From: a virus
Lineage: Duplodnaviria; Heunggongvirae; Uroviricota; Caudoviricetes
IMG/VR virus record: IMGVR_UViG_3300045049_000270
Strand: one strand, 5' to 3'
DNA length: 64,000 bases
Below, piece after piece: positions 1 through 64,000 of this stretch. Below the pieces are notes generated by a model that had not been told where the DNA came from, did no database searches, and saw nothing but the letters and a program-made list of their open reading frames with translations. How positions within the stretch are numbered: the stretch's first letter is position 1; every line of letters begins with the position of its first letter. The translations under genes were made by a program, and so were the position numbers.

Positions 1-178
1 TATCCTGTTCACTGCGCAGTAGCTCAACCATGATGAGTGCGCTCTTCAACCCGTCCAGGCGCCGTATACGCATGCCCGTCTTCAATGTGTCGAAAACGCG
101 CTGGTGATAGCTATATTCACCATCTATATGAGGTGACGCTCCATTTACAAGAATGTTAAAGCAGTGATCGATAATCAT
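1..178 (-). CDS. hypothetical protein, 5' part only (runs off window start)
   Basis: Manually translated open frame from ATG at 178 (MIIDHCFNILVNGASPHIDGEYSYHQRVFDTLKTG...) to the window edge; not in the ORF track because it is truncated. Confidence 0.4.
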   Translation of the reverse strand, partial: MIIDHCFNILVNGASPHIDGEYSYHQRVFDTLKTGMRIRRLDGLKSALIMVELLRSEQD

Positions 179-364
179 TTCAAGTTGCGCAGCCAGACAG
201 CGCTTGCGTCTTGTCAATTAGCGAAACTTCCGCGTTGTTCGCACTGTACATACGTTCACGCTGTATTGCAATGCAGCGAAAACGCTAAAACCTTCGTACC
301 ACTAACAATTTATGAATTTTTAAGCATTTATGGGCCGACCACTTTTAGGCAAAAAAGCCTTTAA

Positions 365-377
365 AATCAATGACTTA
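365..377 (+). promoter_or_regulatory. IHF-consensus site AATCAATGACTTA
   Basis: Exact match to the IHF consensus WATCAANNNNTTR in an intergenic region. Confidence 0.45.
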
Positions 378-607
378 TGATCCAAATGATCGATGAATCA
401 AGTATTGAATTCCTGTACGCCTATACAGTGTTGCGGCAACCATACGAACTTGCAACACTTTGTTAATGGTCAAACCTTGTCACTGCAGAAACACCACTTC
501 CATGAAGCAAGAATAGTAACCGTATTGAATATCGTATGTGCGACACCGCACGTTAAATGAAGTGACTGTAATTTTCGATAAAAATTACACAGATGAAGTA
601 AAACACG

Positions 608-635
608 AAAGAAGGGCCCATTTGGGCCCTTCTTT
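608..635. terminator. bidirectional intrinsic terminator
   Basis: AAAGAAGGGCCCA-TT-TGGGCCCTTCTTT hairpin just downstream of the minus-strand 660..896 gene. Confidence 0.8.
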
Positions 636-659
636 TAAGTGCTTACTAAGTTACAGTAA

Positions 660-896
660 TTAAACTGCTCGAGCTTTCGCAATTTCATAATGAACAATGC
701 GATTGCTCTGGCCGTATTTTGTTACTACCCCTTTCAAAGCCAAATTTGTGAGATGTTCACTCAGAGTGTGTTGGCGAATACCAAGCTTGCGAGCCAATGA
801 AGCTTGCGTTGGTGCAACACCAGCCTTGCGTTGCTCCTTGCGAAGAGCCTTGACGATTTGATGTTGACGATCGGTAAGAATAACTGATTTTGCCAT
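660..896 (-). CDS. stand-alone LexA-type winged-HTH DNA-binding protein
   Basis: LTDRQHQIV...GVAPTQASLARKLGI...LSEHLTNLALKGVV follows the LexA N-terminal pattern (LTxRQ..., GxPPTxxEIA...LG, HLxxLxxKG); no S24 peptidase domain. Confidence 0.7.
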   Translation of the reverse strand: MAKSVILTDRQHQIVKALRKEQRKAGVAPTQASLARKLGIRQHTLSEHLTNLALKGVVTKYGQSNRIVHYEIAKARAV

Positions 897-969
897 TTTA
901 ATGATTCCTTATGATTGTTATTTTGAACTACATCCGGAACTTCTTGTTGTTTTAATGTTCCGCGAAGCC

Positions 970-998
970 ATTGTGCAACCACATAGAAATCACGTCAA
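970..998 (-). promoter_or_regulatory. sigma70-like early promoter TTGACG-17-CACAAT
   Basis: Read on the minus strand upstream of the 660..896 gene. Confidence 0.55.
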
Positions 999-1015
999 AA
1001 TTATTTTTCTATCAA

Positions 1016-1324
1016 TTATGAAGCATCTTCATTAACACGCATTCTTGCTTCTTCATCTTCAGCGCGTCTTTTCGCTAAAAGCTGCTCTTCACTGTAGACC
1101 GGCAAATTTTTCATCACTAAGAAAGTTGATGAACCGGTTTGGTGGTGAAATTTTGTATCATGTCCGTACTTTTCAATAAGTTGTTCAATTAACACATGAA
1201 GATCAAATAGCGGTTGGTTTAAAAATTGATAAAGCCACACATGATCAATACATCGCCATTCATATCCTATTGGAGTCATATCAACACCATATAGCATTTG
1301 TGGTTCTACCATTATTTCACCCAA
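1016..1324 (-). CDS. hypothetical protein (start may be ATG at 1312)
   Basis: 102-aa ORF coupled to the stop of the upstream phosphatase gene. Confidence 0.65.
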   Translation of the reverse strand: MGEIMVEPQMLYGVDMTPIGYEWRCIDHVWLYQFLNQPLFDLHVLIEQLIEKYGHDTKFHHQTGSSTFLVMKNLPVYSEEQLLAKRRAEDEEARMRVNEDAS

Positions 1325-1935
1325 GCGAACTTATTTTCTTCGATATATTGAAAAATATGCGGAACTGAATTTTTCGCATCAAGTTCCGGCATCTTAGCTG
1401 CTGAACCAACTTCAATATGCGATAGTAGAGCCCGCATAACATAAAAGTGGTTAACACAAAGAACGTTCTGTCCCGCCGCCAGCTTTGGCAGTATTACAGA
1501 ATTGAAGAATGGAATCACTCGATCATAAACCTGCTGTTGAGTCTCACCGATTGCTGGATCACCAGGTACAGTGTCCAGATGATCATCCCAACCTTGGATC
1601 ACACCACCACCGTACATTTCTTTCAATGTAGCAGTTGGTACATATTCCGTGAAACCATACTGCCGTTCACGAAGGTCAGCATAGGTTAAAACTTCAATTG
1701 GTGGATGGTTTGCACCACTAAGGAAAGCGGCGGCTGTGAGATATGTGCGGGGATATGTTGAACAGCACGCGAAATCAAATTTGATATGACCATAAAGAGC
1801 GCTAAATTCTTGCCCAGCCGTCAAAGTGTCCTGAAACCCCTTTGGAGTAAGGAAGTTCGTTTCGTTTGGGGCAGCTTTGTGAGCTTTCGAGTTGGTATAA
1901 CTCTGTCCGTGTCGTAAAATTACTAGTTTTGCCAT
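1312..1935 (-). CDS. histidine phosphatase / phosphoglycerate mutase family protein
   Basis: LVILRHGQS catalytic motif, LTPKG, STYPRT, LRERQYG, GET, NVLCVNH. Confidence 0.9.
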   Translation of the reverse strand: MAKLVILRHGQSYTNSKAHKAAPNETNFLTPKGFQDTLTAGQEFSALYGHIKFDFACCSTYPRTYLTAAAFLSGANHPPIEVLTYADLRERQYGFTEYVPTATLKEMYGGGVIQGWDDHLDTVPGDPAIGETQQQVYDRVIPFFNSVILPKLAAGQNVLCVNHFYVMRALLSHIEVGSAAKMPELDAKNSVPHIFQYIEENKFAWVK

Positions 1936-2018
1936 TTTTTGTCCTTTTTATCTGGCAAGTATAAAGCTTTTCACATATTCATGCAACAACCGCCATTCAT
2001 ATTGGTAAATATACTCCT

Positions 2019-2459
2019 CTACAAAACGTCAGAAAATGTAACTTTGAATTGCAATGCTAGTACTTCGTCTTCAATGTGAATTATCCGACCGACATTCAGT
2101 CTACCGTCATCGGCATAGTAATCCATATATGACAGATATTCGAAACCTTCGCCTTCGCAAACAGTTGACGATTCAAATATAAGACTAATGCTTGGATTCA
2201 TTACTCCTTCTTTCATCAGAAGTAAATCATCTTTCGGCAAAGAATTCAAGAAACGGTTGTTGATGATTTCTGAAGGGAGTGAGCATCGATCAACCCATGT
2301 CATATAACCTGACTTAGTTTGGAGTTTTATTGCGCAAAGTCCAAACATTTCACGAAACCAACAAAGCATTTCATCTTGTTTTTTGAACGGAGATCGCATT
2401 TGAAGAAGCTTTGATCCACTAGTCGTGCATGAAAAATCACGTACAAAAAAGCGAGCCAT
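2019..2459 (-). CDS. hypothetical protein, FKL-motif family
   Basis: 146-aa ORF ending IHIEDEVLALQFKVTF; own promoter and GAGG SD. Confidence 0.7.
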   Translation of the reverse strand: MARFFVRDFSCTTSGSKLLQMRSPFKKQDEMLCWFREMFGLCAIKLQTKSGYMTWVDRCSLPSEIINNRFLNSLPKDDLLLMKEGVMNPSISLIFESSTVCEGEGFEYLSYMDYYADDGRLNVGRIIHIEDEVLALQFKVTFSDVL

Positions 2460-2489
2460 GACGTTACCTCTTGAAGCCTAGATATCTAA

Positions 2490-2518
2490 ATGATATATTC
2501 ACCTGTCATGTTAGTCAA
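2490..2518 (-). promoter_or_regulatory. sigma70-like promoter TTGACT-17-TATCAT
   Basis: Minus strand, about 30 nt upstream of the start at 2459. Confidence 0.65.
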
Positions 2519-2562
2519 CGCATTAGTTTCATTATAGAGTAAAAGGTGGCAACTGAACTCCT

Positions 2563-2570
2563 TATAAATA
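2563..2570 (+). promoter_or_regulatory. T4-late-like promoter TATAAATA
   Basis: 25 nt before the 2596 start; the same motif recurs before most structural genes. Confidence 0.7.
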
Positions 2571-2595
2571 TCACGATAAGATTCAGGGGTTCTAT

Positions 2596-5500
2596 ATGCC
2601 AACAATCAAAGATGGACAGATTCAGCCAGAGACTGGTAAAATCACGTATCCAGATTCAGCTACAAACGATGCAGCGTCAACAAATTCTGCATCAAGCTCA
2701 TCGAACAGTAGTGATACTAATTCTTCTACTAGTTCGAGAGCAGCGACTGATTCCAACACAATCATGTCGGTCACTGGTTTCAATATTTCAAATGAGGGCG
2801 GTGAGGGAATTCTTGCTTATGTAAACGGTGGAGAAACTACTACATTTGCATTTAAATCTTTGGCAGCTGGCACTGGCATCGCCCTTACTGCTGATGGTTC
2901 ATCAATTACAATATCTTCTACCGTGACTGGGTCCGCCGGTGATATTCTTCCAGTGATTTATGGCGGTACTGGAGTGACTAGCATGCCAGCAAATGCGCTA
3001 TTGCTAGGTAATAATACAAGCCAGATTAATTTCGTTAATGCTCCTAGTACCAACGGTCAATTTCTAACCTTTGACGGTTCAAACATTAAATGGGGTTCAA
3101 TCACCGCATCAAATGTTTCTGGATTGGCCACTGTTGCAACTTCTGGTAGCTACAATGATCTAGCCAATCAACCCCTACTTTCAACTGTTGCACATACTGG
3201 TTCTTACACTGATCTGACAAATACCCCAGTGTTGTCGGTTGTAGCAACAAGTGGATCTTATAACGATTTATTGAATAAACCAAATCTGGCGAAGGTTGCC
3301 ACATCAGGAGTTTATACCGATCTAACTGGTACTCCGGTTCTTGCAACAGTGGCCACCACCGGAAAATATAGTGATTTGACGGGAACTCCAGTATTGGCAA
3401 CCGTAGCAACAACTGGTTCATATACTGATCTTATCAACACACCAACGCCACCAACTCCATATACTTTGCCTATTGCTTCGGCAACAGTGCTTGGTGGTGT
3501 CAAAGTTAGCAGTGATTTCTCAATTTCTTCGGATGGTACTATTTCAATCCCAGCCGGTCTTGGTAGTGTCAAGTCGGTGGCATTGAATATGCCATCAATT
3601 TTCGCAGTATCAGGTTCGCCAGTTACGACCACCGGTACTTTGACTGCCGTTCTGTTGGGCCAGAATGCAAATACTTTCTTCTCGGGGCCCGCAACTGGTT
3701 CGGCAGATATCCCTACATTCCGAAAAATTGAAGGTGTAGACCTACCACCAGCAACAACATCATCATTGGGTGCGATTATTGTTGGCCCAGGATTGAATGT
3801 CGATATTTCTGGTAATTTGAGTACTGATGTTTACTCATTTATGGGTAGAACAGGTGCAATCGTGTTGCAATCAGGTGACATGGTTGATAAGAATGGTAAC
3901 TTTATTCTAGCGTCACCATCATTTGTTGGAATGCCAACTGCGCCAACACCTGCTACGACCGATAATTCTACTACATTGGCAACAACTGCATTCGTTAAGA
4001 ATGCATTGACTGCATTCAATATTCCACCCGCAACCATTTCAACCATTGGTGGTGTAATTGTTGGTTCTGGTTTGACCGTTGATAGTTCAGGCAATTTGAG
4101 TGCTAATGTCACAAAGTTCATGGGTAGAACAGGTGCCATTACATTACAACCAGCCGACTTGCAGAATCAAAACACAGGTAATTTTTTGCTTGATTCTCCA
4201 ATATTCACCGGAGCACCACAAGCACCAACGACAACAATTACCGATAATTCCAACAATATTGCGACAACATCATTTGTACATTCGTTGGTAAATGCATCAG
4301 GAGTTTCATCTTTTAATGGTAGAACTGGAGTTGTTACGTTCACATCAGCTGATTTGACAAATGCTGGGGGCGCTCCAATCAATAGTCCTGTATTCGTTGG
4401 CAATCCAACTGCCCCAACATTAGCAATTTCTGACAGCACTACTTCCCTTGCGACAACAGCATTCGTTCATAATTTGGTTAATGCATCGGGAGTTTCGACC
4501 TTTAATGGACGTTCTGGCACTGTAACTTTGCAAGCATCTGACTTGCAAACAAGTGGTGGTGCATTTCTGCTTGATTCACCAGTAATTACTGGTACCCCTA
4601 CTGCATCAACGGCCGCAACAGGTACAAATAGTAGCCAACTTGCAACCACGGCATTTGTTCAGAATACCTTAAATTCGGTTGCAGTTACAAGCGTGGCAGG
4701 TAAAACTGGGGCAGTCACCTTGTCATACACTGACATTGCTGGTGCCGCCCCAATTGATAGCCCAGTGTTTACTGGTTTACCATCAATTGACGGACATACT
4801 CCGTTCTTAATTGATGATATTGGTAATACATTAGCTACCACATCTTGGGTCTATCAAGCGCTTGCTGGTGCATCAGTGGTGAATATCGTTACTTATCCAG
4901 CTATTCCAGCAAAATACTATAACATGCCGATTATGACTTTGGTCGGCACTGTTAATACAGGTCCATATACAGTAACCCTACCAAGTACAGGTAAATGGAC
5001 AATTATTAATAATGCTGGCCCAGCTATTATCACATTGAGTTGTGGTACTGGTCAAACTCTAGATTTAGTTGGTGGCGGTATTTACGAAATTATTGCTGAT
5101 GGTGGTATCTATTTCGCAAACGAAATGGGTGTTACTCGTCCATTCAACGATAGCACCAAGTATCTGGCTACTACCGAATTCGTTGCAACCGCCATTGGCA
5201 GTTTGGCAACTGGTGTAACATCGTTCAACACTCGTACTGGTGCGATCATATTTCAAGCATCAGACATGCAAGCTACGGATGGCACGTTCCTGCTGTCATC
5301 ACCACAATTCACAGGAACTCCAACCGCCCCAACTCCCCCTGCAGGTACGAATACATCACAAATTGCTACCACAGCATTTGTTGCTAATTCGTTCGCTCCA
5401 TTAGCAAGCCCAGCATTGACAGGAACGCCAACGGCGCCTACTGCTGCCCAAGGTGATAATTCATCAACGATTGCTACTACATCGTTTGTTAATCGTTTCA

Positions 5501-7572
5501 TGAGCGGAACGGTGTCAATAAGCGCATCTGCAAATATGACATTGACTGCTGGTCAATATAGTTCTGAAATTATCGAATTTATTGGAGTTATGACTCAATC
5601 CATCGTTGTGACGGTTCCAACGTCAGGACAATGGATGATGTATAACAACACAAGCGGAGCATTTGAAATCACAATTTCAAATGGCTCGGGCTCGACTTAT
5701 GTGGTGCCACAAAATCAGTCAGCGACAATTATGTCGCTTGGTGCTTTGGGCATAGTAAATGCCAATATTGCCGGGTCAGTGTTTACTCCAGCAACCGCCA
5801 CTACGCTTGGTGGTGTAATTGTTCCAAATGGTGGTGGTATTACTGTTAATTCTAATGGTGATATCTCAATAGCACCAGGAACAGCATCTGCTCTGGGTGG
5901 AGTAAAACAAGGATCTGGTGTAACAATTGCAGGCGATGGTACACTGAGTGCGAATGTTACGTCAGTAGCTGGTAGAACAGGTGCGGTTGTTTTAACAGTA
6001 TCTGATGTAAGTGGGGCAGCTCCACTAGCAAGTCCAACATTTACTGGTGTACCAGTTGCACCAACAGCATCATCAGGTACGAATAATACACAGATTGCTA
6101 CAACTGGTTATGTTCAGAATGCTACACAAGGATTCCAATCAGTGACTGTGGCATCAGGAACGGTAGTATTGACTTCAGCACAATATTCGGTCCCGGTTAT
6201 CGTTCTGACTGGTACATTAACTGCCAATACTACCGTTCAATTTCCAACATCTGGTGCATGGTTAGTATATGTTACTGCAACCTTGGGGAGTTTCACACTG
6301 ACACTAACAAATACTGTTGGCGCCACATTAAATGTGGCTTCAAACACAGTTTATGACGTGTTATCTAATTCTTCAGCTGGTATGATACTGGTGTCATCAA
6401 CCAACAGTGTGACATCATTCAACGGCCGTACAGGCATTGTTACATTAACAACGGCTGACATTACAGGAGCTGGTGGCGCTCCAATTGCATCACCAACATT
6501 TACCGGGGCCGTAACTCTACCTGCACCACCATCGTATACGGCAAATGACTTGCATGCGGCAACAACCAATTTTGCATATCAAGCAGGTCAAGGTGTTGAA
6601 CGTATTGATATTACTGGTTTAGTATCAACCCAATCGTTCGCATTAACACCTGAACAATATCGCTATCCAATTATTGAAATTTTTGGTAATCCAAATAGTA
6701 CTGGTGTGACATTAACTTTCCCATCTAACGGCCATTGGTGGGTATATTGCAATACAAATAATGGCATAGGATGGACTGCAAATGTTCAATGTGCAACTGG
6801 TCCATCTTATACGTTGGCGGTTGGACAATGGTATGAATTTGTTGCCGATAGTGGCGCAGGTACTGGTTTGCTCCTTTTGTCGCAATCGTCTGGGAATGGC
6901 CCAAATGGCGTGCAATCATTCAATGGTCGGACCGGGGTGGTTACTTTGTCTGGTACTGATATTACGAATGCTGGCGGAGCGTTATTAGCATCACCAGCAT
7001 TTACAGGAACACCTACCGCTCCAACTGCGACTACTGGTACTAATACTACTCAATTAGCTACTACAGCATTTGTCACAACGGCAACAACAGGATTGGCACC
7101 ATTAGCATCACCAGCCTTTACTGGTACACCAACAGCGCCGACAGCAACGGCTGGTACCAATACCACCCAGTTGGCAACAACCGCATTTGTAACATCATCA
7201 TATGCTCCACTCGCATCACCCACATTTACTGGTAGAGCGCAAATTCCAGCTTCGACCTTTACTGTGACAAATCTCGGTAATGTATCTGGTACCGTAACTA
7301 TGGATTTGACTACAGCATCAGAATGGGCAATGACAATTACTGGTGCAACAACAATTGCATTTAGCAATCCACCAAATGCTGGTATGTCAGAAGTGATTTA
7401 TTTACGCATTACAAATGGTGGTTCATCGACTATTACTTGGCCAGCAAGTACTAAATTTGCTGCTGCAACTGCACCAACATTAACTGCTAGTGGTATGGAT
7501 ATGTTAGGTGTAGCGTATGATTCAGTAACATCAACATATATGGTATTCGTCATTGGTCTGAATATTGGTTAA
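2596..7572 (+). CDS. long tail fibre / virion appendage protein (1658 aa)
   Basis: Many SPxFTGTPTAPT...TTQLATTAFV, VxSFNGRTGxVTL and LATVATSGSYTDL phage fibre repeats; C-terminal domain shared with 7664..9064. Confidence 0.85.
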   Translation: MPTIKDGQIQPETGKITYPDSATNDAASTNSASSSSNSSDTNSSTSSRAATDSNTIMSVTGFNISNEGGEGILAYVNGGETTTFAFKSLAAGTGIALTADGSSITISSTVTGSAGDILPVIYGGTGVTSMPANALLLGNNTSQINFVNAPSTNGQFLTFDGSNIKWGSITASNVSGLATVATSGSYNDLANQPLLSTVAHTGSYTDLTNTPVLSVVATSGSYNDLLNKPNLAKVATSGVYTDLTGTPVLATVATTGKYSDLTGTPVLATVATTGSYTDLINTPTPPTPYTLPIASATVLGGVKVSSDFSISSDGTISIPAGLGSVKSVALNMPSIFAVSGSPVTTTGTLTAVLLGQNANTFFSGPATGSADIPTFRKIEGVDLPPATTSSLGAIIVGPGLNVDISGNLSTDVYSFMGRTGAIVLQSGDMVDKNGNFILASPSFVGMPTAPTPATTDNSTTLATTAFVKNALTAFNIPPATISTIGGVIVGSGLTVDSSGNLSANVTKFMGRTGAITLQPADLQNQNTGNFLLDSPIFTGAPQAPTTTITDNSNNIATTSFVHSLVNASGVSSFNGRTGVVTFTSADLTNAGGAPINSPVFVGNPTAPTLAISDSTTSLATTAFVHNLVNASGVSTFNGRSGTVTLQASDLQTSGGAFLLDSPVITGTPTASTAATGTNSSQLATTAFVQNTLNSVAVTSVAGKTGAVTLSYTDIAGAAPIDSPVFTGLPSIDGHTPFLIDDIGNTLATTSWVYQALAGASVVNIVTYPAIPAKYYNMPIMTLVGTVNTGPYTVTLPSTGKWTIINNAGPAIITLSCGTGQTLDLVGGGIYEIIADGGIYFANEMGVTRPFNDSTKYLATTEFVATAIGSLATGVTSFNTRTGAIIFQASDMQATDGTFLLSSPQFTGTPTAPTPPAGTNTSQIATTAFVANSFAPLASPALTGTPTAPTAAQGDNSSTIATTSFVNRFMSGTVSISASANMTLTAGQYSSEIIEFIGVMTQSIVVTVPTSGQWMMYNNTSGAFEITISNGSGSTYVVPQNQSATIMSLGALGIVNANIAGSVFTPATATTLGGVIVPNGGGITVNSNGDISIAPGTASALGGVKQGSGVTIAGDGTLSANVTSVAGRTGAVVLTVSDVSGAAPLASPTFTGVPVAPTASSGTNNTQIATTGYVQNATQGFQSVTVASGTVVLTSAQYSVPVIVLTGTLTANTTVQFPTSGAWLVYVTATLGSFTLTLTNTVGATLNVASNTVYDVLSNSSAGMILVSSTNSVTSFNGRTGIVTLTTADITGAGGAPIASPTFTGAVTLPAPPSYTANDLHAATTNFAYQAGQGVERIDITGLVSTQSFALTPEQYRYPIIEIFGNPNSTGVTLTFPSNGHWWVYCNTNNGIGWTANVQCATGPSYTLAVGQWYEFVADSGAGTGLLLLSQSSGNGPNGVQSFNGRTGVVTLSGTDITNAGGALLASPAFTGTPTAPTATTGTNTTQLATTAFVTTATTGLAPLASPAFTGTPTAPTATAGTNTTQLATTAFVTSSYAPLASPTFTGRAQIPASTFTVTNLGNVSGTVTMDLTTASEWAMTITGATTIAFSNPPNAGMSEVIYLRITNGGSSTITWPASTKFAAATAPTLTASGMDMLGVAYDSVTSTYMVFVIGLNIG

Positions 7573-7663
7573 TTTTAAATAGGGCACGATGTAGAGTGAG
7601 TTTTCTTTCTCTGCATCAGCAATAAATACGGTTTGGTTTATACCAAATCTATTAGGAGAGATT

Positions 7664-9064
7664 ATGGCAACATCATTCTTGGGTCGTGCCCCAAAAAACT
7701 CATATCAGGAAGTCGTTAAAGTCGACAACACTGGTGCGGGTTTCGACACGACTCTTCGTGCAATTGCTGATGGTACAGGTACCGCCAGTCAATTGAAACT
7801 ATCAACTACCACTATTTCTTTAAATGGCCAATTGTGGCCAACATCATTGGGTTCTAATGGTCAATTTTTGACTACCGATGCAAGTGGTAACTTGTCATGG
7901 GGAACCGTTAATTTGAGTTCCTATGCGCCTTTGGCATCACCAGCGTTGACTGGTACACCTACTGCTCCAACCGCAACGACTGGTACTAACACAACACAGA
8001 TTGCAACTACCGCTTTTGTGCAATCGGCAGTAAGTTCATCAGGTGTGTCATCGTTTAATACACGTACTGGCGCAGTAACGTTGCAAGCTTCTGACATTTC
8101 TGGTGTTGGTGGTGCTTTATGGGGTCAACTTCCTATTTCTATTAATGGTTTTGTTAATGCAAATAGTTTCGCATTAACATCATCTCAATATGAATATCAA
8201 GAAATTCAATTTACTGGAACAATTAATGGCAATGTAACCGTTACCTTTCCAACTTCAGGTTCATGGGTAGTAATAGCCAGTTATTCAGATGGTGGGATTG
8301 GTTACCGTGTCACAGCAACTAATGGACAAGGTACATCAATTACTTTGGTTCCGGGTAACACTTATTTCTTTGCATCCGAAGGTTCATCTGGTCTTGTGCA
8401 ACTTGCATCGAATACTGCAACAGTAACTTCGTTTAATACTAGAACTGGTGCGGTAACATTGCAGTCTTCGGACATTACAAGTGCTGGTGGTGCGGTTTTG
8501 GCATCACCTGCATTTACCGGTACACCAACCGCACCTACTGCCGCGCAAAATACCAATACCACGCAACTTGCGACAACTGCTTTTGTATTGGGTCAAGCTT
8601 CTTCAACAACGCCATCAATGGCTGGGACAGCGGCAGTTGGTACAGGTACAACTTTTGCAAGAGCGGATCACGTTCACCCAGTTGACACGTCTCGAGCCTC
8701 CGCATCTTCACCAACAATTACTGGTCGCACACAAAGTGATGCTTATAGCTACACGGTGACGGCACTTGGTTCGGTTTCTGGTACACAGACTTTAAATTTG
8801 GGTATTGCTAGTGAATGGACAATGACAATTGCAGGGGCAACCACAATCGCATTTACAAATACATTGGCAGCAAATACGGGCCAAGTGATTTATTTGCGTA
8901 TTGCCAACGGTGGTTCAGCAACTATAACATGGCCATCTGGTACAAAATTCTCATCTGGCACTGCGCCATCATTGACTACCAGTGGTGTTGATTTATTAGG
9001 TGTAGTATATGATACCACCTCTTCAACATATATGGTTTTTGTGATCGGTCTGAATATTCAATAA
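7664..9064 (+). CDS. tail fibre protein
   Basis: Fibre repeats, FARADHVHP motif; N-terminus shared with 14053, 14878 and 20253; ATAAATA at 7622 and AGGAG SD. Confidence 0.85.
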   Translation: MATSFLGRAPKNSYQEVVKVDNTGAGFDTTLRAIADGTGTASQLKLSTTTISLNGQLWPTSLGSNGQFLTTDASGNLSWGTVNLSSYAPLASPALTGTPTAPTATTGTNTTQIATTAFVQSAVSSSGVSSFNTRTGAVTLQASDISGVGGALWGQLPISINGFVNANSFALTSSQYEYQEIQFTGTINGNVTVTFPTSGSWVVIASYSDGGIGYRVTATNGQGTSITLVPGNTYFFASEGSSGLVQLASNTATVTSFNTRTGAVTLQSSDITSAGGAVLASPAFTGTPTAPTAAQNTNTTQLATTAFVLGQASSTTPSMAGTAAVGTGTTFARADHVHPVDTSRASASSPTITGRTQSDAYSYTVTALGSVSGTQTLNLGIASEWTMTIAGATTIAFTNTLAANTGQVIYLRIANGGSATITWPSGTKFSSGTAPSLTTSGVDLLGVVYDTTSSTYMVFVIGLNIQ

Positions 9065-9076
9065 GGATAATAATAC

Positions 9077-9646
9077 ATGAATTTGATTAATTTGACAACA
9101 ATGACACCAATATCGGAAAGCGAATTTCGTGCCGCCAACCCACACGTGTCATTCCCAGCAGTTCTTCAAGCATCTGATCTTACTGGTTTTAATGTAGCTC
9201 CATTGAACTTCACACCTTGCCCAACTTCTGATTATTCGTCGTTTACTCAAGGTACACCCACACAAAATGCGGATGGTAGCTATTCAACAACTTGGATTCA
9301 ATCAGATTTACCATTGGAGCAAGCGCAAGAAGTTCTGTTGAATAAAGTGGCGGCATATCGTCGTGGAATTGCTTATCAAAATATCACATATAACAACATT
9401 TCAATTCCAGTTGATACCGATGTTATGACTATTTTGAATGTGGTTGCTTCTGGTACACAAACTATTAACTTCAAAGGTAGCAATGGTTGGCTAAGTATGG
9501 CACCTAGTGATGCCAAAGCTTTAATAGCTCAGATTCAAACACAGGTTCAAAATGCATTCACAAACGAAAAGAACCATCATGATGCAATTATGGCGTTGAC
9601 TACCGTTGCGCAAGTTCAAAGTTATGATTTTTCAACTGGCTGGTAA
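9077..9646 (+). CDS. putative tail fibre assembly chaperone (DUF4376-like C-terminus)
   Basis: Directly follows a fibre gene; FRAANPHVSFP start, INFKGSNGW...QVQNAFTNE...YDFSTGW end typical of such proteins. Confidence 0.65.
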   Translation: MNLINLTTMTPISESEFRAANPHVSFPAVLQASDLTGFNVAPLNFTPCPTSDYSSFTQGTPTQNADGSYSTTWIQSDLPLEQAQEVLLNKVAAYRRGIAYQNITYNNISIPVDTDVMTILNVVASGTQTINFKGSNGWLSMAPSDAKALIAQIQTQVQNAFTNEKNHHDAIMALTTVAQVQSYDFSTGW

Positions 9647-9663
9647 TCGACTTAAAAGAGATG

Positions 9664-9689
9664 AAAAAAGCCCCAATTGGGGCTTTTTT
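9664..9689. terminator. intrinsic terminator
   Basis: AAAAAAGCCCCAATTGGGGCTTTTTT. Confidence 0.8.
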
Positions 9690-9746
9690 CAATTCCAATA
9701 AATATCAACATTAATCTAAATCAACATTGGGTTTAAGAGAAAGACA

Positions 9747-12700
9747 ATGAGTAATTTAAAACTTTTGATGGCATCACAGAAGAGCGGTTCAGGGGTTTCA
9801 ACACCAACTGACAGTAATTTCAAATATGTAGCCGCATTGCTACATGGTAATGGTTCAAATACTTCTGCTAATAATACATCAACAGCAGTAACGATTCCTC
9901 CATTCAGTAGAAATGGTAATTCAGCCGAAGGAACATTCACACCTTACGGATCAAATTGGAGCAATCTTTTCGACGGATCTACTGGTTATTTGTCATATGC
10001 TGCTGGTTCATCCGGGTCAGTCGGAAGTAATAACTTCACGGCTGAAGCTTGGATCAATCTAAATGCTTTACCGGCCAACACCGGTACCGCTGGTTCAGTA
10101 GCCATTATACAGAAAGGCTATGCCGGAGGTTCTAATCTAGAATTCAATTTCTACATTGAACAAACAAGTGGTGTTTTCCAATTTTTCGTTCAGATGACAA
10201 CTGATGGTTCAACAATTCAAACTTTCACATCTAGTAGTTTAGGAACCGTAACAGTTGGAACATGGTATCACTGTGCAATTACAAAGTCAGGTACCACATT
10301 GACTTTTTGGTTTAATGGAACTAGCGTGGGCACAGCAACAGTTCCAGCAACTTTATTCATTGGGACAGCACCATACACTATTGCGGCAAATACCGTAGGT
10401 GGCACCCCATTACTAAGTGGTAGTATTAGTAATGCTCGTGTTGTTTCTGGCACTGTTGTATATACAGCCAATTTTACCCCATCAACATCACCGTTAACCG
10501 CAATCTCTGGCACAAAATTATTAGTTGCTTGTGGTAATACTTTTGCAGATGCGAGTTCACTAAATTCAGCTGTTACAGTTAATGGAACAGTAAAAGTTCA
10601 AAGATATAATCCTTTTGGCGATAACAATACACCATATTCAACTTCAACATATGGCGGTTCATGCTGGTTTGATGGTTCAACTAGCTATTTCACAGTGCCA
10701 TCTAGTACGAATTACCAATTTACTGGTGATTTTACGATGGAAGCGTGGGTTTACCCAACAACTACAGGTTCTAATTGTTACTTGGGTTATTGGACATTTG
10801 GCACGTCTACATCATGTGCCTTTCTTTTCCAATCCACATCATCTGGTTTTCTAACTCTGAACTATGGTATTGGATCGTCAAATCTAACTTTTACTGGTAC
10901 ATCAGCCAAAGTAATACCAAATGCTTGGAATCATATTGCCGTAACAAGACAAGGAACCACTATGCGATTCTTTGTGAACGGCGTTCAAGATGCTACGACA
11001 GCGACAGCAAGTGGGGCATTCAATAATGCAACCCAACCACTATTCATTGGTGCAAACAATAACGTTTCTGGTTTCAGCGTGCAGGCATTCTATTCTGGTT
11101 ATATGACCGATGTCAGAATTGTTAACGGTACTGCTTTATACACTGCATCGTTTACTCCAAATACCACAGCATTGACTAGCGTTACGAATACAACGTTACT
11201 GTATAATGCACAGACTGCTGGTAAATCCGGAATTTACGATAGTGCGATGTATTCTGATATTTGTACAATTGGCACTGTCCAAATCAGTACTGCCCAATCA
11301 AAATTTGGTGGTTCATCGATTTACTTTAGTGGCACATTGACTAATAGCGTTTATCCAACACTATTAACGCCTGGTTCTGGATATCAATTAGGAAATAATA
11401 ATTTCACAATCGAAGCTTGGATTTATCCAACATCAGCCAGCCAAACTGCTCAAATTGCTGGTTCCGCAAAAAATGGGACTAACAGCGATTGGTTCTTCTA
11501 CCTCAATGCTGGCAAATTGGCATTTCATTGGAATAACTCATCAGATTTGACGTCAACAAGTTCACCAGCAGCTAATGCATGGTCGCACGTTGCGGTAGTG
11601 CGTTCTGGTGGTAATTTGTACTTATATCTGAACGGCTCCCAAGTTGGCACTACTACAGTTAGCGGTTCTATTGGCTCAAATACTGGCGATAATTTTACTA
11701 TCGGTTCTGATACAACTACTGCGTCTATGCCATATGCTGGTTATATGGATGAAATACGCATTACTATGGGTTATGCTCGCTATACCGGCTCAACCTATAC
11801 TACACCAACAGCCGCATTTCCTAGCAGTATTTCGGGTGATTCTCAATTCAATTATGTGACTCTGCTTTTGCATGGTGATGGATCAAATGCTGCGACTAAT
11901 AAAACTTCAGTAGCGACTATTCCTTCTTCAAATGTATCTTTGACTAGATCTGGCACATTGACTGAAGGAACATTTACCCCATATGGATCAAATTGGTCTA
12001 CCTTTTTGTCATCGACATCAACTTCGTCATATTTGACATACGGTGCTTCAACATCGGCCGGCCCAGGTAACCAAACATTCACTATTGAATGTTGGGCTAT
12101 GTTTGATGTATTACCAACAACAACTGGCTCTGCTGGTGAATTCGTACTTTGGCAAAAAGGTAGAACAGGAACATCAAACTTCGAATTGGCATTAGGTGTT
12201 CAATATACAGGTAGTGCATATCAAATACTAGTCCAAGTCTCTAAAGGCGATGGTATAACAATTGCAAGCGCAAATTCATCAAATATTAGTCTAACCGTTG
12301 GTACTTGGAATCACTTTGCAATTACTCAAGTTGGTGGCTCAGGAACAATAAACTTTTGGTTTAATGGCCAAAGTGGTGGTTCAATGAGCACAACTGTTAC
12401 GAATATGTTTGTGGGCACCGGTGCTGCGGCAATTGGTAATAATAACACTGGCACAAATCCAACATGGCAAGGTTACATTAGTAATATGCGTGTTGTATTT
12501 GGTTCGCAAGTATATACATCAACATTTACACCACCAACATCACCACTTACGGCAATTACCGGTACCAACTTCCTTGGTTGCCAATCAAGTATATATGTTG
12601 ATAATTCATCGAACAATTGGGCAATTACGGCTAGTGGTCCAATGCAAATTGTTCGTTTCAATCCATTCGGTGATAATGCAACACCATATTCAACAACGAC

Positions 12701-13868
12701 ATATGGTGGATCTTGCTATTTTGCTGGATCAGGTAGTAATTTATCATACGCGTCTTCTAGTAATGCTGGTTTTGGTACGGGCGCATTTACGATCGAAGCA
12801 TGGATTTACCTATTGTCATATTGTTCAAATGGCGGGGCGATTGTCGACTTGCGCCCAAGCGTTAGTGCAACTGCTACAGAAATATCAATTGATAGTACAG
12901 GTAAACTGTTTTACTACGACGGACCAAATAACACGACCTATAGTGACACGACTGCTATGCCACTTAATGCATGGTTCCATGTGGCACTGACGCGTGATGC
13001 TTCTGGTGTTTGGCGTTTGTTTAAGAACGGAACACAAGTTCAAACAAGTACCGCATCTGACAATTTGGGTTCTAGCCAGCCAATTATGATTGGTCAATCT
13101 ATTAATGGTACCACCTCATATTTCAATGGCTATATTTCAGATCTGAGAATCTGCAATGGATCAGCTCTGTATACCGCCAACTTTACACCAAATACAACAC
13201 CATTGGCTGCAACTACCGCAACAAATTTCATTTATAAAGCTCAAGGTGCAAACATTTACGATAATGCAATGCAACAGAATGTCCAAACATCTGGAAGTGC
13301 TGCCATAAGCACCGCCCAACAGAAATTTGGTACTGGTTCTATTAACATTGCTGGTGGCACTAGTAACTTCCTTTCAATACCAAACTCAGAAGTTCCTATT
13401 TGGGGGACATCAAGTTGGACAATAGAAGGATGGTTTTATATTACTTCATATTCAACAAGTGCAAGTGATGGATTGTTTGGTTTCAGAAATGGTGTCAATT
13501 ATGGTGCAATGTCACTCGTATTGAACAATGGTACATTACAAGCATTGGCTTCAACAAGCAGCTCATCATGGACATTTAATCAAAGTGCAAGTGGTACTTT
13601 TACAACAAATGCTTGGGTACATTTGGCAATGGTTCGAAATGGTACAACTTTGACGGTATATCAGAATGGCACCTCAGTAATTTCCGGAACAATTTCTGGT
13701 TCACTGTATCAACCAACAGTTCCATTCACAATTGGTTCATCCAATAACACAAATGGATCTGGTAATAATTGTATGACGGGTTATATACAAGATTTCCGTA
13801 TTACATACGGTCTCGCCAGATATACCACCAACTTTACCGTTCCAACAACAGCATTCCCTAATCAGTAA
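9747..13868 (+). CDS. multi-LamG (concanavalin A-like lectin) virion protein, internally duplicated
   Basis: Six FTxExW(I/V)Y...WxH(I/V)AxxR...FxNG...GY(I/M)xxxR(I/V) units; two halves each begin DSxFxYVxxLLHGxGSN. Confidence 0.85.
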   Translation: MSNLKLLMASQKSGSGVSTPTDSNFKYVAALLHGNGSNTSANNTSTAVTIPPFSRNGNSAEGTFTPYGSNWSNLFDGSTGYLSYAAGSSGSVGSNNFTAEAWINLNALPANTGTAGSVAIIQKGYAGGSNLEFNFYIEQTSGVFQFFVQMTTDGSTIQTFTSSSLGTVTVGTWYHCAITKSGTTLTFWFNGTSVGTATVPATLFIGTAPYTIAANTVGGTPLLSGSISNARVVSGTVVYTANFTPSTSPLTAISGTKLLVACGNTFADASSLNSAVTVNGTVKVQRYNPFGDNNTPYSTSTYGGSCWFDGSTSYFTVPSSTNYQFTGDFTMEAWVYPTTTGSNCYLGYWTFGTSTSCAFLFQSTSSGFLTLNYGIGSSNLTFTGTSAKVIPNAWNHIAVTRQGTTMRFFVNGVQDATTATASGAFNNATQPLFIGANNNVSGFSVQAFYSGYMTDVRIVNGTALYTASFTPNTTALTSVTNTTLLYNAQTAGKSGIYDSAMYSDICTIGTVQISTAQSKFGGSSIYFSGTLTNSVYPTLLTPGSGYQLGNNNFTIEAWIYPTSASQTAQIAGSAKNGTNSDWFFYLNAGKLAFHWNNSSDLTSTSSPAANAWSHVAVVRSGGNLYLYLNGSQVGTTTVSGSIGSNTGDNFTIGSDTTTASMPYAGYMDEIRITMGYARYTGSTYTTPTAAFPSSISGDSQFNYVTLLLHGDGSNAATNKTSVATIPSSNVSLTRSGTLTEGTFTPYGSNWSTFLSSTSTSSYLTYGASTSAGPGNQTFTIECWAMFDVLPTTTGSAGEFVLWQKGRTGTSNFELALGVQYTGSAYQILVQVSKGDGITIASANSSNISLTVGTWNHFAITQVGGSGTINFWFNGQSGGSMSTTVTNMFVGTGAAAIGNNNTGTNPTWQGYISNMRVVFGSQVYTSTFTPPTSPLTAITGTNFLGCQSSIYVDNSSNNWAITASGPMQIVRFNPFGDNATPYSTTTYGGSCYFAGSGSNLSYASSSNAGFGTGAFTIEAWIYLLSYCSNGGAIVDLRPSVSATATEISIDSTGKLFYYDGPNNTTYSDTTAMPLNAWFHVALTRDASGVWRLFKNGTQVQTSTASDNLGSSQPIMIGQSINGTTSYFNGYISDLRICNGSALYTANFTPNTTPLAATTATNFIYKAQGANIYDNAMQQNVQTSGSAAISTAQQKFGTGSINIAGGTSNFLSIPNSEVPIWGTSSWTIEGWFYITSYSTSASDGLFGFRNGVNYGAMSLVLNNGTLQALASTSSSSWTFNQSASGTFTTNAWVHLAMVRNGTTLTVYQNGTSVISGTISGSLYQPTVPFTIGSSNNTNGSGNNCMTGYIQDFRITYGLARYTTNFTVPTTAFPNQ

Positions 13869-13873
13869 TAAGC

Positions 13874-13909
13874 TAAGAAAAGAGCTCTCAGTTGAGAGCT
13901 CTTTTCTTA
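13874..13909. terminator. intrinsic terminator
   Basis: TAAGAAAAGAGCTCTCA-GT-TGAGAGCTCTTTTCTTA. Confidence 0.8.
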
Positions 13910-14052
13910 AATAATATGGGATTTACATAGAAAGTTAATCCTGTAATTCTACAGCGTCAGACAATTCAATTCCTACATAATTGGGAGATTTGATGCTGAA
14001 AACATTTTTGTTATTAATCATCAAATCTTTCTAATCCTAGTAGGGGAAAAAA

Positions 14053-14754
14053 ATGGCTACATCTTTCACTGGGCGGGTCGTCAAAAATTCATATCAAGAA
14101 GTCGTCAAAATTGATAATACAGGTGCTGGTTTCGATACCACCCTTCGTAGTATCGCTGATGGCTCTGGCACTGCGAGCCAATTGAAACTTTCAACTACCA
14201 AAATTTCACTAAATGGTCAACTCTGGCCATCATCATTGGGGTCAAATGGTCAATTTCTAACGACAGATGCAAGCGGCAATTTGTCATGGGCTACGATATC
14301 AACAGGTGGTTCAACACTTTCAAGTCTAACTGATGTTACCGTTACCGAAGGGTCAAGCATTGACAAATACATGTTACGTTTTGATAATACAAGTGGCAAA
14401 TGGATTGCAGATAAAAGAATAGTTCAAATCTGTTTATTTGCCCAAGGAACTATGACAAATTCGGAGGTACTCTTGGTTTATACACCAGCAGCCACATTGA
14501 CCCTACCAGCAGGTTTAACAAATAGCGTAGCAGCATTAAAAACCGCAACTACAAATGCATTGACACTAACCATACTTAAAAATGGTTCGAGTATTGGTAC
14601 AATTAATTTTACAGCTGGTTCAACCTCAGGAACTTTCACATTCACAAATGCCGTAACATTGACTGCCGCAACTGATACACTAGAGATTGATGGGCCAGCA
14701 ACCGCCGATACTACAGCAGCCAATCTCCACGTTTCTTTCTACGCAACTTATTGA
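14053..14754 (+). CDS. short fibre/appendage protein
   Basis: First about 80 aa nearly identical to the 7664 protein; LSSLTDV module; different C-terminal domain. Confidence 0.8.
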   Translation: MATSFTGRVVKNSYQEVVKIDNTGAGFDTTLRSIADGSGTASQLKLSTTKISLNGQLWPSSLGSNGQFLTTDASGNLSWATISTGGSTLSSLTDVTVTEGSSIDKYMLRFDNTSGKWIADKRIVQICLFAQGTMTNSEVLLVYTPAATLTLPAGLTNSVAALKTATTNALTLTILKNGSSIGTINFTAGSTSGTFTFTNAVTLTAATDTLEIDGPATADTTAANLHVSFYATY

Positions 14755-14762
14755 TTATCACA

Positions 14763-14800
14763 TTTTTGTAGATTAGGCTATTGATGGCCTAATCTACAAA
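14763..14800. terminator. hairpin, probable terminator
   Basis: TTTTGTAGATTAGGC...GCCTAATCTACAAAA inverted repeat after the stop codon. Confidence 0.6.
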
Positions 14801-14877
14801 ATAAGCAATAACCCTTAATTCTGTTCAGTAATTATTGCATATTTGATTATAAATATGCTGATTACAAGGAGCAGATC

Positions 14878-16650
14878 ATGCCATCATTAACTGGACGTTC
14901 GACCAGTTCGGCATATCCTGAACTATTGAAAATTGATAATACTCAAGCAGGTCTCGATGGCAACTTACGAAGTATTGAGGATGGTTTAGGAAATCCGACA
15001 GGGATTCAAATTGGCACAAATATGGTGGCTATATTCGGCTATCAATTCCCAGCATCAGGTCTACAATCTGGTCAAGTGCTAAGAGTTAATTCAAACAATA
15101 ATGGTTTTGAAGGCCATTTATTAACATCAAATGACGTTTCTGGTCTTTCACTTATTGCAACTAGCGGCTCATATAACGATTTATTAAACAAACCTACTTT
15201 AGTTACCAAGACTTCACAGCTAATAAACGATCTTGGTTTCATCACTGCCACAACTGCACCAATAACATCAGTAGTTGGCAGAACTGGCGCCATTACCCTA
15301 GCAGTATCAGATGTGAGCGGAGCAGCTCCGCTCACAAACCCGAGCTTTACCGGTGTTCCTACGACACCAACCGCGGCTTTAGGAACAAACACTACCCAAA
15401 TTGCTTCAACTGCATTCGTTCAATCAGCATTACCAACAAAAGTTAGTCAACTCACAAATGATTCTGGTTTCTTGACGTCCGCGCCAGTAACGTCAGTTGC
15501 CGGCAAAACTGGGGCAATTATCCTCAGCACAACCGACATTTCAGGCATCAATGCTTATGCTCCATTAAATTCACCAGCATTCACAGGAACACCTACCGCT
15601 CCAACCCCAGCTTCCGGTGATAATGATACTGCAATCGCAACCACCGCATTTGTTAATTCCGTTCCATATCGGAAAAATAGAATAATTAATGGCAGATTTC
15701 AAATTTGGCAACGTGGTACATCATGGATTACTCCGCCTTCCGGAACATATACCGCAGATCGATGGAGAGTTGATTATACTGGCACATCAGCCGGCACATT
15801 TACGATTGGACAAGCTCTATCTAGAACTCACCCAGCAGGATTAATTGAATCAATTGGGCCATCCGGAGTTTTTTCATGGAATCAAACAACAACACCTAAC
15901 TTGACTTCTTTGATGCTGAGTACACGAATCGAAGGAGCACAAACACTTTCTGGTAATACCTGCACCCTGTCGTTTAATATCGCCCTAGGCGCAGGTTCAC
16001 AAAATCCTTTCACAATCGGCGTAAATCTAGCACAATGCTATGGCACTGGTGGATCTCCCTCACCAACAGTAACACAAACCACACATTCATTTACTGTTAA
16101 TAGTTCTACCTTCACAAGATTTTCTGCCACATTTACGCTGCCAGAAACAACAGGAACTTATGGAACAAATAATAATGATTATTTGGCAGTCCAATTCATT
16201 CTACCAACTAATCAATTATTCTCATTCTATCTGACAGAAGTACAATTAGAATACGGACCAGTCACCACTCCATATATGATTATGCCAGATGAAGCAGAGA
16301 TATATTATTGTCAACGATATTTCCAGAAAACATTTCCAACTAATATCACACCAGCATTTAATACAAACATCTTCGTAAGCCCATTAACTATTACCGATAC
16401 AAATGGTGGCGGTAATATAGAATGGATGAATTGGGATTTCAAAATCCCAATGCGATCAGCCCCAACAATTACCCTCTATTGCGTAGGAAATAGCTCCACT
16501 CCGTATTGGTCTACTATGACTGGAACTATTCTGGCTAAACCACTACAAACACCACTAGCAACAAATACAGGTATGTCAATAGCAACCGCTAACGGCTCTG
16601 CTAGTAATACCACTTACGTTATACACGCCACTTGCGATGCCGATCTATAA
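14878..16650 (+). CDS. tail fibre protein with receptor-binding-type C-terminus
   Basis: Shared N-module and fibre repeats, then KNRIINGRFQIWQRGTS...YTADRW...VQLEYG...CQRYF, a common phage fibre domain; TATAAATA at 14848. Confidence 0.85.
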   Translation: MPSLTGRSTSSAYPELLKIDNTQAGLDGNLRSIEDGLGNPTGIQIGTNMVAIFGYQFPASGLQSGQVLRVNSNNNGFEGHLLTSNDVSGLSLIATSGSYNDLLNKPTLVTKTSQLINDLGFITATTAPITSVVGRTGAITLAVSDVSGAAPLTNPSFTGVPTTPTAALGTNTTQIASTAFVQSALPTKVSQLTNDSGFLTSAPVTSVAGKTGAIILSTTDISGINAYAPLNSPAFTGTPTAPTPASGDNDTAIATTAFVNSVPYRKNRIINGRFQIWQRGTSWITPPSGTYTADRWRVDYTGTSAGTFTIGQALSRTHPAGLIESIGPSGVFSWNQTTTPNLTSLMLSTRIEGAQTLSGNTCTLSFNIALGAGSQNPFTIGVNLAQCYGTGGSPSPTVTQTTHSFTVNSSTFTRFSATFTLPETTGTYGTNNNDYLAVQFILPTNQLFSFYLTEVQLEYGPVTTPYMIMPDEAEIYYCQRYFQKTFPTNITPAFNTNIFVSPLTITDTNGGGNIEWMNWDFKIPMRSAPTITLYCVGNSSTPYWSTMTGTILAKPLQTPLATNTGMSIATANGSASNTTYVIHATCDADL

Positions 16651-16660
16651 GGTAAAAGAA

Positions 16661-17380
16661 ATGTATAGACTAACAAATGATCCAACTGTAATAGTCAACG
16701 AAGATACAGGACAGATAATCCCATTAGGCACTAGAGATTGGGATACATACCAAACATGGTTGGCAACCGGTAATACACCAGATCCAATACTGGATCTAGA
16801 AACAGCAATCACCATTCAAACTAATTATCTGTCAGTTTCTTGCGCTACCGAAATATATCTGGGCTTTAATTCCAATGCCCTAGGCGTATGGCGACATTAC
16901 CCAGCTAAAGATACAGATCAACAAAACTTGGCCGCATCAGTATTATCAGCAGTAGTAGCACAAATCTCACCAACATGGCAACCTAATACTAATTACATCT
17001 TTAATCAAGCCGTAACATATAACAATCAAACTTATGTCTGCACCCAAGCAGGAACATCAGGAACATCCATACCAGTCTGGCCAACACAATTAGGTAATAC
17101 TATCACAGATAATACCACACAATGGCAAATATGGTATACCACATTCTGGTGTACCGACGCTAATAATAATTGGGCTTATACCCCACACACAGCAGAACAA
17201 ATAAAACAAGCAGGCGTAGACGGTAAACTCCAAATCCTGGCTTGCTTACAACAAAATGCTACTCTAGCCGCCGAAGTTTCACAACAAACAACAGTTGAAG
17301 CCGTTCAAACAATTAATTGGATTTCTCCCGTTAGAGTAAATCAACCAGATGACACCGGATATAATCTACCAACCTCATAA
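16661..17380 (+). CDS. tail fibre assembly protein (DUF4376-like) with inserted carbohydrate-binding-like module
   Basis: IPLGTRDWDTYQTWLATGNTPDP; YPAKDTDQQNL...FWCTD...W...HTAEQI; insert WQPNTNY...YNNQTYVCTQAGTSG...PVWP; ORF track start is 16637. Confidence 0.7.
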   Translation: MYRLTNDPTVIVNEDTGQIIPLGTRDWDTYQTWLATGNTPDPILDLETAITIQTNYLSVSCATEIYLGFNSNALGVWRHYPAKDTDQQNLAASVLSAVVAQISPTWQPNTNYIFNQAVTYNNQTYVCTQAGTSGTSIPVWPTQLGNTITDNTTQWQIWYTTFWCTDANNNWAYTPHTAEQIKQAGVDGKLQILACLQQNATLAAEVSQQTTVEAVQTINWISPVRVNQPDDTGYNLPTS

Positions 17381-18573
17381 TTAAATTCACCATTAGAAAA
17401 ATTTAATTACCGCAAAGAAAATTCACCATAGAAGAATTTTATAAGGTCAATTAATATATCGCTGGTCTGGTATTTTTTAATGACTCTGGTGGAATAATGT
17501 CAAAAATGCTCCTATAGGCGATTATTCAATAGTCTACTTTCTAGAATTCACGATTTCGCGGCCGTCAGATTTTTGGCATTTTCCAGGAAGTCTTTCGGGC
17601 CAAAAAAAACTTAAATCCCGAAAAATGGCGTAAAGCTGGCGAAATTTTTATATCCAGATCACCAATTTCAGTGGCAATATCATTCTCGTCACACTCGCAT
17701 TCTAGATCTCATTCTGGAAAAATAATCCTCACGCGTAAGAGCCAATCCCCTTCCCCATTCTTTACTCATTCCAGAGATCATTTCCCGGGCCAATAATCGC
17801 TAAAAGGCTCACTACGCTTCTCCCAAACCCACACTCAGACTCTACAACGCTTCCCCACCAAGGCTCGTCTACAGGTTTCACTATCATTCTAGAAAAAGTT
17901 CACCCGAAATTCTTAGAAAATGCAATTCGAAAATACCAACACTCACGCGCACGAATTGAAAAGCCAGTCTGAAAGAAATTCCCATGCTCACTATAACTCA
18001 GATAATTAATTCAACTCTGAGAAAAAAACTCCATCAGATAACTGTAATCTCGATAACCACAACTCAGAGCTGAAAATCACCATTATCAAGAATACTGGCC
18101 CCACCATTCCTCAGATACAAACTCAGAACTTAATCACGATAACCATTACTTTTATACGTCACTAAATTCACCAAAATTAAATACAGACATTTTCTACTAT
18201 AACAACTCAGACTAAGAAAGCTTTAATAACGACAGTAATGAAAATCCTCTGAGACGAAAGAGGATGAATAACTGTGAATTAGAAAACTCAGAATAAAGAA
18301 ACAACTAGAGGAGGAAGAGGAACAACTCAGATGAAGACTCTGAGAAATACTCAGAGGATGATTTAGAAATGAATGTGGCACATCGTGAAATGCACATTTA
18401 GAAGCGTGAAATGAATATTCGTGATGATATTTAGTAAACGCTATTCAATGCCATGTTAACGATACCACGATGACGCGTTTTTTCGTGATATAAGGTTGAA
18501 CGAACGGTTAGAGGAACCGTAACCAAACATGAATGAAATAATGAAACACCTCTTTATCAAAAGATGAAAACTA

Positions 18574-19280
18574 TCTTCCTCTGAGGATGGTAATAAGATG
18601 GCAAAAGAATTAATGCCGTGTGTACATCATATTAACAAAAATCATGAAAAATCACTGTTCTTTTCACGTTTTAAACCAAATGAATAACATCTTATATTTA
18701 CTCTTTCGTCAATTCTTGAACGTGGTTAATGGTCAAAGTGTTTGTCAATATATTTTAACCATATTTTGCAACTGTATCAGATTTCTTCCTCTGAGGAAAC
18801 CATCCTTCCTCCTCAGAGGAGGAAGGATGGTTGTTGATATAAGAATTTCGAGGTTTTCGGTTCAAAATAGATGTTTCTGCAAGAATCTCGGGTGGTTGGG
18901 ATGGTTTTTGGGTTTTATAGTCTGATGGGGAGATATAACCAGGTTTCTTCCTCTGAGGGAGATTGTTCTGAGGGTGGGAGGATGGTAATAGAAGTTGTTC
19001 TGAGTGGTGTCGTCTTCCTCTGATGGAAAATGAAATTTATGGTGAAGTGTGATTTGTAAGTGATTTTATGAGATTGTTAATGAAATTATGGTATTCTTAT
19101 GATGAGTAAATATTACTCCGAGGATGGTGTTGAGTTTCTTCCTCAGAGGATGGTTATTAATCAATATTTTAATTTGGTAATATGATAATGATTATAGTTT
19201 TTGACATATGGTGTTGGGTATTAGATACACCGGAATGGTAATCTGATATTCTTATTTCTAGTTCGTGGATCTCTGAGGAT
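18574..19280. repeat. dispersed iteron-like repeats, consensus about TTCTTCCTCWGAGGATGGT
   Basis: Copies at about 18574, 18782, 18944, 19013, 19115, 19135 and 19270. Confidence 0.8.
18798..18832. repeat. perfect 35-bp palindrome
   Basis: AACCATCCTTCCTCCTC-A-GAGGAGGAAGGATGGTT (17-bp arms, 1-nt centre). Confidence 0.95.
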
Positions 19281-19390
19281 AGTGAACCAATATCATTCGT
19301 TTATACCATCTTAATAAAATAATTATATGAGTATTTCATTCCTGAGATATCGCCATAAATATTTTGTAGTGGTTTTCAGGAGATGAAATC

Positions 19391-19834
19391 ATGATCGAAA
19401 TTCGTTTTGTCGATGGCGATGGCCCTATTTCTAAATTCATAGAATTCTGGACCTGGGGCGATTGGTCACATGTCGACATCAAAACATCAGATGGCTGGCT
19501 TGGAGCACGAGCAAATGGTGGCGTAAAAATCCGCCCCTGGGACTACTGCTCATACGAAAAACAAGAAATCAGATCAATTACCCTCTCCCCCAACATAGAA
19601 CACAATATCATGAACTGGTATTACCAACAAATAGGTAAACCATATGATTTTATGGCAATCGCAGGAATGCCATTTAGAACAGACTGGCGAAACGATAGCT
19701 CATGGTTCTGCTCAGAACTCGCAATAGCAGGCTTCAATCAGTTCGGCATCGAACTCCTAAACGTAAATTACCTTAATCGCGTAACACCTCGTGATCTATA
19801 TCTGAGCCCATTACTTAAATTCCAACACACATAA
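19391..19834 (+). CDS. permuted papain-like NlpC/P60 (YaeF/YiiX, C92-like) protein
   Basis: WSHVDI (His) precedes QIGKPYD and WFCSEL (Cys); ATAAATA at 19355. Confidence 0.8.
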   Translation: MIEIRFVDGDGPISKFIEFWTWGDWSHVDIKTSDGWLGARANGGVKIRPWDYCSYEKQEIRSITLSPNIEHNIMNWYYQQIGKPYDFMAIAGMPFRTDWRNDSSWFCSELAIAGFNQFGIELLNVNYLNRVTPRDLYLSPLLKFQHT

Positions 19835-20252
19835 TACCAAATTAAATCACCATAAAAGCCATCCCCATAAACATCAAATTAGGATGGCTTCCATCACGAT
19901 AGTCCCACCACAAATATCTAATCAATCAAAAGAAATATCACTAGCAAGAACTACTACCATCTTCTCGAATGGTAATCTATTCCTCAACGAATAATTCATG
20001 AAGGTTGAAAACTAATACTTGATAGTTGGAAACCCAGATAGAACTCATAATTTTCCCCAATTACACAGTATCCCCATCCCCTGAGGAAGAACCATCTTCA
20101 CGAATGGTATCCAATATTGTCGTTCCTCCACGAATATTCATGGGGGTTTTAAGACTATCAATTACTCATTGATAATAGGCTGTGTCTATCAAACCCAGGC
20201 AGAGGTCGTGAAATATGGCATAAATATCGGTAATCGATTTTAGGAGATTCAT

Positions 20253-20906
20253 ATGCCAACGCTTTCGGGTAAGACGCCTGCTGCTACATTTGAAACAATA
20301 CTGACAATCAACAATATTGGTGCTGGCCTTGATGGTGTCCTTCGTATTGTGGAAGATGGCAATGGCCTTCAATCTCCACTTCAACTTTCAACTAGTGCGA
20401 TAGCATTGAATGGGCAGATTTGGCCGTCTACTGGGTCGACTTCAGGCTCCTTTCTCAGAGTGAGCACCACAGCTAACACTCTTGAGTGGCATGTATTAAG
20501 TGCAACGGATATTTCAAACATCCTCGGATATACTCCAGCCAATTCAAATAGTGGTTCGTTCTCAAGCCCACTGGCGATTAAGGCGGTTACTATTGATACT
20601 CAGCAAACTGTAGTGACAACCAACACAGCTACTCCTGTATACACCTTTCAGACAACGACTGGTGGAACTGTGAAGTTTGTATGCCAGGTACATGATACTA
20701 ATTCAAATGCATACCAATCTGAGGAAATTTTGGCTGTTACTGATGGTTCGGTAGTTGATATTACTGGATTTGGTCAGGTAGTGACCCAAGGTCAGATTGG
20801 TGTTTTCGATGCGCTGATGTCTGGTTCAAATGTAGTTTTGACCTTCCAAGCAGCCAATGCATCCACAGTCAATGTAACTGTGGTAGCCAACTTCGTTACC
20901 ACTTAA
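20253..20906 (+). CDS. virion structural/appendage protein
   Basis: Shared GAGLDGxLRxxEDGxG N-module; C-terminal YTFQT...KFVCQV...YQSEEILAVTDG domain paralogous to the end of 20916. Confidence 0.75.
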   Translation: MPTLSGKTPAATFETILTINNIGAGLDGVLRIVEDGNGLQSPLQLSTSAIALNGQIWPSTGSTSGSFLRVSTTANTLEWHVLSATDISNILGYTPANSNSGSFSSPLAIKAVTIDTQQTVVTTNTATPVYTFQTTTGGTVKFVCQVHDTNSNAYQSEEILAVTDGSVVDITGFGQVVTQGQIGVFDALMSGSNVVLTFQAANASTVNVTVVANFVTT

Positions 20907-20915
20907 AGGGTTTAT

Positions 20916-22535
20916 ATGACAACAAGTACAAAAGATTTTGTAGTTTTGAATGGCTTGCAGATTGGCGGCTATATCACTTCTGTTGGTGGTTCAACTCCAA
21001 CTAATGGTCAACTGTTAATTGGTGATACCACAAATAATAGATTTTCTGTTGGATCGTTGACTGCCACTAACGGACTATCAATCACACCTAGTGCTGGATC
21101 ATTAGCGCTTACATCAAATGCAACTGATGCCAATGTTGCATCGACAATTGTTTCACGTGATGCATCGGGTAATTTTACTGCTGGTACTATCACTGCTGCT
21201 CTTGCTGGTAATGCGGCAACATCAACAAAGCTCCAGACTGCACGTACTATTAATGGAGTATCTTTTGATGGTTCAACCAACATCAGCTTTACTACTGATT
21301 CGGTAGCTGAAGGCACAACTAACTTATATTTCACGACAGCTCGCGCATCTGCTGCGGCACCCGTTCAGTCGGTCTTTGGTCGTGCTGGTAATGTTGTTCT
21401 GGCGTCATCAGACGTCACTGGTGCGCTTGGCTACACTCCAATCAACCCCAACGTCATCGGAGCAGCCAACGGCCTAGCGACGCTAGATTCAAGCGGGCAT
21501 GTGCCTATGGCTCAGATGCCACCGGCAGTAGTTGGTGGATTGAATTACCAGGGCACTTGGAATGCATCAACAAATACACCAACTTTGACATCAGGAACTG
21601 GAACAAAAGGTTGGATGTATAAAGTTTCTGTGGCTGGTACTACCAATATTGATGGTAATTCACAATGGAATGTCGGTGATATTATTGCTTTTAATGGTAC
21701 CACCTGGGATAAGATCGATGGTATTTCTTCAGAGGTGACATCAGTATTTGGTCGCACCGGCGACGTTTCATTGCTTACATCAGATATTATCTCTGCATGG
21801 GGCACGCAACCCGCCAATTCATTCCTAGCATCACCGTCAACCGGTAGTGGTTCTATTAATTTTCGTACGATCTCGCCTTCTGATCTTCCATTAGCTACCA
21901 CTTCTGCCGTTGGTGCTGTTTCAATTAGTACAGGTTTAACCGTAACTTCTGGTGTATTGACCGCAAATGTGGTTACGGTCGCCGGTAGAATAGGTAATGT
22001 TGTTCTTTCAGTCACCGATGTATCAGGTGCAGCTCCTCTAGCCAGTCCAGCCCTGACCGGTACCCCAACTGCACCAACACCTGTTGCTACTGACAATTCT
22101 ACAACTTTGGCAACAACCGCATATGTCAATACTGCTTTGACTAATGCTGGTGTCACACCAGGTGGTGGTAATGCCAGTTTTGCTAATGGTACTTTCAGTG
22201 GTTCAGTAAAGATCAAACAAAGTACATATGATACTCAACAGACATCAACATCATCCACGAGTGCATATACGATTTACTCAGTTGCTGTAACAGGTGCAAG
22301 CACTCTGAAATTTGTAGCCCAAGTAGTTGATGCATCAAATAATATCAATTCGGCCGAATTCCTCGTTATTACTGATGCGACTAATATTTGGATGACCACG
22401 TATGCCATGGTTAATTCAAATGGTAGCTTGGGAACATTCTCAGCTCAGATTTTAACAGGTACATTGCAATTGCAATTTACGCCAGCATCTACGACTGCCA
22501 TGACAGTTAAGGTTATGGCATCAATGTTGGTATAA
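20916..22535 (+). CDS. tail fibre protein
   Basis: KDFVVLNGL start, TIVSRDASGNF, ATSTKLQTARTINGVSFDGS, EGTTNLYFT, YQGTWNASTNTPTL and fibre repeats. Confidence 0.85.
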   Translation: MTTSTKDFVVLNGLQIGGYITSVGGSTPTNGQLLIGDTTNNRFSVGSLTATNGLSITPSAGSLALTSNATDANVASTIVSRDASGNFTAGTITAALAGNAATSTKLQTARTINGVSFDGSTNISFTTDSVAEGTTNLYFTTARASAAAPVQSVFGRAGNVVLASSDVTGALGYTPINPNVIGAANGLATLDSSGHVPMAQMPPAVVGGLNYQGTWNASTNTPTLTSGTGTKGWMYKVSVAGTTNIDGNSQWNVGDIIAFNGTTWDKIDGISSEVTSVFGRTGDVSLLTSDIISAWGTQPANSFLASPSTGSGSINFRTISPSDLPLATTSAVGAVSISTGLTVTSGVLTANVVTVAGRIGNVVLSVTDVSGAAPLASPALTGTPTAPTPVATDNSTTLATTAYVNTALTNAGVTPGGGNASFANGTFSGSVKIKQSTYDTQQTSTSSTSAYTIYSVAVTGASTLKFVAQVVDASNNINSAEFLVITDATNIWMTTYAMVNSNGSLGTFSAQILTGTLQLQFTPASTTAMTVKVMASMLV

Positions 22536-22565
22536 GAAAGAGCGAGCTTTAAGCTCGCTCTTTCT
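22535..22565. terminator. intrinsic terminator
   Basis: AGAAAGAGCGAGCTT-T-AAGCTCGCTCTTTCT. Confidence 0.8.
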
Positions 22566-22639
22566 ATGACTTTTATATCATTAAAGTATCAGTAAATAAA
22601 TAACTGACATTTATTACATTTGATGGAAAGGGAAATCAA

Positions 22640-23293
22640 ATGACACTCGTCAATAAAGACTTCGTTGTAAACAATGGACTACAGATTACTGGCTATCTAA
22701 CCTCTGTTGGTGGAGCTTCTCCGCTGAATGGTCAATTACTAATTGGTGATCTCACAAACAATCGTTGGTCAGTAGGTTCTCTCACTCCCACAAATGGAGC
22801 AACAGTAGCAGTGGGTGCTGGTACAATTACTATTGGTACCAATGCAACTAATGCAAATACTGCATCCACCATAGTAGCCAGAGATTCATCTGGTAATTTT
22901 TCAGCTGGTACTATTTCTGCGAATTTTAGTGGTGGTACCGTTTCCGGTACCACAGCATCTTTCACTAGTAATGTTAGTGTTGGCGGTAATTTCACGAGAT
23001 CAGTTACTAATGCCGTTGCCGCAGCTGGTACAACGCAAGCAACGGCAACGGCATTAGTTACCGATATTAATTACATCACATCTGGTACTGGTGGCGTTAT
23101 TTTACCAGCTATTAATGGTGCTACATTTTTCATTGTCAACAATAGTGGTGCCGCTATTAATGTTTACCCACCAGTAGGTGACACAATTAATTTCTTAGCC
23201 GTAAATACGGCTTTATCTATGGCTAACCAATCATCGTTACTTTGTGTTTGCATTAATACGACTTGGTTCACGGTAAATGCAACATACGCATAA
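22640..23293 (+). CDS. short fibre protein
   Basis: First about 95 aa paralogous to 20916; AAGTTQATATAL...GVILP...VYPPVG C-terminal domain. Confidence 0.8.
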   Translation: MTLVNKDFVVNNGLQITGYLTSVGGASPLNGQLLIGDLTNNRWSVGSLTPTNGATVAVGAGTITIGTNATNANTASTIVARDSSGNFSAGTISANFSGGTVSGTTASFTSNVSVGGNFTRSVTNAVAAAGTTQATATALVTDINYITSGTGGVILPAINGATFFIVNNSGAAINVYPPVGDTINFLAVNTALSMANQSSLLCVCINTTWFTVNATYA

Positions 23294-23307
23294 TAGTAGG
23301 ATTTAGA

Positions 23308-24954
23308 ATGAGTTCAGTTAAGTATTCTTTGGTTCCTGGTCAAGTACCAGCACCTAGCCAAATGCAAGATAACGATATTGCCATCAATAATGCTGATGGT
23401 GCGTTGTATATCGTCAAAGTCAATGGTAGCTCCCGTCAGGTTATTCCGATTGGCGGAGTATCATCTTTTAATAATCGTGTTGGTATCATAACACTAACAT
23501 CTAACGATGTATCTGGTGCTTTAGGTTATGTGCCAGTCGGTTCAGCTTCACCTGCATTTACTGGTACACCAACCGCACCTACTGCAACGGCAGGTTCCAA
23601 TTCAGCACAAATTGCAACCACTGCATTTGTTGCAAATGCGTTAGCCAACTTTACGGTTCCACCACCACAAGTATCTTTAGCTTCTTTAACTGATGTTTCG
23701 GTAACTGAGGGTGCAGGAATTGATGGATATGTTCTAAGTTACAGTGCTGGTCAAATAAAATGGATTGCAAAACACTTGGCTACGGTGGCAACATCTGGTT
23801 CATATACTGATTTGACAAATACTCCGGTACTTGCCGCGGTGGCAACATCTGGATCATATGCTGACTTAACGAATAAACCAGCACCATATACGTTGCCGGT
23901 CGCAACCACCAGTGTGCTTGGTGGTGTTAAGGCAGGTACGGGTGTCACGATTGCTTCGGACGGCACATTGACTGTTAGCGCTTCCTATACACTAGCTGGA
24001 TTAGCTGATGTTTCAGTGACCGAAGGTCCAGCCATTAATAATGACGCCTTAACATTTAATTCATCTACTAGTAAATGGCAAGCTACTGGTTTAGCTACGG
24101 TGGCGTTTTCTGGTAAATATTCTGATCTAATTAATGCGCCAGTATCAACTGTAACATCTTTCAATAATAGAACAGGGACAGTTTCACTTACCGCTACTGA
24201 TGTAACCAATGTTGGAGGAGCATTGCTTGCGTCCCCAGCATTTTCTGGCATACCGACCGCTCCTACAGCCACTGCCGGAACAAGCACCACACAACTCGCA
24301 ACCACTGCATTCGTGGCAAATGCAATTACAGCATCCGGTGGAGTAACATCATTCAACACTAGGACTGGTGCAGTCACATTGACTACGACAGATGTCACAA
24401 ATGCATTAGGTTATACGCCGGCGACTAAGACGTCACAGTTGACAAACGATAGTGGTTTCATCACTAGTTCGGCATTGACTGGGTATGCACCATTAGCATC
24501 ACCTGGCTTCACTGGAGCTCCTACGGCACCAACAGCGACAGCTGGTACGAATACGACGCAACTCGCAACAACTGCTTTTGTAACAACTGCTGTGAGTGGT
24601 GTTGCTGGTGGCGCCGCCGTGATTTCTAATACATATACTATTAATAGCAATACTAGTTTCTCAGTTCCAGCACCTTTCGTGGTTAGTTGGCTTGTTATTC
24701 AAAATCATAATTCAACAGCTTCTGCCACCGTGACTGTTGGCAAAACTAATGGCGGCTCGGAATATTATTCAGTTGGTTCAATTCCTGCACAAAGTTCCGC
24801 TATCATTCCAGCGGAAAAAATGGCTTCAATTATTGGAAATGTTGATTCCGCAACATCACAGTCATTCTTTGTCAATCAGTCAAGTTGGTCTAATGTTTTG
24901 ATTGTGACTTATGTCACACAGCGACTACTTTTAGCATCATACTTTGGTCAATAA
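23308..24954 (+). CDS. tail fibre protein
   Basis: IAINNADGALY N-terminus and fibre repeats; ATG 23308 has an AGGA SD (ORF track start is 23263). Confidence 0.8.
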   Translation: MSSVKYSLVPGQVPAPSQMQDNDIAINNADGALYIVKVNGSSRQVIPIGGVSSFNNRVGIITLTSNDVSGALGYVPVGSASPAFTGTPTAPTATAGSNSAQIATTAFVANALANFTVPPPQVSLASLTDVSVTEGAGIDGYVLSYSAGQIKWIAKHLATVATSGSYTDLTNTPVLAAVATSGSYADLTNKPAPYTLPVATTSVLGGVKAGTGVTIASDGTLTVSASYTLAGLADVSVTEGPAINNDALTFNSSTSKWQATGLATVAFSGKYSDLINAPVSTVTSFNNRTGTVSLTATDVTNVGGALLASPAFSGIPTAPTATAGTSTTQLATTAFVANAITASGGVTSFNTRTGAVTLTTTDVTNALGYTPATKTSQLTNDSGFITSSALTGYAPLASPGFTGAPTAPTATAGTNTTQLATTAFVTTAVSGVAGGAAVISNTYTINSNTSFSVPAPFVVSWLVIQNHNSTASATVTVGKTNGGSEYYSVGSIPAQSSAIIPAEKMASIIGNVDSATSQSFFVNQSSWSNVLIVTYVTQRLLLASYFGQ

Positions 24955-24992
24955 TCAATAATTGATTTCGTAACTTTTTGTAAGTTAAAGTG

Positions 24993-25022
24993 TAAGGTCC
25001 CGATATAAATATCGGGACCTTA
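24993..25022 (+). promoter_or_regulatory. late promoter TATAAATA (25004-25011) centred in a 14-bp-arm inverted repeat
   Basis: TAAGGTCCCGATAT-AA-ATATCGGGACCTTA. Confidence 0.7.
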
Positions 25023-25038
25023 TTCTTAGGAGTCAATC

Positions 25039-25503
25039 ATGGGTGTAGTAACAGATGCAGTAAGTGACGCGGCTAGTGTTGCAATGAAAGCCAATCCAAT
25101 AACTGGTATTTTTACTAATATCAAGCTTTACCTAACGATTTTTGTGATTGGAGTTTCAGTAGCTGGGTTTTTTGGCGTGCGCTGGTATTTGGGTCACGAA
25201 CAAGCAAAGATTGATGCATTAAATCAGAAGTTGGCAGCACAGCAAATTGCCATCACACAGCAAGCACAAGCACAAGCGCTGATGCAAAGTGATTTAGCAC
25301 AATTGAAGTTATTGACAGATGATTACAATAAGCAAATTGCACAAATTCGTATGAATTCAAATCATGTGACAACTATGTTCAATAGCCAGCAATACCAGAA
25401 CCTGGTGAAGTCACAGCCTACGCAAGCAGAAAGTCAGATCAATACTGACGTTAATCAACTTTTTCAGGATGTAAATGATGCGTCTCGTAAGCCAGCTCAG
25501 TAA
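25039..25503 (+). CDS. i-spanin (Rz-like)
   Basis: Single N-proximal TM segment (LYLTIFVIGVSVAGFFGV) followed by a Q-rich coiled coil; overlaps a lipoprotein gene. Confidence 0.75.
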   Translation: MGVVTDAVSDAASVAMKANPITGIFTNIKLYLTIFVIGVSVAGFFGVRWYLGHEQAKIDALNQKLAAQQIAITQQAQAQALMQSDLAQLKLLTDDYNKQIAQIRMNSNHVTTMFNSQQYQNLVKSQPTQAESQINTDVNQLFQDVNDASRKPAQ

Positions 25504-25882
25504 GCTTGTTGTTATTGGTGTGTTTGCTTTTCTGGCTGGATGCGCAACGCAACCGCCGATTGTAACGTCGAATATTGTGAAGCCACCACCAGTTTCCATT
25601 CCGGTGCCAACACCAACGAACCTACAGAATATGAAGTACCAGTTGTTGACTGGGCAAACCTTGCCAACATTCCAGGCAGCAATCGCCACGAACCCAGCAG
25701 CACAGTTTTATGTACTTGACCGAACCAATATGGAAATAATGATTTCCAATGTACAGGAACTACGCCGTTACATTCTTGAACAACAGGCGACTATTACTTA
25801 TTTGGGAAATGTGTTAAAGTCACAGCAGAATGATCCTTCCTCTTCTGGCAAGGATGCCACTGCTACTAACCAGACCAAATGA
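25475..25882 (+). CDS. o-spanin (Rz1-like lipoprotein)
   Basis: Lipobox FLAG-C, Pro-rich linker, overlaps the i-spanin 3' end. Confidence 0.75.
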   Translation: MMRLVSQLSKLVVIGVFAFLAGCATQPPIVTSNIVKPPPVSIPVPTPTNLQNMKYQLLTGQTLPTFQAAIATNPAAQFYVLDRTNMEIMISNVQELRRYILEQQATITYLGNVLKSQQNDPSSSGKDATATNQTK

Positions 25883-26883
25883 AAAAAGATGCGTATGAAG
25901 TCCTGGGGGTATCCAGGACTGCCACAGATGACGAAATCAAGAAAGCTTATCGCAAACTTCGGACGAAGTGGCATCCGGATCATAACAAAGGTACCGAAAC
26001 GGTAGCTGAAGTTCAGTTCAAGGAAGTCCAGCTTGCGTTTGAATCTATTGAAACCGCCGAAAAACGTTCGTTGTATAACGCCAAGAATTTTAGTGGTTAT
26101 TCGTCGTCAAGTTCCAATTCTGGGCGCGGACAATCATACGATTGGGAAGAAATATTCAAACGCGCCGCCGATAAATCGACAAATACACGCAAAAACTATT
26201 ATGATTCGAGCGATAAGTCTCGCTACGACTTTGATGATGGCAAATATCGAGAATATCGATATGACCCCAACGAAGATAACTGGTATGATGAAAATCGTAG
26301 TAGTTGGAAGTCGACTGACGACTGGATGAACGAAACCATCAACCGTTCGAAGTATGAAAATTGGTCTCCTGAAAATGAACATGCTCACTTCGATCTGGAG
26401 ATTTCACTAGAAGATGCGTTCACTGGTAAACAAATCACGCTATCATATATGATCGATGGCGAACCTCGATCAGTATTGTTGAATATTCCTGCTGGTATTG
26501 ATTCTGGTAAGAAAATCCGTTGTTCTGCTGCTGGTTCTAGACTGAACAAGAATAAGACTGCTGGCGACCTTTACGTTCATATTACTGTGAATGATAGTAT
26601 CAAGTTTACGCGAGATGGTCGAAACTTGATTCAAAAGAAGCAAGTGAACGTTCTCGATTTATTGGCAGGTTCACAAGTTCGAGTTAGTACCATCGATGGC
26701 ACCGATTTCGATGTCACAATTCGCCCTGGTACTAAGCCAGGAACTCGAATCCGCATTCCTGGCTATGGCATGTCAGTGCTCAACAGCAAAGATCGCGGTG
26801 ATTTCTTCATTGAAATCGAAATGGAATGGCCAGCAAATGTTCACCAAGAAGTGATCGACGCTATCAAGAATCATAAGGCTTGA
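25879..26883 (+). CDS. dnaJ: DnaJ-family co-chaperone (class B, no Zn finger)
   Basis: YEVLGV...IKKAYRKL...WHPDHN J-domain; ISLEDAFTG, IPAGIDSG, GDLYV C-terminal domain. Confidence 0.92.
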   Translation: MKKDAYEVLGVSRTATDDEIKKAYRKLRTKWHPDHNKGTETVAEVQFKEVQLAFESIETAEKRSLYNAKNFSGYSSSSSNSGRGQSYDWEEIFKRAADKSTNTRKNYYDSSDKSRYDFDDGKYREYRYDPNEDNWYDENRSSWKSTDDWMNETINRSKYENWSPENEHAHFDLEISLEDAFTGKQITLSYMIDGEPRSVLLNIPAGIDSGKKIRCSAAGSRLNKNKTAGDLYVHITVNDSIKFTRDGRNLIQKKQVNVLDLLAGSQVRVSTIDGTDFDVTIRPGTKPGTRIRIPGYGMSVLNSKDRGDFFIEIEMEWPANVHQEVIDAIKNHKA

Positions 26884-26937
26884 CTTTATTTCCAACGATG
26901 TAATCATCTGGTGTGAACTGATTACATCGGAGGGACC

Positions 26938-27291
26938 ATGCGAATAATTGCACTGAGCTTACTACTTGTAAGTTGTTCTGCCTTTTCTCAATCAGCTCAA
27001 GTTCTTGAATGTGCTGGCTATGTTCAGAAAATTGACGAGGCCATCATGGATGCTGACAATCAGCTTCATGACCTTCAGGTGGGTGTAAAGAAGGACAATA
27101 CTATACCTTTTGAAGAAGTGGCGAACATTCGTCAAGAAATTTGGCAAGCCACTATCACAGAAAGATTTGACATTCGACATATAACACATCTAGGCAATGT
27201 GCCAAATTGTGCTACAATAGCGGAAAGCGCAATCAATAAAGTGCGCGCTATATTAGATAGCCATTTGACGAATGCTCAAATTAGTAGATGA
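26938..27291 (+). CDS. hypothetical exported protein
   Basis: Signal-peptide-like MRIIALSLLLVSCSAFS; GGAGG SD. Confidence 0.6.
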   Translation: MRIIALSLLLVSCSAFSQSAQVLECAGYVQKIDEAIMDADNQLHDLQVGVKKDNTIPFEEVANIRQEIWQATITERFDIRHITHLGNVPNCATIAESAINKVRAILDSHLTNAQISR

Positions 27292-27775
27292 GAATCAAGC
27301 GGTTCTAAAACAAAAGACCACACCATATTTGTTCGAGGATAGCGAAACAGAACGCAGAGACCTCGAATCTCAAATGATTGGGACCATGCTTGCTAACAAC
27401 GGTATTGGTCTTGCTGCTCCCCAAGTTGGATTGCGTAAACGCTTCTTCGTCATGCAGAAGCAAGATGGCACGTTCATCACGTGTTATAATCCTGAAATAA
27501 TTTCAATATCAGAAGAAATCGAATCCGACACAGAAGGTTGTCTGAGTTTTCCTCTGCTATATCTAAAGGTTACGCGGCCGTTACAAATAACTGGCAAATA
27601 CCAAAACACAACTGGCAATATTGTTGTAGAATTGTTTAAGGGTATCGATGCAAGATGTTTCATGCACGAACTTGAACATCTAGATGGTGTGGTGTTTACA
27701 TCTAAAGTAGGTGCAGCATCGCTGCAAATTGCAAGACAGCGCCAAAGCAAATTAAAGAGGACCAAGCGCATATGA
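27272..27775 (+). CDS. def: peptide deformylase
   Basis: GIGLAAPQVG, EGCLSFP and HELEHLDG motifs. Confidence 0.95.
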   Translation: MLKLVDENQAVLKQKTTPYLFEDSETERRDLESQMIGTMLANNGIGLAAPQVGLRKRFFVMQKQDGTFITCYNPEIISISEEIESDTEGCLSFPLLYLKVTRPLQITGKYQNTTGNIVVELFKGIDARCFMHELEHLDGVVFTSKVGAASLQIARQRQSKLKRTKRI

Positions 27776-30084
27776 GTAATAACGATCTGAACATGAATGA
27801 CATCTCGCGAGTGCTGAGCGTCGCTTACAATCTCGCGGTGAAACTCAGTCATGAATATATCACGCTTGAGCATTTGCTCCAGGCAATGATAGTTGAGCCT
27901 GATGTAATCAAGATGATTCAGGAATTGAATGGTGACACTGCGGCAATTAACGAACGGCTTGAACAATTTTTTGATCAGGGAATGGTTCCGTCGATCAATA
28001 ATCAAGATCCGATCGAAACTGACACGCTGAAGCAAGTGGTGCAGCAAACGGTTGCCCGCGTAATTTTCAGTAGTCGCAAAGATGTTCGTTCAGTCGATCT
28101 CATCATCAGCATGCTGCAACAAGATAACAGCTATGCTTCACAATTCCTGCACGAACAAGGAATCACGCTTGACCTTGTAAAGGAATATCTGTCACACGGT
28201 ACGAATGGTACTGGTGGATCACCTGCTGGAGGTCGGGCACCTGCTGGTATGGATGGAAGCCAACAAGTTCAAATCAAGTCGAAGGAAGATGCCATTGCGT
28301 TCCTTGGTCAATACACCAAGAATCTCAATGATCTAGCCGCAGAAGGCAAACTTGATCCGATGATTGGACGTGAAGATGAAGTTGATCAATTGGTTGTGAT
28401 CACCGCTCGTCGTAGCAAGAACAATGGTGTTCTAGTTGGCGAGCCTGGTGTTGGTAAGACTGCCATTGCAGAAGGCTTGGCCCTGAAGATCATCAACAAA
28501 GAAGTTCCAGAAGTTCTGCATAATTCGACGGTTTACAGCTTGGATATTGGTGCGTTGGTTGCTGGTACCAAGTTCCGTGGTGACTTCGAAGAACGCATGA
28601 AGAACATTCTGAAGGCACTTGAATTTATTGACGAGCCCATTCTGTTCATTGACGAAATCCACATGATCATGGGCGCTGGTAGCGGTTCCCAAGGTTCGAT
28701 GGATGTGGCGAATCTCTTGAAGCCAGCACTTGCTCGTGGCAAACTTCGAGTTATTGGTAGTACAACATTCGAAGAATTCCGCAAGCATTTCGAAAAGGAT
28801 CGTGCTTTGTTGCGTCGTTTCCAGAAGGTTATGGTCAACGAACCAACAGTTGAAGAAGCGAAGCTTATTCTTCGTGGGGTGCAATCACGTTTCGAAGAAC
28901 ATCATGGCGTCAAGTATACGCCTGAGGCCATTGACAAGGCAGTTGAACTGACACATCAATACGTTCACAATCAATTCCTTCCTGACAAAGCATTTGATGC
29001 CATCGATGCGGCGGGTGCTCGAGATCGTGCTCGTGGTGAAGAAAAGCGTTTGCGCGTGATTGATGTTGAACAAATCATGTTCGAAGTCAGTAAGCTGGCA
29101 AAGATTCCGCAACAAAACGTGGCTGATGATGAAGTGTCAAAGCTGCGTTTGCTTGAACCGAATATGCACAAGAATGTATTTGGTCAAGAGCCAGCAATCA
29201 AGGCACTAACTAATGCTGTTTATATGTCTCGAGCTGGTCTGCGTGAAGACAACAAACCGGCAGGTGTCTATCTGTTCGTTGGTCCGACTGGTGTTGGCAA
29301 GACTGAAATGGCACGAACACTTGCTGATACGTTGAACATTCCTCTGGTCAAATTCGATATGTCGGAATACATGGAACAACATACGGTGTCGAAGCTGATT
29401 GGTTCGCCTCCTGGTTATGTTGGTCATGGTGAAGGTGGTGCAGGTTCTGGTTTGCTGACCAATGCGATTGAGCAGTCACCAAATTGTGTATTGTTGCTTG
29501 ATGAAATCGAGAAAGCACATCCAAATATCTTCAATGTGTTGTTGCAAGTGTTTGATGATGCCAAACTTACAAATAGTAATGGCAAAACCGTGCATTTCAA
29601 TAACGTCTATGTTATCATGACGTCAAATGCTGGCGCATCGGCAATGGCACAAACGTCGGTTGGTTTTGCGACAAATACTCGCACAACGGAAATGGACAAG
29701 GCAGTGGAGAAGATGTTCACTCCCGAATTCCGTAATCGTCTTGATGCTGTAGTTAAGTTCTCGCGTCTGCAATCTATTCATATGATCAGTATTGTCCAGA
29801 AATTCTTGAAGGTTACGACTGAAAAGGCCTTCAAGAAGGGTATCAAGTTGACAGTTACTCCGGATGCAATGTCCGAACTGGCGACACTGGGCTATGACCC
29901 GCTCATGGGGGCACGTCCGCTTGCTCGCGTGATCGATGAAAAGGTCAAGCAACCGCTATCTCGTGAAATTCTTTTCGGTAACCATACTGAAGGAACTGAG
30001 TTACAAGTTGCTCTGGTCGATGGTGAAGTTGTTGTTAAAGTTGCCGAAACGACAACAACAAAGGAACCAACTGAGGTGGTTTAA
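27772..30084 (+). CDS. clpA: ATP-dependent Clp protease ATP-binding subunit ClpA
   Basis: [11 protein letters not shown]-domain; two AAA+ modules ([14 protein letters not shown] and [18 protein letters not shown]); VGF ClpP-docking loop; no ClpB middle domain. Confidence 0.93.
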
Positions 30085-30149
30085 GCAGCACAAGGGAAGT
30101 AGGCAGTAACTAAACATTAGACTGAACACACGAGTGGCTTAGACCACTC

Positions 30150-30803
30150 GTGTTTGAATTCAGCGTGCAGTTTTATGAAGTAATGGCAACTAATTCGCAA
30201 TATCCTGTAAAAACAATCTCACGTCTGTTTTGGAACAAGTATTCATTTAAAGTTGTAGTCCTAACAAAATCCACGTTTTCCTCGTGGAGAGATGAATCTA
30301 AACGCAATCGAGAGTTGATTTCGATTTTGCGTCATTGTCCTGAAGTAACAGACACATCTTGGCGGTATATCTCAAATTATGATAATGTGGTGCTGTTTTT
30401 TGAACAGCAAGTAGACTTCGACCACTTTATCGAAAAATATAAGGGCAATATTCGGGAGGTATGGAAACCAGTATGTAATGAACAAACGAAACTGTTGAAT
30501 GATGATCACAAACTGGTGGTTCGTGATAAGTTGTTTTTCAGTAAATTCGATTGGTGCGTTACATTCCAATTAGTTGATAGCATAGCAAGGGCCGATATAC
30601 GAGATTGGACTGAAGGTTTTTTCGAAATTCATGATGGTCCACTAAGTACTGAACGCTTGCATTATAGCGATGGCCGGCATATCAAACTTTATTTGTGTGA
30701 TGAATCAGATGTTCTAATGGTAAAACTTGCACAAAGTGGACGTATTCGTAAAATTGAAAAGGTAGTATTGACTGAAACACTTATTACAGAGACACCAGAA
30801 TGA
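30150..30803 (+). CDS. hypothetical protein with two FKL-like modules (likely start 30183)
   Basis: LFFEQQVDFDHF and KLYLCDESDVLMVKLA. Confidence 0.7.
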   Translation: MFEFSVQFYEVMATNSQYPVKTISRLFWNKYSFKVVVLTKSTFSSWRDESKRNRELISILRHCPEVTDTSWRYISNYDNVVLFFEQQVDFDHFIEKYKGNIREVWKPVCNEQTKLLNDDHKLVVRDKLFFSKFDWCVTFQLVDSIARADIRDWTEGFFEIHDGPLSTERLHYSDGRHIKLYLCDESDVLMVKLAQSGRIRKIEKVVLTETLITETPE

Positions 30804-31150
30804 AACAGACCCTACTTGCTAAACTAGTAGAGAAGAAGCTGATTAAAGAAACAACACGTATTGAAGCAGATTACATTGGCATTAACGATGATGGCTCCAG
30901 TAAGCCAAAGAAGCGAACAGTGTTTAATGTGAAAAGCGTAAATTCAACGCCATTGCATCCCGCATTGATTCTGAATGTTGTAAATACAGAAGATGGCAGC
31001 GAAGCAGTTATCTTTTCGTATGAAGTGCTGACCATTGATGGCCTCAAACCACAACGCTTTGCGGTCGCTAACGGCGTCAGTGCAGATGGTATTGAACGTT
31101 TGAAAAAGCGACGCGGACGCAAACCCAAGATTCGCGATACTCAAGAATAA
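30800..31150 (+). CDS. hypothetical protein with basic AT-hook-like tail
   Basis: C-terminal KKRRGRKPK; overlapping start/stop. Confidence 0.7.
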   Translation: MKQTLLAKLVEKKLIKETTRIEADYIGINDDGSSKPKKRTVFNVKSVNSTPLHPALILNVVNTEDGSEAVIFSYEVLTIDGLKPQRFAVANGVSADGIERLKKRRGRKPKIRDTQE

Positions 31151-31410
31151 TGTCCAATGTCATAGATCTAGGTGCTACGCTCCTCAAATTCAAGAATGAT
31201 CTTGAGGAGCGTGAAAAAATTATCCAACAGCAACAGCTTCAAATAGAAGAGCTAAAAGCACAATTGGCTTCAATTAGTGCGACTAATGATTTGTTGAAGC
31301 TATTGATGATGGATATTATCGCAGTGAAGACCCAACAGAATCAACAAGACCAAGCGTACCTGCAACAGTTGCAAGATCTCTTCCATAAGTTGCCACACAT
31401 CGCTAAATAA
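31150..31410 (+). CDS. hypothetical coiled-coil protein
   Basis: 86 aa, translationally coupled (TAATG). Confidence 0.65.
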   Translation: MSNVIDLGATLLKFKNDLEEREKIIQQQQLQIEELKAQLASISATNDLLKLLMMDIIAVKTQQNQQDQAYLQQLQDLFHKLPHIAK

Positions 31411-31412
31411 GA

Positions 31413-31443
31413 AAAAGAGGGATTTAAATCCCTCTTTTCTTTA
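31413..31443. terminator. intrinsic terminator
   Basis: AAAAGAGGGATTTAAATCCCTCTTTT. Confidence 0.75.
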
Positions 31444-31454
31444 AAGGCAACGAA

Positions 31455-31694
31455 ATGGCACAAATCATCACACACTCAGTCCCAGTACAAATTCAAGTTA
31501 ACATCCACCGTTTGGTAAAAACCAATGTTGTGGTGATAGAAATCGAACCAGAAATTCAAGAACAAATTCAACAATTAGTTATTGCGTTGCTCGCCGAGAA
31601 TTCTTTAATTCAGGTGGCAGAACAGCTCGAGGTTTTCATCCGCGAGCTGCTTTGTGATAATAGCTTGATTGTTGAGATCGATACTTGCGTTTAA
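31455..31694 (+). CDS. hypothetical protein
   Basis: 79 aa with a short internal duplication (LLAENSLIQV / LLCDNSLIVE). Confidence 0.55.
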   Translation: MAQIITHSVPVQIQVNIHRLVKTNVVVIEIEPEIQEQIQQLVIALLAENSLIQVAEQLEVFIRELLCDNSLIVEIDTCV

Positions 31695-32215
31695 AGCTCA
31701 CTCAACTTACAGTGGACTTCAATCATCATTGGTTTGAAGTCCACCGTTCTTTTCAATGCAAAAAAATTGTTACTGGTTTGATTTTCTTCTGTGTCACCAG
31801 AATAAATTCTAGCTATTTCATCAAATACAGTCTTGATTGTTCGAATTATATCGACTTCTTCTTTCTTCTTGGGAAGAAGATACGGCATCCAACGATTGGC
31901 GATTTTTTGTGGCTCTTTTGCTTCAAATTTGTACCCGAGCTCTCGCCAGAGCTCAGTAATCTCGTCTAAAATGTCTTCGCTAAGGGCCGAACGACCTTCC
32001 CCACGAAGAATAGTTGTAACAACTAGCACAAAGTTACGATATTTGAACGGCATACCTTTGACAATCACAAACGTCTCTTCAGAACCATAATTACCCATCT
32101 TGACGCATTCTACTGATTCTGCCAGTTTACTCATGACCATGACGTTCTGAACATCAGTTAGGTAATCAGAGGTCATAGTCGTCGCTGGAATCGGTAACAT
32201 TGAAATCTCCCACAT
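31691..32215 (-). CDS. hypothetical protein (likely start 32176)
   Basis: Minus-strand ORF coupled to the nucleotidyltransferase gene. Confidence 0.65.
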   Translation of the reverse strand: MWEISMLPIPATTMTSDYLTDVQNVMVMSKLAESVECVKMGNYGSEETFVIVKGMPFKYRNFVLVVTTILRGEGRSALSEDILDEITELWRELGYKFEAKEPQKIANRWMPYLLPKKKEEVDIIRTIKTVFDEIARIYSGDTEENQTSNNFFALKRTVDFKPMMIEVHCKLSEL

Positions 32216-32855
32216 ATAGTGAATCGTTATCTACAAATAATTGTTTGAACATGGCTAAGTCAGGAGAATAGCCACGCTTTAGATATTTCAACAAACGACG
32301 ATGCTTGAATTGGTGAATATTGGATTGTTCACCAAAACGCAATGTCTTTGTAATGTTGTCGTTATAGGCCGCTTCAGTCATCATGTATTTGCCTTCTGAA
32401 TAAATCATTTGGCAAACTGTCATATCAAAATGATCTAATAGGTCTTCTGGATTCTTCCAAAAGGTTCCTGAAATCGCTTGAACTGGAATATGATCTTTTG
32501 GAACAAATTCCCCATCAACTTTACCAATAATATTGGCGTTAGTGGCCTCAGATTTAGTGAATGGTGATTCATCACCAAAACCAAATTTGAATAAACGGCA
32601 ATTTTTGTGGTGTGAATGAGTTTTAACTGACTGTTCGAATAATTCACAAGCTTTTAGATAATCATCATGAGTGGCGAAAAACACATCAATGTCAGATGTT
32701 GTCATGGGTTCTAAATTAAATGCTTTTAGAACCGCACCACCAGCAATATAAAACTTGAGATCTTGGTGATGCCACTTAATGAATTTCTCGATTTTATGTA
32801 GCAATATCTGCGTGGGGTTGATAGCTGAAGTTTGTATAATCAGTTTTGTTGTCAT
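32166..32855 (-). CDS. Pol-beta superfamily nucleotidyltransferase (poly(A) polymerase/CCA head-like)
   Basis: YIAGGAV...SDIDVFF, LLDHFDMTVCQ, RLLKYLKRGY. Confidence 0.8.
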   Translation of the reverse strand: MTTKLIIQTSAINPTQILLHKIEKFIKWHHQDLKFYIAGGAVLKAFNLEPMTTSDIDVFFATHDDYLKACELFEQSVKTHSHHKNCRLFKFGFGDESPFTKSEATNANIIGKVDGEFVPKDHIPVQAISGTFWKNPEDLLDHFDMTVCQMIYSEGKYMMTEAAYNDNITKTLRFGEQSNIHQFKHRRLLKYLKRGYSPDLAMFKQLFVDNDSLYVGDFNVTDSSDDYDL

Positions 32856-32877
32856 AATTTTGCCTGATGTTGCCTGT

Positions 32878-32906
32878 ATTGTAGTTCTTGTTTATTAACA
32901 CGTCAA
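32878..32906 (-). promoter_or_regulatory. sigma70-like promoter TTGACG-17-TACAAT
   Basis: Minus strand, 22 nt upstream of the 32855 start; back-to-back with late TATAAATA at 32916-32923. Confidence 0.75.
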
Positions 32907-32946
32907 GCCAATTCGTATAAATATTCAAAAGTATTTGCGAGGACCT

Positions 32947-33375
32947 ATGAGCAAAAGTAGCGTTTTAATGTTGACAAACACACAAGGACAGCTGAATATT
33001 GCTGGTGCCGCCGTCAGAGCAGATGGCTGGTATGGGTTCTCTGATGGACTCCACACATTAGCCATCTACGTCGTCAATTTCACGGGCCGTCTGTGGATTG
33101 AGGCAAGTTTAGCCGATGCTCCAACAGACAATGATTGGTTTCCAGTAACGATTAGCGGTAATGATGCAACACCATATCTACAATTCCCCCTTGATCCATT
33201 ACGCCCCACTGGGTCGAATAGTATGGGTGACACGGCGACGATGGGTTTGAACATTATCGGCAATTACACATGGTTGCGTGCTCGAGTCGATCGTTCATAT
33301 ATCGCACCAATACCAACGACACAACCACAGATTTTCGCGCTTGGTTATGTGGATCATATCCTCATAAATAACTAA
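32947..33375 (+). CDS. putative virion structural protein
   Basis: ADGWYGFSDGLHT...FTGRLWIEASLA..PTDNDWF...GNYTWLRA; late promoter at 32916 and GAGG SD (ORF track start is 32935). Confidence 0.7.
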   Translation: MSKSSVLMLTNTQGQLNIAGAAVRADGWYGFSDGLHTLAIYVVNFTGRLWIEASLADAPTDNDWFPVTISGNDATPYLQFPLDPLRPTGSNSMGDTATMGLNIIGNYTWLRARVDRSYIAPIPTTQPQIFALGYVDHILINN

Positions 33376-33398
33376 GCTTTCGAATCCGGAGAAGATTT

Positions 33399-36300
33399 AT
33401 GCCAACAATAAGTTCCGGCAATATTACGCCAGGCACAGGCCAAGTTACATTTCCTAATGCCACGGACACAACAGGAATTGCATCATCTGACAATAGCAAT
33501 GAGAATCACCAAGGTAACAATATCGTTAGTATTGGTGGTATCAATTTAGGCTCAGGTGAAGGCATCTACGCAGGCACAAGTGGTAAAAACGCACTTCTGC
33601 TCGACTTTCGTACAATCATAGCCGGCGCCGGTATTGCTATCAATACCGATGCTGAAACTCTTACCATTACGTCTACTGGTACAATATCATCTAATCTCAA
33701 TGACTTGAACGGTGTCTTGAGTGTACAGAAGGGTGGCACCGGAACGCAAAATTTCCTGGCTGGTGCCCTGGTTGTTGGCAATGGTATCAGCGCTATGGGA
33801 ACTATTCCATTGCCAACATCAGCAAATCAATATTTGTCGTGGAATGGCACGGCATATACATGGAATACTATTGCTGATAGCGCAGACGGCACAGTAACTA
33901 GTGTTGCGATAGTTCCAGGATCAAGTGGATATATTTCTATATCCGGCAGCCCTATTACTTCAAGTGGCACTATTACGGTTGATTTCAATATTGGGGCATT
34001 GTCTCTGAATGGAATTAATGGTACACTCGGAGTAACTAAGGGTGGTACTGGTGTAACTACATTGCCGATGAATGGGGTGATGTATGGTAATGGTACTGGA
34101 GCTGTTCAAACGGTTGCTGCTCCGTCATCAGCTGGCCAAGTGTTGAGCTTTAATGGAACGTCATTTGCGTGGGTGACACCACAAATTGTTCCCTCAAATG
34201 TTTTGACATCAGTAGTCCTAAATGGCAATACGGTCACTGGTGTAACTGGTGGCATCGTTAGTGCAAACAGCGTCACTTACAATCTGGTTGCTCAACCAAG
34301 CGGCGTCACAGCAGGTACATATGTGAATGCCAACATTCAAGTTGACCAATATGGTCGTGTCGTATCAGCTACCAATGGGGCTGTGCAAGCCGCAATTACA
34401 GCGGCAAACGAAAATAATGGTGGTGGTGCTCGTATTTTTGATGATATTGGTTCAACCAGTACCGCATTTAATTTCCGCCGTATCCAAACAAGTACTGCGC
34501 TTTCAGCTACTGAAAATACTGGCTACGTCATGCTGGATTTGAACACCGTTCAGGTCCCTAAAGGTGGTACCGGAGCAACAACATTTACAACAAATGGTGT
34601 TCTGATTGGTAATGGTACCAATGCTATTTCAGCAATTGCTGCCCCAAGTACAGTCGGTACGGTTCTAACTTGGACCTCTAATGGTTTTGCATGGAATTCA
34701 TCTTTGCAAAAGGTGACCATAACCGGTTCAAATGGTATTAATGTAACTCAAGGGGTTGATACAAATGGTCAACCAACATTTGCTTTGGGTTATGATTCAT
34801 CTCAGACCGTAATTAATGGCTTATCTGGTACTCTGAATGTAACAAAAGGTGGTACTGGTGCCACAACATTTCCAGCTAATTCAGTATTGCTGGGAAATGG
34901 TACTGGTACTTTGGCAACAACCCCGGCTCCAACTACAGCAAATACAACACTAGTTTGGAATGGTACAGGATTTGTTTGGAATGCATTTCCAAATGGATCA
35001 ATCTCTAGTTTTACGATTGCTGGCGATAGTTCAATTCTGGTGACAAACGGCGCAGTTACATCAAGTAATTCTACCGTAACAATTGGCGTTGCAACAAGTG
35101 GTGTAACAGCTGGTACGTATTCTAATTCAACAATTACAGTTGATAAAACTGGTCGTATTACTGCTGCTGCAAATGGAGTGTTGCCAGTAACAGGTGCTTC
35201 AAACTATGTTGGTGGTGCGGCAATTTATGACAATACCGCATCAGGCAGTACTTTGAATTTCCGTCCAATTAAGGTTGGATCAGCTGCGTTGACTGTCACT
35301 CAAAATGCTCAAGATGTAACACTTGATATTGGAAATGTGCCAGTAAGTAAGGGAGGTACAGGAGCAACCACATTCACAGCAAATGGTCTTCTGGTTGGTA
35401 ACGGTGCTAATGCTATTACATCCTTGGCCGCACCAACAACTGCCGGCACTTTTTTAGGTTGGAATGGCACAACACTTGGGTATACTCCAGCTCTTACCGC
35501 AGTTACGGTAACTGGTAGTGGTGCAGCAGTTGTTAACTCAGGCACTGATGCAAATGGTCAACCCACTTACGCACTTTCTGTTGATTCAACAAAGATTCCT
35601 GCTAATAACCTGAACGGCACATTGAATGTCCCAGCAGGTGGTACTGGATTGACAACGGTTGCTGCGAATGCAATTGTAATGGGTGGAACATCAACAGCTT
35701 TGAACACAATCACTGTTCCAACTACTGCTGGCACAATGTTGACTTGGAATGGATCAGCATTTACATGGACAGCACCGCCAACACAAAATCCTGGTACGGT
35801 AACCAGCGTTGGTTTGACAAATGGTGGTGGTATCATCGTAACTGGTGGCCCAATTACATCAAATGGATCAATCACTGTTGCTGTCGATCAGCCGGCATTA
35901 GATTTGAACGCTTTCGCAGGTACTTTGACTGTAACAAAGGGTGGTACTGGTTCATCTACGTTCACTGCAAATGGATTGTTATTGGGTAATGGTACTGGGG
36001 CATTTGCACAAGTCGCTGCGCCGTCAACAGCAAATACTTATTTGTCATGGAACGGTACTGCTTACACTTGGCTAAATGATGTAACTACTAATGGTACAGT
36101 AACAAGTGTTGCGGTTTCGGCCGGTTCTAACAAGCTATCAGTAAGTGGATCTCCAATTACATCAAGTGGTACTATCACAGTAGATGTAGTTGAAGCTAAT
36201 TTACAATTGAGTAACCTCAGCGGTATATTGCCGACAACAAGTGGTGGTACTGGCCTATCAACTATTGGTACGGCTGGTCAGATCCTAGCAGTCAATAGTA

Positions 36301-38519
36301 CAGCAACTGGTTTGGTGTGGCAGAATGCTAATCAGACAGGTGGAACAGTTACTAGTGTAGCAGTAACTGGTGCGTCAGGTCGTGTTGCGGTAACTGGTTC
36401 GCCAATTACATCAAGTGGTACAATTAATGTCGACGTAGTTGAATCTGGTTTGAATCTAGCATCAATGGGAGGTACTTTGACCACTTCTCAAGGTGGTACT
36501 GGACTCACATCTATTGGTACTGCTGGACAAGTGCTAACCGTAAATTCAACTGCGACAGCATTGCAGTGGAGCACACCATTCAGTGCTGTAAATGCTGGTT
36601 CAAACAAAGTAACAGTGTCAACAGTCGGTGGTGTTGCAACAGTTGACGTTAATACAGCCAATATGGATGTATCAACAATGCTTGGTATTCTGGGAACTGC
36701 GCATGGTGGTACTGGTATTGCAACGATCGGTACCGCAGGTCAAGTTCTGGCTGTTAATAGTTCAGGTACTGGATTGACTTGGAACAATCCAGCAGTTGGT
36801 TCGGGTGGTGGTACAGTAACAAGTGTTGCCGTAGCGGCTGGTTCTACTAAGGTAACAGTTAGCGGTTCACCAATTACATCAAGTGGCACTATTACAGTAG
36901 ATGTTGATACCACAAAGATGGATATCAGTACAATGACTGGCACTTTGGGTGTAGCTAACGGTGGCACTGGTGCAACAACATTGACTGGTCTTGTTTATGG
37001 CAACGGTACGTCCGCCATGACTGCTGCTACTGGTTCACAAATTGCGACAGCTCTCGGCACAACCAACATTTCAGGCAACGCGGCAAACGTAACAGGAACA
37101 ATTGCTACTTCCAATGGCGGTACTGGATTGACCACTATTGGTACCGCAGGTCAAGTTCTGGCTGTTAATTCGGGTGCTACTGGATTAACTTGGACAACCC
37201 CAGCAACTGGTACGGTAACGAGTGTTGGCATTGTAGCCGGATCAACAAAAGTATCTGTATCCGGTGGACCAGTAACTACGACCGGTAATATTACTGTTGA
37301 TGTGAATACCGCGAATATGGATGTAAGCACCATGACTGGCACATTAGGTGTTGCTCATGGCGGTACCGGAGTTGCGACATTGACTGGCCTCGTTTATGGC
37401 AACGGTACATTGGCTATGACTGCGGCCACAGGCGCTCAAATTGCATCAGCACTTGGTACTACAAACATTTCAGGTAATGCAGCTAATGTGACTGGTACAG
37501 TTGCAACCTCAAATGGTGGTACAGGTCTTACTTCTATTGGTACTGCTGGGCAAGTATTGACGGTAAATGCAGGAGCCACAGGATTAACTTGGTCAACACC
37601 AACAACAGGTACTGTAACAAGTGTCAATTTGGCAGCTGGTTCAAATAAGGTTACCGTAAGTGGTGGTCCTATTACGTCATCAGGAAGTATTACTGTTGAC
37701 GTAAATACAGCAAACATGGACGTTAGTACCATGACTGGTACATTGGATACTGCTCATGGTGGTACTGGTTTGACTACAATTGGTACAGCGAACCAGGTCC
37801 TTGCTGTGAACAGTGGGGCTACTGGTTTGACATGGACTAATGCTGGTACTGGTACCGTAACAAGTGTTGGTCTAACTGCTGGCTCTAACAAAGTAACAGT
37901 GAGTGGTTCGCCGGTCACATCAAGTGGTTCAATCACAGTCGATGTGAATACTGCAAACATGGATGTCAGCACGATGACTGGTACATTGGCTGCAACCCAT
38001 GGTGGTACCGGTTTGGCAACAACGACAACAAATGGTGTTTTGATTGGTGCAGCATCAAATACGATCACACAGGTTGCTGCGCCAACAGCATCTGGTCAAG
38101 TATTGACTTACAACGGCACCAATGTTGATTGGGCAGCAGCAGCTGGCGGCGGTCCAGCAGGTAGTACATCACCTGGTTGGTACACATTCCAGGTGACATT
38201 GAATGCAACAGGTTCAGCAACTGCGTCAATTACCAACTTACCATCTGGTTGGAGTGCGGTAGATGGCGGTAGTGGTGTTTTAACTGTCACTCATACTGTT
38301 GGTAAATACCCAACATCACTCACTATGTTTGGTTCTGCGTCAGCAACAGCTGGTCCATTCAAGGTGCGCAATGCTGATCAATCATCCACTGGTGGTAGTT
38401 TCCAGATCCCAGATTCTGGATCATTTACACCAAGTACGACACAGTTCAACGTTACTGTAACAAGCGCTACGTCAGGTGCAGCAGCAGCTGGTATTGTTTT
38501 GATCAAGGTTACATTCTAA
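33399..38519 (+). CDS. long fibre/appendage protein (1706 aa)
   Basis: Tandem GTVTSV...GSPITSSGTITVDV and GTLxxxxGGTG repeats; SGVTAGTY...VDxxGR; N-terminus paralogous to 2596. Confidence 0.85.
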   Translation: MPTISSGNITPGTGQVTFPNATDTTGIASSDNSNENHQGNNIVSIGGINLGSGEGIYAGTSGKNALLLDFRTIIAGAGIAINTDAETLTITSTGTISSNLNDLNGVLSVQKGGTGTQNFLAGALVVGNGISAMGTIPLPTSANQYLSWNGTAYTWNTIADSADGTVTSVAIVPGSSGYISISGSPITSSGTITVDFNIGALSLNGINGTLGVTKGGTGVTTLPMNGVMYGNGTGAVQTVAAPSSAGQVLSFNGTSFAWVTPQIVPSNVLTSVVLNGNTVTGVTGGIVSANSVTYNLVAQPSGVTAGTYVNANIQVDQYGRVVSATNGAVQAAITAANENNGGGARIFDDIGSTSTAFNFRRIQTSTALSATENTGYVMLDLNTVQVPKGGTGATTFTTNGVLIGNGTNAISAIAAPSTVGTVLTWTSNGFAWNSSLQKVTITGSNGINVTQGVDTNGQPTFALGYDSSQTVINGLSGTLNVTKGGTGATTFPANSVLLGNGTGTLATTPAPTTANTTLVWNGTGFVWNAFPNGSISSFTIAGDSSILVTNGAVTSSNSTVTIGVATSGVTAGTYSNSTITVDKTGRITAAANGVLPVTGASNYVGGAAIYDNTASGSTLNFRPIKVGSAALTVTQNAQDVTLDIGNVPVSKGGTGATTFTANGLLVGNGANAITSLAAPTTAGTFLGWNGTTLGYTPALTAVTVTGSGAAVVNSGTDANGQPTYALSVDSTKIPANNLNGTLNVPAGGTGLTTVAANAIVMGGTSTALNTITVPTTAGTMLTWNGSAFTWTAPPTQNPGTVTSVGLTNGGGIIVTGGPITSNGSITVAVDQPALDLNAFAGTLTVTKGGTGSSTFTANGLLLGNGTGAFAQVAAPSTANTYLSWNGTAYTWLNDVTTNGTVTSVAVSAGSNKLSVSGSPITSSGTITVDVVEANLQLSNLSGILPTTSGGTGLSTIGTAGQILAVNSTATGLVWQNANQTGGTVTSVAVTGASGRVAVTGSPITSSGTINVDVVESGLNLASMGGTLTTSQGGTGLTSIGTAGQVLTVNSTATALQWSTPFSAVNAGSNKVTVSTVGGVATVDVNTANMDVSTMLGILGTAHGGTGIATIGTAGQVLAVNSSGTGLTWNNPAVGSGGGTVTSVAVAAGSTKVTVSGSPITSSGTITVDVDTTKMDISTMTGTLGVANGGTGATTLTGLVYGNGTSAMTAATGSQIATALGTTNISGNAANVTGTIATSNGGTGLTTIGTAGQVLAVNSGATGLTWTTPATGTVTSVGIVAGSTKVSVSGGPVTTTGNITVDVNTANMDVSTMTGTLGVAHGGTGVATLTGLVYGNGTLAMTAATGAQIASALGTTNISGNAANVTGTVATSNGGTGLTSIGTAGQVLTVNAGATGLTWSTPTTGTVTSVNLAAGSNKVTVSGGPITSSGSITVDVNTANMDVSTMTGTLDTAHGGTGLTTIGTANQVLAVNSGATGLTWTNAGTGTVTSVGLTAGSNKVTVSGSPVTSSGSITVDVNTANMDVSTMTGTLAATHGGTGLATTTTNGVLIGAASNTITQVAAPTASGQVLTYNGTNVDWAAAAGGGPAGSTSPGWYTFQVTLNATGSATASITNLPSGWSAVDGGSGVLTVTHTVGKYPTSLTMFGSASATAGPFKVRNADQSSTGGSFQIPDSGSFTPSTTQFNVTVTSATSGAAAAGIVLIKVTF

Positions 38520-40519
38520 TGGCAATTACGAATAGTAATTCATATGGATCACTAAGCAAGTATCTGCCCACTAAGGTTATTGGTGGGCAGTCTACAAAAA
38601 TCACATCCTTACAAAGTTGGTTGTATGACGATGGTACCGGTGATCCATGGTGGCAAGGAGCAGCTGGTGTTCCATTTATGTGGACATTAACTGCTAATAT
38701 TTCTCAAGTTTCGCATAGTAGCCATCTTACGCGCCAAGCATACGTTTATAATGGGTTGGATATATCACCAGGTATGTGGGTATGTTCAGCAGCTGATTCA
38801 ATTTCAGTTCAGATTATTTCTATATCAAGCCAGACTGCAAATACTATTACCTGCGTAGTTATGGATGTAGATCGGCATAATACATTCAGAGACCCGTCAG
38901 GTAATGGTAATGGTATTTTCAGTTATCCCAGCAACATTATCTTCTATGAATTGGGAGATGATGGTTTACCGAAAATTGACCCATTACCAGTTGTGGCTGA
39001 CCCAATTTTGATGAGTCAAATTGAAGCTCGTTTCCGAGTCTTCAATTCAAATACTGAATATCAATTCTATCAAATTAATCATGGCTTTGTTGAAGGTAGT
39101 GTTTTAAAACTTAATCCAACAACGAAGCAATTTGAGAATTCAACAAGTACTGATATTTTCCGTGTTGGTACGGTTACATCAGTGGGGCCAGGCCCCAATT
39201 ATTTCTACATGGCACCAACAACAAAATTCATTTCCAACCTTGAACCGGGGCTACCAGGGCAGGTGGGTAGTGTTATTTGGCTTGATCCTAGTACAGGTAG
39301 TATGACCACCGTACCAAATAGCAGCAAGGTGCCATTGTATATCCAGATGACTGCGCCGGTTTCATGCTTCACTATTGGCACAGTTGACAATCCAACTACC
39401 ATCGCCGGTAATGTTTCGACCATTAATAAAGTCACAATTACATTTTCTGGTTCTGGTACTTTGTCAACGTCTACTATTATCAACGCCATTAATGCTCTTA
39501 CTCCTCAACATGGCGTGACAGCTACTATGGGTTCGCCAGTAACTACGGTTACAGGATCTATTGCTGGACCAAATACTAGTGTAAATCCAAATATGGTCTT
39601 CACCGTAAATGGTATTACAACCACGGTAACAACACCAAGTATCGTTTATGGGAACACAAATAAAATTGGGTGGTGGGATTTTATTAAGGCAATTAACGAA
39701 CAAACAAGTCTTCACGGTGTTTTTGCTTCCCTGGATCCAAATACGAGTAAACTTGTTTTCACGAACGCATCAGGCGGCAATATCAATTTTACAAATGTGA
39801 CACCTGCTACAACATCAGGAAGTTATGCGACATTTACTGATGCTGTTGGCATTCCACTGACAAATGCTTCAGCAGCAGCTACTAAATTGAAGCTAGTTAG
39901 GTCCGACGGTGGACAAATTATTGTTTCTGATGTTACTGGCACGTTCTTTGAATCAGCTGGAATTCAAAGTGCGGCTAATGGAATATTACCATTAGCTTTA
40001 GTGGTAGATCAGGCGATGTATGCTAATAGCAGCTATATGGTTAATACGGTTGCCGATCGTGATGCTCTAACAAATCTGCGTTCCGGTGATCAAGTATATG
40101 TCCAAGCCGATATTGATGGTGAATGGGCATTATATATTAAGATTGATACTGGTTGGACGAAGATTGCAACAGCGGATTCAGCAAGCACTGATGCAAAAAC
40201 ACTCCAGGTTGATATTCAAGCAACATCGACATCACCAATTCTACTTGGAAATATTGGATCAGGTACTCGAATTGTCGATGTTTCAATTACAGTAAACACT
40301 CCATTCGCCGGATCCGCGCCCGCTATCAATATTGGTACATCAACTATTCAAAATGCAGTTTTTGATTCATCAGATGCCGATTTGACTGTTTCTGGCACAT
40401 ATGAAACTCCATCTTCGTTTGTGGCCTCAACGAGTGATGGTACTGATGTCGCTATCTATGCATATTTGACTGGTGTGGTGTCTACTGGTGACGCCACAGT
40501 GATTATTTCATATCTGTAA
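38519..40519 (+). CDS. virion structural protein (tail/baseplate-associated, putative)
   Basis: 666 aa, coupled (TAATG) to the fibre gene; C-terminal ILLGNI...RIVDVSITVNTPF domain resembles the ends of 40628 and 42563. Confidence 0.7.
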   Translation: MAITNSNSYGSLSKYLPTKVIGGQSTKITSLQSWLYDDGTGDPWWQGAAGVPFMWTLTANISQVSHSSHLTRQAYVYNGLDISPGMWVCSAADSISVQIISISSQTANTITCVVMDVDRHNTFRDPSGNGNGIFSYPSNIIFYELGDDGLPKIDPLPVVADPILMSQIEARFRVFNSNTEYQFYQINHGFVEGSVLKLNPTTKQFENSTSTDIFRVGTVTSVGPGPNYFYMAPTTKFISNLEPGLPGQVGSVIWLDPSTGSMTTVPNSSKVPLYIQMTAPVSCFTIGTVDNPTTIAGNVSTINKVTITFSGSGTLSTSTIINAINALTPQHGVTATMGSPVTTVTGSIAGPNTSVNPNMVFTVNGITTTVTTPSIVYGNTNKIGWWDFIKAINEQTSLHGVFASLDPNTSKLVFTNASGGNINFTNVTPATTSGSYATFTDAVGIPLTNASAAATKLKLVRSDGGQIIVSDVTGTFFESAGIQSAANGILPLALVVDQAMYANSSYMVNTVADRDALTNLRSGDQVYVQADIDGEWALYIKIDTGWTKIATADSASTDAKTLQVDIQATSTSPILLGNIGSGTRIVDVSITVNTPFAGSAPAINIGTSTIQNAVFDSSDADLTVSGTYETPSSFVASTSDGTDVAIYAYLTGVVSTGDATVIISYL

Positions 40520-40627
40520 ACTAGCTGTTAAACCTGAACACTTTCCTTATAAATAATCAAGAATCCGGAGCAGAGTTGCCGCTTTGAAACCCGGATTTAG
40601 AGAAATAACTTCCTAGGAGTTTGAATA

Positions 40628-42427
40628 ATGGCAAACATTAAGAATTTTGGTTTGATTGGCGTAGGTTCCCAGGTACAATTTGGTAAATCTGGTCCACAAC
40701 TGATCAACAATTCAGGTGTATTCGCATTCCGTAATGCTGCCGCAAATGCAGACGCAGACATTACAGCGGGTAACTTGACACTGTCAGGTAACTTGCAAGT
40801 TAACGGTACAACAACAACTGTTAACTCAACAAGCATTACGACAGCTGACAAGACATTTATTTTGTCAAATGGTGCTTCAACAGATACAGCAGCTAACGGT
40901 TCAGGTTTTGAAGTTCAGGGTGCAACATTGCACTCTTTCTTATATGACCAACCAAATGGTGCATTCACAAGCTCAGACAATCTGAACGTTGTTACCGGCA
41001 AGCAATATGAAATCGCTGGTACTGCTGTTCTGAGCGCAACAACACTGGGTTCAGGCGTTGTTAATTCATCATTGACTAGCGTTGGTACACTGACATCTCT
41101 GCACGTTTCAGGTACATCAGCACTGGACGGCGCTGTTACCGCAGGCTCAACATTGGCAGTAACAGGTAATACAACTGTTGGTGGCACATTCGGCGTTACA
41201 GGTGCAACAACATTGGCTGGCTTGACAGCTGGCGCAACAACATTGGGCGCTACTGGTGTAACAGGTGGTTTGACAGTTGACACGATTACTGCATCAGGTG
41301 CGGTTTCAACAGGTGCTTTGACCGCAACTTCTGTTAAGGCAACAAACCTGGCTGGTACCGGTGTTCGTTCAATCACAGTTGATGCTAATGGTAACATCGT
41401 TGCTGGTGGCACAGCTACTGTTGTAAATGCAACAACAGCAAATTTGGGTGATTTGACAATCAGTGGTGACACAATCTCCACAAACACAACAAATGCTAAC
41501 TTGGTTTTGTCACCAAATGGTACTGGTATTGTTACTACTCCAGCATTGACAGCAACAAACGCTGTTACAGCTGGTTCATTCAGCACAACAGGCACATTGG
41601 CTGCTGGTAACACAACAATCACAGGTACATTGAGCACATCAGGCACAGCAACACTGAATGCTGCGACAATTACAAACAACGCAACCGTTGGTGGTACATT
41701 TGGTGTTACTGGTGCAACAACATTGCATGGTTTGACAGCTGGTGCTACTACAATCAGTGGTGGTTTGAGTGTTGATACTGTTACAGCAACAGGTAACGGC
41801 TCATTCGGTGGCACACTGACAGTTACAGGTGCGGCAACAACTGGCGCATTGACTGCATCAGCAGCAACAGTTTCAAACTTGACATCAGGCCAGGTTGTAT
41901 TTGCTGGCACCGCAGGTTTGTTGACGGACAGCTCAGCTCTGACATTTAACTCAGGTACAGGTGTTCTGACTGCTACTGGTTTTGCAACATCAGGTTTGAC
42001 AATTAGTGCAACAAGCATTACAGGTTTGGCAACACCAGTTAACGCGGCTGATGCTGTTAACAAGTCATATGTCGATTCACAAGTTACATCTGGTGTTACA
42101 AATGCTGGGCGCGCTGCATATGTTTCATATGCATACACAGATACAACAAAGAACATTGCTACATCGATTACTGGCTTTGTTCATCGTGTAAAAGTTTATG
42201 TAAACACAACATTCACAGATGCAACATCAACAATTCAAGTTGGTACACGCGTAAGTGGTACATTGACAGCTAACTCACTAGTTGCTTCAACAGACAGCGA
42301 TACTCAAACAGCAGCATGTTATGAAATCGAATTGTCTCAACCAGTTTCAGCAGCTGACTTGGTTATCACGGTTACAGCTGGTACATCAACAGCCGGTGCT
42401 GGCTACGTTGTAGTTGAGTGGATCTAA
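40628..42427 (+). CDS. abundant virion fibre/decoration protein
   Basis: MANIKNFGLIGVGSQVQFGK start, GNLQVNGTTTTVNS, VGGTFGVTGATTL repeats, PVNAADAVNKSYVD; strongly biased codon use; TATAAATA at 40548. Confidence 0.8.
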   Translation: MANIKNFGLIGVGSQVQFGKSGPQLINNSGVFAFRNAAANADADITAGNLTLSGNLQVNGTTTTVNSTSITTADKTFILSNGASTDTAANGSGFEVQGATLHSFLYDQPNGAFTSSDNLNVVTGKQYEIAGTAVLSATTLGSGVVNSSLTSVGTLTSLHVSGTSALDGAVTAGSTLAVTGNTTVGGTFGVTGATTLAGLTAGATTLGATGVTGGLTVDTITASGAVSTGALTATSVKATNLAGTGVRSITVDANGNIVAGGTATVVNATTANLGDLTISGDTISTNTTNANLVLSPNGTGIVTTPALTATNAVTAGSFSTTGTLAAGNTTITGTLSTSGTATLNAATITNNATVGGTFGVTGATTLHGLTAGATTISGGLSVDTVTATGNGSFGGTLTVTGAATTGALTASAATVSNLTSGQVVFAGTAGLLTDSSALTFNSGTGVLTATGFATSGLTISATSITGLATPVNAADAVNKSYVDSQVTSGVTNAGRAAYVSYAYTDTTKNIATSITGFVHRVKVYVNTTFTDATSTIQVGTRVSGTLTANSLVASTDSDTQTAACYEIELSQPVSAADLVITVTAGTSTAGAGYVVVEWI

Positions 42428-42441
42428 TTGATCTTTGGTAA

Positions 42442-42476
42442 ATGAAAAGGGCGGGGAAGTACCCCGCCCTTTTCAT
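42442..42476. terminator. intrinsic terminator
   Basis: ATGAAAAGGGCGGGG-AAGTA-CCCCGCCCTTTTCAT. Confidence 0.85.
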
Positions 42477-42562
42477 ACGGTAGTTCGTGAATTGTAAATT
42501 TCGCGAACTACTCATAAATACCGTATCTGCTCTTTAACAGGAGTGGTTTAGGAGAAAAACAC

Positions 42563-43759
42563 ATGGCAAGTATTAAAAATTTCAATCTTGTTGGTGTTGG
42601 CTCACAGGTTCAATTTGGTAAAGGCGGCCCACAGATCACCCAGAACGGGGGTGTCTTTGGTTTCTATGATCCAACAAATACAACTCTGGTGCCTGTACAG
42701 GTAGCCACACCAACAGCGGCTAGTCACGCCGTAACAAAGTCATATGTTGACACTCAAGTTGGCAACATTTCGACTGCTCACATTCGTGACAATTCAACTT
42801 CACCCAAAGCACAAGTTGCAACAGATGAAGTATCTGGTGATGTGACTATTGATGTGTCAACCGGTACGGCTGGGGCGCGTATTGCCACATTTTCGGGCAG
42901 TGCTGCTAGTAATTCTAGTCTAAACATCGACAATGCTACTGCTGGACAGATCAATATTAACGCTTACAGTTCTACGGCAACTGATGTAAGTGTTTTTATT
43001 AATCCGCAAGGCAATGGGCGAGTTTACATTGGTAATAATCTATCAGATTCTGCTCTACAGGCTGATGATGGACAATCACTGACCTTGGCGGGTGGCGATA
43101 GCACAACAGCGAATGGTGGTAATCTGTATTTGCGTGGTGGTAACACTACACATTCAGGTAGTACTAACGGTAATGTTATTTTAGAAGATAGTACAGGGGC
43201 AACCTCACTTACTATTGCTGGTGTTACTGGTTCTAATAGCAGTTTAACAGCATCGAATGGTGTAGCTCAGGCAACAATTTCCGTAGCTACCTCTGTGACG
43301 AATGCTGATTTGGTTCTGGCTCCTGCAGGCACCGGCGCAGTAAATGTTTCCAATGCCGCAATTCATAATGTTGCTAATCCAACAAATGCACAGGATGCAG
43401 CAACTAAGAACTATGTTGACACCCAGATTACTGCCAACAAGTCTGGTTCTATGCAATGTTTGGTTGCAACAACCACAACGACTACAACGAACCTTGGTTC
43501 ACCAATTACTGGTCGTATTCGTTATGTGACTGTTGAGATTCTGACACCATATACTGCAGGTGCTACTATCACACTTGGTACAAGCACAAATGCTACACAA
43601 ATCAGTGATGCATCACAGCAAGATGAAACAACAGCAGGTTTGTATTCATTCCAAGTTGATGTGGATTACACTACAGCTACTCAAATCGTTGCGACAATAA
43701 ATGGTTCACCAGCAACAGGACAAGCTCGAGTTATGATTGATTATATCCAGAACGGCTAA
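42563..43759 (+). CDS. virion fibre/decoration protein, paralogue of 40628
   Basis: MASIKNFNLVGVGSQVQFGK start; HAVTKSYVD and DAATKNYVD motifs. Confidence 0.8.
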   Translation: MASIKNFNLVGVGSQVQFGKGGPQITQNGGVFGFYDPTNTTLVPVQVATPTAASHAVTKSYVDTQVGNISTAHIRDNSTSPKAQVATDEVSGDVTIDVSTGTAGARIATFSGSAASNSSLNIDNATAGQININAYSSTATDVSVFINPQGNGRVYIGNNLSDSALQADDGQSLTLAGGDSTTANGGNLYLRGGNTTHSGSTNGNVILEDSTGATSLTIAGVTGSNSSLTASNGVAQATISVATSVTNADLVLAPAGTGAVNVSNAAIHNVANPTNAQDAATKNYVDTQITANKSGSMQCLVATTTTTTTNLGSPITGRIRYVTVEILTPYTAGATITLGTSTNATQISDASQQDETTAGLYSFQVDVDYTTATQIVATINGSPATGQARVMIDYIQNG

Positions 43760-43776
43760 TACGCCATCTGGTTCTC

Positions 43777-43807
43777 AGAATGGCATCCTTCGGGATGCCA
43801 TTCTTTT
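43777..43807 (+). terminator. intrinsic terminator with cUUCGg tetraloop
   Basis: AGAATGGCATCC-TTCG-GGATGCCATTCT-TTT. Confidence 0.88.
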
Positions 43808-43871
43808 GAATTTTGCTATTTAAAAGTTCACTAAATATAATAATTAAAACGAGCTTTAATGGCAGCGGCTA

Positions 43872-44384
43872 ATGGCAACGGTAGCAAAATTAAAAGGAAC
43901 ATCGGCAGGAAGCTTCACTATTGGTTTGAAGGGAGCTACTCTTTATCAAGGCACCAGCACGAGCCTTGTAGTGAGTCCTCAAACTGGTGACTTATTCATT
44001 CAAACCGGGAGTTCACCAAAAGTTTTGCAATATAGCGGCTCAGTATGGCTACAATTAACTCCAGTAGATCAATGGGCTGAAGTAACCACTACAGCAACGT
44101 TATCATCAAACACCAATTATTTTGCTAATACTTCAAGTGCTGCATTTACGGTAACTTTACCGAGTTCTCCAAACATGGGTGATAGAATCACCATAATTGA
44201 CGGTGCTGGAACATTCGCCGTAAACAATCTCACAGTACATCCAGGCAGTGGCACCATCATGGGTCAAACTGGTAAAAATCTTATATTGAACACTAACAAT
44301 GTAGCGGTAGACTTGGTTTATTATAATTCAACTTATGGCTGGCGTATCATTGAAACTAGCTCGTTCAATTACACATACGCATAA
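43872..44384 (+). CDS. virion structural protein
   Basis: YFANTSSAAFTVTLPSSPNMGDRITIID...FAVNNLTV repeat typical of T4-like tail proteins. Confidence 0.7.
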   Translation: MATVAKLKGTSAGSFTIGLKGATLYQGTSTSLVVSPQTGDLFIQTGSSPKVLQYSGSVWLQLTPVDQWAEVTTTATLSSNTNYFANTSSAAFTVTLPSSPNMGDRITIIDGAGTFAVNNLTVHPGSGTIMGQTGKNLILNTNNVAVDLVYYNSTYGWRIIETSSFNYTYA

Positions 44385-44416
44385 TAAATACCAAGTAAAT
44401 TTCTCTTTCTTGGTAT

Positions 44417-45007
44417 ATGGCACATCATCATTATCATAAGGAACCGCTTTGGAAGGAACTCTGGCGTCCACTAGCGGCTTTTGTTTATCTAGCAATCTGT
44501 ATTCTAGATTTCGGTATCATGCCGATCATCTATGAAATGATTAACCAAAGTATCTCAAATCAATCATTGGTTGATTTGGCTCTGAAATTTACTGATTCAG
44601 CCGCCCAGATTGAAGCTTTGCATACACTACGACAAGCACGAGTATGGGTACCGTTAACCCTTCAGGGTAATGGTATGTTTCATATCGCATTTGGTGCCAT
44701 CCTAGGTGTTTCAGCTTGGACTCGTGGCCAAGAAAAAGCAATGATGAGCTTTGGTGGATATAACAGTTTTGGGGGAAACTTTGGGGCTGGTAACTTCGGG
44801 AGTTTCAATAATTTCCCTACCCAACAATATAACTCGGCTTCAAATTTTGGTGGCCTCAATAACGGTAATCAATACAATGGACAGCAACATCAATTCACAC
44901 CAATGAGTGGTGTGCAAAATGTTCAACAACCAGCACCAGTGAAAACAAATGCGGTTAGTGTTAGTCCGAAATTTGATATCGTGAACCCGGACGACGCAAA
45001 TGAATAA
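44417..45007 (+). CDS. putative holin (3TM/GTA-holin-like)
   Basis: WRPLAAFVYLAICILDF, WVPLTLQGNGMFHIAFGAILGVSAWTRGQEK; low-complexity G/N/F tail; late promoter at 44384. Confidence 0.6.
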   Translation: MAHHHYHKEPLWKELWRPLAAFVYLAICILDFGIMPIIYEMINQSISNQSLVDLALKFTDSAAQIEALHTLRQARVWVPLTLQGNGMFHIAFGAILGVSAWTRGQEKAMMSFGGYNSFGGNFGAGNFGSFNNFPTQQYNSASNFGGLNNGNQYNGQQHQFTPMSGVQNVQQPAPVKTNAVSVSPKFDIVNPDDANE

Positions 45008-45635
45008 TATAGATATTCCTCGCTATGTAAAGTTGGTTAGTCCTGATCATATCTCTATGGGCGATGCGCGTCTGTGGTTCAAGACTGTTCAGGAAACTGC
45101 TCCACAAGGTACAATGACAAGTATTGATATGGTTGGGCTTGGTGGCAAACCTGTATCATATCGTATGGTTCGCCGTAAAGAAGGCAATGATACTTCTTTG
45201 ATTATCCCATTATCACGTGATCTTCTCCCTGACGAAGTGGAAAATATATCGCGTAAATGGACTGAAGTGTGTCCGTCAGGCAAATATTCAATTCGATCAA
45301 ACAGCAGTCAAGCAGATCGACTTGAGAATAACATCAAAGACATCACTATGCCTCAAGATGAATACATGAGTTTATGCGCAGAATTAGCAAAGCGTCAACA
45401 TGAAAGTTGGGTGCGCGACAAGGTTGATATGGGATGGCGTTATGGACCAACAATCAGTGTCGTAAACAAAACACATCCCATGCTTCGTCCCTGGTCAGAG
45501 CTCCCCGACCAGTACAAAAATGTGGATACTAGTAGTCCTGAAAACTTCTTAAACTTCCTCAATAATCAAGGATATGCTGTTGTTCGTAAAGAAGAATTAG
45601 GCAGCCTGATACAACTCCTACGCAACATCCGTTAA
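45000..45635 (+). CDS. RyR-domain protein
   Basis: LAKRQHESWVRDKVDMGWRYG...KTHPMLRPWSELPDQYK. Confidence 0.85.
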   Translation: MNNIDIPRYVKLVSPDHISMGDARLWFKTVQETAPQGTMTSIDMVGLGGKPVSYRMVRRKEGNDTSLIIPLSRDLLPDEVENISRKWTEVCPSGKYSIRSNSSQADRLENNIKDITMPQDEYMSLCAELAKRQHESWVRDKVDMGWRYGPTISVVNKTHPMLRPWSELPDQYKNVDTSSPENFLNFLNNQGYAVVRKEELGSLIQLLRNIR

Positions 45636-45647
45636 CACCAGTGGCGC

Positions 45648-45675
45648 TTGACTAGGCGCCATTTTCGTGTATCAT
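45648..45675 (+). promoter_or_regulatory. sigma70-like promoter TTGACT-16-TATCAT within a hairpin
   Basis: Upstream of the ligase; the -35 lies inside TGGCGC-TTGACTAG-GCGCCA. Confidence 0.55.
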
Positions 45676-45706
45676 ATGAACTAAGTAGACTTCATATGAG
45701 GAGCGA

Positions 45707-47077
45707 ATGTCAAAAAATACCGTCACCGTGTTGCGCAAGCTTGCAGCAACGACTTCCCGAACTGACAAAGAGCAGATCATTCTTGATGCTTGGATGACTG
45801 GTGAGCGGGATTTCTTCGTGGGTTGTCAATTAGCATATGATATCCTGATCAGCTTCGGCGTAGCTAAGGTTCCAGAACTCGAGGTAGATGATGGGCAACC
45901 CGGCCCATTTGATTTCAAGGCATTCCGTGACCTCGCAAATAAGCTTCATAAGCGTCAGCTCACAGGCAATGCTGCGCGAGAAGCAATGAATCAAGCAGCG
46001 CTCAACAGCGATTTTGCGGAATGGAATGAATTCTTCCGTAGGATTCTGCTTAAAGATCTGCGTGCTGGTATCAGCGAATCAACAGTCAATAAAATCCTGG
46101 AAAAAGTTTCAAAGAGTGACCCTGATGCACTCAACTATATCGTGCCGGTGTTCAGCTGTCAGCTGGCCAAAGACGGAGCGGACGAGCAACATGCCAAGAA
46201 GCTCAAAGGCAAGAAGATGCTCGATCCGAAATTAGATGGTGTTCGATTGTTAACCATCATCGATAAGGAAGAACGGAGTGTAGTCCAGTACACACGCAAC
46301 GGCAAGATCAATAAGAACTTCCCGCATATTACCAAAGCACTTGAAACCATTATCGATCAAGTGCCAGTCAGTATTGTTCTGGATGGCGAAGTTGTTGCCA
46401 AGTCATTCCAAGATCTGATGAAGATGGTCAACCGCAAAGAAGATCTTGATTCATCTACTGCGAAACTTGCGCTATTTGATATCATCCCTCTTGCCGATTT
46501 CAAGAAAGGTAAGTGTGCTATGACACAGAAAGACCGCCATAAGGTCTTGAGTGGTATGATGGGCCTGCTGCAACAACATACGAATGGATTCGTCTATGTG
46601 ATTCCCAAGATCACAGTTGATCTTGATACACCAGATGGCCAAAAAGCCTATGCGGAATTCAATGCTGAGACTGTGAAGGCTGGTTATGAGGGCATCATGG
46701 TTAAGGATCCCGAAGCGCCATACGAAACCAAACGTACTTCTGCATGGTTGAAGGTCAAGCCTTTTATCGAAATCTCGATGACAATCATCGGGTTTGAGGA
46801 AGGTACTGGTAAGAACGTCGGCAAACTTGGTGCTGCTATTTGCGAGATCCTTCCCTGCGAAGAAACAGGCGGACGTCACGTAATCAGCAATGTTGGATCT
46901 GGTTGGTCAGATGAAGATCGTAATGAGATTTGGATCAATCGTTCGAAATATAAGGGATTCATTCTTGAAGTGAAGGCTGATTGTTTCACGAAGGAACAGA
47001 ACAGCGACGATCTATGGTCGTTGCGTTTTCCACGCGCTAAGGGGTTCCGAGGTACTGAACCTGGTGAAAAGCTGTAA
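45707..47077 (+). CDS. lig: ATP-dependent DNA ligase
   Basis: PKLDGVR, VLDGEV, LFDII, GYEGIMVKD, KRTSAWLKVKP, SLRFP. Confidence 0.95.
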   Translation: MSKNTVTVLRKLAATTSRTDKEQIILDAWMTGERDFFVGCQLAYDILISFGVAKVPELEVDDGQPGPFDFKAFRDLANKLHKRQLTGNAAREAMNQAALNSDFAEWNEFFRRILLKDLRAGISESTVNKILEKVSKSDPDALNYIVPVFSCQLAKDGADEQHAKKLKGKKMLDPKLDGVRLLTIIDKEERSVVQYTRNGKINKNFPHITKALETIIDQVPVSIVLDGEVVAKSFQDLMKMVNRKEDLDSSTAKLALFDIIPLADFKKGKCAMTQKDRHKVLSGMMGLLQQHTNGFVYVIPKITVDLDTPDGQKAYAEFNAETVKAGYEGIMVKDPEAPYETKRTSAWLKVKPFIEISMTIIGFEEGTGKNVGKLGAAICEILPCEETGGRHVISNVGSGWSDEDRNEIWINRSKYKGFILEVKADCFTKEQNSDDLWSLRFPRAKGFRGTEPGEKL

Positions 47078-47148
47078 ACTTCACGATTTGGTTGCATAAT
47101 ACTGCCGTAAAACGGCAGTATTATGCCATTCATAACAATAAAGGTGAT

Positions 47149-47925
47149 ATGATGGGAAGACTCGCAACCTTAAGCGAGCTAACACAGGGCTTGGGTGCTG
47201 ATTGGTATTTTACTGAATTCGAAAATGGCCAACCAGTGCTTCCCTCGGATGAATTCAAGCATGACGTTGCTATCAATAATGATACGTTCAAGCAACATCA
47301 TGGATTAAAAAACATCATCCGTAAGTTCGTAACTGAAAATGTAACTGATCTTGTGCTTGTCGATGAGGTCACTGAAGATTATTTCCACTACTGGTCTACA
47401 CGTGGACCTCGCTATGATTGGGACGGTGGCCATATTCATTGGGGGTTTCACATCTTCTATTTTCAAGAAGAAAATGAAGCAGTCTTGTTCAAACTACGCT
47501 TCAGTGAGTATATCGCTGAATTAACGCCGTATGACCCTGAGCGTCCACCGTCCCATATTCAAGAAGCTGAGTACAGAAAGAAGGAAGCTGAACAGAATCT
47601 TGCAACTGCACAAGAACGGCTTTCCAAAGCACAAGTTGCTTATAAGAAAGCGTTGGCAAATAAAAAGAATGAAGAATGGGATGAATTCATTGAAGAATGC
47701 TTCGAGCTTGAAGAGGATGACCTTAAGAAATTGGCAGACCAATTTGATTGGGAAGATTTCGATGAGGATGGCAATATCTTCTTCGTAAATCAGGATTCGG
47801 GAGCAACATTCAAGAGCCCAACCTTAAGCAATGCCATCAAATGGAAAAAGAGAGTCATGCGAGAAACCAAAGACCTCGAAGAACATTTGAAAGATCCCTT
47901 CTCACGACGTCGACGCCTATACTAA
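47149..47925 (+). CDS. hypothetical protein: FKL module, coiled coil and acidic domain
   Basis: FYFQEENEAVLFKLRF; ATG 47149 has an AAGGTG SD (ORF track start is 47092). Confidence 0.7.
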   Translation: MMGRLATLSELTQGLGADWYFTEFENGQPVLPSDEFKHDVAINNDTFKQHHGLKNIIRKFVTENVTDLVLVDEVTEDYFHYWSTRGPRYDWDGGHIHWGFHIFYFQEENEAVLFKLRFSEYIAELTPYDPERPPSHIQEAEYRKKEAEQNLATAQERLSKAQVAYKKALANKKNEEWDEFIEECFELEEDDLKKLADQFDWEDFDEDGNIFFVNQDSGATFKSPTLSNAIKWKKRVMRETKDLEEHLKDPFSRRRRLY

Positions 47926-48049
47926 GACGTTATCTAAGCAGTTAATTTCCAAGTTTCTAAATAGATAAATCCTCGAATTGATTTCGGGGATTTATTGCAA
48001 TGCCAAGTTTCTCAAAACTATAATGTGGCATACTTAGGAATTTGGACTT

Positions 48050-49081
48050 ATGAATGACGGTAAGATCGGTTTTTGCTGTAAATGGTTAAGTGGCTCCGGC
48101 GACAAAGATGCTGAAGCACTCATGAACTACAAAACCACAACCATCGCTTGTCTGTCACGTCTCAACGATTCCAAACTAATTGATAAACTACTAGGTCTTG
48201 TCAGCCATAATCTGGTTGTAACTACGAATCTAGTAAACTGGGTTGGAGAGCAACCCAGGCATCAACGACTGCTTCGCTTAGGCTCTGATCTTCTGCCGGC
48301 ATACACGCATGAGATTGCCAATTGGGCTTATCAAGAACCAACCATTCGAAAAGTAATTGAATCCAAATTCGAAGAAATAGGTACGATTGCTCGAGAAAAG
48401 AATGTCAGACTATCATTTCATCCTGGTCAATTTTGCGTATTGAATTCAGTAAGTGAAATTACACAACAACGGGCGATTGCAGAAATCGAATACCATGTTG
48501 AAATGATGCGTTTAATGGGTTATACGGGTGGTTGGCACAAGCACGGCGCTGCCATCAATATCCATGTTGGAAGCAAGGATGGTGGAATTCAGAGACTTCT
48601 CTCTGGGTTTTACAGTCTCAGTGAGGACGCTCGCAACCTCCTGACAATCGAGAATGATGAAATTGGTTTTGGATTAACCGCGATTGAGCCATTGGCAGAT
48701 CACATTGCACTCGTATTAGATATACACCATGAATGGGTTTACAGTGGTGGGAAATACATTACTCCTGACGATAAACGTATTGAATATGTTAAGAACAGTT
48801 GGCGCGGTGTACGTCCCCTAGGACATTATTCAGTATCTTCGAATAGTCTCATGATTGGCCATCCAGAAGACCAATTACCCGACTTTCAATCATTACGAGA
48901 TCAGGGATTACCATTGCGTGATATTCGAGCCCATAGTGATGGGTGTTGGAATCAAGCAGCTAATGATTGGGCTTTATCGCATCTTCAATGGATGGATATT
49001 GAAGTTGAAGCGCGGGAAAGGAATTTGGCTTCACAACAATTAGTTAATAGAGCAATGCAAACAGGTGTTATCAAAAACTAG
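48050..49081 (+). CDS. uvsE: UV DNA damage endonuclease
   Basis: IGFCCK, RLGSDLLP, RLSFHPGQFCVLNS, INIHVG, LTIENDE, VLDIHHEW, RAHSD. Confidence 0.92.
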   Translation: MNDGKIGFCCKWLSGSGDKDAEALMNYKTTTIACLSRLNDSKLIDKLLGLVSHNLVVTTNLVNWVGEQPRHQRLLRLGSDLLPAYTHEIANWAYQEPTIRKVIESKFEEIGTIAREKNVRLSFHPGQFCVLNSVSEITQQRAIAEIEYHVEMMRLMGYTGGWHKHGAAINIHVGSKDGGIQRLLSGFYSLSEDARNLLTIENDEIGFGLTAIEPLADHIALVLDIHHEWVYSGGKYITPDDKRIEYVKNSWRGVRPLGHYSVSSNSLMIGHPEDQLPDFQSLRDQGLPLRDIRAHSDGCWNQAANDWALSHLQWMDIEVEARERNLASQQLVNRAMQTGVIKN

Positions 49082-49085
49082 AATT

Positions 49086-49114
49086 TTGACACTTCATACA
49101 CATACAAATAAACT
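49086..49114 (+). promoter_or_regulatory. sigma70-like promoter TTGACA-17-TAAACT
   Basis: Upstream of 49148. Confidence 0.6.
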
Positions 49115-49147
49115 TCTGGCATAATAACAATCACAAAGGAAGTGGTT

Positions 49148-49396
49148 ATGAATCTCACAGCAGACGACAAAATTAAAATCAAGGATCTAATCGAGAAGGG
49201 TATTCTTATCAACGAAGAAATCGCTGATCTTCGTGGTGGTTTGAATGACACGGTCAAAAAGGTAGCAGAGGAAATTGGCTGTTCACCTAAAGTACTCAAG
49301 CAAGCTATGAAGGTTGCAGTCAAAGCCAATCTCAAGGAAGTTCAAGATGATGTTGAAAATCTTGAAGAAGTCCTTCGGGTCGCAGGTCGTGCGTAA
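49148..49396 (+). CDS. small dsDNA-binding protein (T4 DsbA/GapR-like), putative
   Basis: All-helical, IKDLIEKG...EIADLRGGLNDTVKKVAEEIG.SPKVLKQAMKVA pattern; adjacent to replication genes. Confidence 0.6.
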   Translation: MNLTADDKIKIKDLIEKGILINEEIADLRGGLNDTVKKVAEEIGCSPKVLKQAMKVAVKANLKEVQDDVENLEEVLRVAGRA

Positions 49397-49459
49397 GCAA
49401 TGCCTTTAATCGCCTGTTTTCGGGCATAAATACGAGCCCCAAAATTTTGGGGCTCGTTC

Positions 49460-49789
49460 TTGGAGAAAGTTTTGTTTAAAGGCATTATTGAAAACTGGAT
49501 CAAGGACTTCAAAACAAACCCAGTCCTGTTCTGGCTTGAAATGGTTGGAATTGCGGGTGGAATGATTGCAGCAGGTACTCTTGCACTGACTGTTCCCAAT
49601 TCACCATTCTTCTTCATCTATCTGTCATATATTATTGGCAGTACTTGTCTGATTATTGCCAGTTATTTGCGCAATAATGGGTTCTGGGTTATACTCAACT
49701 TATACTTCGTATCAATTGATATTATTGGTTTGACGCATTTGCTTATCAAATACAACGTCTTTGGTGCGATTTTGGCACTCTTGAAATAA
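49460..49789 (+). CDS. small multi-pass membrane protein
   Basis: Three to four hydrophobic segments. Confidence 0.7.
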   Translation: MEKVLFKGIIENWIKDFKTNPVLFWLEMVGIAGGMIAAGTLALTVPNSPFFFIYLSYIIGSTCLIIASYLRNNGFWVILNLYFVSIDIIGLTHLLIKYNVFGAILALLK

Positions 49790-49792
49790 TCC

Positions 49793-52777
49793 ATGTCATA
49801 CGTAGACGCAATATACGACCGAGAAAAAGACTTAATTAAAGTAGTTGGTAGAGATACTGACGGTAATCGAACATATACGGAGCATCCAGCCAATTATCTG
49901 TTCTATTACCCAGATCCACGTGGCAAATACAAAAGCATTTATGGCGATGTTTGTAGCATGTACTCGTCTGGCTCGCATAAAGCATTTATGCGAGAGAAGA
50001 TGCTGGTTCAACGTTCAAAGAAGTTATTCGAAAGCGATATTAATCCAGTATTTCGTTGTTTGGAACAAACATATCGTGGTATTGAAGCACCAGCATTGAA
50101 TCTGTGCTTTTTTGATATTGAGGTCGCGTTCGATACCAAGCGAGGTTTCGCACCGACCGAAGATCCATTCAATGAAGTAACGGCAATTAGTTGTTATCTA
50201 AGTCATATTAACAAACTAATTACATTGGTATTATGCCCACCAACAATGGACCTCAATCAAGCAGAAGCAATCACAAACAAGTTTGAAGATACATTTTTGT
50301 TTGATGATGAAACGGCGTTGTTAAAGGCATTCCTGGATATAATCGAAGATTCAGATGTTCTTTCTGGTTGGAATTCAACTGGCTTCGATATTCCATATCT
50401 AGTGAATCGTATTATTCGTGTAATCGGTAAGGATGAAGCACGTCGTTTCTGCTTGTGGAATCAAGCACCCAAGAAGCGTGAATATATCAAATTCAAGAAG
50501 AAGTCCACAACCTACGATTTGGTTGGTCGTGTTCATCTTGATTACTTGGAATTATACCAGAAACATAATTCGCAACAGTTGCACTCATATCGATTGGACT
50601 TTGTTGGTGAGATTGAAGTAAAAGAAAACAAGGTACCATACGAAGGCACACTTGACGATTTGTATAAGAAGGACTTCCAGAAGTTCATCGAATACAACCG
50701 CCAGGATACGATGCTTTTGGTGAAGATTGATGCAAAGAAGAAATTCATTGAACTTGCCAACCAGATTGCTCATACCAATACTGTTCTGTTGAAGACCACA
50801 ATGGGTTCGGTGGCTTTGATTGAACAATCCATCATTAATGAAGCACATGATCGTGGTATGGTTGTTCCAGATCGTAAGATGGATGTGGTTGAAGATGAAG
50901 ATGAAGAAGAATACGATGATGAAGATGATGAAGAAGGTGGCGGCAATGTAAAGAAGAATGCAGTTGGTGCATATGTTGCAAAACCAAAGACTGGTCTTCA
51001 AGAAGAAATTGGTTGTTGTGATATTAACTCACTGTATCCATCAACACTTCGTGCGTTGAACATGAGTCCTGAAACACTAGTTGGGCATATTCGACCAACT
51101 GAAACAGAAGCAATGATTCAACAGCGTATTGCTGATGGTGTTGCAAAGTCAGATTTGTGGGAAGGTGTATTCTGTACGCTTGAATATGATCACGTAATGG
51201 CTCGTGACAAAGCACAAATCGTTGTTGATTTTGAAGATGGCACCACTCGTACATTCCGTGCAGATGAATTGAATGACTATATCTTCCATGAAGATCGTCC
51301 ATTGTGCATTACAGCAAACGGTACAATTTTCCGTACTGATGTGGCTGGTGTTATTCCGTCGCTTTTGGCACGTTGGTATTCGCAACGTAAGGAAATGCAA
51401 GCTCGTGAAAATACATATGCTCACGTGACTGATGATCACGAAACATTGACTAAGCTATTTGATGGCAACGGTGTAAGTGAATTCGTTTCACAATTGGAAA
51501 CTGAATTACCAAAAGCACAAAAGAGTGAAGTTGATGTTGGTAAGTTCTTGAAAGCTTTGTATGCTAAGGATGCGAAGCTGACTGCTGAAATTATGGTGTC
51601 ATATGGTTTTCGTTTGGAAGGTGACAACATTTATGCAGAAGACAAAGCAGCCGCTAAATCGTTGAAAACGTTCTGGAATCAACGACAACAAGCACGTAAG
51701 ATTTTGTTGAACTCGCTATATGGTGCTTTGTTGAATGAATCGATGAAGTTTTATGATAAGCGTATTGGTCAATCGGTTACTTTGACTGGGCGAAGTATTG
51801 CTCGCCATATGAACAGTAAGATTAATGAAATTATTACTGGTCAATATGACTATAAGGGCGAAGCAATCATTTATGCTGATACAGACTCATCATACTTTTC
51901 TGCAAAGAAAGTATGGGCAAACGACCCACAATTTAAGGATTTTGAATTCACACGTGAAAATATCATTAAGTTATATGATGGTATTGGTGAGGAAGTGAAT
52001 AGCAGTTTTCCAGAATTCATGACTAAGAGCTTCAATACTGGCCTTGAGCGTGGTGGTATTATCAAGGCTGGTCGAGAACTAGTAGCATCTAAGGGCTTGT
52101 TCATCAAGAAGAAGAAGTATGCTGTTCTGATGTATGACAAAGATGGTCAACGTTACGATGTGGATGGAGAGCCTGGCAAGTTGAAGGTCATGGGTCTAGA
52201 TCTGAAGAGATCAGATACACCACAATTCATGCAAGACTTCTTGGAAGATGTATTGATGTCGTTGCTGACTGGTTCTACTCAAGATGAGATTTTCGACATG
52301 ATTCGGAAGTTCCGTCGTGATTTCCGTGGCAGACCAGGTTGGGAAAAAGGCACACCAAAACGTGTTAATGGTTTAAGTGATTATACTGATCGTGAAGAAC
52401 AAGCAGCAGATGTGAGTGGCGATTTCCGTAAGCTGAAGGTTGGTACGAAGAGTAAAATTAACATGCCAGGTCAGGCACGAGCTGGTTTGAATTGGAATAA
52501 GCTTTGCAAGATGCATAATGACATGTTCTCTATGCGTATTACAGATGGTGCGAAAACAATCGTATGTAAATTGAAACCAAATCCTCTTGGTATGAATGCA
52601 GTCGCGTATCCAATCGATGAGCCACACTTGCCAACTTGGTTTAAGGAATTACCGTTTGATCATACTACGATGGAAGACACAATCATCGATGCGAAACTCA
52701 AGAACCTTCTTGGTGTTTTGAATTGGGATTTGTCACAAGCTAACGACGATTTGAGTAACGATTTATTCAGTTGGTAA
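49793..52777 (+). CDS. family B DNA polymerase
   Basis: Exo I FFDIEV, Exo II WNSTGFDIPY, Exo III YNRQD; pol motifs DINSLYPS, KILLNSLYG, YADTDS, KKKYA. Confidence 0.96.
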   Translation: MSYVDAIYDREKDLIKVVGRDTDGNRTYTEHPANYLFYYPDPRGKYKSIYGDVCSMYSSGSHKAFMREKMLVQRSKKLFESDINPVFRCLEQTYRGIEAPALNLCFFDIEVAFDTKRGFAPTEDPFNEVTAISCYLSHINKLITLVLCPPTMDLNQAEAITNKFEDTFLFDDETALLKAFLDIIEDSDVLSGWNSTGFDIPYLVNRIIRVIGKDEARRFCLWNQAPKKREYIKFKKKSTTYDLVGRVHLDYLELYQKHNSQQLHSYRLDFVGEIEVKENKVPYEGTLDDLYKKDFQKFIEYNRQDTMLLVKIDAKKKFIELANQIAHTNTVLLKTTMGSVALIEQSIINEAHDRGMVVPDRKMDVVEDEDEEEYDDEDDEEGGGNVKKNAVGAYVAKPKTGLQEEIGCCDINSLYPSTLRALNMSPETLVGHIRPTETEAMIQQRIADGVAKSDLWEGVFCTLEYDHVMARDKAQIVVDFEDGTTRTFRADELNDYIFHEDRPLCITANGTIFRTDVAGVIPSLLARWYSQRKEMQARENTYAHVTDDHETLTKLFDGNGVSEFVSQLETELPKAQKSEVDVGKFLKALYAKDAKLTAEIMVSYGFRLEGDNIYAEDKAAAKSLKTFWNQRQQARKILLNSLYGALLNESMKFYDKRIGQSVTLTGRSIARHMNSKINEIITGQYDYKGEAIIYADTDSSYFSAKKVWANDPQFKDFEFTRENIIKLYDGIGEEVNSSFPEFMTKSFNTGLERGGIIKAGRELVASKGLFIKKKKYAVLMYDKDGQRYDVDGEPGKLKVMGLDLKRSDTPQFMQDFLEDVLMSLLTGSTQDEIFDMIRKFRRDFRGRPGWEKGTPKRVNGLSDYTDREEQAADVSGDFRKLKVGTKSKINMPGQARAGLNWNKLCKMHNDMFSMRITDGAKTIVCKLKPNPLGMNAVAYPIDEPHLPTWFKELPFDHTTMEDTIIDAKLKNLLGVLNWDLSQANDDLSNDLFSW

Positions 52778-53104
52778 TTGATTATGTGGAATATTACTGG
52801 CTTCGACAAACCCATGCTAAAGATTGAACCAATAGAAGCTGAGCTAGTCAGAGATTACTGCATGCGAGTAATCATAGAGACGCAGAAGATAAACGTTCCT
52901 GCTGCTTATCTACGTGAACATACTTGTTTTCATGAAGTAATTACTGATGATGAGCATAGTGAAGAAATTGAAGAGTGGCTATCGGAATTTGCACGAGAAG
53001 GTTCTTATTACTGTACGAACCTTTTCGGTCAAGGTGGAGCTTCCTGGTTATTCAATGATACCGAAACTGCCGCCATGTTTAAGTTGGCATTTGGCAAATT
53101 CTAA
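52778..53104 (+). CDS. hypothetical protein, FKL-motif family
   Basis: IEEWLSEF...WLFNDTETAAMFKLAF. Confidence 0.7.
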   Translation: MIMWNITGFDKPMLKIEPIEAELVRDYCMRVIIETQKINVPAAYLREHTCFHEVITDDEHSEEIEEWLSEFAREGSYYCTNLFGQGGASWLFNDTETAAMFKLAFGKF

Positions 53105-53170
53105 AAACAATTTTGAACAAAAGCTGGCAAGCTGCATAATACTAAAAATAACACGGAGACACTCCTACAA

Positions 53171-53923
53171 ATGAGCAACACAAATACAAGAAATGTTATC
53201 CAAGACATCGTCAAGAAGATCGGTGGTCTTGGTTTCGTTGAACAAATCAAAGTAACTGGCACCGATCAAGAAACACGTATTGAAGCTGTAGATGCTGACA
53301 AAACGGTGATTATCAAGGCAAAGACAAATGAAGCACAAACTGAACTGATTGGTGAATTCGGCGTTGCAAACCTGCAATTGTTGAATGGTTTGCTTGGCTT
53401 TGCCAGCTATAAGACAGAGGATGCAACATTTAATGTCACACGTCGTGATGTCAATGGTAAATCAACACCAGAAGAATTTGAATTCCGTGATGCAAACGGT
53501 CTTGGTGCTAATTTCCGTCTCATGAGCGCACAATTGGTTGGTGATCAACCTCTGGTTGCTGACATCAAGTGGGACGTTACATTCGTCCCATCAAAGGCTA
53601 AGATTCAGGAATTTGCGGGTCTGGCTGGTTTGTATTCGCAATTCGATCAATACTTCTCAGTGAAGACCAAGGATGGCGCATTGGTGTTTTCAATTGGTGA
53701 AGAAGGGTCAGCAACACACCGCGCAAGCATGGTGTTTGAAGACACAGTTTCTGGTGAATTGAAGGGTGAATTGCTGTGGCCAATTTCACAATTCCTTTCG
53801 ATCCTGAAGAGCGCGGATGGTAACGAATACCATGTTGGCATTACTAGCAAGGGCGCATTGCTGGTTAATGTGACAACAGATTACGCGACTTACGAATATA
53901 TTCTTCCAGCACGTCGTCGATAA
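53171..53923 (+). CDS. probable DNA polymerase sliding clamp (gp45-like)
   Basis: 250 aa, two alpha/beta halves, ends YEYILPA, lies next to the polymerase. Confidence 0.65.
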   Translation: MSNTNTRNVIQDIVKKIGGLGFVEQIKVTGTDQETRIEAVDADKTVIIKAKTNEAQTELIGEFGVANLQLLNGLLGFASYKTEDATFNVTRRDVNGKSTPEEFEFRDANGLGANFRLMSAQLVGDQPLVADIKWDVTFVPSKAKIQEFAGLAGLYSQFDQYFSVKTKDGALVFSIGEEGSATHRASMVFEDTVSGELKGELLWPISQFLSILKSADGNEYHVGITSKGALLVNVTTDYATYEYILPARRR

Positions 53924-53957
53924 AATGGGTGGGCCATGCAAATGGCCCACCATTCAT

Positions 53958-54320
53958 ATGATGTTTCAGATAAAAACCGACAACTACGGGTTAATTGATG
54001 TTAGTCAAACCAATCCTTTTGACGAAATGATGTATTCAGTCTTTAATGGTATTCAATTAAGTTATGACTGGTATGGTTCAGACATCAATTTAGAAGTTGT
54101 TGAAGAGTATAGCCATTTCTATATTGTTGAAATGGATCGTGTACGAGATCTCATCGACAACGATGCATACTTTCAGTTGCTTACAAATGCTGGCAAAGCA
54201 ATGAGCTGCTGGAACCTGTACAAAAAGGAAGAAAAGGGATCAATTACCATTCCTCAGCTTCACAGTTTGTATGGTTTCGTTAACGACCTAGACTTACTTC
54301 AATTTAAGTTGATGGTGTAA
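53958..54320 (+). CDS. hypothetical protein, FKL-motif family
   Basis: Ends YGFVNDLDLLQFKLMV (ORF track start 53925 overlaps a hairpin). Confidence 0.6.
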   Translation: MMFQIKTDNYGLIDVSQTNPFDEMMYSVFNGIQLSYDWYGSDINLEVVEEYSHFYIVEMDRVRDLIDNDAYFQLLTNAGKAMSCWNLYKKEEKGSITIPQLHSLYGFVNDLDLLQFKLMV

Positions 54321-54336
54321 CGAATAGTAGGAAATT

Positions 54337-54363
54337 AAAAGGCTCCCAACTGGGAGCCTTTTT
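54337..54363. terminator. bidirectional terminator between convergent genes
   Basis: AAAAGGCTCCCA-AC-TGGGAGCCTTTTT. Confidence 0.85.
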
Positions 54364-54364
54364 G

Positions 54365-55000
54365 TTACTCGCTTACCTTAACACCAGTGTAAGGTTGTGT
54401 CTTAATTGCTTGCACTTTCAAACCTTGTTTGTCTTTAGTTGCCGCATCAGCGTAAAAAGCCAGGTTTCTAGCAGTCTTGGAGAGCTTCATCATCGTAGTC
54501 TTACTAGCTCTGATGTTCTTCTCACCATCCCCACCAAGGTAGTTTAAGCCAGCCTCAGGGGGTATAACGAACCCAAGCTGTGATGCGAAATTGAACAATG
54601 AAGCGTTGATGTGTTGAACGCCATCTCCTGAACCATTAACGATACAGCCAAATATTTTTCCATAAAGTGGACTGAAATCCTTGTCGATGTAGTAATCATC
54701 AACCCATGATAGTCGCTCAATAACTGCTTGAATCAAACTGGAATGATTGTCCCACCAAATTGGTGTGGCGAATACAAGAATGTCAGCATCAAGGATTTTC
54801 TTGAATAGTTCTGGGCTGTCATCCGGTTCTTGTGGTTGAAGTTTTGCCCCAGGAGAAAGATCAACGTTGCGCAAGTAAATATGTTCAGTTTCAACATCGT
54901 ACTTGCTCATTTCATCTGCCAACATTGAGCAAAGTATCGTTGTATTAGAATGCATCTCTTCTTTTCTAAGAGAACCATTTAGAATCAAAGCTTTCATCAT
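54365..55000 (-). CDS. NADPH-dependent FMN reductase / multimeric flavodoxin family protein
   Basis: ALILNGSLR...SNT, KILDADILVFATPIWW..SSLIQAVIERL, LYGK; minus-strand CATAAATA at 55025-55032. Confidence 0.85.
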   Translation of the reverse strand: MMKALILNGSLRKEEMHSNTTILCSMLADEMSKYDVETEHIYLRNVDLSPGAKLQPQEPDDSPELFKKILDADILVFATPIWWDNHSSLIQAVIERLSWVDDYYIDKDFSPLYGKIFGCIVNGSGDGVQHINASLFNFASQLGFVIPPEAGLNYLGGDGEKNIRASKTTMMKLSKTARNLAFYADAATKDKQGLKVQAIKTQPYTGVKVSE

Positions 55001-55094
55001 ACCACCTCTAAAGTTATATGCTACTATTTATGTCAAACATAAATTGCTGGTTTGCCAGATAACAGATAAAATATGGCAAAATTTAGAGTAAAGT

Positions 55095-55661
55095 ATGAAT
55101 TTTCTCATTGATCCAACAGATGTGACTAAGTTCAACCGCACCGACGGTGAATTGCAACTATTTTTCCTTTTCTGTCAAACAGTTGCAGGCAAAACGGCAA
55201 AAGTACAAGCAAAGCTTCTAGATGCTTTCCTAAGAGCTGGTGATGGCGATACTCCATTCGCAATCATTCAAGATATGGTTGATCGTGGAATTCTACTTGG
55301 CAAACTCAAGGAAAGTCGCTTGGGTCAATATAATCGCCTGGCTTCTGGTTTTGAAGAGAGTTTGAAACTTGATTTGCGTGCCGCCACCTTAGATGAAATC
55401 ATGAAGATCAAAGGTATTGGTAATAAAACTGCTAGATTCTTTTTACTACATTCACGCCCCGATCAGGACATTGCCGTCCTGGATGTTCATATCCTCAAGT
55501 ATCTACGTTCACAAGGATTTGATGCTCCCAAGCAGACACCAGGTAATAAGCAATATTTAGAGCTTGAGAAAGAGTTCTTGAAATTAGCTGAACAAAATAA
55601 TATGTCACCAGCAGACTTCGATCTAATGCTGTGGACAAAATATAGTCAAGGAACAATATGA
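55095..55661 (+). CDS. HhH DNA glycosylase, OGG2 (8-oxoguanine glycosylase)-like
   Basis: LFCQTVAG, HhH IKGIGNKTA (catalytic Lys position), IAVLDVHILKYL (catalytic Asp), YLELE...FDLMLW. Confidence 0.75.
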   Translation: MNFLIDPTDVTKFNRTDGELQLFFLFCQTVAGKTAKVQAKLLDAFLRAGDGDTPFAIIQDMVDRGILLGKLKESRLGQYNRLASGFEESLKLDLRAATLDEIMKIKGIGNKTARFFLLHSRPDQDIAVLDVHILKYLRSQGFDAPKQTPGNKQYLELEKEFLKLAEQNNMSPADFDLMLWTKYSQGTI

Positions 55662-56074
55662 ATTATATTCCAACTCCAGTAATGAGTTATCATTTTAAGG
55701 CGAGATTTCAAAGCCTAACTGCTGTCTTATCTGGTATTGACCTGAATGTGCTATCAGTGCAATTGTGTTCAATCTCTGGGGTTGAATTATTGAATCCTGG
55801 CGTTGTTAAATTCCAAATTCGTACAGATGCTGACAATTTGGTAATCAAGGCACTAACCGCTATCATAGAGACCCAAACTGTACATGCTATTACAAATGGC
55901 GTTGATATTGAAATTTCTTTGGTAAATGGTGGCGGCAATGATATTTTCACAGTGCAGCTGATTGAACCTGAAATTGTGAGTATTCGATTGGCCAATTTGG
56001 ACTATAGCCTTAATGAATCAACATTGTTTGAAGTAGATATCAAATATAACGGAACAAATTATGTCACAGCCTAA
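55658..56074 (+). CDS. hypothetical protein, possibly a degenerate tail-tube-fold paralogue
   Basis: YHFKARF...ISLVNGGG...LANLDYS.NE..LFEVDIKY resembles the tube-protein pattern; weak. Confidence 0.5.
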   Translation: MNYIPTPVMSYHFKARFQSLTAVLSGIDLNVLSVQLCSISGVELLNPGVVKFQIRTDADNLVIKALTAIIETQTVHAITNGVDIEISLVNGGGNDIFTVQLIEPEIVSIRLANLDYSLNESTLFEVDIKYNGTNYVTA

Positions 56075-56444
56075 CAAACTAATCTTCGTAACTTTCGAAA
56101 AGGAAGGAATTCACAAATATCCAGCCGCACTTACGGATCCCAATCTGGCTACTGGTGATGAATACGATGTGAGCTTCCTTGGTTATCCTCATCGCCATAT
56201 GTTCCACTTTCGTGTTACTATCGAGATTGAACATTTGGATCGAGCAATTGAATTTATTCAATTTAAACGATGGTTAGAGAATTTGTATGGCAAGGATGCA
56301 ATTCTGCAACTCGATTATAAATCATGTGAAATGCTATGCCAAGATTTGTATGAACAAATCACAAACAGATATCCTGGCAGATGGATCCAAATAGAAATTT
56401 CTGAGGATGGCGAGAATGGGGCTATTCTGACGTTTCCCGTCTAA
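56061..56444 (+). CDS. queD: QueD/6-pyruvoyl-tetrahydropterin synthase-like T-fold protein
   Basis: EGIH...PHRHMFHFRV (metal-binding His), SCEML..LY (PTxENL-like), IEISEDGENGA; folE/queE context. Confidence 0.65.
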   Translation: MSQPNKLIFVTFEKEGIHKYPAALTDPNLATGDEYDVSFLGYPHRHMFHFRVTIEIEHLDRAIEFIQFKRWLENLYGKDAILQLDYKSCEMLCQDLYEQITNRYPGRWIQIEISEDGENGAILTFPV

Positions 56445-56525
56445 TAGCCAACTCAGTTGAGAATAAATGTAGGAGATCTTGTAGAGCTCCTACTTTAAAA
56501 GATTCAGTTTTGTAATCACCACCCT

Positions 56526-56939
56526 TTGGATAATATGACTGAGCAGTACATAGATTTTGAAGAAGACGTGCGAAAGTACCCAGAGTTTATTCAGCTTATG
56601 GCTGACGACGATTTCTGCATTGAACTATGGACTGCTTTTGCCAATGTTGATTGGTATAAGAAGTATGATAGTTCTTTGCCAACGACTGCCGAACAAGTTG
56701 AATTTGCATTGACCGAAGATTTTGAGCATAGAACTTGGGGAGCCAGTTTTCGTGGGATGGGCGGGGTTATAGCTGACATTAGAAATGAATTTCACGGTAC
56801 TGCTGAGGACTATATGACATGGTATTGTCGTAATCACAACAATCCATATGGATATGTGAGTGACCGAGTTCGAGAAGCTTTAAACAAAATTGGCTGGTTC
56901 CCAGTAGAATGCCAAACATATAAAGAGGCAAATCATTAA
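56526..56939 (+). CDS. conserved-type phage hypothetical protein (likely start 56535)
   Basis: WGASFRGMGGVIADIR...DYMTWYC...GYVSDRVREAL..IGW. Confidence 0.7.
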   Translation: MDNMTEQYIDFEEDVRKYPEFIQLMADDDFCIELWTAFANVDWYKKYDSSLPTTAEQVEFALTEDFEHRTWGASFRGMGGVIADIRNEFHGTAEDYMTWYCRNHNNPYGYVSDRVREALNKIGWFPVECQTYKEANH

Positions 56940-58027
56940 TGAGTACGATTTACGTTGTTTCACTTGAATCTATACCCACTAGATATACTTGCGAATGGCT
57001 AGAAGGAATCCCCACAGCAATTCGCGCATTTGCAGCAGAACATAATGTCGATGTCGATGTTGTGAATATTGTTGGTGATGACAATGAAATGCTGACAACG
57101 CCTGGTGCATTCATCAATTTTGCTGGCACTAACAAATGGAAGAGTGAGCAATCGATTAAGATTGCTAAACTCATTTCAGAAGGAAAAATCAAGGATGGTG
57201 ATAAGTTTCTGTTCACTGATGCGTGGAATCCTGTGATTCTGCAGACCAAATATATGATTGATTTGCTTGGTATCAAGGCAGAAATGTATGGCATCTGGCA
57301 TGCTGGACAATATGATTCACAAGATTTTTTGGGGCGATTGATTCCTGACAAGCGTTGGGCGCGCAATACCGAAGAGGCAATTTTCTGGGCATTGGACAAA
57401 AACATCTATGCCACTTCATTCCATGTTGGTTTGTTCAGCCAAGGTGTTTTGAGCAAGAGTGTTGACTTTCAAAATACCGACAATTCGCGTATTTTGATAT
57501 CAGGCCAACCACATGAAGGTTTGGTTCAGCATTTGACTAGTTTGCCAAGTCTTAACAAGCGTGACATGATTTTGTTTGGTCATCGTAAAGCACCCGAAAA
57601 GCAACACGACATTTTCGCAGACTTGCAAAAGTCTATGCCAGAATATGAATTCGTTACAGCACAAGATAAACAGCTCACCAAAGCAGAATATCACCAATTG
57701 CTTTGCGAAGCGAAACTTGTGTTTAGCGCAAACTTACAAGAAACTCTGGGTATTAGCCAAGTAGAAGGCATTTTATGCAATGCGTTCTCAATGAATCCAG
57801 ATCGCCTTTCTTATAAGGAAATGTTCCTGAGTGAATTCAAGTATCCATCAGAGTGGACGGAAAGTTTCGATTCATATTTGGAACACAAAGAAGAAATCAT
57901 GGCGTATATTCGTAATGTCATGAAAAATTATCAATCGTATTTGCCCATTATTCAATTGCAGAAAGAACGTTTGATTAATGATTTCTTCACCGCCGATGTA
58001 ATGTATAGCAAATTGCTTGGCATTTAA
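56939..58027 (+). CDS. GT-B (GT4-like) glycosyltransferase
   Basis: HRKAPEKQ donor-binding loop and EX7E motif ETLGISQVE; N-lobe FTDAWNP...WHAGQYD. Confidence 0.8.
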   Translation: MSTIYVVSLESIPTRYTCEWLEGIPTAIRAFAAEHNVDVDVVNIVGDDNEMLTTPGAFINFAGTNKWKSEQSIKIAKLISEGKIKDGDKFLFTDAWNPVILQTKYMIDLLGIKAEMYGIWHAGQYDSQDFLGRLIPDKRWARNTEEAIFWALDKNIYATSFHVGLFSQGVLSKSVDFQNTDNSRILISGQPHEGLVQHLTSLPSLNKRDMILFGHRKAPEKQHDIFADLQKSMPEYEFVTAQDKQLTKAEYHQLLCEAKLVFSANLQETLGISQVEGILCNAFSMNPDRLSYKEMFLSEFKYPSEWTESFDSYLEHKEEIMAYIRNVMKNYQSYLPIIQLQKERLINDFFTADVMYSKLLGI

Positions 58028-58030
58028 ATT

Positions 58031-58067
58031 TTGACACTGGCAGGAAGCTGGTTTACAATGCTAAATA
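58031..58067 (+). promoter_or_regulatory. tandem sigma70-like (TTGACA-17-TACAAT) and late-like (CTAAATA) promoters for folE
   Basis: TTGACA 58031, TACAAT 58054, CTAAATA 58061. Confidence 0.7.
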
Positions 58068-58147
58068 GAAGTAGAGATGGCACGAGGTTGTCTCTACTCT
58101 CTATAGCAAGAGGCTGTAGTAGAATAATAATGCAATAAGAGGTTGCA

Positions 58148-58828
58148 ATGTCTTTCAATAAAACAAAAACCGACCCTGTTCTGGGTCAAGAAATCCACAA
58201 ACATCTGCTGTCACTTGGTATCGAAACCCCAACCATTGATAATGGTTTGACTATCAAACAAAAAGTTAGTAAGATCGAAAAGCACTTCAAATCAATTATG
58301 GAGACTTTGGGTCTTGATTTGACTGACGACAGTCTTTCTGAAACACCACTCCGAGTTGCTAAGATGTATTGCAGTGAAATCTTCTGGGGTTTGGATCCAG
58401 AAAACTTCCCAAAATGCACAACAGTTGATAACAAAATGCTATATAATCAGATGTTGGTAGAAGAAGATATCACGATTAAATCATTTTGTGAACATCACGC
58501 TCTGCCAATTATTGGCGTAGCAACTGTTGCATATATTCCAAATCAAAAGGTTCTAGGCTTATCCAAGCTTAATCGTATTTGCGAATATTTTTCACGTCGT
58601 CCCCAAATCCAAGAACGTCTTACTGAGCAAATTTTTCATGCTTTAAAACACATTCTTGGTACAGATAATGTCGCAGTCATGATCGATGGTGCTCACACGT
58701 GTGTGAGTATGCGTGGTGTCGAGGATGAAACTTCACGTACAACAACATCAAAGCTCGGTGGGGATTTTAAGGAAAATCCAATGGTGCGAGCTGAATTCAT
58801 GCAAATTGCAACGCGTATTCGTAAATAA
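58148..58828 (+). CDS. folE: GTP cyclohydrolase I
   Basis: DDSLSETPLRVAKMY, SFCEHH, GLSKLNR, RRPQIQERLT, HTCVSMRGV. Confidence 0.96.
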   Translation: MSFNKTKTDPVLGQEIHKHLLSLGIETPTIDNGLTIKQKVSKIEKHFKSIMETLGLDLTDDSLSETPLRVAKMYCSEIFWGLDPENFPKCTTVDNKMLYNQMLVEEDITIKSFCEHHALPIIGVATVAYIPNQKVLGLSKLNRICEYFSRRPQIQERLTEQIFHALKHILGTDNVAVMIDGAHTCVSMRGVEDETSRTTTSKLGGDFKENPMVRAEFMQIATRIRK

Positions 58829-59664
58829 TGTTCAATTCTGACTTTATAAACAAGGTCAAAGAGTTGATACCAAATTTTCCCGAGATCCATAGTGGTCTCG
58901 GGAGATCTGAACGAAAACGAGAACAATTCAGGATTTTATTAGCCAATTCAGAATATTCTGATCTTTTACGATATAGTTTATATGATGCTTATTATTTGAT
59001 AAGCTCTGGATTACGTAGTTTTCCCAAATGCTCAAATCCAAAATGCTCTAATGAAATAACAGGACGTCATAAACCAAAATATTGTTGCATGGCTTGTTAC
59101 GAATCCGACGACGTAGCAAACAATAATCTATCAAAAATAAAAGAAGATTTATATGCTAACCCTATTTGGAAAGAGCAGACTGAATCTAAAAGAAAAACAA
59201 CGAATGTAGATCGATTTGGATGTGAACATCCAATGCAAAATCCGGAATTCTTTGAGAAGTATGAAAAGGCATCATTTCAAGCCAAAGAACACGCAGGTAT
59301 GACTGGTCTAAGAGGCTATGAACCAATAGTTTTAGATTATTTTATGTCTTTGGGATTTTCGCCTAACAAAGATATTGTAAATGGCACGACCGCATTGAAA
59401 ATACAAAATTGGAAATTTGTTGGAAAGAATGGTAATTATCAGCTGCCAGACTTCTATCTACCAGCCTATGCCACTTTTGTTGAGGTCAAGAGCGATTATA
59501 CTTTGCAAAAAGATCATGAAAAGATATCTGAATTGCTCGAAATATTTGAACCTATAGGTCTTGATTATCTAGTAATCATTGTTCGAAATGGTATGTTATA
59601 CGAATATGATCTACAAAATCGAACTGAAAAAGTCTTACACCTTGGACACATTTCCAAATTATGA
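58828..59664 (+). CDS. putative free-standing homing endonuclease (Zn ribbon plus PD-(D/E)xK domain)
   Basis: CSNPKC...YCCMAC, RKTTNVDRFGCEHPMQNPE, RGYEP, LPDFYLP...FVEVKS; more AT-rich than its neighbours. Confidence 0.7.
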   Translation: MFNSDFINKVKELIPNFPEIHSGLGRSERKREQFRILLANSEYSDLLRYSLYDAYYLISSGLRSFPKCSNPKCSNEITGRHKPKYCCMACYESDDVANNNLSKIKEDLYANPIWKEQTESKRKTTNVDRFGCEHPMQNPEFFEKYEKASFQAKEHAGMTGLRGYEPIVLDYFMSLGFSPNKDIVNGTTALKIQNWKFVGKNGNYQLPDFYLPAYATFVEVKSDYTLQKDHEKISELLEIFEPIGLDYLVIIVRNGMLYEYDLQNRTEKVLHLGHISKL

Positions 59665-60146
59665 TAACAAAACAATACATCACATATGAAGATATGATGC
59701 ACAAACATCTGGGTAATATCTTCCGCCAAATGGCCATCGATGAATTCAAACCAGAAGTCGTGATTGGCATCACACGTGGTGGCCTAGTACCAGCGGTTCA
59801 TGCTAGTCATTATTTCGATGTTCCGCTCCGTACCGTTCATATCAGTTTGCGTGATCATCCCCACAGCGAATCACTGGCCGAAGTTCAAAAGTTGGTGAAT
59901 GCCGGCAAACGTGTTCTGTTTGTAGATGAAATCTGCGATGAAGGTGAAACGCTGCGTTTGATTAGCGATGAACTAATTCGCAATTTTCGTGAAACACAAG
60001 AAGGCGTTGAACAACCACAATTGTGCGTGAAGTATGCGGTGCTAGTTCACAATCTTGGTGGTCGACGCTTCGAGCCCGATTACGTTGGTGAAGAAATAAA
60101 CAAAACTGAGAAGCCAGTCTGGGTAGTCTACCCTTGGGAGTACTGA
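59661..60146 (+). CDS. type I purine phosphoribosyltransferase (xanthine-guanine PRT-like)
   Basis: VIGITRGGLVPA...SH, PRPP loop VLFVDEICDEGETL, WVVYPWE. Confidence 0.88.
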   Translation: MITKQYITYEDMMHKHLGNIFRQMAIDEFKPEVVIGITRGGLVPAVHASHYFDVPLRTVHISLRDHPHSESLAEVQKLVNAGKRVLFVDEICDEGETLRLISDELIRNFRETQEGVEQPQLCVKYAVLVHNLGGRRFEPDYVGEEINKTEKPVWVVYPWEY

Positions 60147-60163
60147 TCCACTCTGAGTAGCGA

Positions 60164-60189
60164 AGGTTGCCAGTCTAAAGTAGACTGGC
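60164..60189 (+). repeat. 26-bp stem-loop direct repeat, copy 1
   Basis: AGGTTGCCAGTCT-AAAG-TAGACTGGC. Confidence 0.85.
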
Positions 60190-60210
60190 ATATCTTTTTC
60201 TGAGGTCGGT

Positions 60211-61473
60211 ATGACTACTATCGGAATCATCGGTGCGGGCATCACTGGAGTGACCACCGCTTACTACCTTGCAAAGCAAGGTTATCAAGTAATTGTATTT
60301 GACAAGCATCCGTATGCTGCGATGCAAACGTCATATGCGAATGGTGGCCAACTGAGTGTGAGTAATTCGGAAGTTTGGACGAACTGGGTGACCCTCAAGA
60401 AGGGCATGAAGTGGATGTTCCGTAAGGATGCTCCGCTGCTGTTCAATCCATCACCAAGCCTCCCAAAGTACAAATGGATGGCTGGCTTCCTTTTGAACAC
60501 CTTGAAAGGTCAAACGAATTTCGACAAATACACGCGTGCCACGATCAAGTATGGTCTTGAAGCACGAGAACTTTACTATCAGATTGCGGAAGAGGAAGGC
60601 ATTTCATTTGATTTGTTAAAGCGTGGCATTCTTCACTTTTATCGTGATGAATCAACATTGGCCGCCGCCGAGAAATCATGTGAATATTTTCAAGCTGCTG
60701 GTGTTGATAGACATATGATCTCAGCCGACGAAGTAATCAAATTAGAACCTGCCCTTGTTCCAATCAAAGATACGATTCTTGGTGGTACATACACACCAGA
60801 TGATGCTAGTGGTGACATTCACAAGTTCTGCTTGGAACTTACGGAAGTATTGAAAATCAAATATGGCGTTACTTTTGCATATGATACAGAAGTAACAAGT
60901 ATCAAAACCATTGCCGAATTGATATTTCTGAATGTCAAAACCCGCCATCCTGGAATATTCACAAATCAGCAAATTATACTCCATCATTTGGTTATCTGTG
61001 CTGGTGCTGATAGCTCTATACTCGGAAGTATGATTGGTGACTCAGTTAATGTGTATCCAATCAAAGGCTACAGTATCACAATTCCATTGAATGATGCAAA
61101 AAGCCAAGCAAGTGCTCCAACCATTAGTTTGCTTGATGAAGCAACAAAGATCGTGTCATCGCGACTTGGTGATCGTTTGCGTGTTGCAGGTACCGCAGAA
61201 CTGGCTGATTGGAACTATGACATTCGACAAGATCGTATTAAGCCACTCATTGAATGGACTAGAACTTGTTTTCCTGATGTTGATATTGAGAATGTTATTC
61301 CGTGGGCTGGTCTACGTCCAATGACAACAACGATGTTCCCAATTATTCGCTCCGCAAAGACAACTGATCTGATTACATTCAATACTGGTCACGGCCATCT
61401 GGGCTGGACACTCAGTGCAGCTACAGCGAAAGAGACGGCTGAGCTCATTTGGAACAAAGCCAACGGCGTTTAA
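60211..61473 (+). CDS. dadA: D-amino acid dehydrogenase (FAD-dependent)
   Basis: IIGAGITG, TSYANGGQLS, VYPIKGYSIT, LRVAGTAE, WAGLRPM, NTGHGHLGWTL. Confidence 0.9.
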   Translation: MTTIGIIGAGITGVTTAYYLAKQGYQVIVFDKHPYAAMQTSYANGGQLSVSNSEVWTNWVTLKKGMKWMFRKDAPLLFNPSPSLPKYKWMAGFLLNTLKGQTNFDKYTRATIKYGLEARELYYQIAEEEGISFDLLKRGILHFYRDESTLAAAEKSCEYFQAAGVDRHMISADEVIKLEPALVPIKDTILGGTYTPDDASGDIHKFCLELTEVLKIKYGVTFAYDTEVTSIKTIAELIFLNVKTRHPGIFTNQQIILHHLVICAGADSSILGSMIGDSVNVYPIKGYSITIPLNDAKSQASAPTISLLDEATKIVSSRLGDRLRVAGTAELADWNYDIRQDRIKPLIEWTRTCFPDVDIENVIPWAGLRPMTTTMFPIIRSAKTTDLITFNTGHGHLGWTLSAATAKETAELIWNKANGV

Positions 61474-61478
61474 TGCAT

Positions 61479-61504
61479 AGGTTGCCAGTCTTTGCTAGAC
61501 TGGC
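61479..61504 (+). repeat. 26-bp stem-loop direct repeat, copy 2
   Basis: AGGTTGCCAGTCT-TTGC-TAGACTGGC. Confidence 0.85.
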
Positions 61505-61521
61505 TGCTTATAGGAACAATT

Positions 61522-61749
61522 ATGTCAGAACAACTCAAATTCAATTACGCGGTGGGTCGTCCTTGGAAGGCCAACGAACCTGAAGGTGCAGTTGCTACAT
61601 ACATGATGGGCAACAACGAAGTCTTCTTTGGTCACTTGAGTGACGCAAAAGGCTTTCAGCATTATTGCAATTCAAAGCTCACGGATGAAGAGCTGAAACG
61701 TAATCCGTACCGGATCTACAAACTGGTTGAATTGACAGACTACGAATAA
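61522..61749 (+). CDS. hypothetical protein
   Basis: ATG 61522 with AGGA SD (ORF track start is 61492). Confidence 0.65.
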   Translation: MSEQLKFNYAVGRPWKANEPEGAVATYMMGNNEVFFGHLSDAKGFQHYCNSKLTDEELKRNPYRIYKLVELTDYE

Positions 61750-61756
61750 GAACAAA

Positions 61757-62776
61757 ATGACAACACACGTTAAAAAATACAAATACAGTGAAATTTTTGG
61801 TGATACCTTCCAAGGTGAAGGATACTACTGCGGTGTTCCGACAGTTTGGGTTCGCTTCTTCGGATGTAACTTCAACTGCGACGGATTTGGTCAGGATGAT
61901 CCTACCAATCCAGCAACATGGTCACTAGACTATCAAACGGTCGACATTTCCTCCATTAAGCGGATGGAAGACTTGCCAGTATTTAATCGAGGCTGCGACA
62001 GCTCATACAGTTGGGCAAAGAAATATCATCATCTGGCTCCTACTGCCACAGTGGAACAGATTTGTGATCAACTGGAAGACTTCCTGAAGAAGGGTGGTCA
62101 CAACCCAGAAGGTAAGTTCCTGCATCCAAAAAGCGGCCAATGGACGCATTTGGCATTCACTGGTGGTGAGCCAATGATGAACCAAAACGCAATCGTGGAC
62201 ATCATGCTCGAGTTTGCACGTCGTGGTAATGTGCCCAAGTACGTGACTGTTGAAACGAACGGCACACAAAAGGCACGCAGCAAGTTCGCAGAGTACCTAT
62301 CTGGTGAACGTGACTCGGCACTTGACTACGATTACAAGGCATTGAAAGATACCTTCTACATGCGTGATTTGATCAACATGAAGGCTGAGAATTACATTGG
62401 TCTTGACGCTGAAGAAGAAGCACTGCGTGGTATCGAGTGGTTCTGGTCAGTGTCACCAAAACTGTACCTGAGTGGTGAACAAAAGGCCGATGCCCTGCAA
62501 CCTGACGTTGTTGCAGAATATGCTCGTTTGTCCAATCATGGTCAATTGAAGTATGTTTGCGATGGTAGCGATCGTGCATGGCAGGAAGTGGAAGAATTTA
62601 CAGCCGCATTCCGCGAAGCTGGTGTCCAATGGCCAGTGTGGATTATGCCTGTGGGCGCGACTGTTGAAGGACAGAACAAAGTTGCTGCTAAGGTTGCTGA
62701 AGAAGCTTGCCGTCGTGGTTATAATGTGGCTGCTCGTGTACATTGCTACATTTTTGGTAATACTGTAGGCAAATAA
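61757..62776 (+). CDS. queE: 7-carboxy-7-deazaguanine synthase (radical SAM)
   Basis: YSEIF..FQGEG...G.P.VWVRFFGCNFNC..F [insert] GCDSSYSW, TGGEP, VETNGT, SVSPKL, MPVG, RVH..IFGN. Confidence 0.92.
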   Translation: MTTHVKKYKYSEIFGDTFQGEGYYCGVPTVWVRFFGCNFNCDGFGQDDPTNPATWSLDYQTVDISSIKRMEDLPVFNRGCDSSYSWAKKYHHLAPTATVEQICDQLEDFLKKGGHNPEGKFLHPKSGQWTHLAFTGGEPMMNQNAIVDIMLEFARRGNVPKYVTVETNGTQKARSKFAEYLSGERDSALDYDYKALKDTFYMRDLINMKAENYIGLDAEEEALRGIEWFWSVSPKLYLSGEQKADALQPDVVAEYARLSNHGQLKYVCDGSDRAWQEVEEFTAAFREAGVQWPVWIMPVGATVEGQNKVAAKVAEEACRRGYNVAARVHCYIFGNTVGK

Positions 62777-62782
62777 AGGAAT

Positions 62783-62989
62783 GTGATGCTTATTTCTGCC
62801 TACTTTATTTGTTTGTTCTTTTCAATATTGATGACTGGATTGTTAGCACGTAAACGTGGTGATTTTCCAACTGATCATAGAAGTTTCATCGTATATTTTA
62901 TTTGGGTTATTCCGATCGTCAATGTGATCTATGGCTTGGCAATCATACCATATTTCTTCTCAGATAATCCATATCGTATCAATTCATAA
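62783..62989 (+). CDS. small membrane protein
   Basis: Two hydrophobic segments, IPIVNV; AAGGA SD. Confidence 0.6.
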   Translation: MMLISAYFICLFFSILMTGLLARKRGDFPTDHRSFIVYFIWVIPIVNVIYGLAIIPYFFSDNPYRINS

Positions 62990-62991
62990 CG

Positions 62992-63225
62992 ATGAAGCAA
63001 TCCTTGTACATCGGTGGTACTTTTTCTTGTCGCAGTGTTGGGCGCTATGATGTGCTCGAATTGAAACATCAACTGGAAGAAGATGGATATTCAACTTATG
63101 CCATAAGTGATGGCGTAAACTATGTAAAATATTTCGTTGAGGTTGATTTCCAGTCAGATGCCGAAGCTGTTATGTTCAAGCTCAAGTATCCAAATATACA
63201 AAACAATAACTGGAGTTCAATCTAA
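62992..63225 (+). CDS. hypothetical protein, FKL-motif family
   Basis: VDFQSDAEAVMFKLKY. Confidence 0.7.
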   Translation: MKQSLYIGGTFSCRSVGRYDVLELKHQLEEDGYSTYAISDGVNYVKYFVEVDFQSDAEAVMFKLKYPNIQNNNWSSI

Positions 63226-63333
63226 CAGTTCTGTAACCACAAAGGGGAGCTTTTACTCCTCTTTTGCTTGAATTGGCAACACAAAAGTTGCATCATAGCA
63301 ATACTATTACCAATACAATAAATTGACGTTCTT

Positions 63334-63576
63334 ATGGCTGTCTTTATAACTATTCCCATGGAATTAATGGAGCTTGAATTATCAGATGGTTCGGGTTGCC
63401 AAGAAGGCGTCACTATAATGGGAATGACATTTCATCTCAAAGAGAAAGTAAGCGACTGGCTCGCGGAATATTCGGCAGAAGAACTTGATTTAAGTGTAAA
63501 ATTAGGCAAAGGAATTGGAATTGAATTTAAAGATGAAATTTTGGCAATTCAGTTCAAATTAACATTTGATTGCTAA
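63334..63576 (+). CDS. hypothetical protein, FKL-motif family
   Basis: VSDWLAEY...IEFKDEILAIQFKLTF. Confidence 0.7.
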   Translation: MAVFITIPMELMELELSDGSGCQEGVTIMGMTFHLKEKVSDWLAEYSAEELDLSVKLGKGIGIEFKDEILAIQFKLTFDC

Positions 63577-63842
63577 TGACTATTCTACGAGTACCACATT
63601 ATCTAGTTTCGCTGGATTTCCATAACATAGAATCCAAAGAGTCGAAGATTGAATATCAAATTGATTTCATATTGGCTACTGAATTGAAGACTTGGGCCAA
63701 AGAACATGATGCCTACATTTTCTATTATGAAGAAGAAGTGCAAAAATCTTCATTTGATATATTGGATAAATGTATTCATATTGAACTGAAAACTGATGTG
63801 GATGCGGTTGAATTCAAATTGAGGTTTGGCGGTGAGTATTAA
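63570..63842 (+). CDS. hypothetical protein, FKL-motif family
   Basis: LKTWAKEH...IELKTDVDAVEFKLRF. Confidence 0.7.
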   Translation: MLMTILRVPHYLVSLDFHNIESKESKIEYQIDFILATELKTWAKEHDAYIFYYEEEVQKSSFDILDKCIHIELKTDVDAVEFKLRFGGEY

Positions 63843-64000
63843 AGTTGCGGTTCCCAAGAATTACACGTATATAACCAGATCAGGCGAAACATTTTATCGT
63901 ATTCCCAAAGGCACCATTCATAGGTGGCTTGAGGATAACGTTGGTGATCAATATAACATTGAACTGCAAGAATATATTAATTATGGTCAAGACTCATTAC
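63832..64000 (+). CDS. hypothetical protein, truncated at window end
   Basis: Open frame from GTG 63832 (MSIKVAVPKNY...IHRWLEDNVG...), with a WLxE segment like its neighbours. Confidence 0.5.
   Translation, partial: MSIKVAVPKNYTYITRSGETFYRIPKGTIHRWLEDNVGDQYNIELQEYINYGQDSL

Follow-up and report, generated by a model that had tools for sequence, protein, structure and literature searches.

The DNA analyzed here is a stretch of 64,000 nucleotides (the window) from a jumbo phage, carrying genes for tail fibres, spanins, DnaJ, ClpA, and a family B polymerase whose nearest cultured counterparts are those of Sinorhizobium phage Phosso (52%), Agrobacterium phage Atu_ph07 (49%), and RaK2-like phages (42%). 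Between a run of tail-fibre-type genes and a 147-aa gene lies a non-coding island (Table 1), which the initial annotation had singled out and which is indeed the longest internal gene-free gap of the window, the next gaps being 418 and 378 nt long. The sole open reading frame within it (101 codons, 18620-18925) had no match in Pfam or PHROG and no counterpart in either relative that shares the island. These relatives are G001, a complete record of 523,836 nt, and L031/L032, metagenome contigs of one population with 99.8% mutual identity; all genome-wide tests were run on G001 as a stand-in for the window's own genome. The presence of homologous islands in G001 and L031 disposes of the objection that the region might be an assembly artefact.

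Table 1. Features of the island and its surroundings (window coordinates)
Feature	Position	Strand	Remarks
Tail-fibre-type genes	14053..17380	+	Fourfold-degenerate sites turn A/C-rich towards the island
Non-coding island	17381..19390	.	Single-copy in the complete relative G001
Best-conserved block	17490..17760	.	83% identity to G001; weak L031 match (E 2e-5)
A-tracts about 10 nt apart	17602-17649		Within block 17490..17760
Left arm	17834..18331	+	A/C-rich top strand; 8 CTCAGA half-sites; unphased
Centre	18306..18358	.	Purine tract, then three sites 12 nt apart; motif orientation changes; candidate cut site
Conserved motif-poor core	18360..18570	.	TCGTGA copies; weak L031 match (E 2e-3); folding z -2.5 to +0.1
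Right arm	18573..19283	+	G/T-rich top strand; CCTCWGAGG odd-palindrome array
Perfect 17-bp hairpin	18798..18832	.	Three strain alleles, two being inverted forms of each other
147-aa gene	19391..19834	+	phrog_1128; most A/C-biased synonymous sites; upstream of dispersed element
Element copy 1	19984..20058	+	Two conserved boxes and a variable spacer
Reversed copy of right-arm palindrome unit	20074..20091	-	
Element copy 2	20127..20220	+	Followed by late-promoter-like CATAAATA at 20219

The island core is 74% identical between the window and G001, with 13 of 20 indels of non-triplet length, and the region around the centre reaches 79%. In L031 the architecture is kept despite sequence divergence; blastn found no match of the island there, and profiles gave weak matches only. 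The island is single-copy in G001, where no second copy of the island blocks was found. Searches of the island against Rfam and for tRNAs found nothing, and sigma70 promoters were not in excess. RNA folding of the best-conserved block did not exceed that of shuffles (z -0.6 to -1.5), and the spacing of its A-tracts points to a possible DNA bend. Comparison of the island and the second intergenic DNA with cultured phages yielded chance matches only, and no homolog of the gene at 20253 was found among them. L002 was dismissed because it matches by chance only, within coding sequence of a virus that is unrelated. In addition, 85 matches in bacterial or archaeal contigs (1-3 per locus) were judged unrelated from titles alone, and further viral scans returned G001 and L164 only.

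Several features of the wider genome were also recorded. G001 encodes a T4-type large terminase (PF03237/PF17289) and portal (PF07230), together with gp32, RecA, a UvsW-type helicase, and a primase-like Toprim protein. Relatives carry 3 or 4 additional genes between the island and the 147-aa gene (L001 5309-9039; L031 4191-8801), which are absent in the window. Positions 1-7565 of the window are inverted and displaced by about 49 kb relative to G001 451.4-458.5 kb, with a breakpoint between tail-fibre genes near 7600. Genes for FolE and QueE at 56061-62776 of the window and a QueC-like gene in G001 (L026) suggest 7-deazaguanine DNA modification, and modified G tracts could thin the sequencing cover at the island centre. 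At 183-442 kb of G001, ARAGORN gives a permuted tmRNA along with 59 tRNA genes, one of which has the anticodon TCA.

The island is defined by a short repeat. All nine CTCAGA copies listed in the initial annotation were found within 1 nt (17834, 17997, 18063, 18110, 18122, 18206, 18287, 18326, and 18350), and further copies lie at 18812 and 19142. Their rarity elsewhere was borne out, as CTCAGA and TCTGAG together occur 20 times in the 2-kb island and 20 times in the other 62 kb (Poisson ~1e-22). Both are the core of an odd palindrome, CCTCWGAGG, and are 30-fold enriched in the island; the shorter form CCTCWGAG occurs six times inside the island and nowhere else in the window. Genome-wide, all 11 copies of CCTCWGAGG in G001 fall in its island (2 for a reversed control word), so that confinement of the motif holds on this scale as well. 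The reported flip in motif orientation is merely suggestive in the window alone (8:2 versus 3:7, Fisher p 0.07), but it is evident in the relatives (10:1 versus 1:14 in G001, 10:0 versus 1:15 in L031) and on pooling the three phages, where CTCAGA:TCTGAG is 28:3 on the left and 5:36 on the right, with the flip at about 18,330-18,335; part of it is due to the base skew itself. The second motif that had been proposed is present, but is weak as a marker (TCGTGA 3 copies inside and 16 outside, CGTGAAAT 2 and 2), and the right half holds one TCGTGA copy in G001 and none in L031.

The two arms differ in helical phasing. In the right arm of G001, 13 sites keep helical phase with a period of 10.44 bp (R 0.87, p 0.0003, period scanned). 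The right-arm sites of L031 are phased at the same period (n=13, R 0.71, p 0.0005; scanning the period for 12 sites gave p 0.055), and phasing was not significant in the window (n=10, R 0.49, p 0.09). CTCAGA sites of the left arm gave p 0.20, 0.58, and 0.79 in the three phages. The 12+12 spacing of the centre sites is found in G001 too. The second-largest CTCAGA/TCTGAG cluster of G001 falls at the counterpart of the reversed palindrome unit downstream of the island. A long fold-back between the arms was rejected, as the left arm and the reverse-complemented right arm align no better than shuffles in all three phages. A second GCGAAATTTT at G001 414.8 kb was also set aside, because it lies within an ORF.

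The base composition of the two strands switches across the island. The counts on which this claim had been based are exact (3 G and 14 C at 18121-18180; 16 G and 0 C at 19021-19080), and cumulative G-C of the window reaches its minimum at 18,249. Relative to the motif centre, the switch peaks at -80 nt in the window, 0 in G001, and +65 nt in L031. The bias extends into synonymous sites of the neighbouring genes: the fourfold-site G+T fraction of genes nearing the island from the left is 0.46, 0.37, 0.36, and 0.24, against 0.46-0.56 further left, and among 430 genes of G001 only one ranks below the gene that adjoins the island. That one is the 147-aa gene, with G+T of 0.21 in G001, 0.19 in the window, and 0.25 in L031. 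When footprints of the dispersed element described below were masked, the left residual in G001 was -0.19 within 2.5 kb, -0.09 at 2.5-5 kb, and about -0.06 at 10-30 kb; the bin at 5-7.5 kb was close to zero, and right of the island the residual was +0.03. Across G001, the island is the strongest all-site switch (z 6.1; 0.169 versus 0.119) and ranks first by synonymous sites at a window size of 3 kb and second at 5 kb. A two-sided asymmetry of this kind, reaching synonymous sites, would be expected if DNA were synthesized outward from a centre.

The skew of the whole genome gives a different picture from that predicted for a bidirectional origin. Cumulative G-C of G001 is nearly monotonic (+8,988 at 491.5 kb, final value +8,244) and has no V shape, its only long dip being of about 38 kb and ending just past the island. 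Because of this course, a bidirectional origin of the bacterial type is not supported, and the origin proposal retains its unique conserved site, oriented repeats, and two-sided asymmetry. Near-monotonic cumulative skew is read as unidirectional replication in two reports (PMC7162821, PMC11242549).

Contig ends bear on the centre of the island. In run X3, contigs of 99 kb and 58 kb break off at 18325 and 18331 without overhanging sequence, and the first base of L032, which belongs to the divergent phage, is homologous to 18320; contigs of two phages stop within 11 nt of the island centre, at 18320-18331. A low-depth piece of X5 begins at 18322, an end that means little as X5 consists of 7 pieces over 2 kb. 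On the other hand, the assemblies of X1, G001, L031, and the window run straight through the centre. All of this evidence comes from assembled contigs, the depths of which cannot show a coverage step, and X1, X3, and X5 come under a single sample. The X3 ends could equally well reflect a strain bubble at the centre, and a filtered record would look alike. X3 shows 15 SNPs and 6 indels over 2 kb. At the hairpin, X3 has a 3-nt deletion and a central A>T change, and X5 a 3-nt deletion in the other arm (one contig, depth 3.7); these three alleles, from low-depth contigs, are consistent with template switching. In the low-depth X5 contig, a 13-nt insertion at window 17975 adds a CTCAGA in left-arm orientation.

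The synonymous switch was calibrated on known origins and on mapped genome ends. At five origins, namely T4 oriE, oriF, and oriG (oriA and oriC were left out), lambda ori, and the T7 primary origin, whose position we took in part from the phi1.1 promoters, z ranged from -1.5 to 2.3, compared with 4.5-5.9 at the island; the signal thus does not mark phage origins in general. The largest gap of RaK2 coincides with both the top synonymous switch (z 5.3-6.0) and the top 7-mer cluster, and the PhageTerm terminus of Muenster maps inside that gap. Ten mapped terminal-repeat boundaries of five related jumbo phages (Muenster, Ec-M-J, CBB, PA5oct, and XacN1) were then considered, with null windows that overlap, so that the fractions given are not independent p-values. 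A clear switch occurs at half of them (Muenster left, Ec-M-J left, PA5oct left, and both ends of XacN1), each topping every other sampled place in the surrounding 20-40 kb, with peaks -150 to +275 nt from the cut. The switch is weaker at the PA5oct right end (0.039), and it is not clear at the remaining four, namely both ends of CBB (0.10 and 0.06) and the right ends of Muenster (0.65) and Ec-M-J (0.77). A packaging site or terminus, which had been listed as an alternative, is consequently placed slightly ahead of an origin, as the switch marks some of the relatives' terminal-repeat ends, but with the reservation that 4 of 10 do not show it clearly.

Some further observations on these relatives fall outside the count of ends. 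No dominant switch was found in Phosso; the switch of Atu_ph07 (z 7.1, 332 kb) lies next to tRNA-like genes and lacks a repeat array, and XbC2 has one at the record start with no annotated repeat. In Atu_ph07, an unannotated stretch of about 450 nt (~331,000-331,450; L050 11000-11450, minus strand) follows a strong sigma70-like promoter and precedes a tRNA-like sequence, and may be a structured RNA. In RaK2 (L120-L137), the 7-mer AGTACTG occurs 914 times genome-wide and 33 times in 2 kb at the terminus (gap 224,600-226,563); the ends of CBB, Muenster, and Ec-M-J are rich in it too. By eye, both cut sites of each of the latter three genomes (L145-L153) share an inverted word, approximately T|TAG(C/T)G, and this cut motif of the enterobacterial relatives was not apparent at the island centre.

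A second type of repeat was found just downstream, where the gap at 19,835-20,252 contains two copies of a bipartite element whose boxes are 24-56 nt apart. A sequence-only profile located 23 copies at 16 loci on both strands of G001, and none in Atu_ph07 or Phosso; the island itself has no significant copy. In the kilobase upstream of the element, on its strand, synonymous sites are A/C-shifted by -0.151 +/- 0.012, followed by -0.044 and -0.035 further out, whereas the shift downstream is about zero and 2,000 random placements reach at most -0.053. The upstream shift is independent of gene strand (-0.18, -0.13), and 2 of the 16 loci have a shift of -0.04 only. Of the next 21 switches in G001, 12 lie at most 900 nt from an element, compared with 5.9% of the genome. 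When loci less than 5 kb apart are merged, 14 remain at a spacing of 28-55 kb (about 37 kb) with a CV of 0.22, which none of 20,000 random sets matched; unmerged, the CV is 0.41 (1 of 20,000). Spacing and locus count rest on one complete genome, G001, and another relative, L164, has the element with the same upstream bias.

With regard to the nature of the element, a hairpin was rejected (no consensus fold; z averaged -0.76, with 4 of 28 copies below -2), the length of the spacer shows no phasing, and a matrix gave no significance to a 13-nt match between island core and element box (0.09-0.9 such matches expected in 2 kb). The second intergenic region was considered as the other boundary of a terminal repeat; this idea is weakened, its element being one of the 16 loci, while the reversed palindrome copies keep it possible. 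A degenerate copy at 48583-48641 (minus strand) lies inside a UvdE gene, as in the matching G001 gene (27.7 kb), and the box that closes its reverse strand differs by a single base from the late-promoter-like word. The word (C/T)ATAAATA, likely a late promoter, precedes most structural genes (2563, 14848, 19354, 20219, 25004, 32916, 33363, 40548, 42513, and 49425); the CATAAATA copy in the second intergenic region resembles the T4 late promoter.

Considering these data, we tentatively read the island as a genome end or packaging site with end-primed outward synthesis, at a probability of roughly 0.45. The physical end of the packaged genome likely lies near 18,320-18,331, and DNA is likely copied outward both ways from the island. 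What points to an end is the switch at mapped ends of related jumbo phages, the coincidence of gap, switch, and repeat cluster in RaK2, the peak of the island's own switch close to the motif centre, the contig ends, the single copy, the rank of the island as the strongest switch in G001, and the T4-like proteins. From these we infer cutting at the centre, a binding protein, and outward synthesis. In the proposed mechanism, a DNA-binding oligomer (the small terminase subunit or a partner) would occupy one face of the array in the right arm as well as the half-sites of the left arm, and cutting at the centre would fall to the large terminase, which is of T4 type. After infection, the fixed 3' ends could invade homologous DNA with the help of RecA/UvsX, gp32, and UvsW-type proteins, or a nick could be extended; either would prime outward synthesis that displaces the outward-running strand. 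Single-stranded DNA gains T and G by deamination (C>T, A>G), and the displaced strand, left single-stranded, would collect such changes, producing the A/C-left, G/T-right polarity. The island would then be both genome end and replication start zone. T4 forks start from invading ends (PMC3016281), and in ICP1 a rolling-circle start is linked to the pac site (PMC7145576), which means that end and origin need not be separate.

Against an end stands the observation that 16 internal loci of G001 make the same footprint, which is therefore not specific to ends. The context differs as well, since the 20-66-kb terminal repeats of the relatives adjoin small early genes and the island lies among late tail-fibre genes. 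Apart from element loci, no second boundary 20-66 kb away and no comparable non-element switch was found in G001. As a long repeat would not break an assembly, the type of end would differ from that of the relatives; if the island is an end, there would be little or no redundancy, or the partner boundary would be the nearby intergenic region with the reversed palindrome copies.

That internal element loci also leave a footprint keeps an origin in play, and the close rival, somewhat less likely than an end, is that the island is an internal primary origin and not an end. An initiator would bind the phased palindromes, the duplex would open near the centre, and primers would run outward both ways; the leftward fork would cover some tens of kilobases with most synthesis going one way, and the dispersed elements would serve as secondary one-way priming sites. 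The footprints at the 16 non-terminal loci, evenly spaced as origins would be, accord with this, as do the left-side bias of about -0.06 out to 30 kb, the sole long skew dip ending just past the island, and the four assemblies that cross the centre; in T4, likewise, several origins lie between structural genes, and a cluster of direct repeats accompanies one of them (PMC3016281). However, an internal origin leaves the contig ends unexplained, V-shaped skew is missing in G001, and the five calibrated origins fall well below the island in z. The island has no AT-rich stretch at a fixed place (the lowest-GC windows lie at different offsets in the three phages), no sigma70 excess, and no element copy, and no initiator family was found among 175 scanned G001 proteins, out of 237 listed at at least 170-190 aa.

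It is improbable that the island is instead a protein-docking array for genome organisation, recombination, or late-gene control, with skew arising from local nicking, resection, or transcription and contig ends from a hypervariable centre. One-face phasing over at least 600 bp, rapid repeat turnover among strains (the X3 differences and the hairpin inversion alleles), and the late-promoter-like boxes next at 19354 and 20219 agree with such an array, but the bias extends kilobases into genes, and the centre ranks among the better-conserved parts. HU/IHF families were absent in the G001 search, and the ParB family had 0 matches in G001, with control matches in 11 of 14 genomes, so that the segregation site suggested initially has no support here. 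Very improbable is that the island encodes long non-coding RNA, as one or two transcripts that either run outward or fold back across it. Palindrome-bearing blocks do fold below shuffles (z -2.5 to -5.7), and PA5oct carries non-coding RNAs in gaps (PMC7318152); yet low energies occur on both strands, the motif-free core gives z -2.5 to +0.1 with a fold that differs in each of the three phages, the best-conserved block folds no better than shuffles, the arms align no better than these either, no Rfam match was found, and helical phasing indicates duplex DNA.

Among known systems, the ends of RaK2-like jumbo phages (Muenster/RaK2, vB_Ec-M-J, CBB, PA5oct, and XacN1) are from the same broad clade (polB 42-52% identity) and share a long non-coding gap, a local repeat cluster, A-tracts, and an A/C-to-G/T switch near the mapped cut. 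They have no sequence homology to the island, the one 13-mer in common with the XacN1 right end being explicable by chance, and they are 20-66-kb repeats opening the early region, unlike the island with its tail-fibre context, other motif, and no partner boundary found. Iteron origins such as lambda ori, the PLE ori, and RSF1010 oriV likewise have repeated, partly palindromic sites in non-coding DNA. They consist of 3-5 tandem 18-22-mers, whereas the island has 20-26 short sites over 1.5-1.9 kb with flipping orientation and no adjacent rep gene, and lambda ori has no switch. Arrays of short sites and bent DNA beside a cut are also known from the T7 terminal repeat with its flanking heptamer arrays, SPP1 pac, and lambda cos; the island differs in being mirror-oriented about one centre, on a kilobase scale, in a myovirus with a T4-type terminase. 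The island works like known packaging and start sites, but lacks some defining features both of an iteron origin (an AT-rich unwinding stretch at a fixed place) and of a long terminal repeat (a second boundary). The dispersed element has a parallel in the baculovirus homologous regions, short conserved elements spread around a large viral genome, but it is polar, non-palindromic, mostly present in 1-3 copies per locus, and evenly spaced. T4 is similar in that replication starts at several places among the structural genes, that priming runs one way and displaces a strand, and that its type of replication and recombination proteins is found in G001; it differs in that its tested origins have no such footprint, and that its permuted ends leave end-primed starts not localised. 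T4 origins have no common motif (PMC3016281), and the architecture in the Matilda preprint (10.64898/2026.10.21.760668) is a different one. A literature search, which took in few subscription papers, returned no account of the island, the element, or a skew footprint at jumbo-phage ends.

How replication starts and how ends are defined in 500-kb phages is largely unknown, and the published statements found (PMC7162821, PMC11242549) rest on whole-genome skew alone. If the end reading is true, a local synonymous-site switch would predict the termini of uncultured RaK2-like jumbo phages from assemblies, and would here give a base-level prediction of a terminus at 18,320-18,331. In addition, the evenly spaced polar element marks 16 candidate start sites in one genome, G001. 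It is conceivable, though rather unlikely, that half-megabase phages of this lineage replicate from a grid of start sites, in which a master two-way island, also the genome end, is joined by a bipartite element every 28-55 kb that primes one-way displacement synthesis. If true, a bacteriophage would have a multi-origin system that is defined by sequence and spaced evenly, and mutational footprints alone would suffice to read it.
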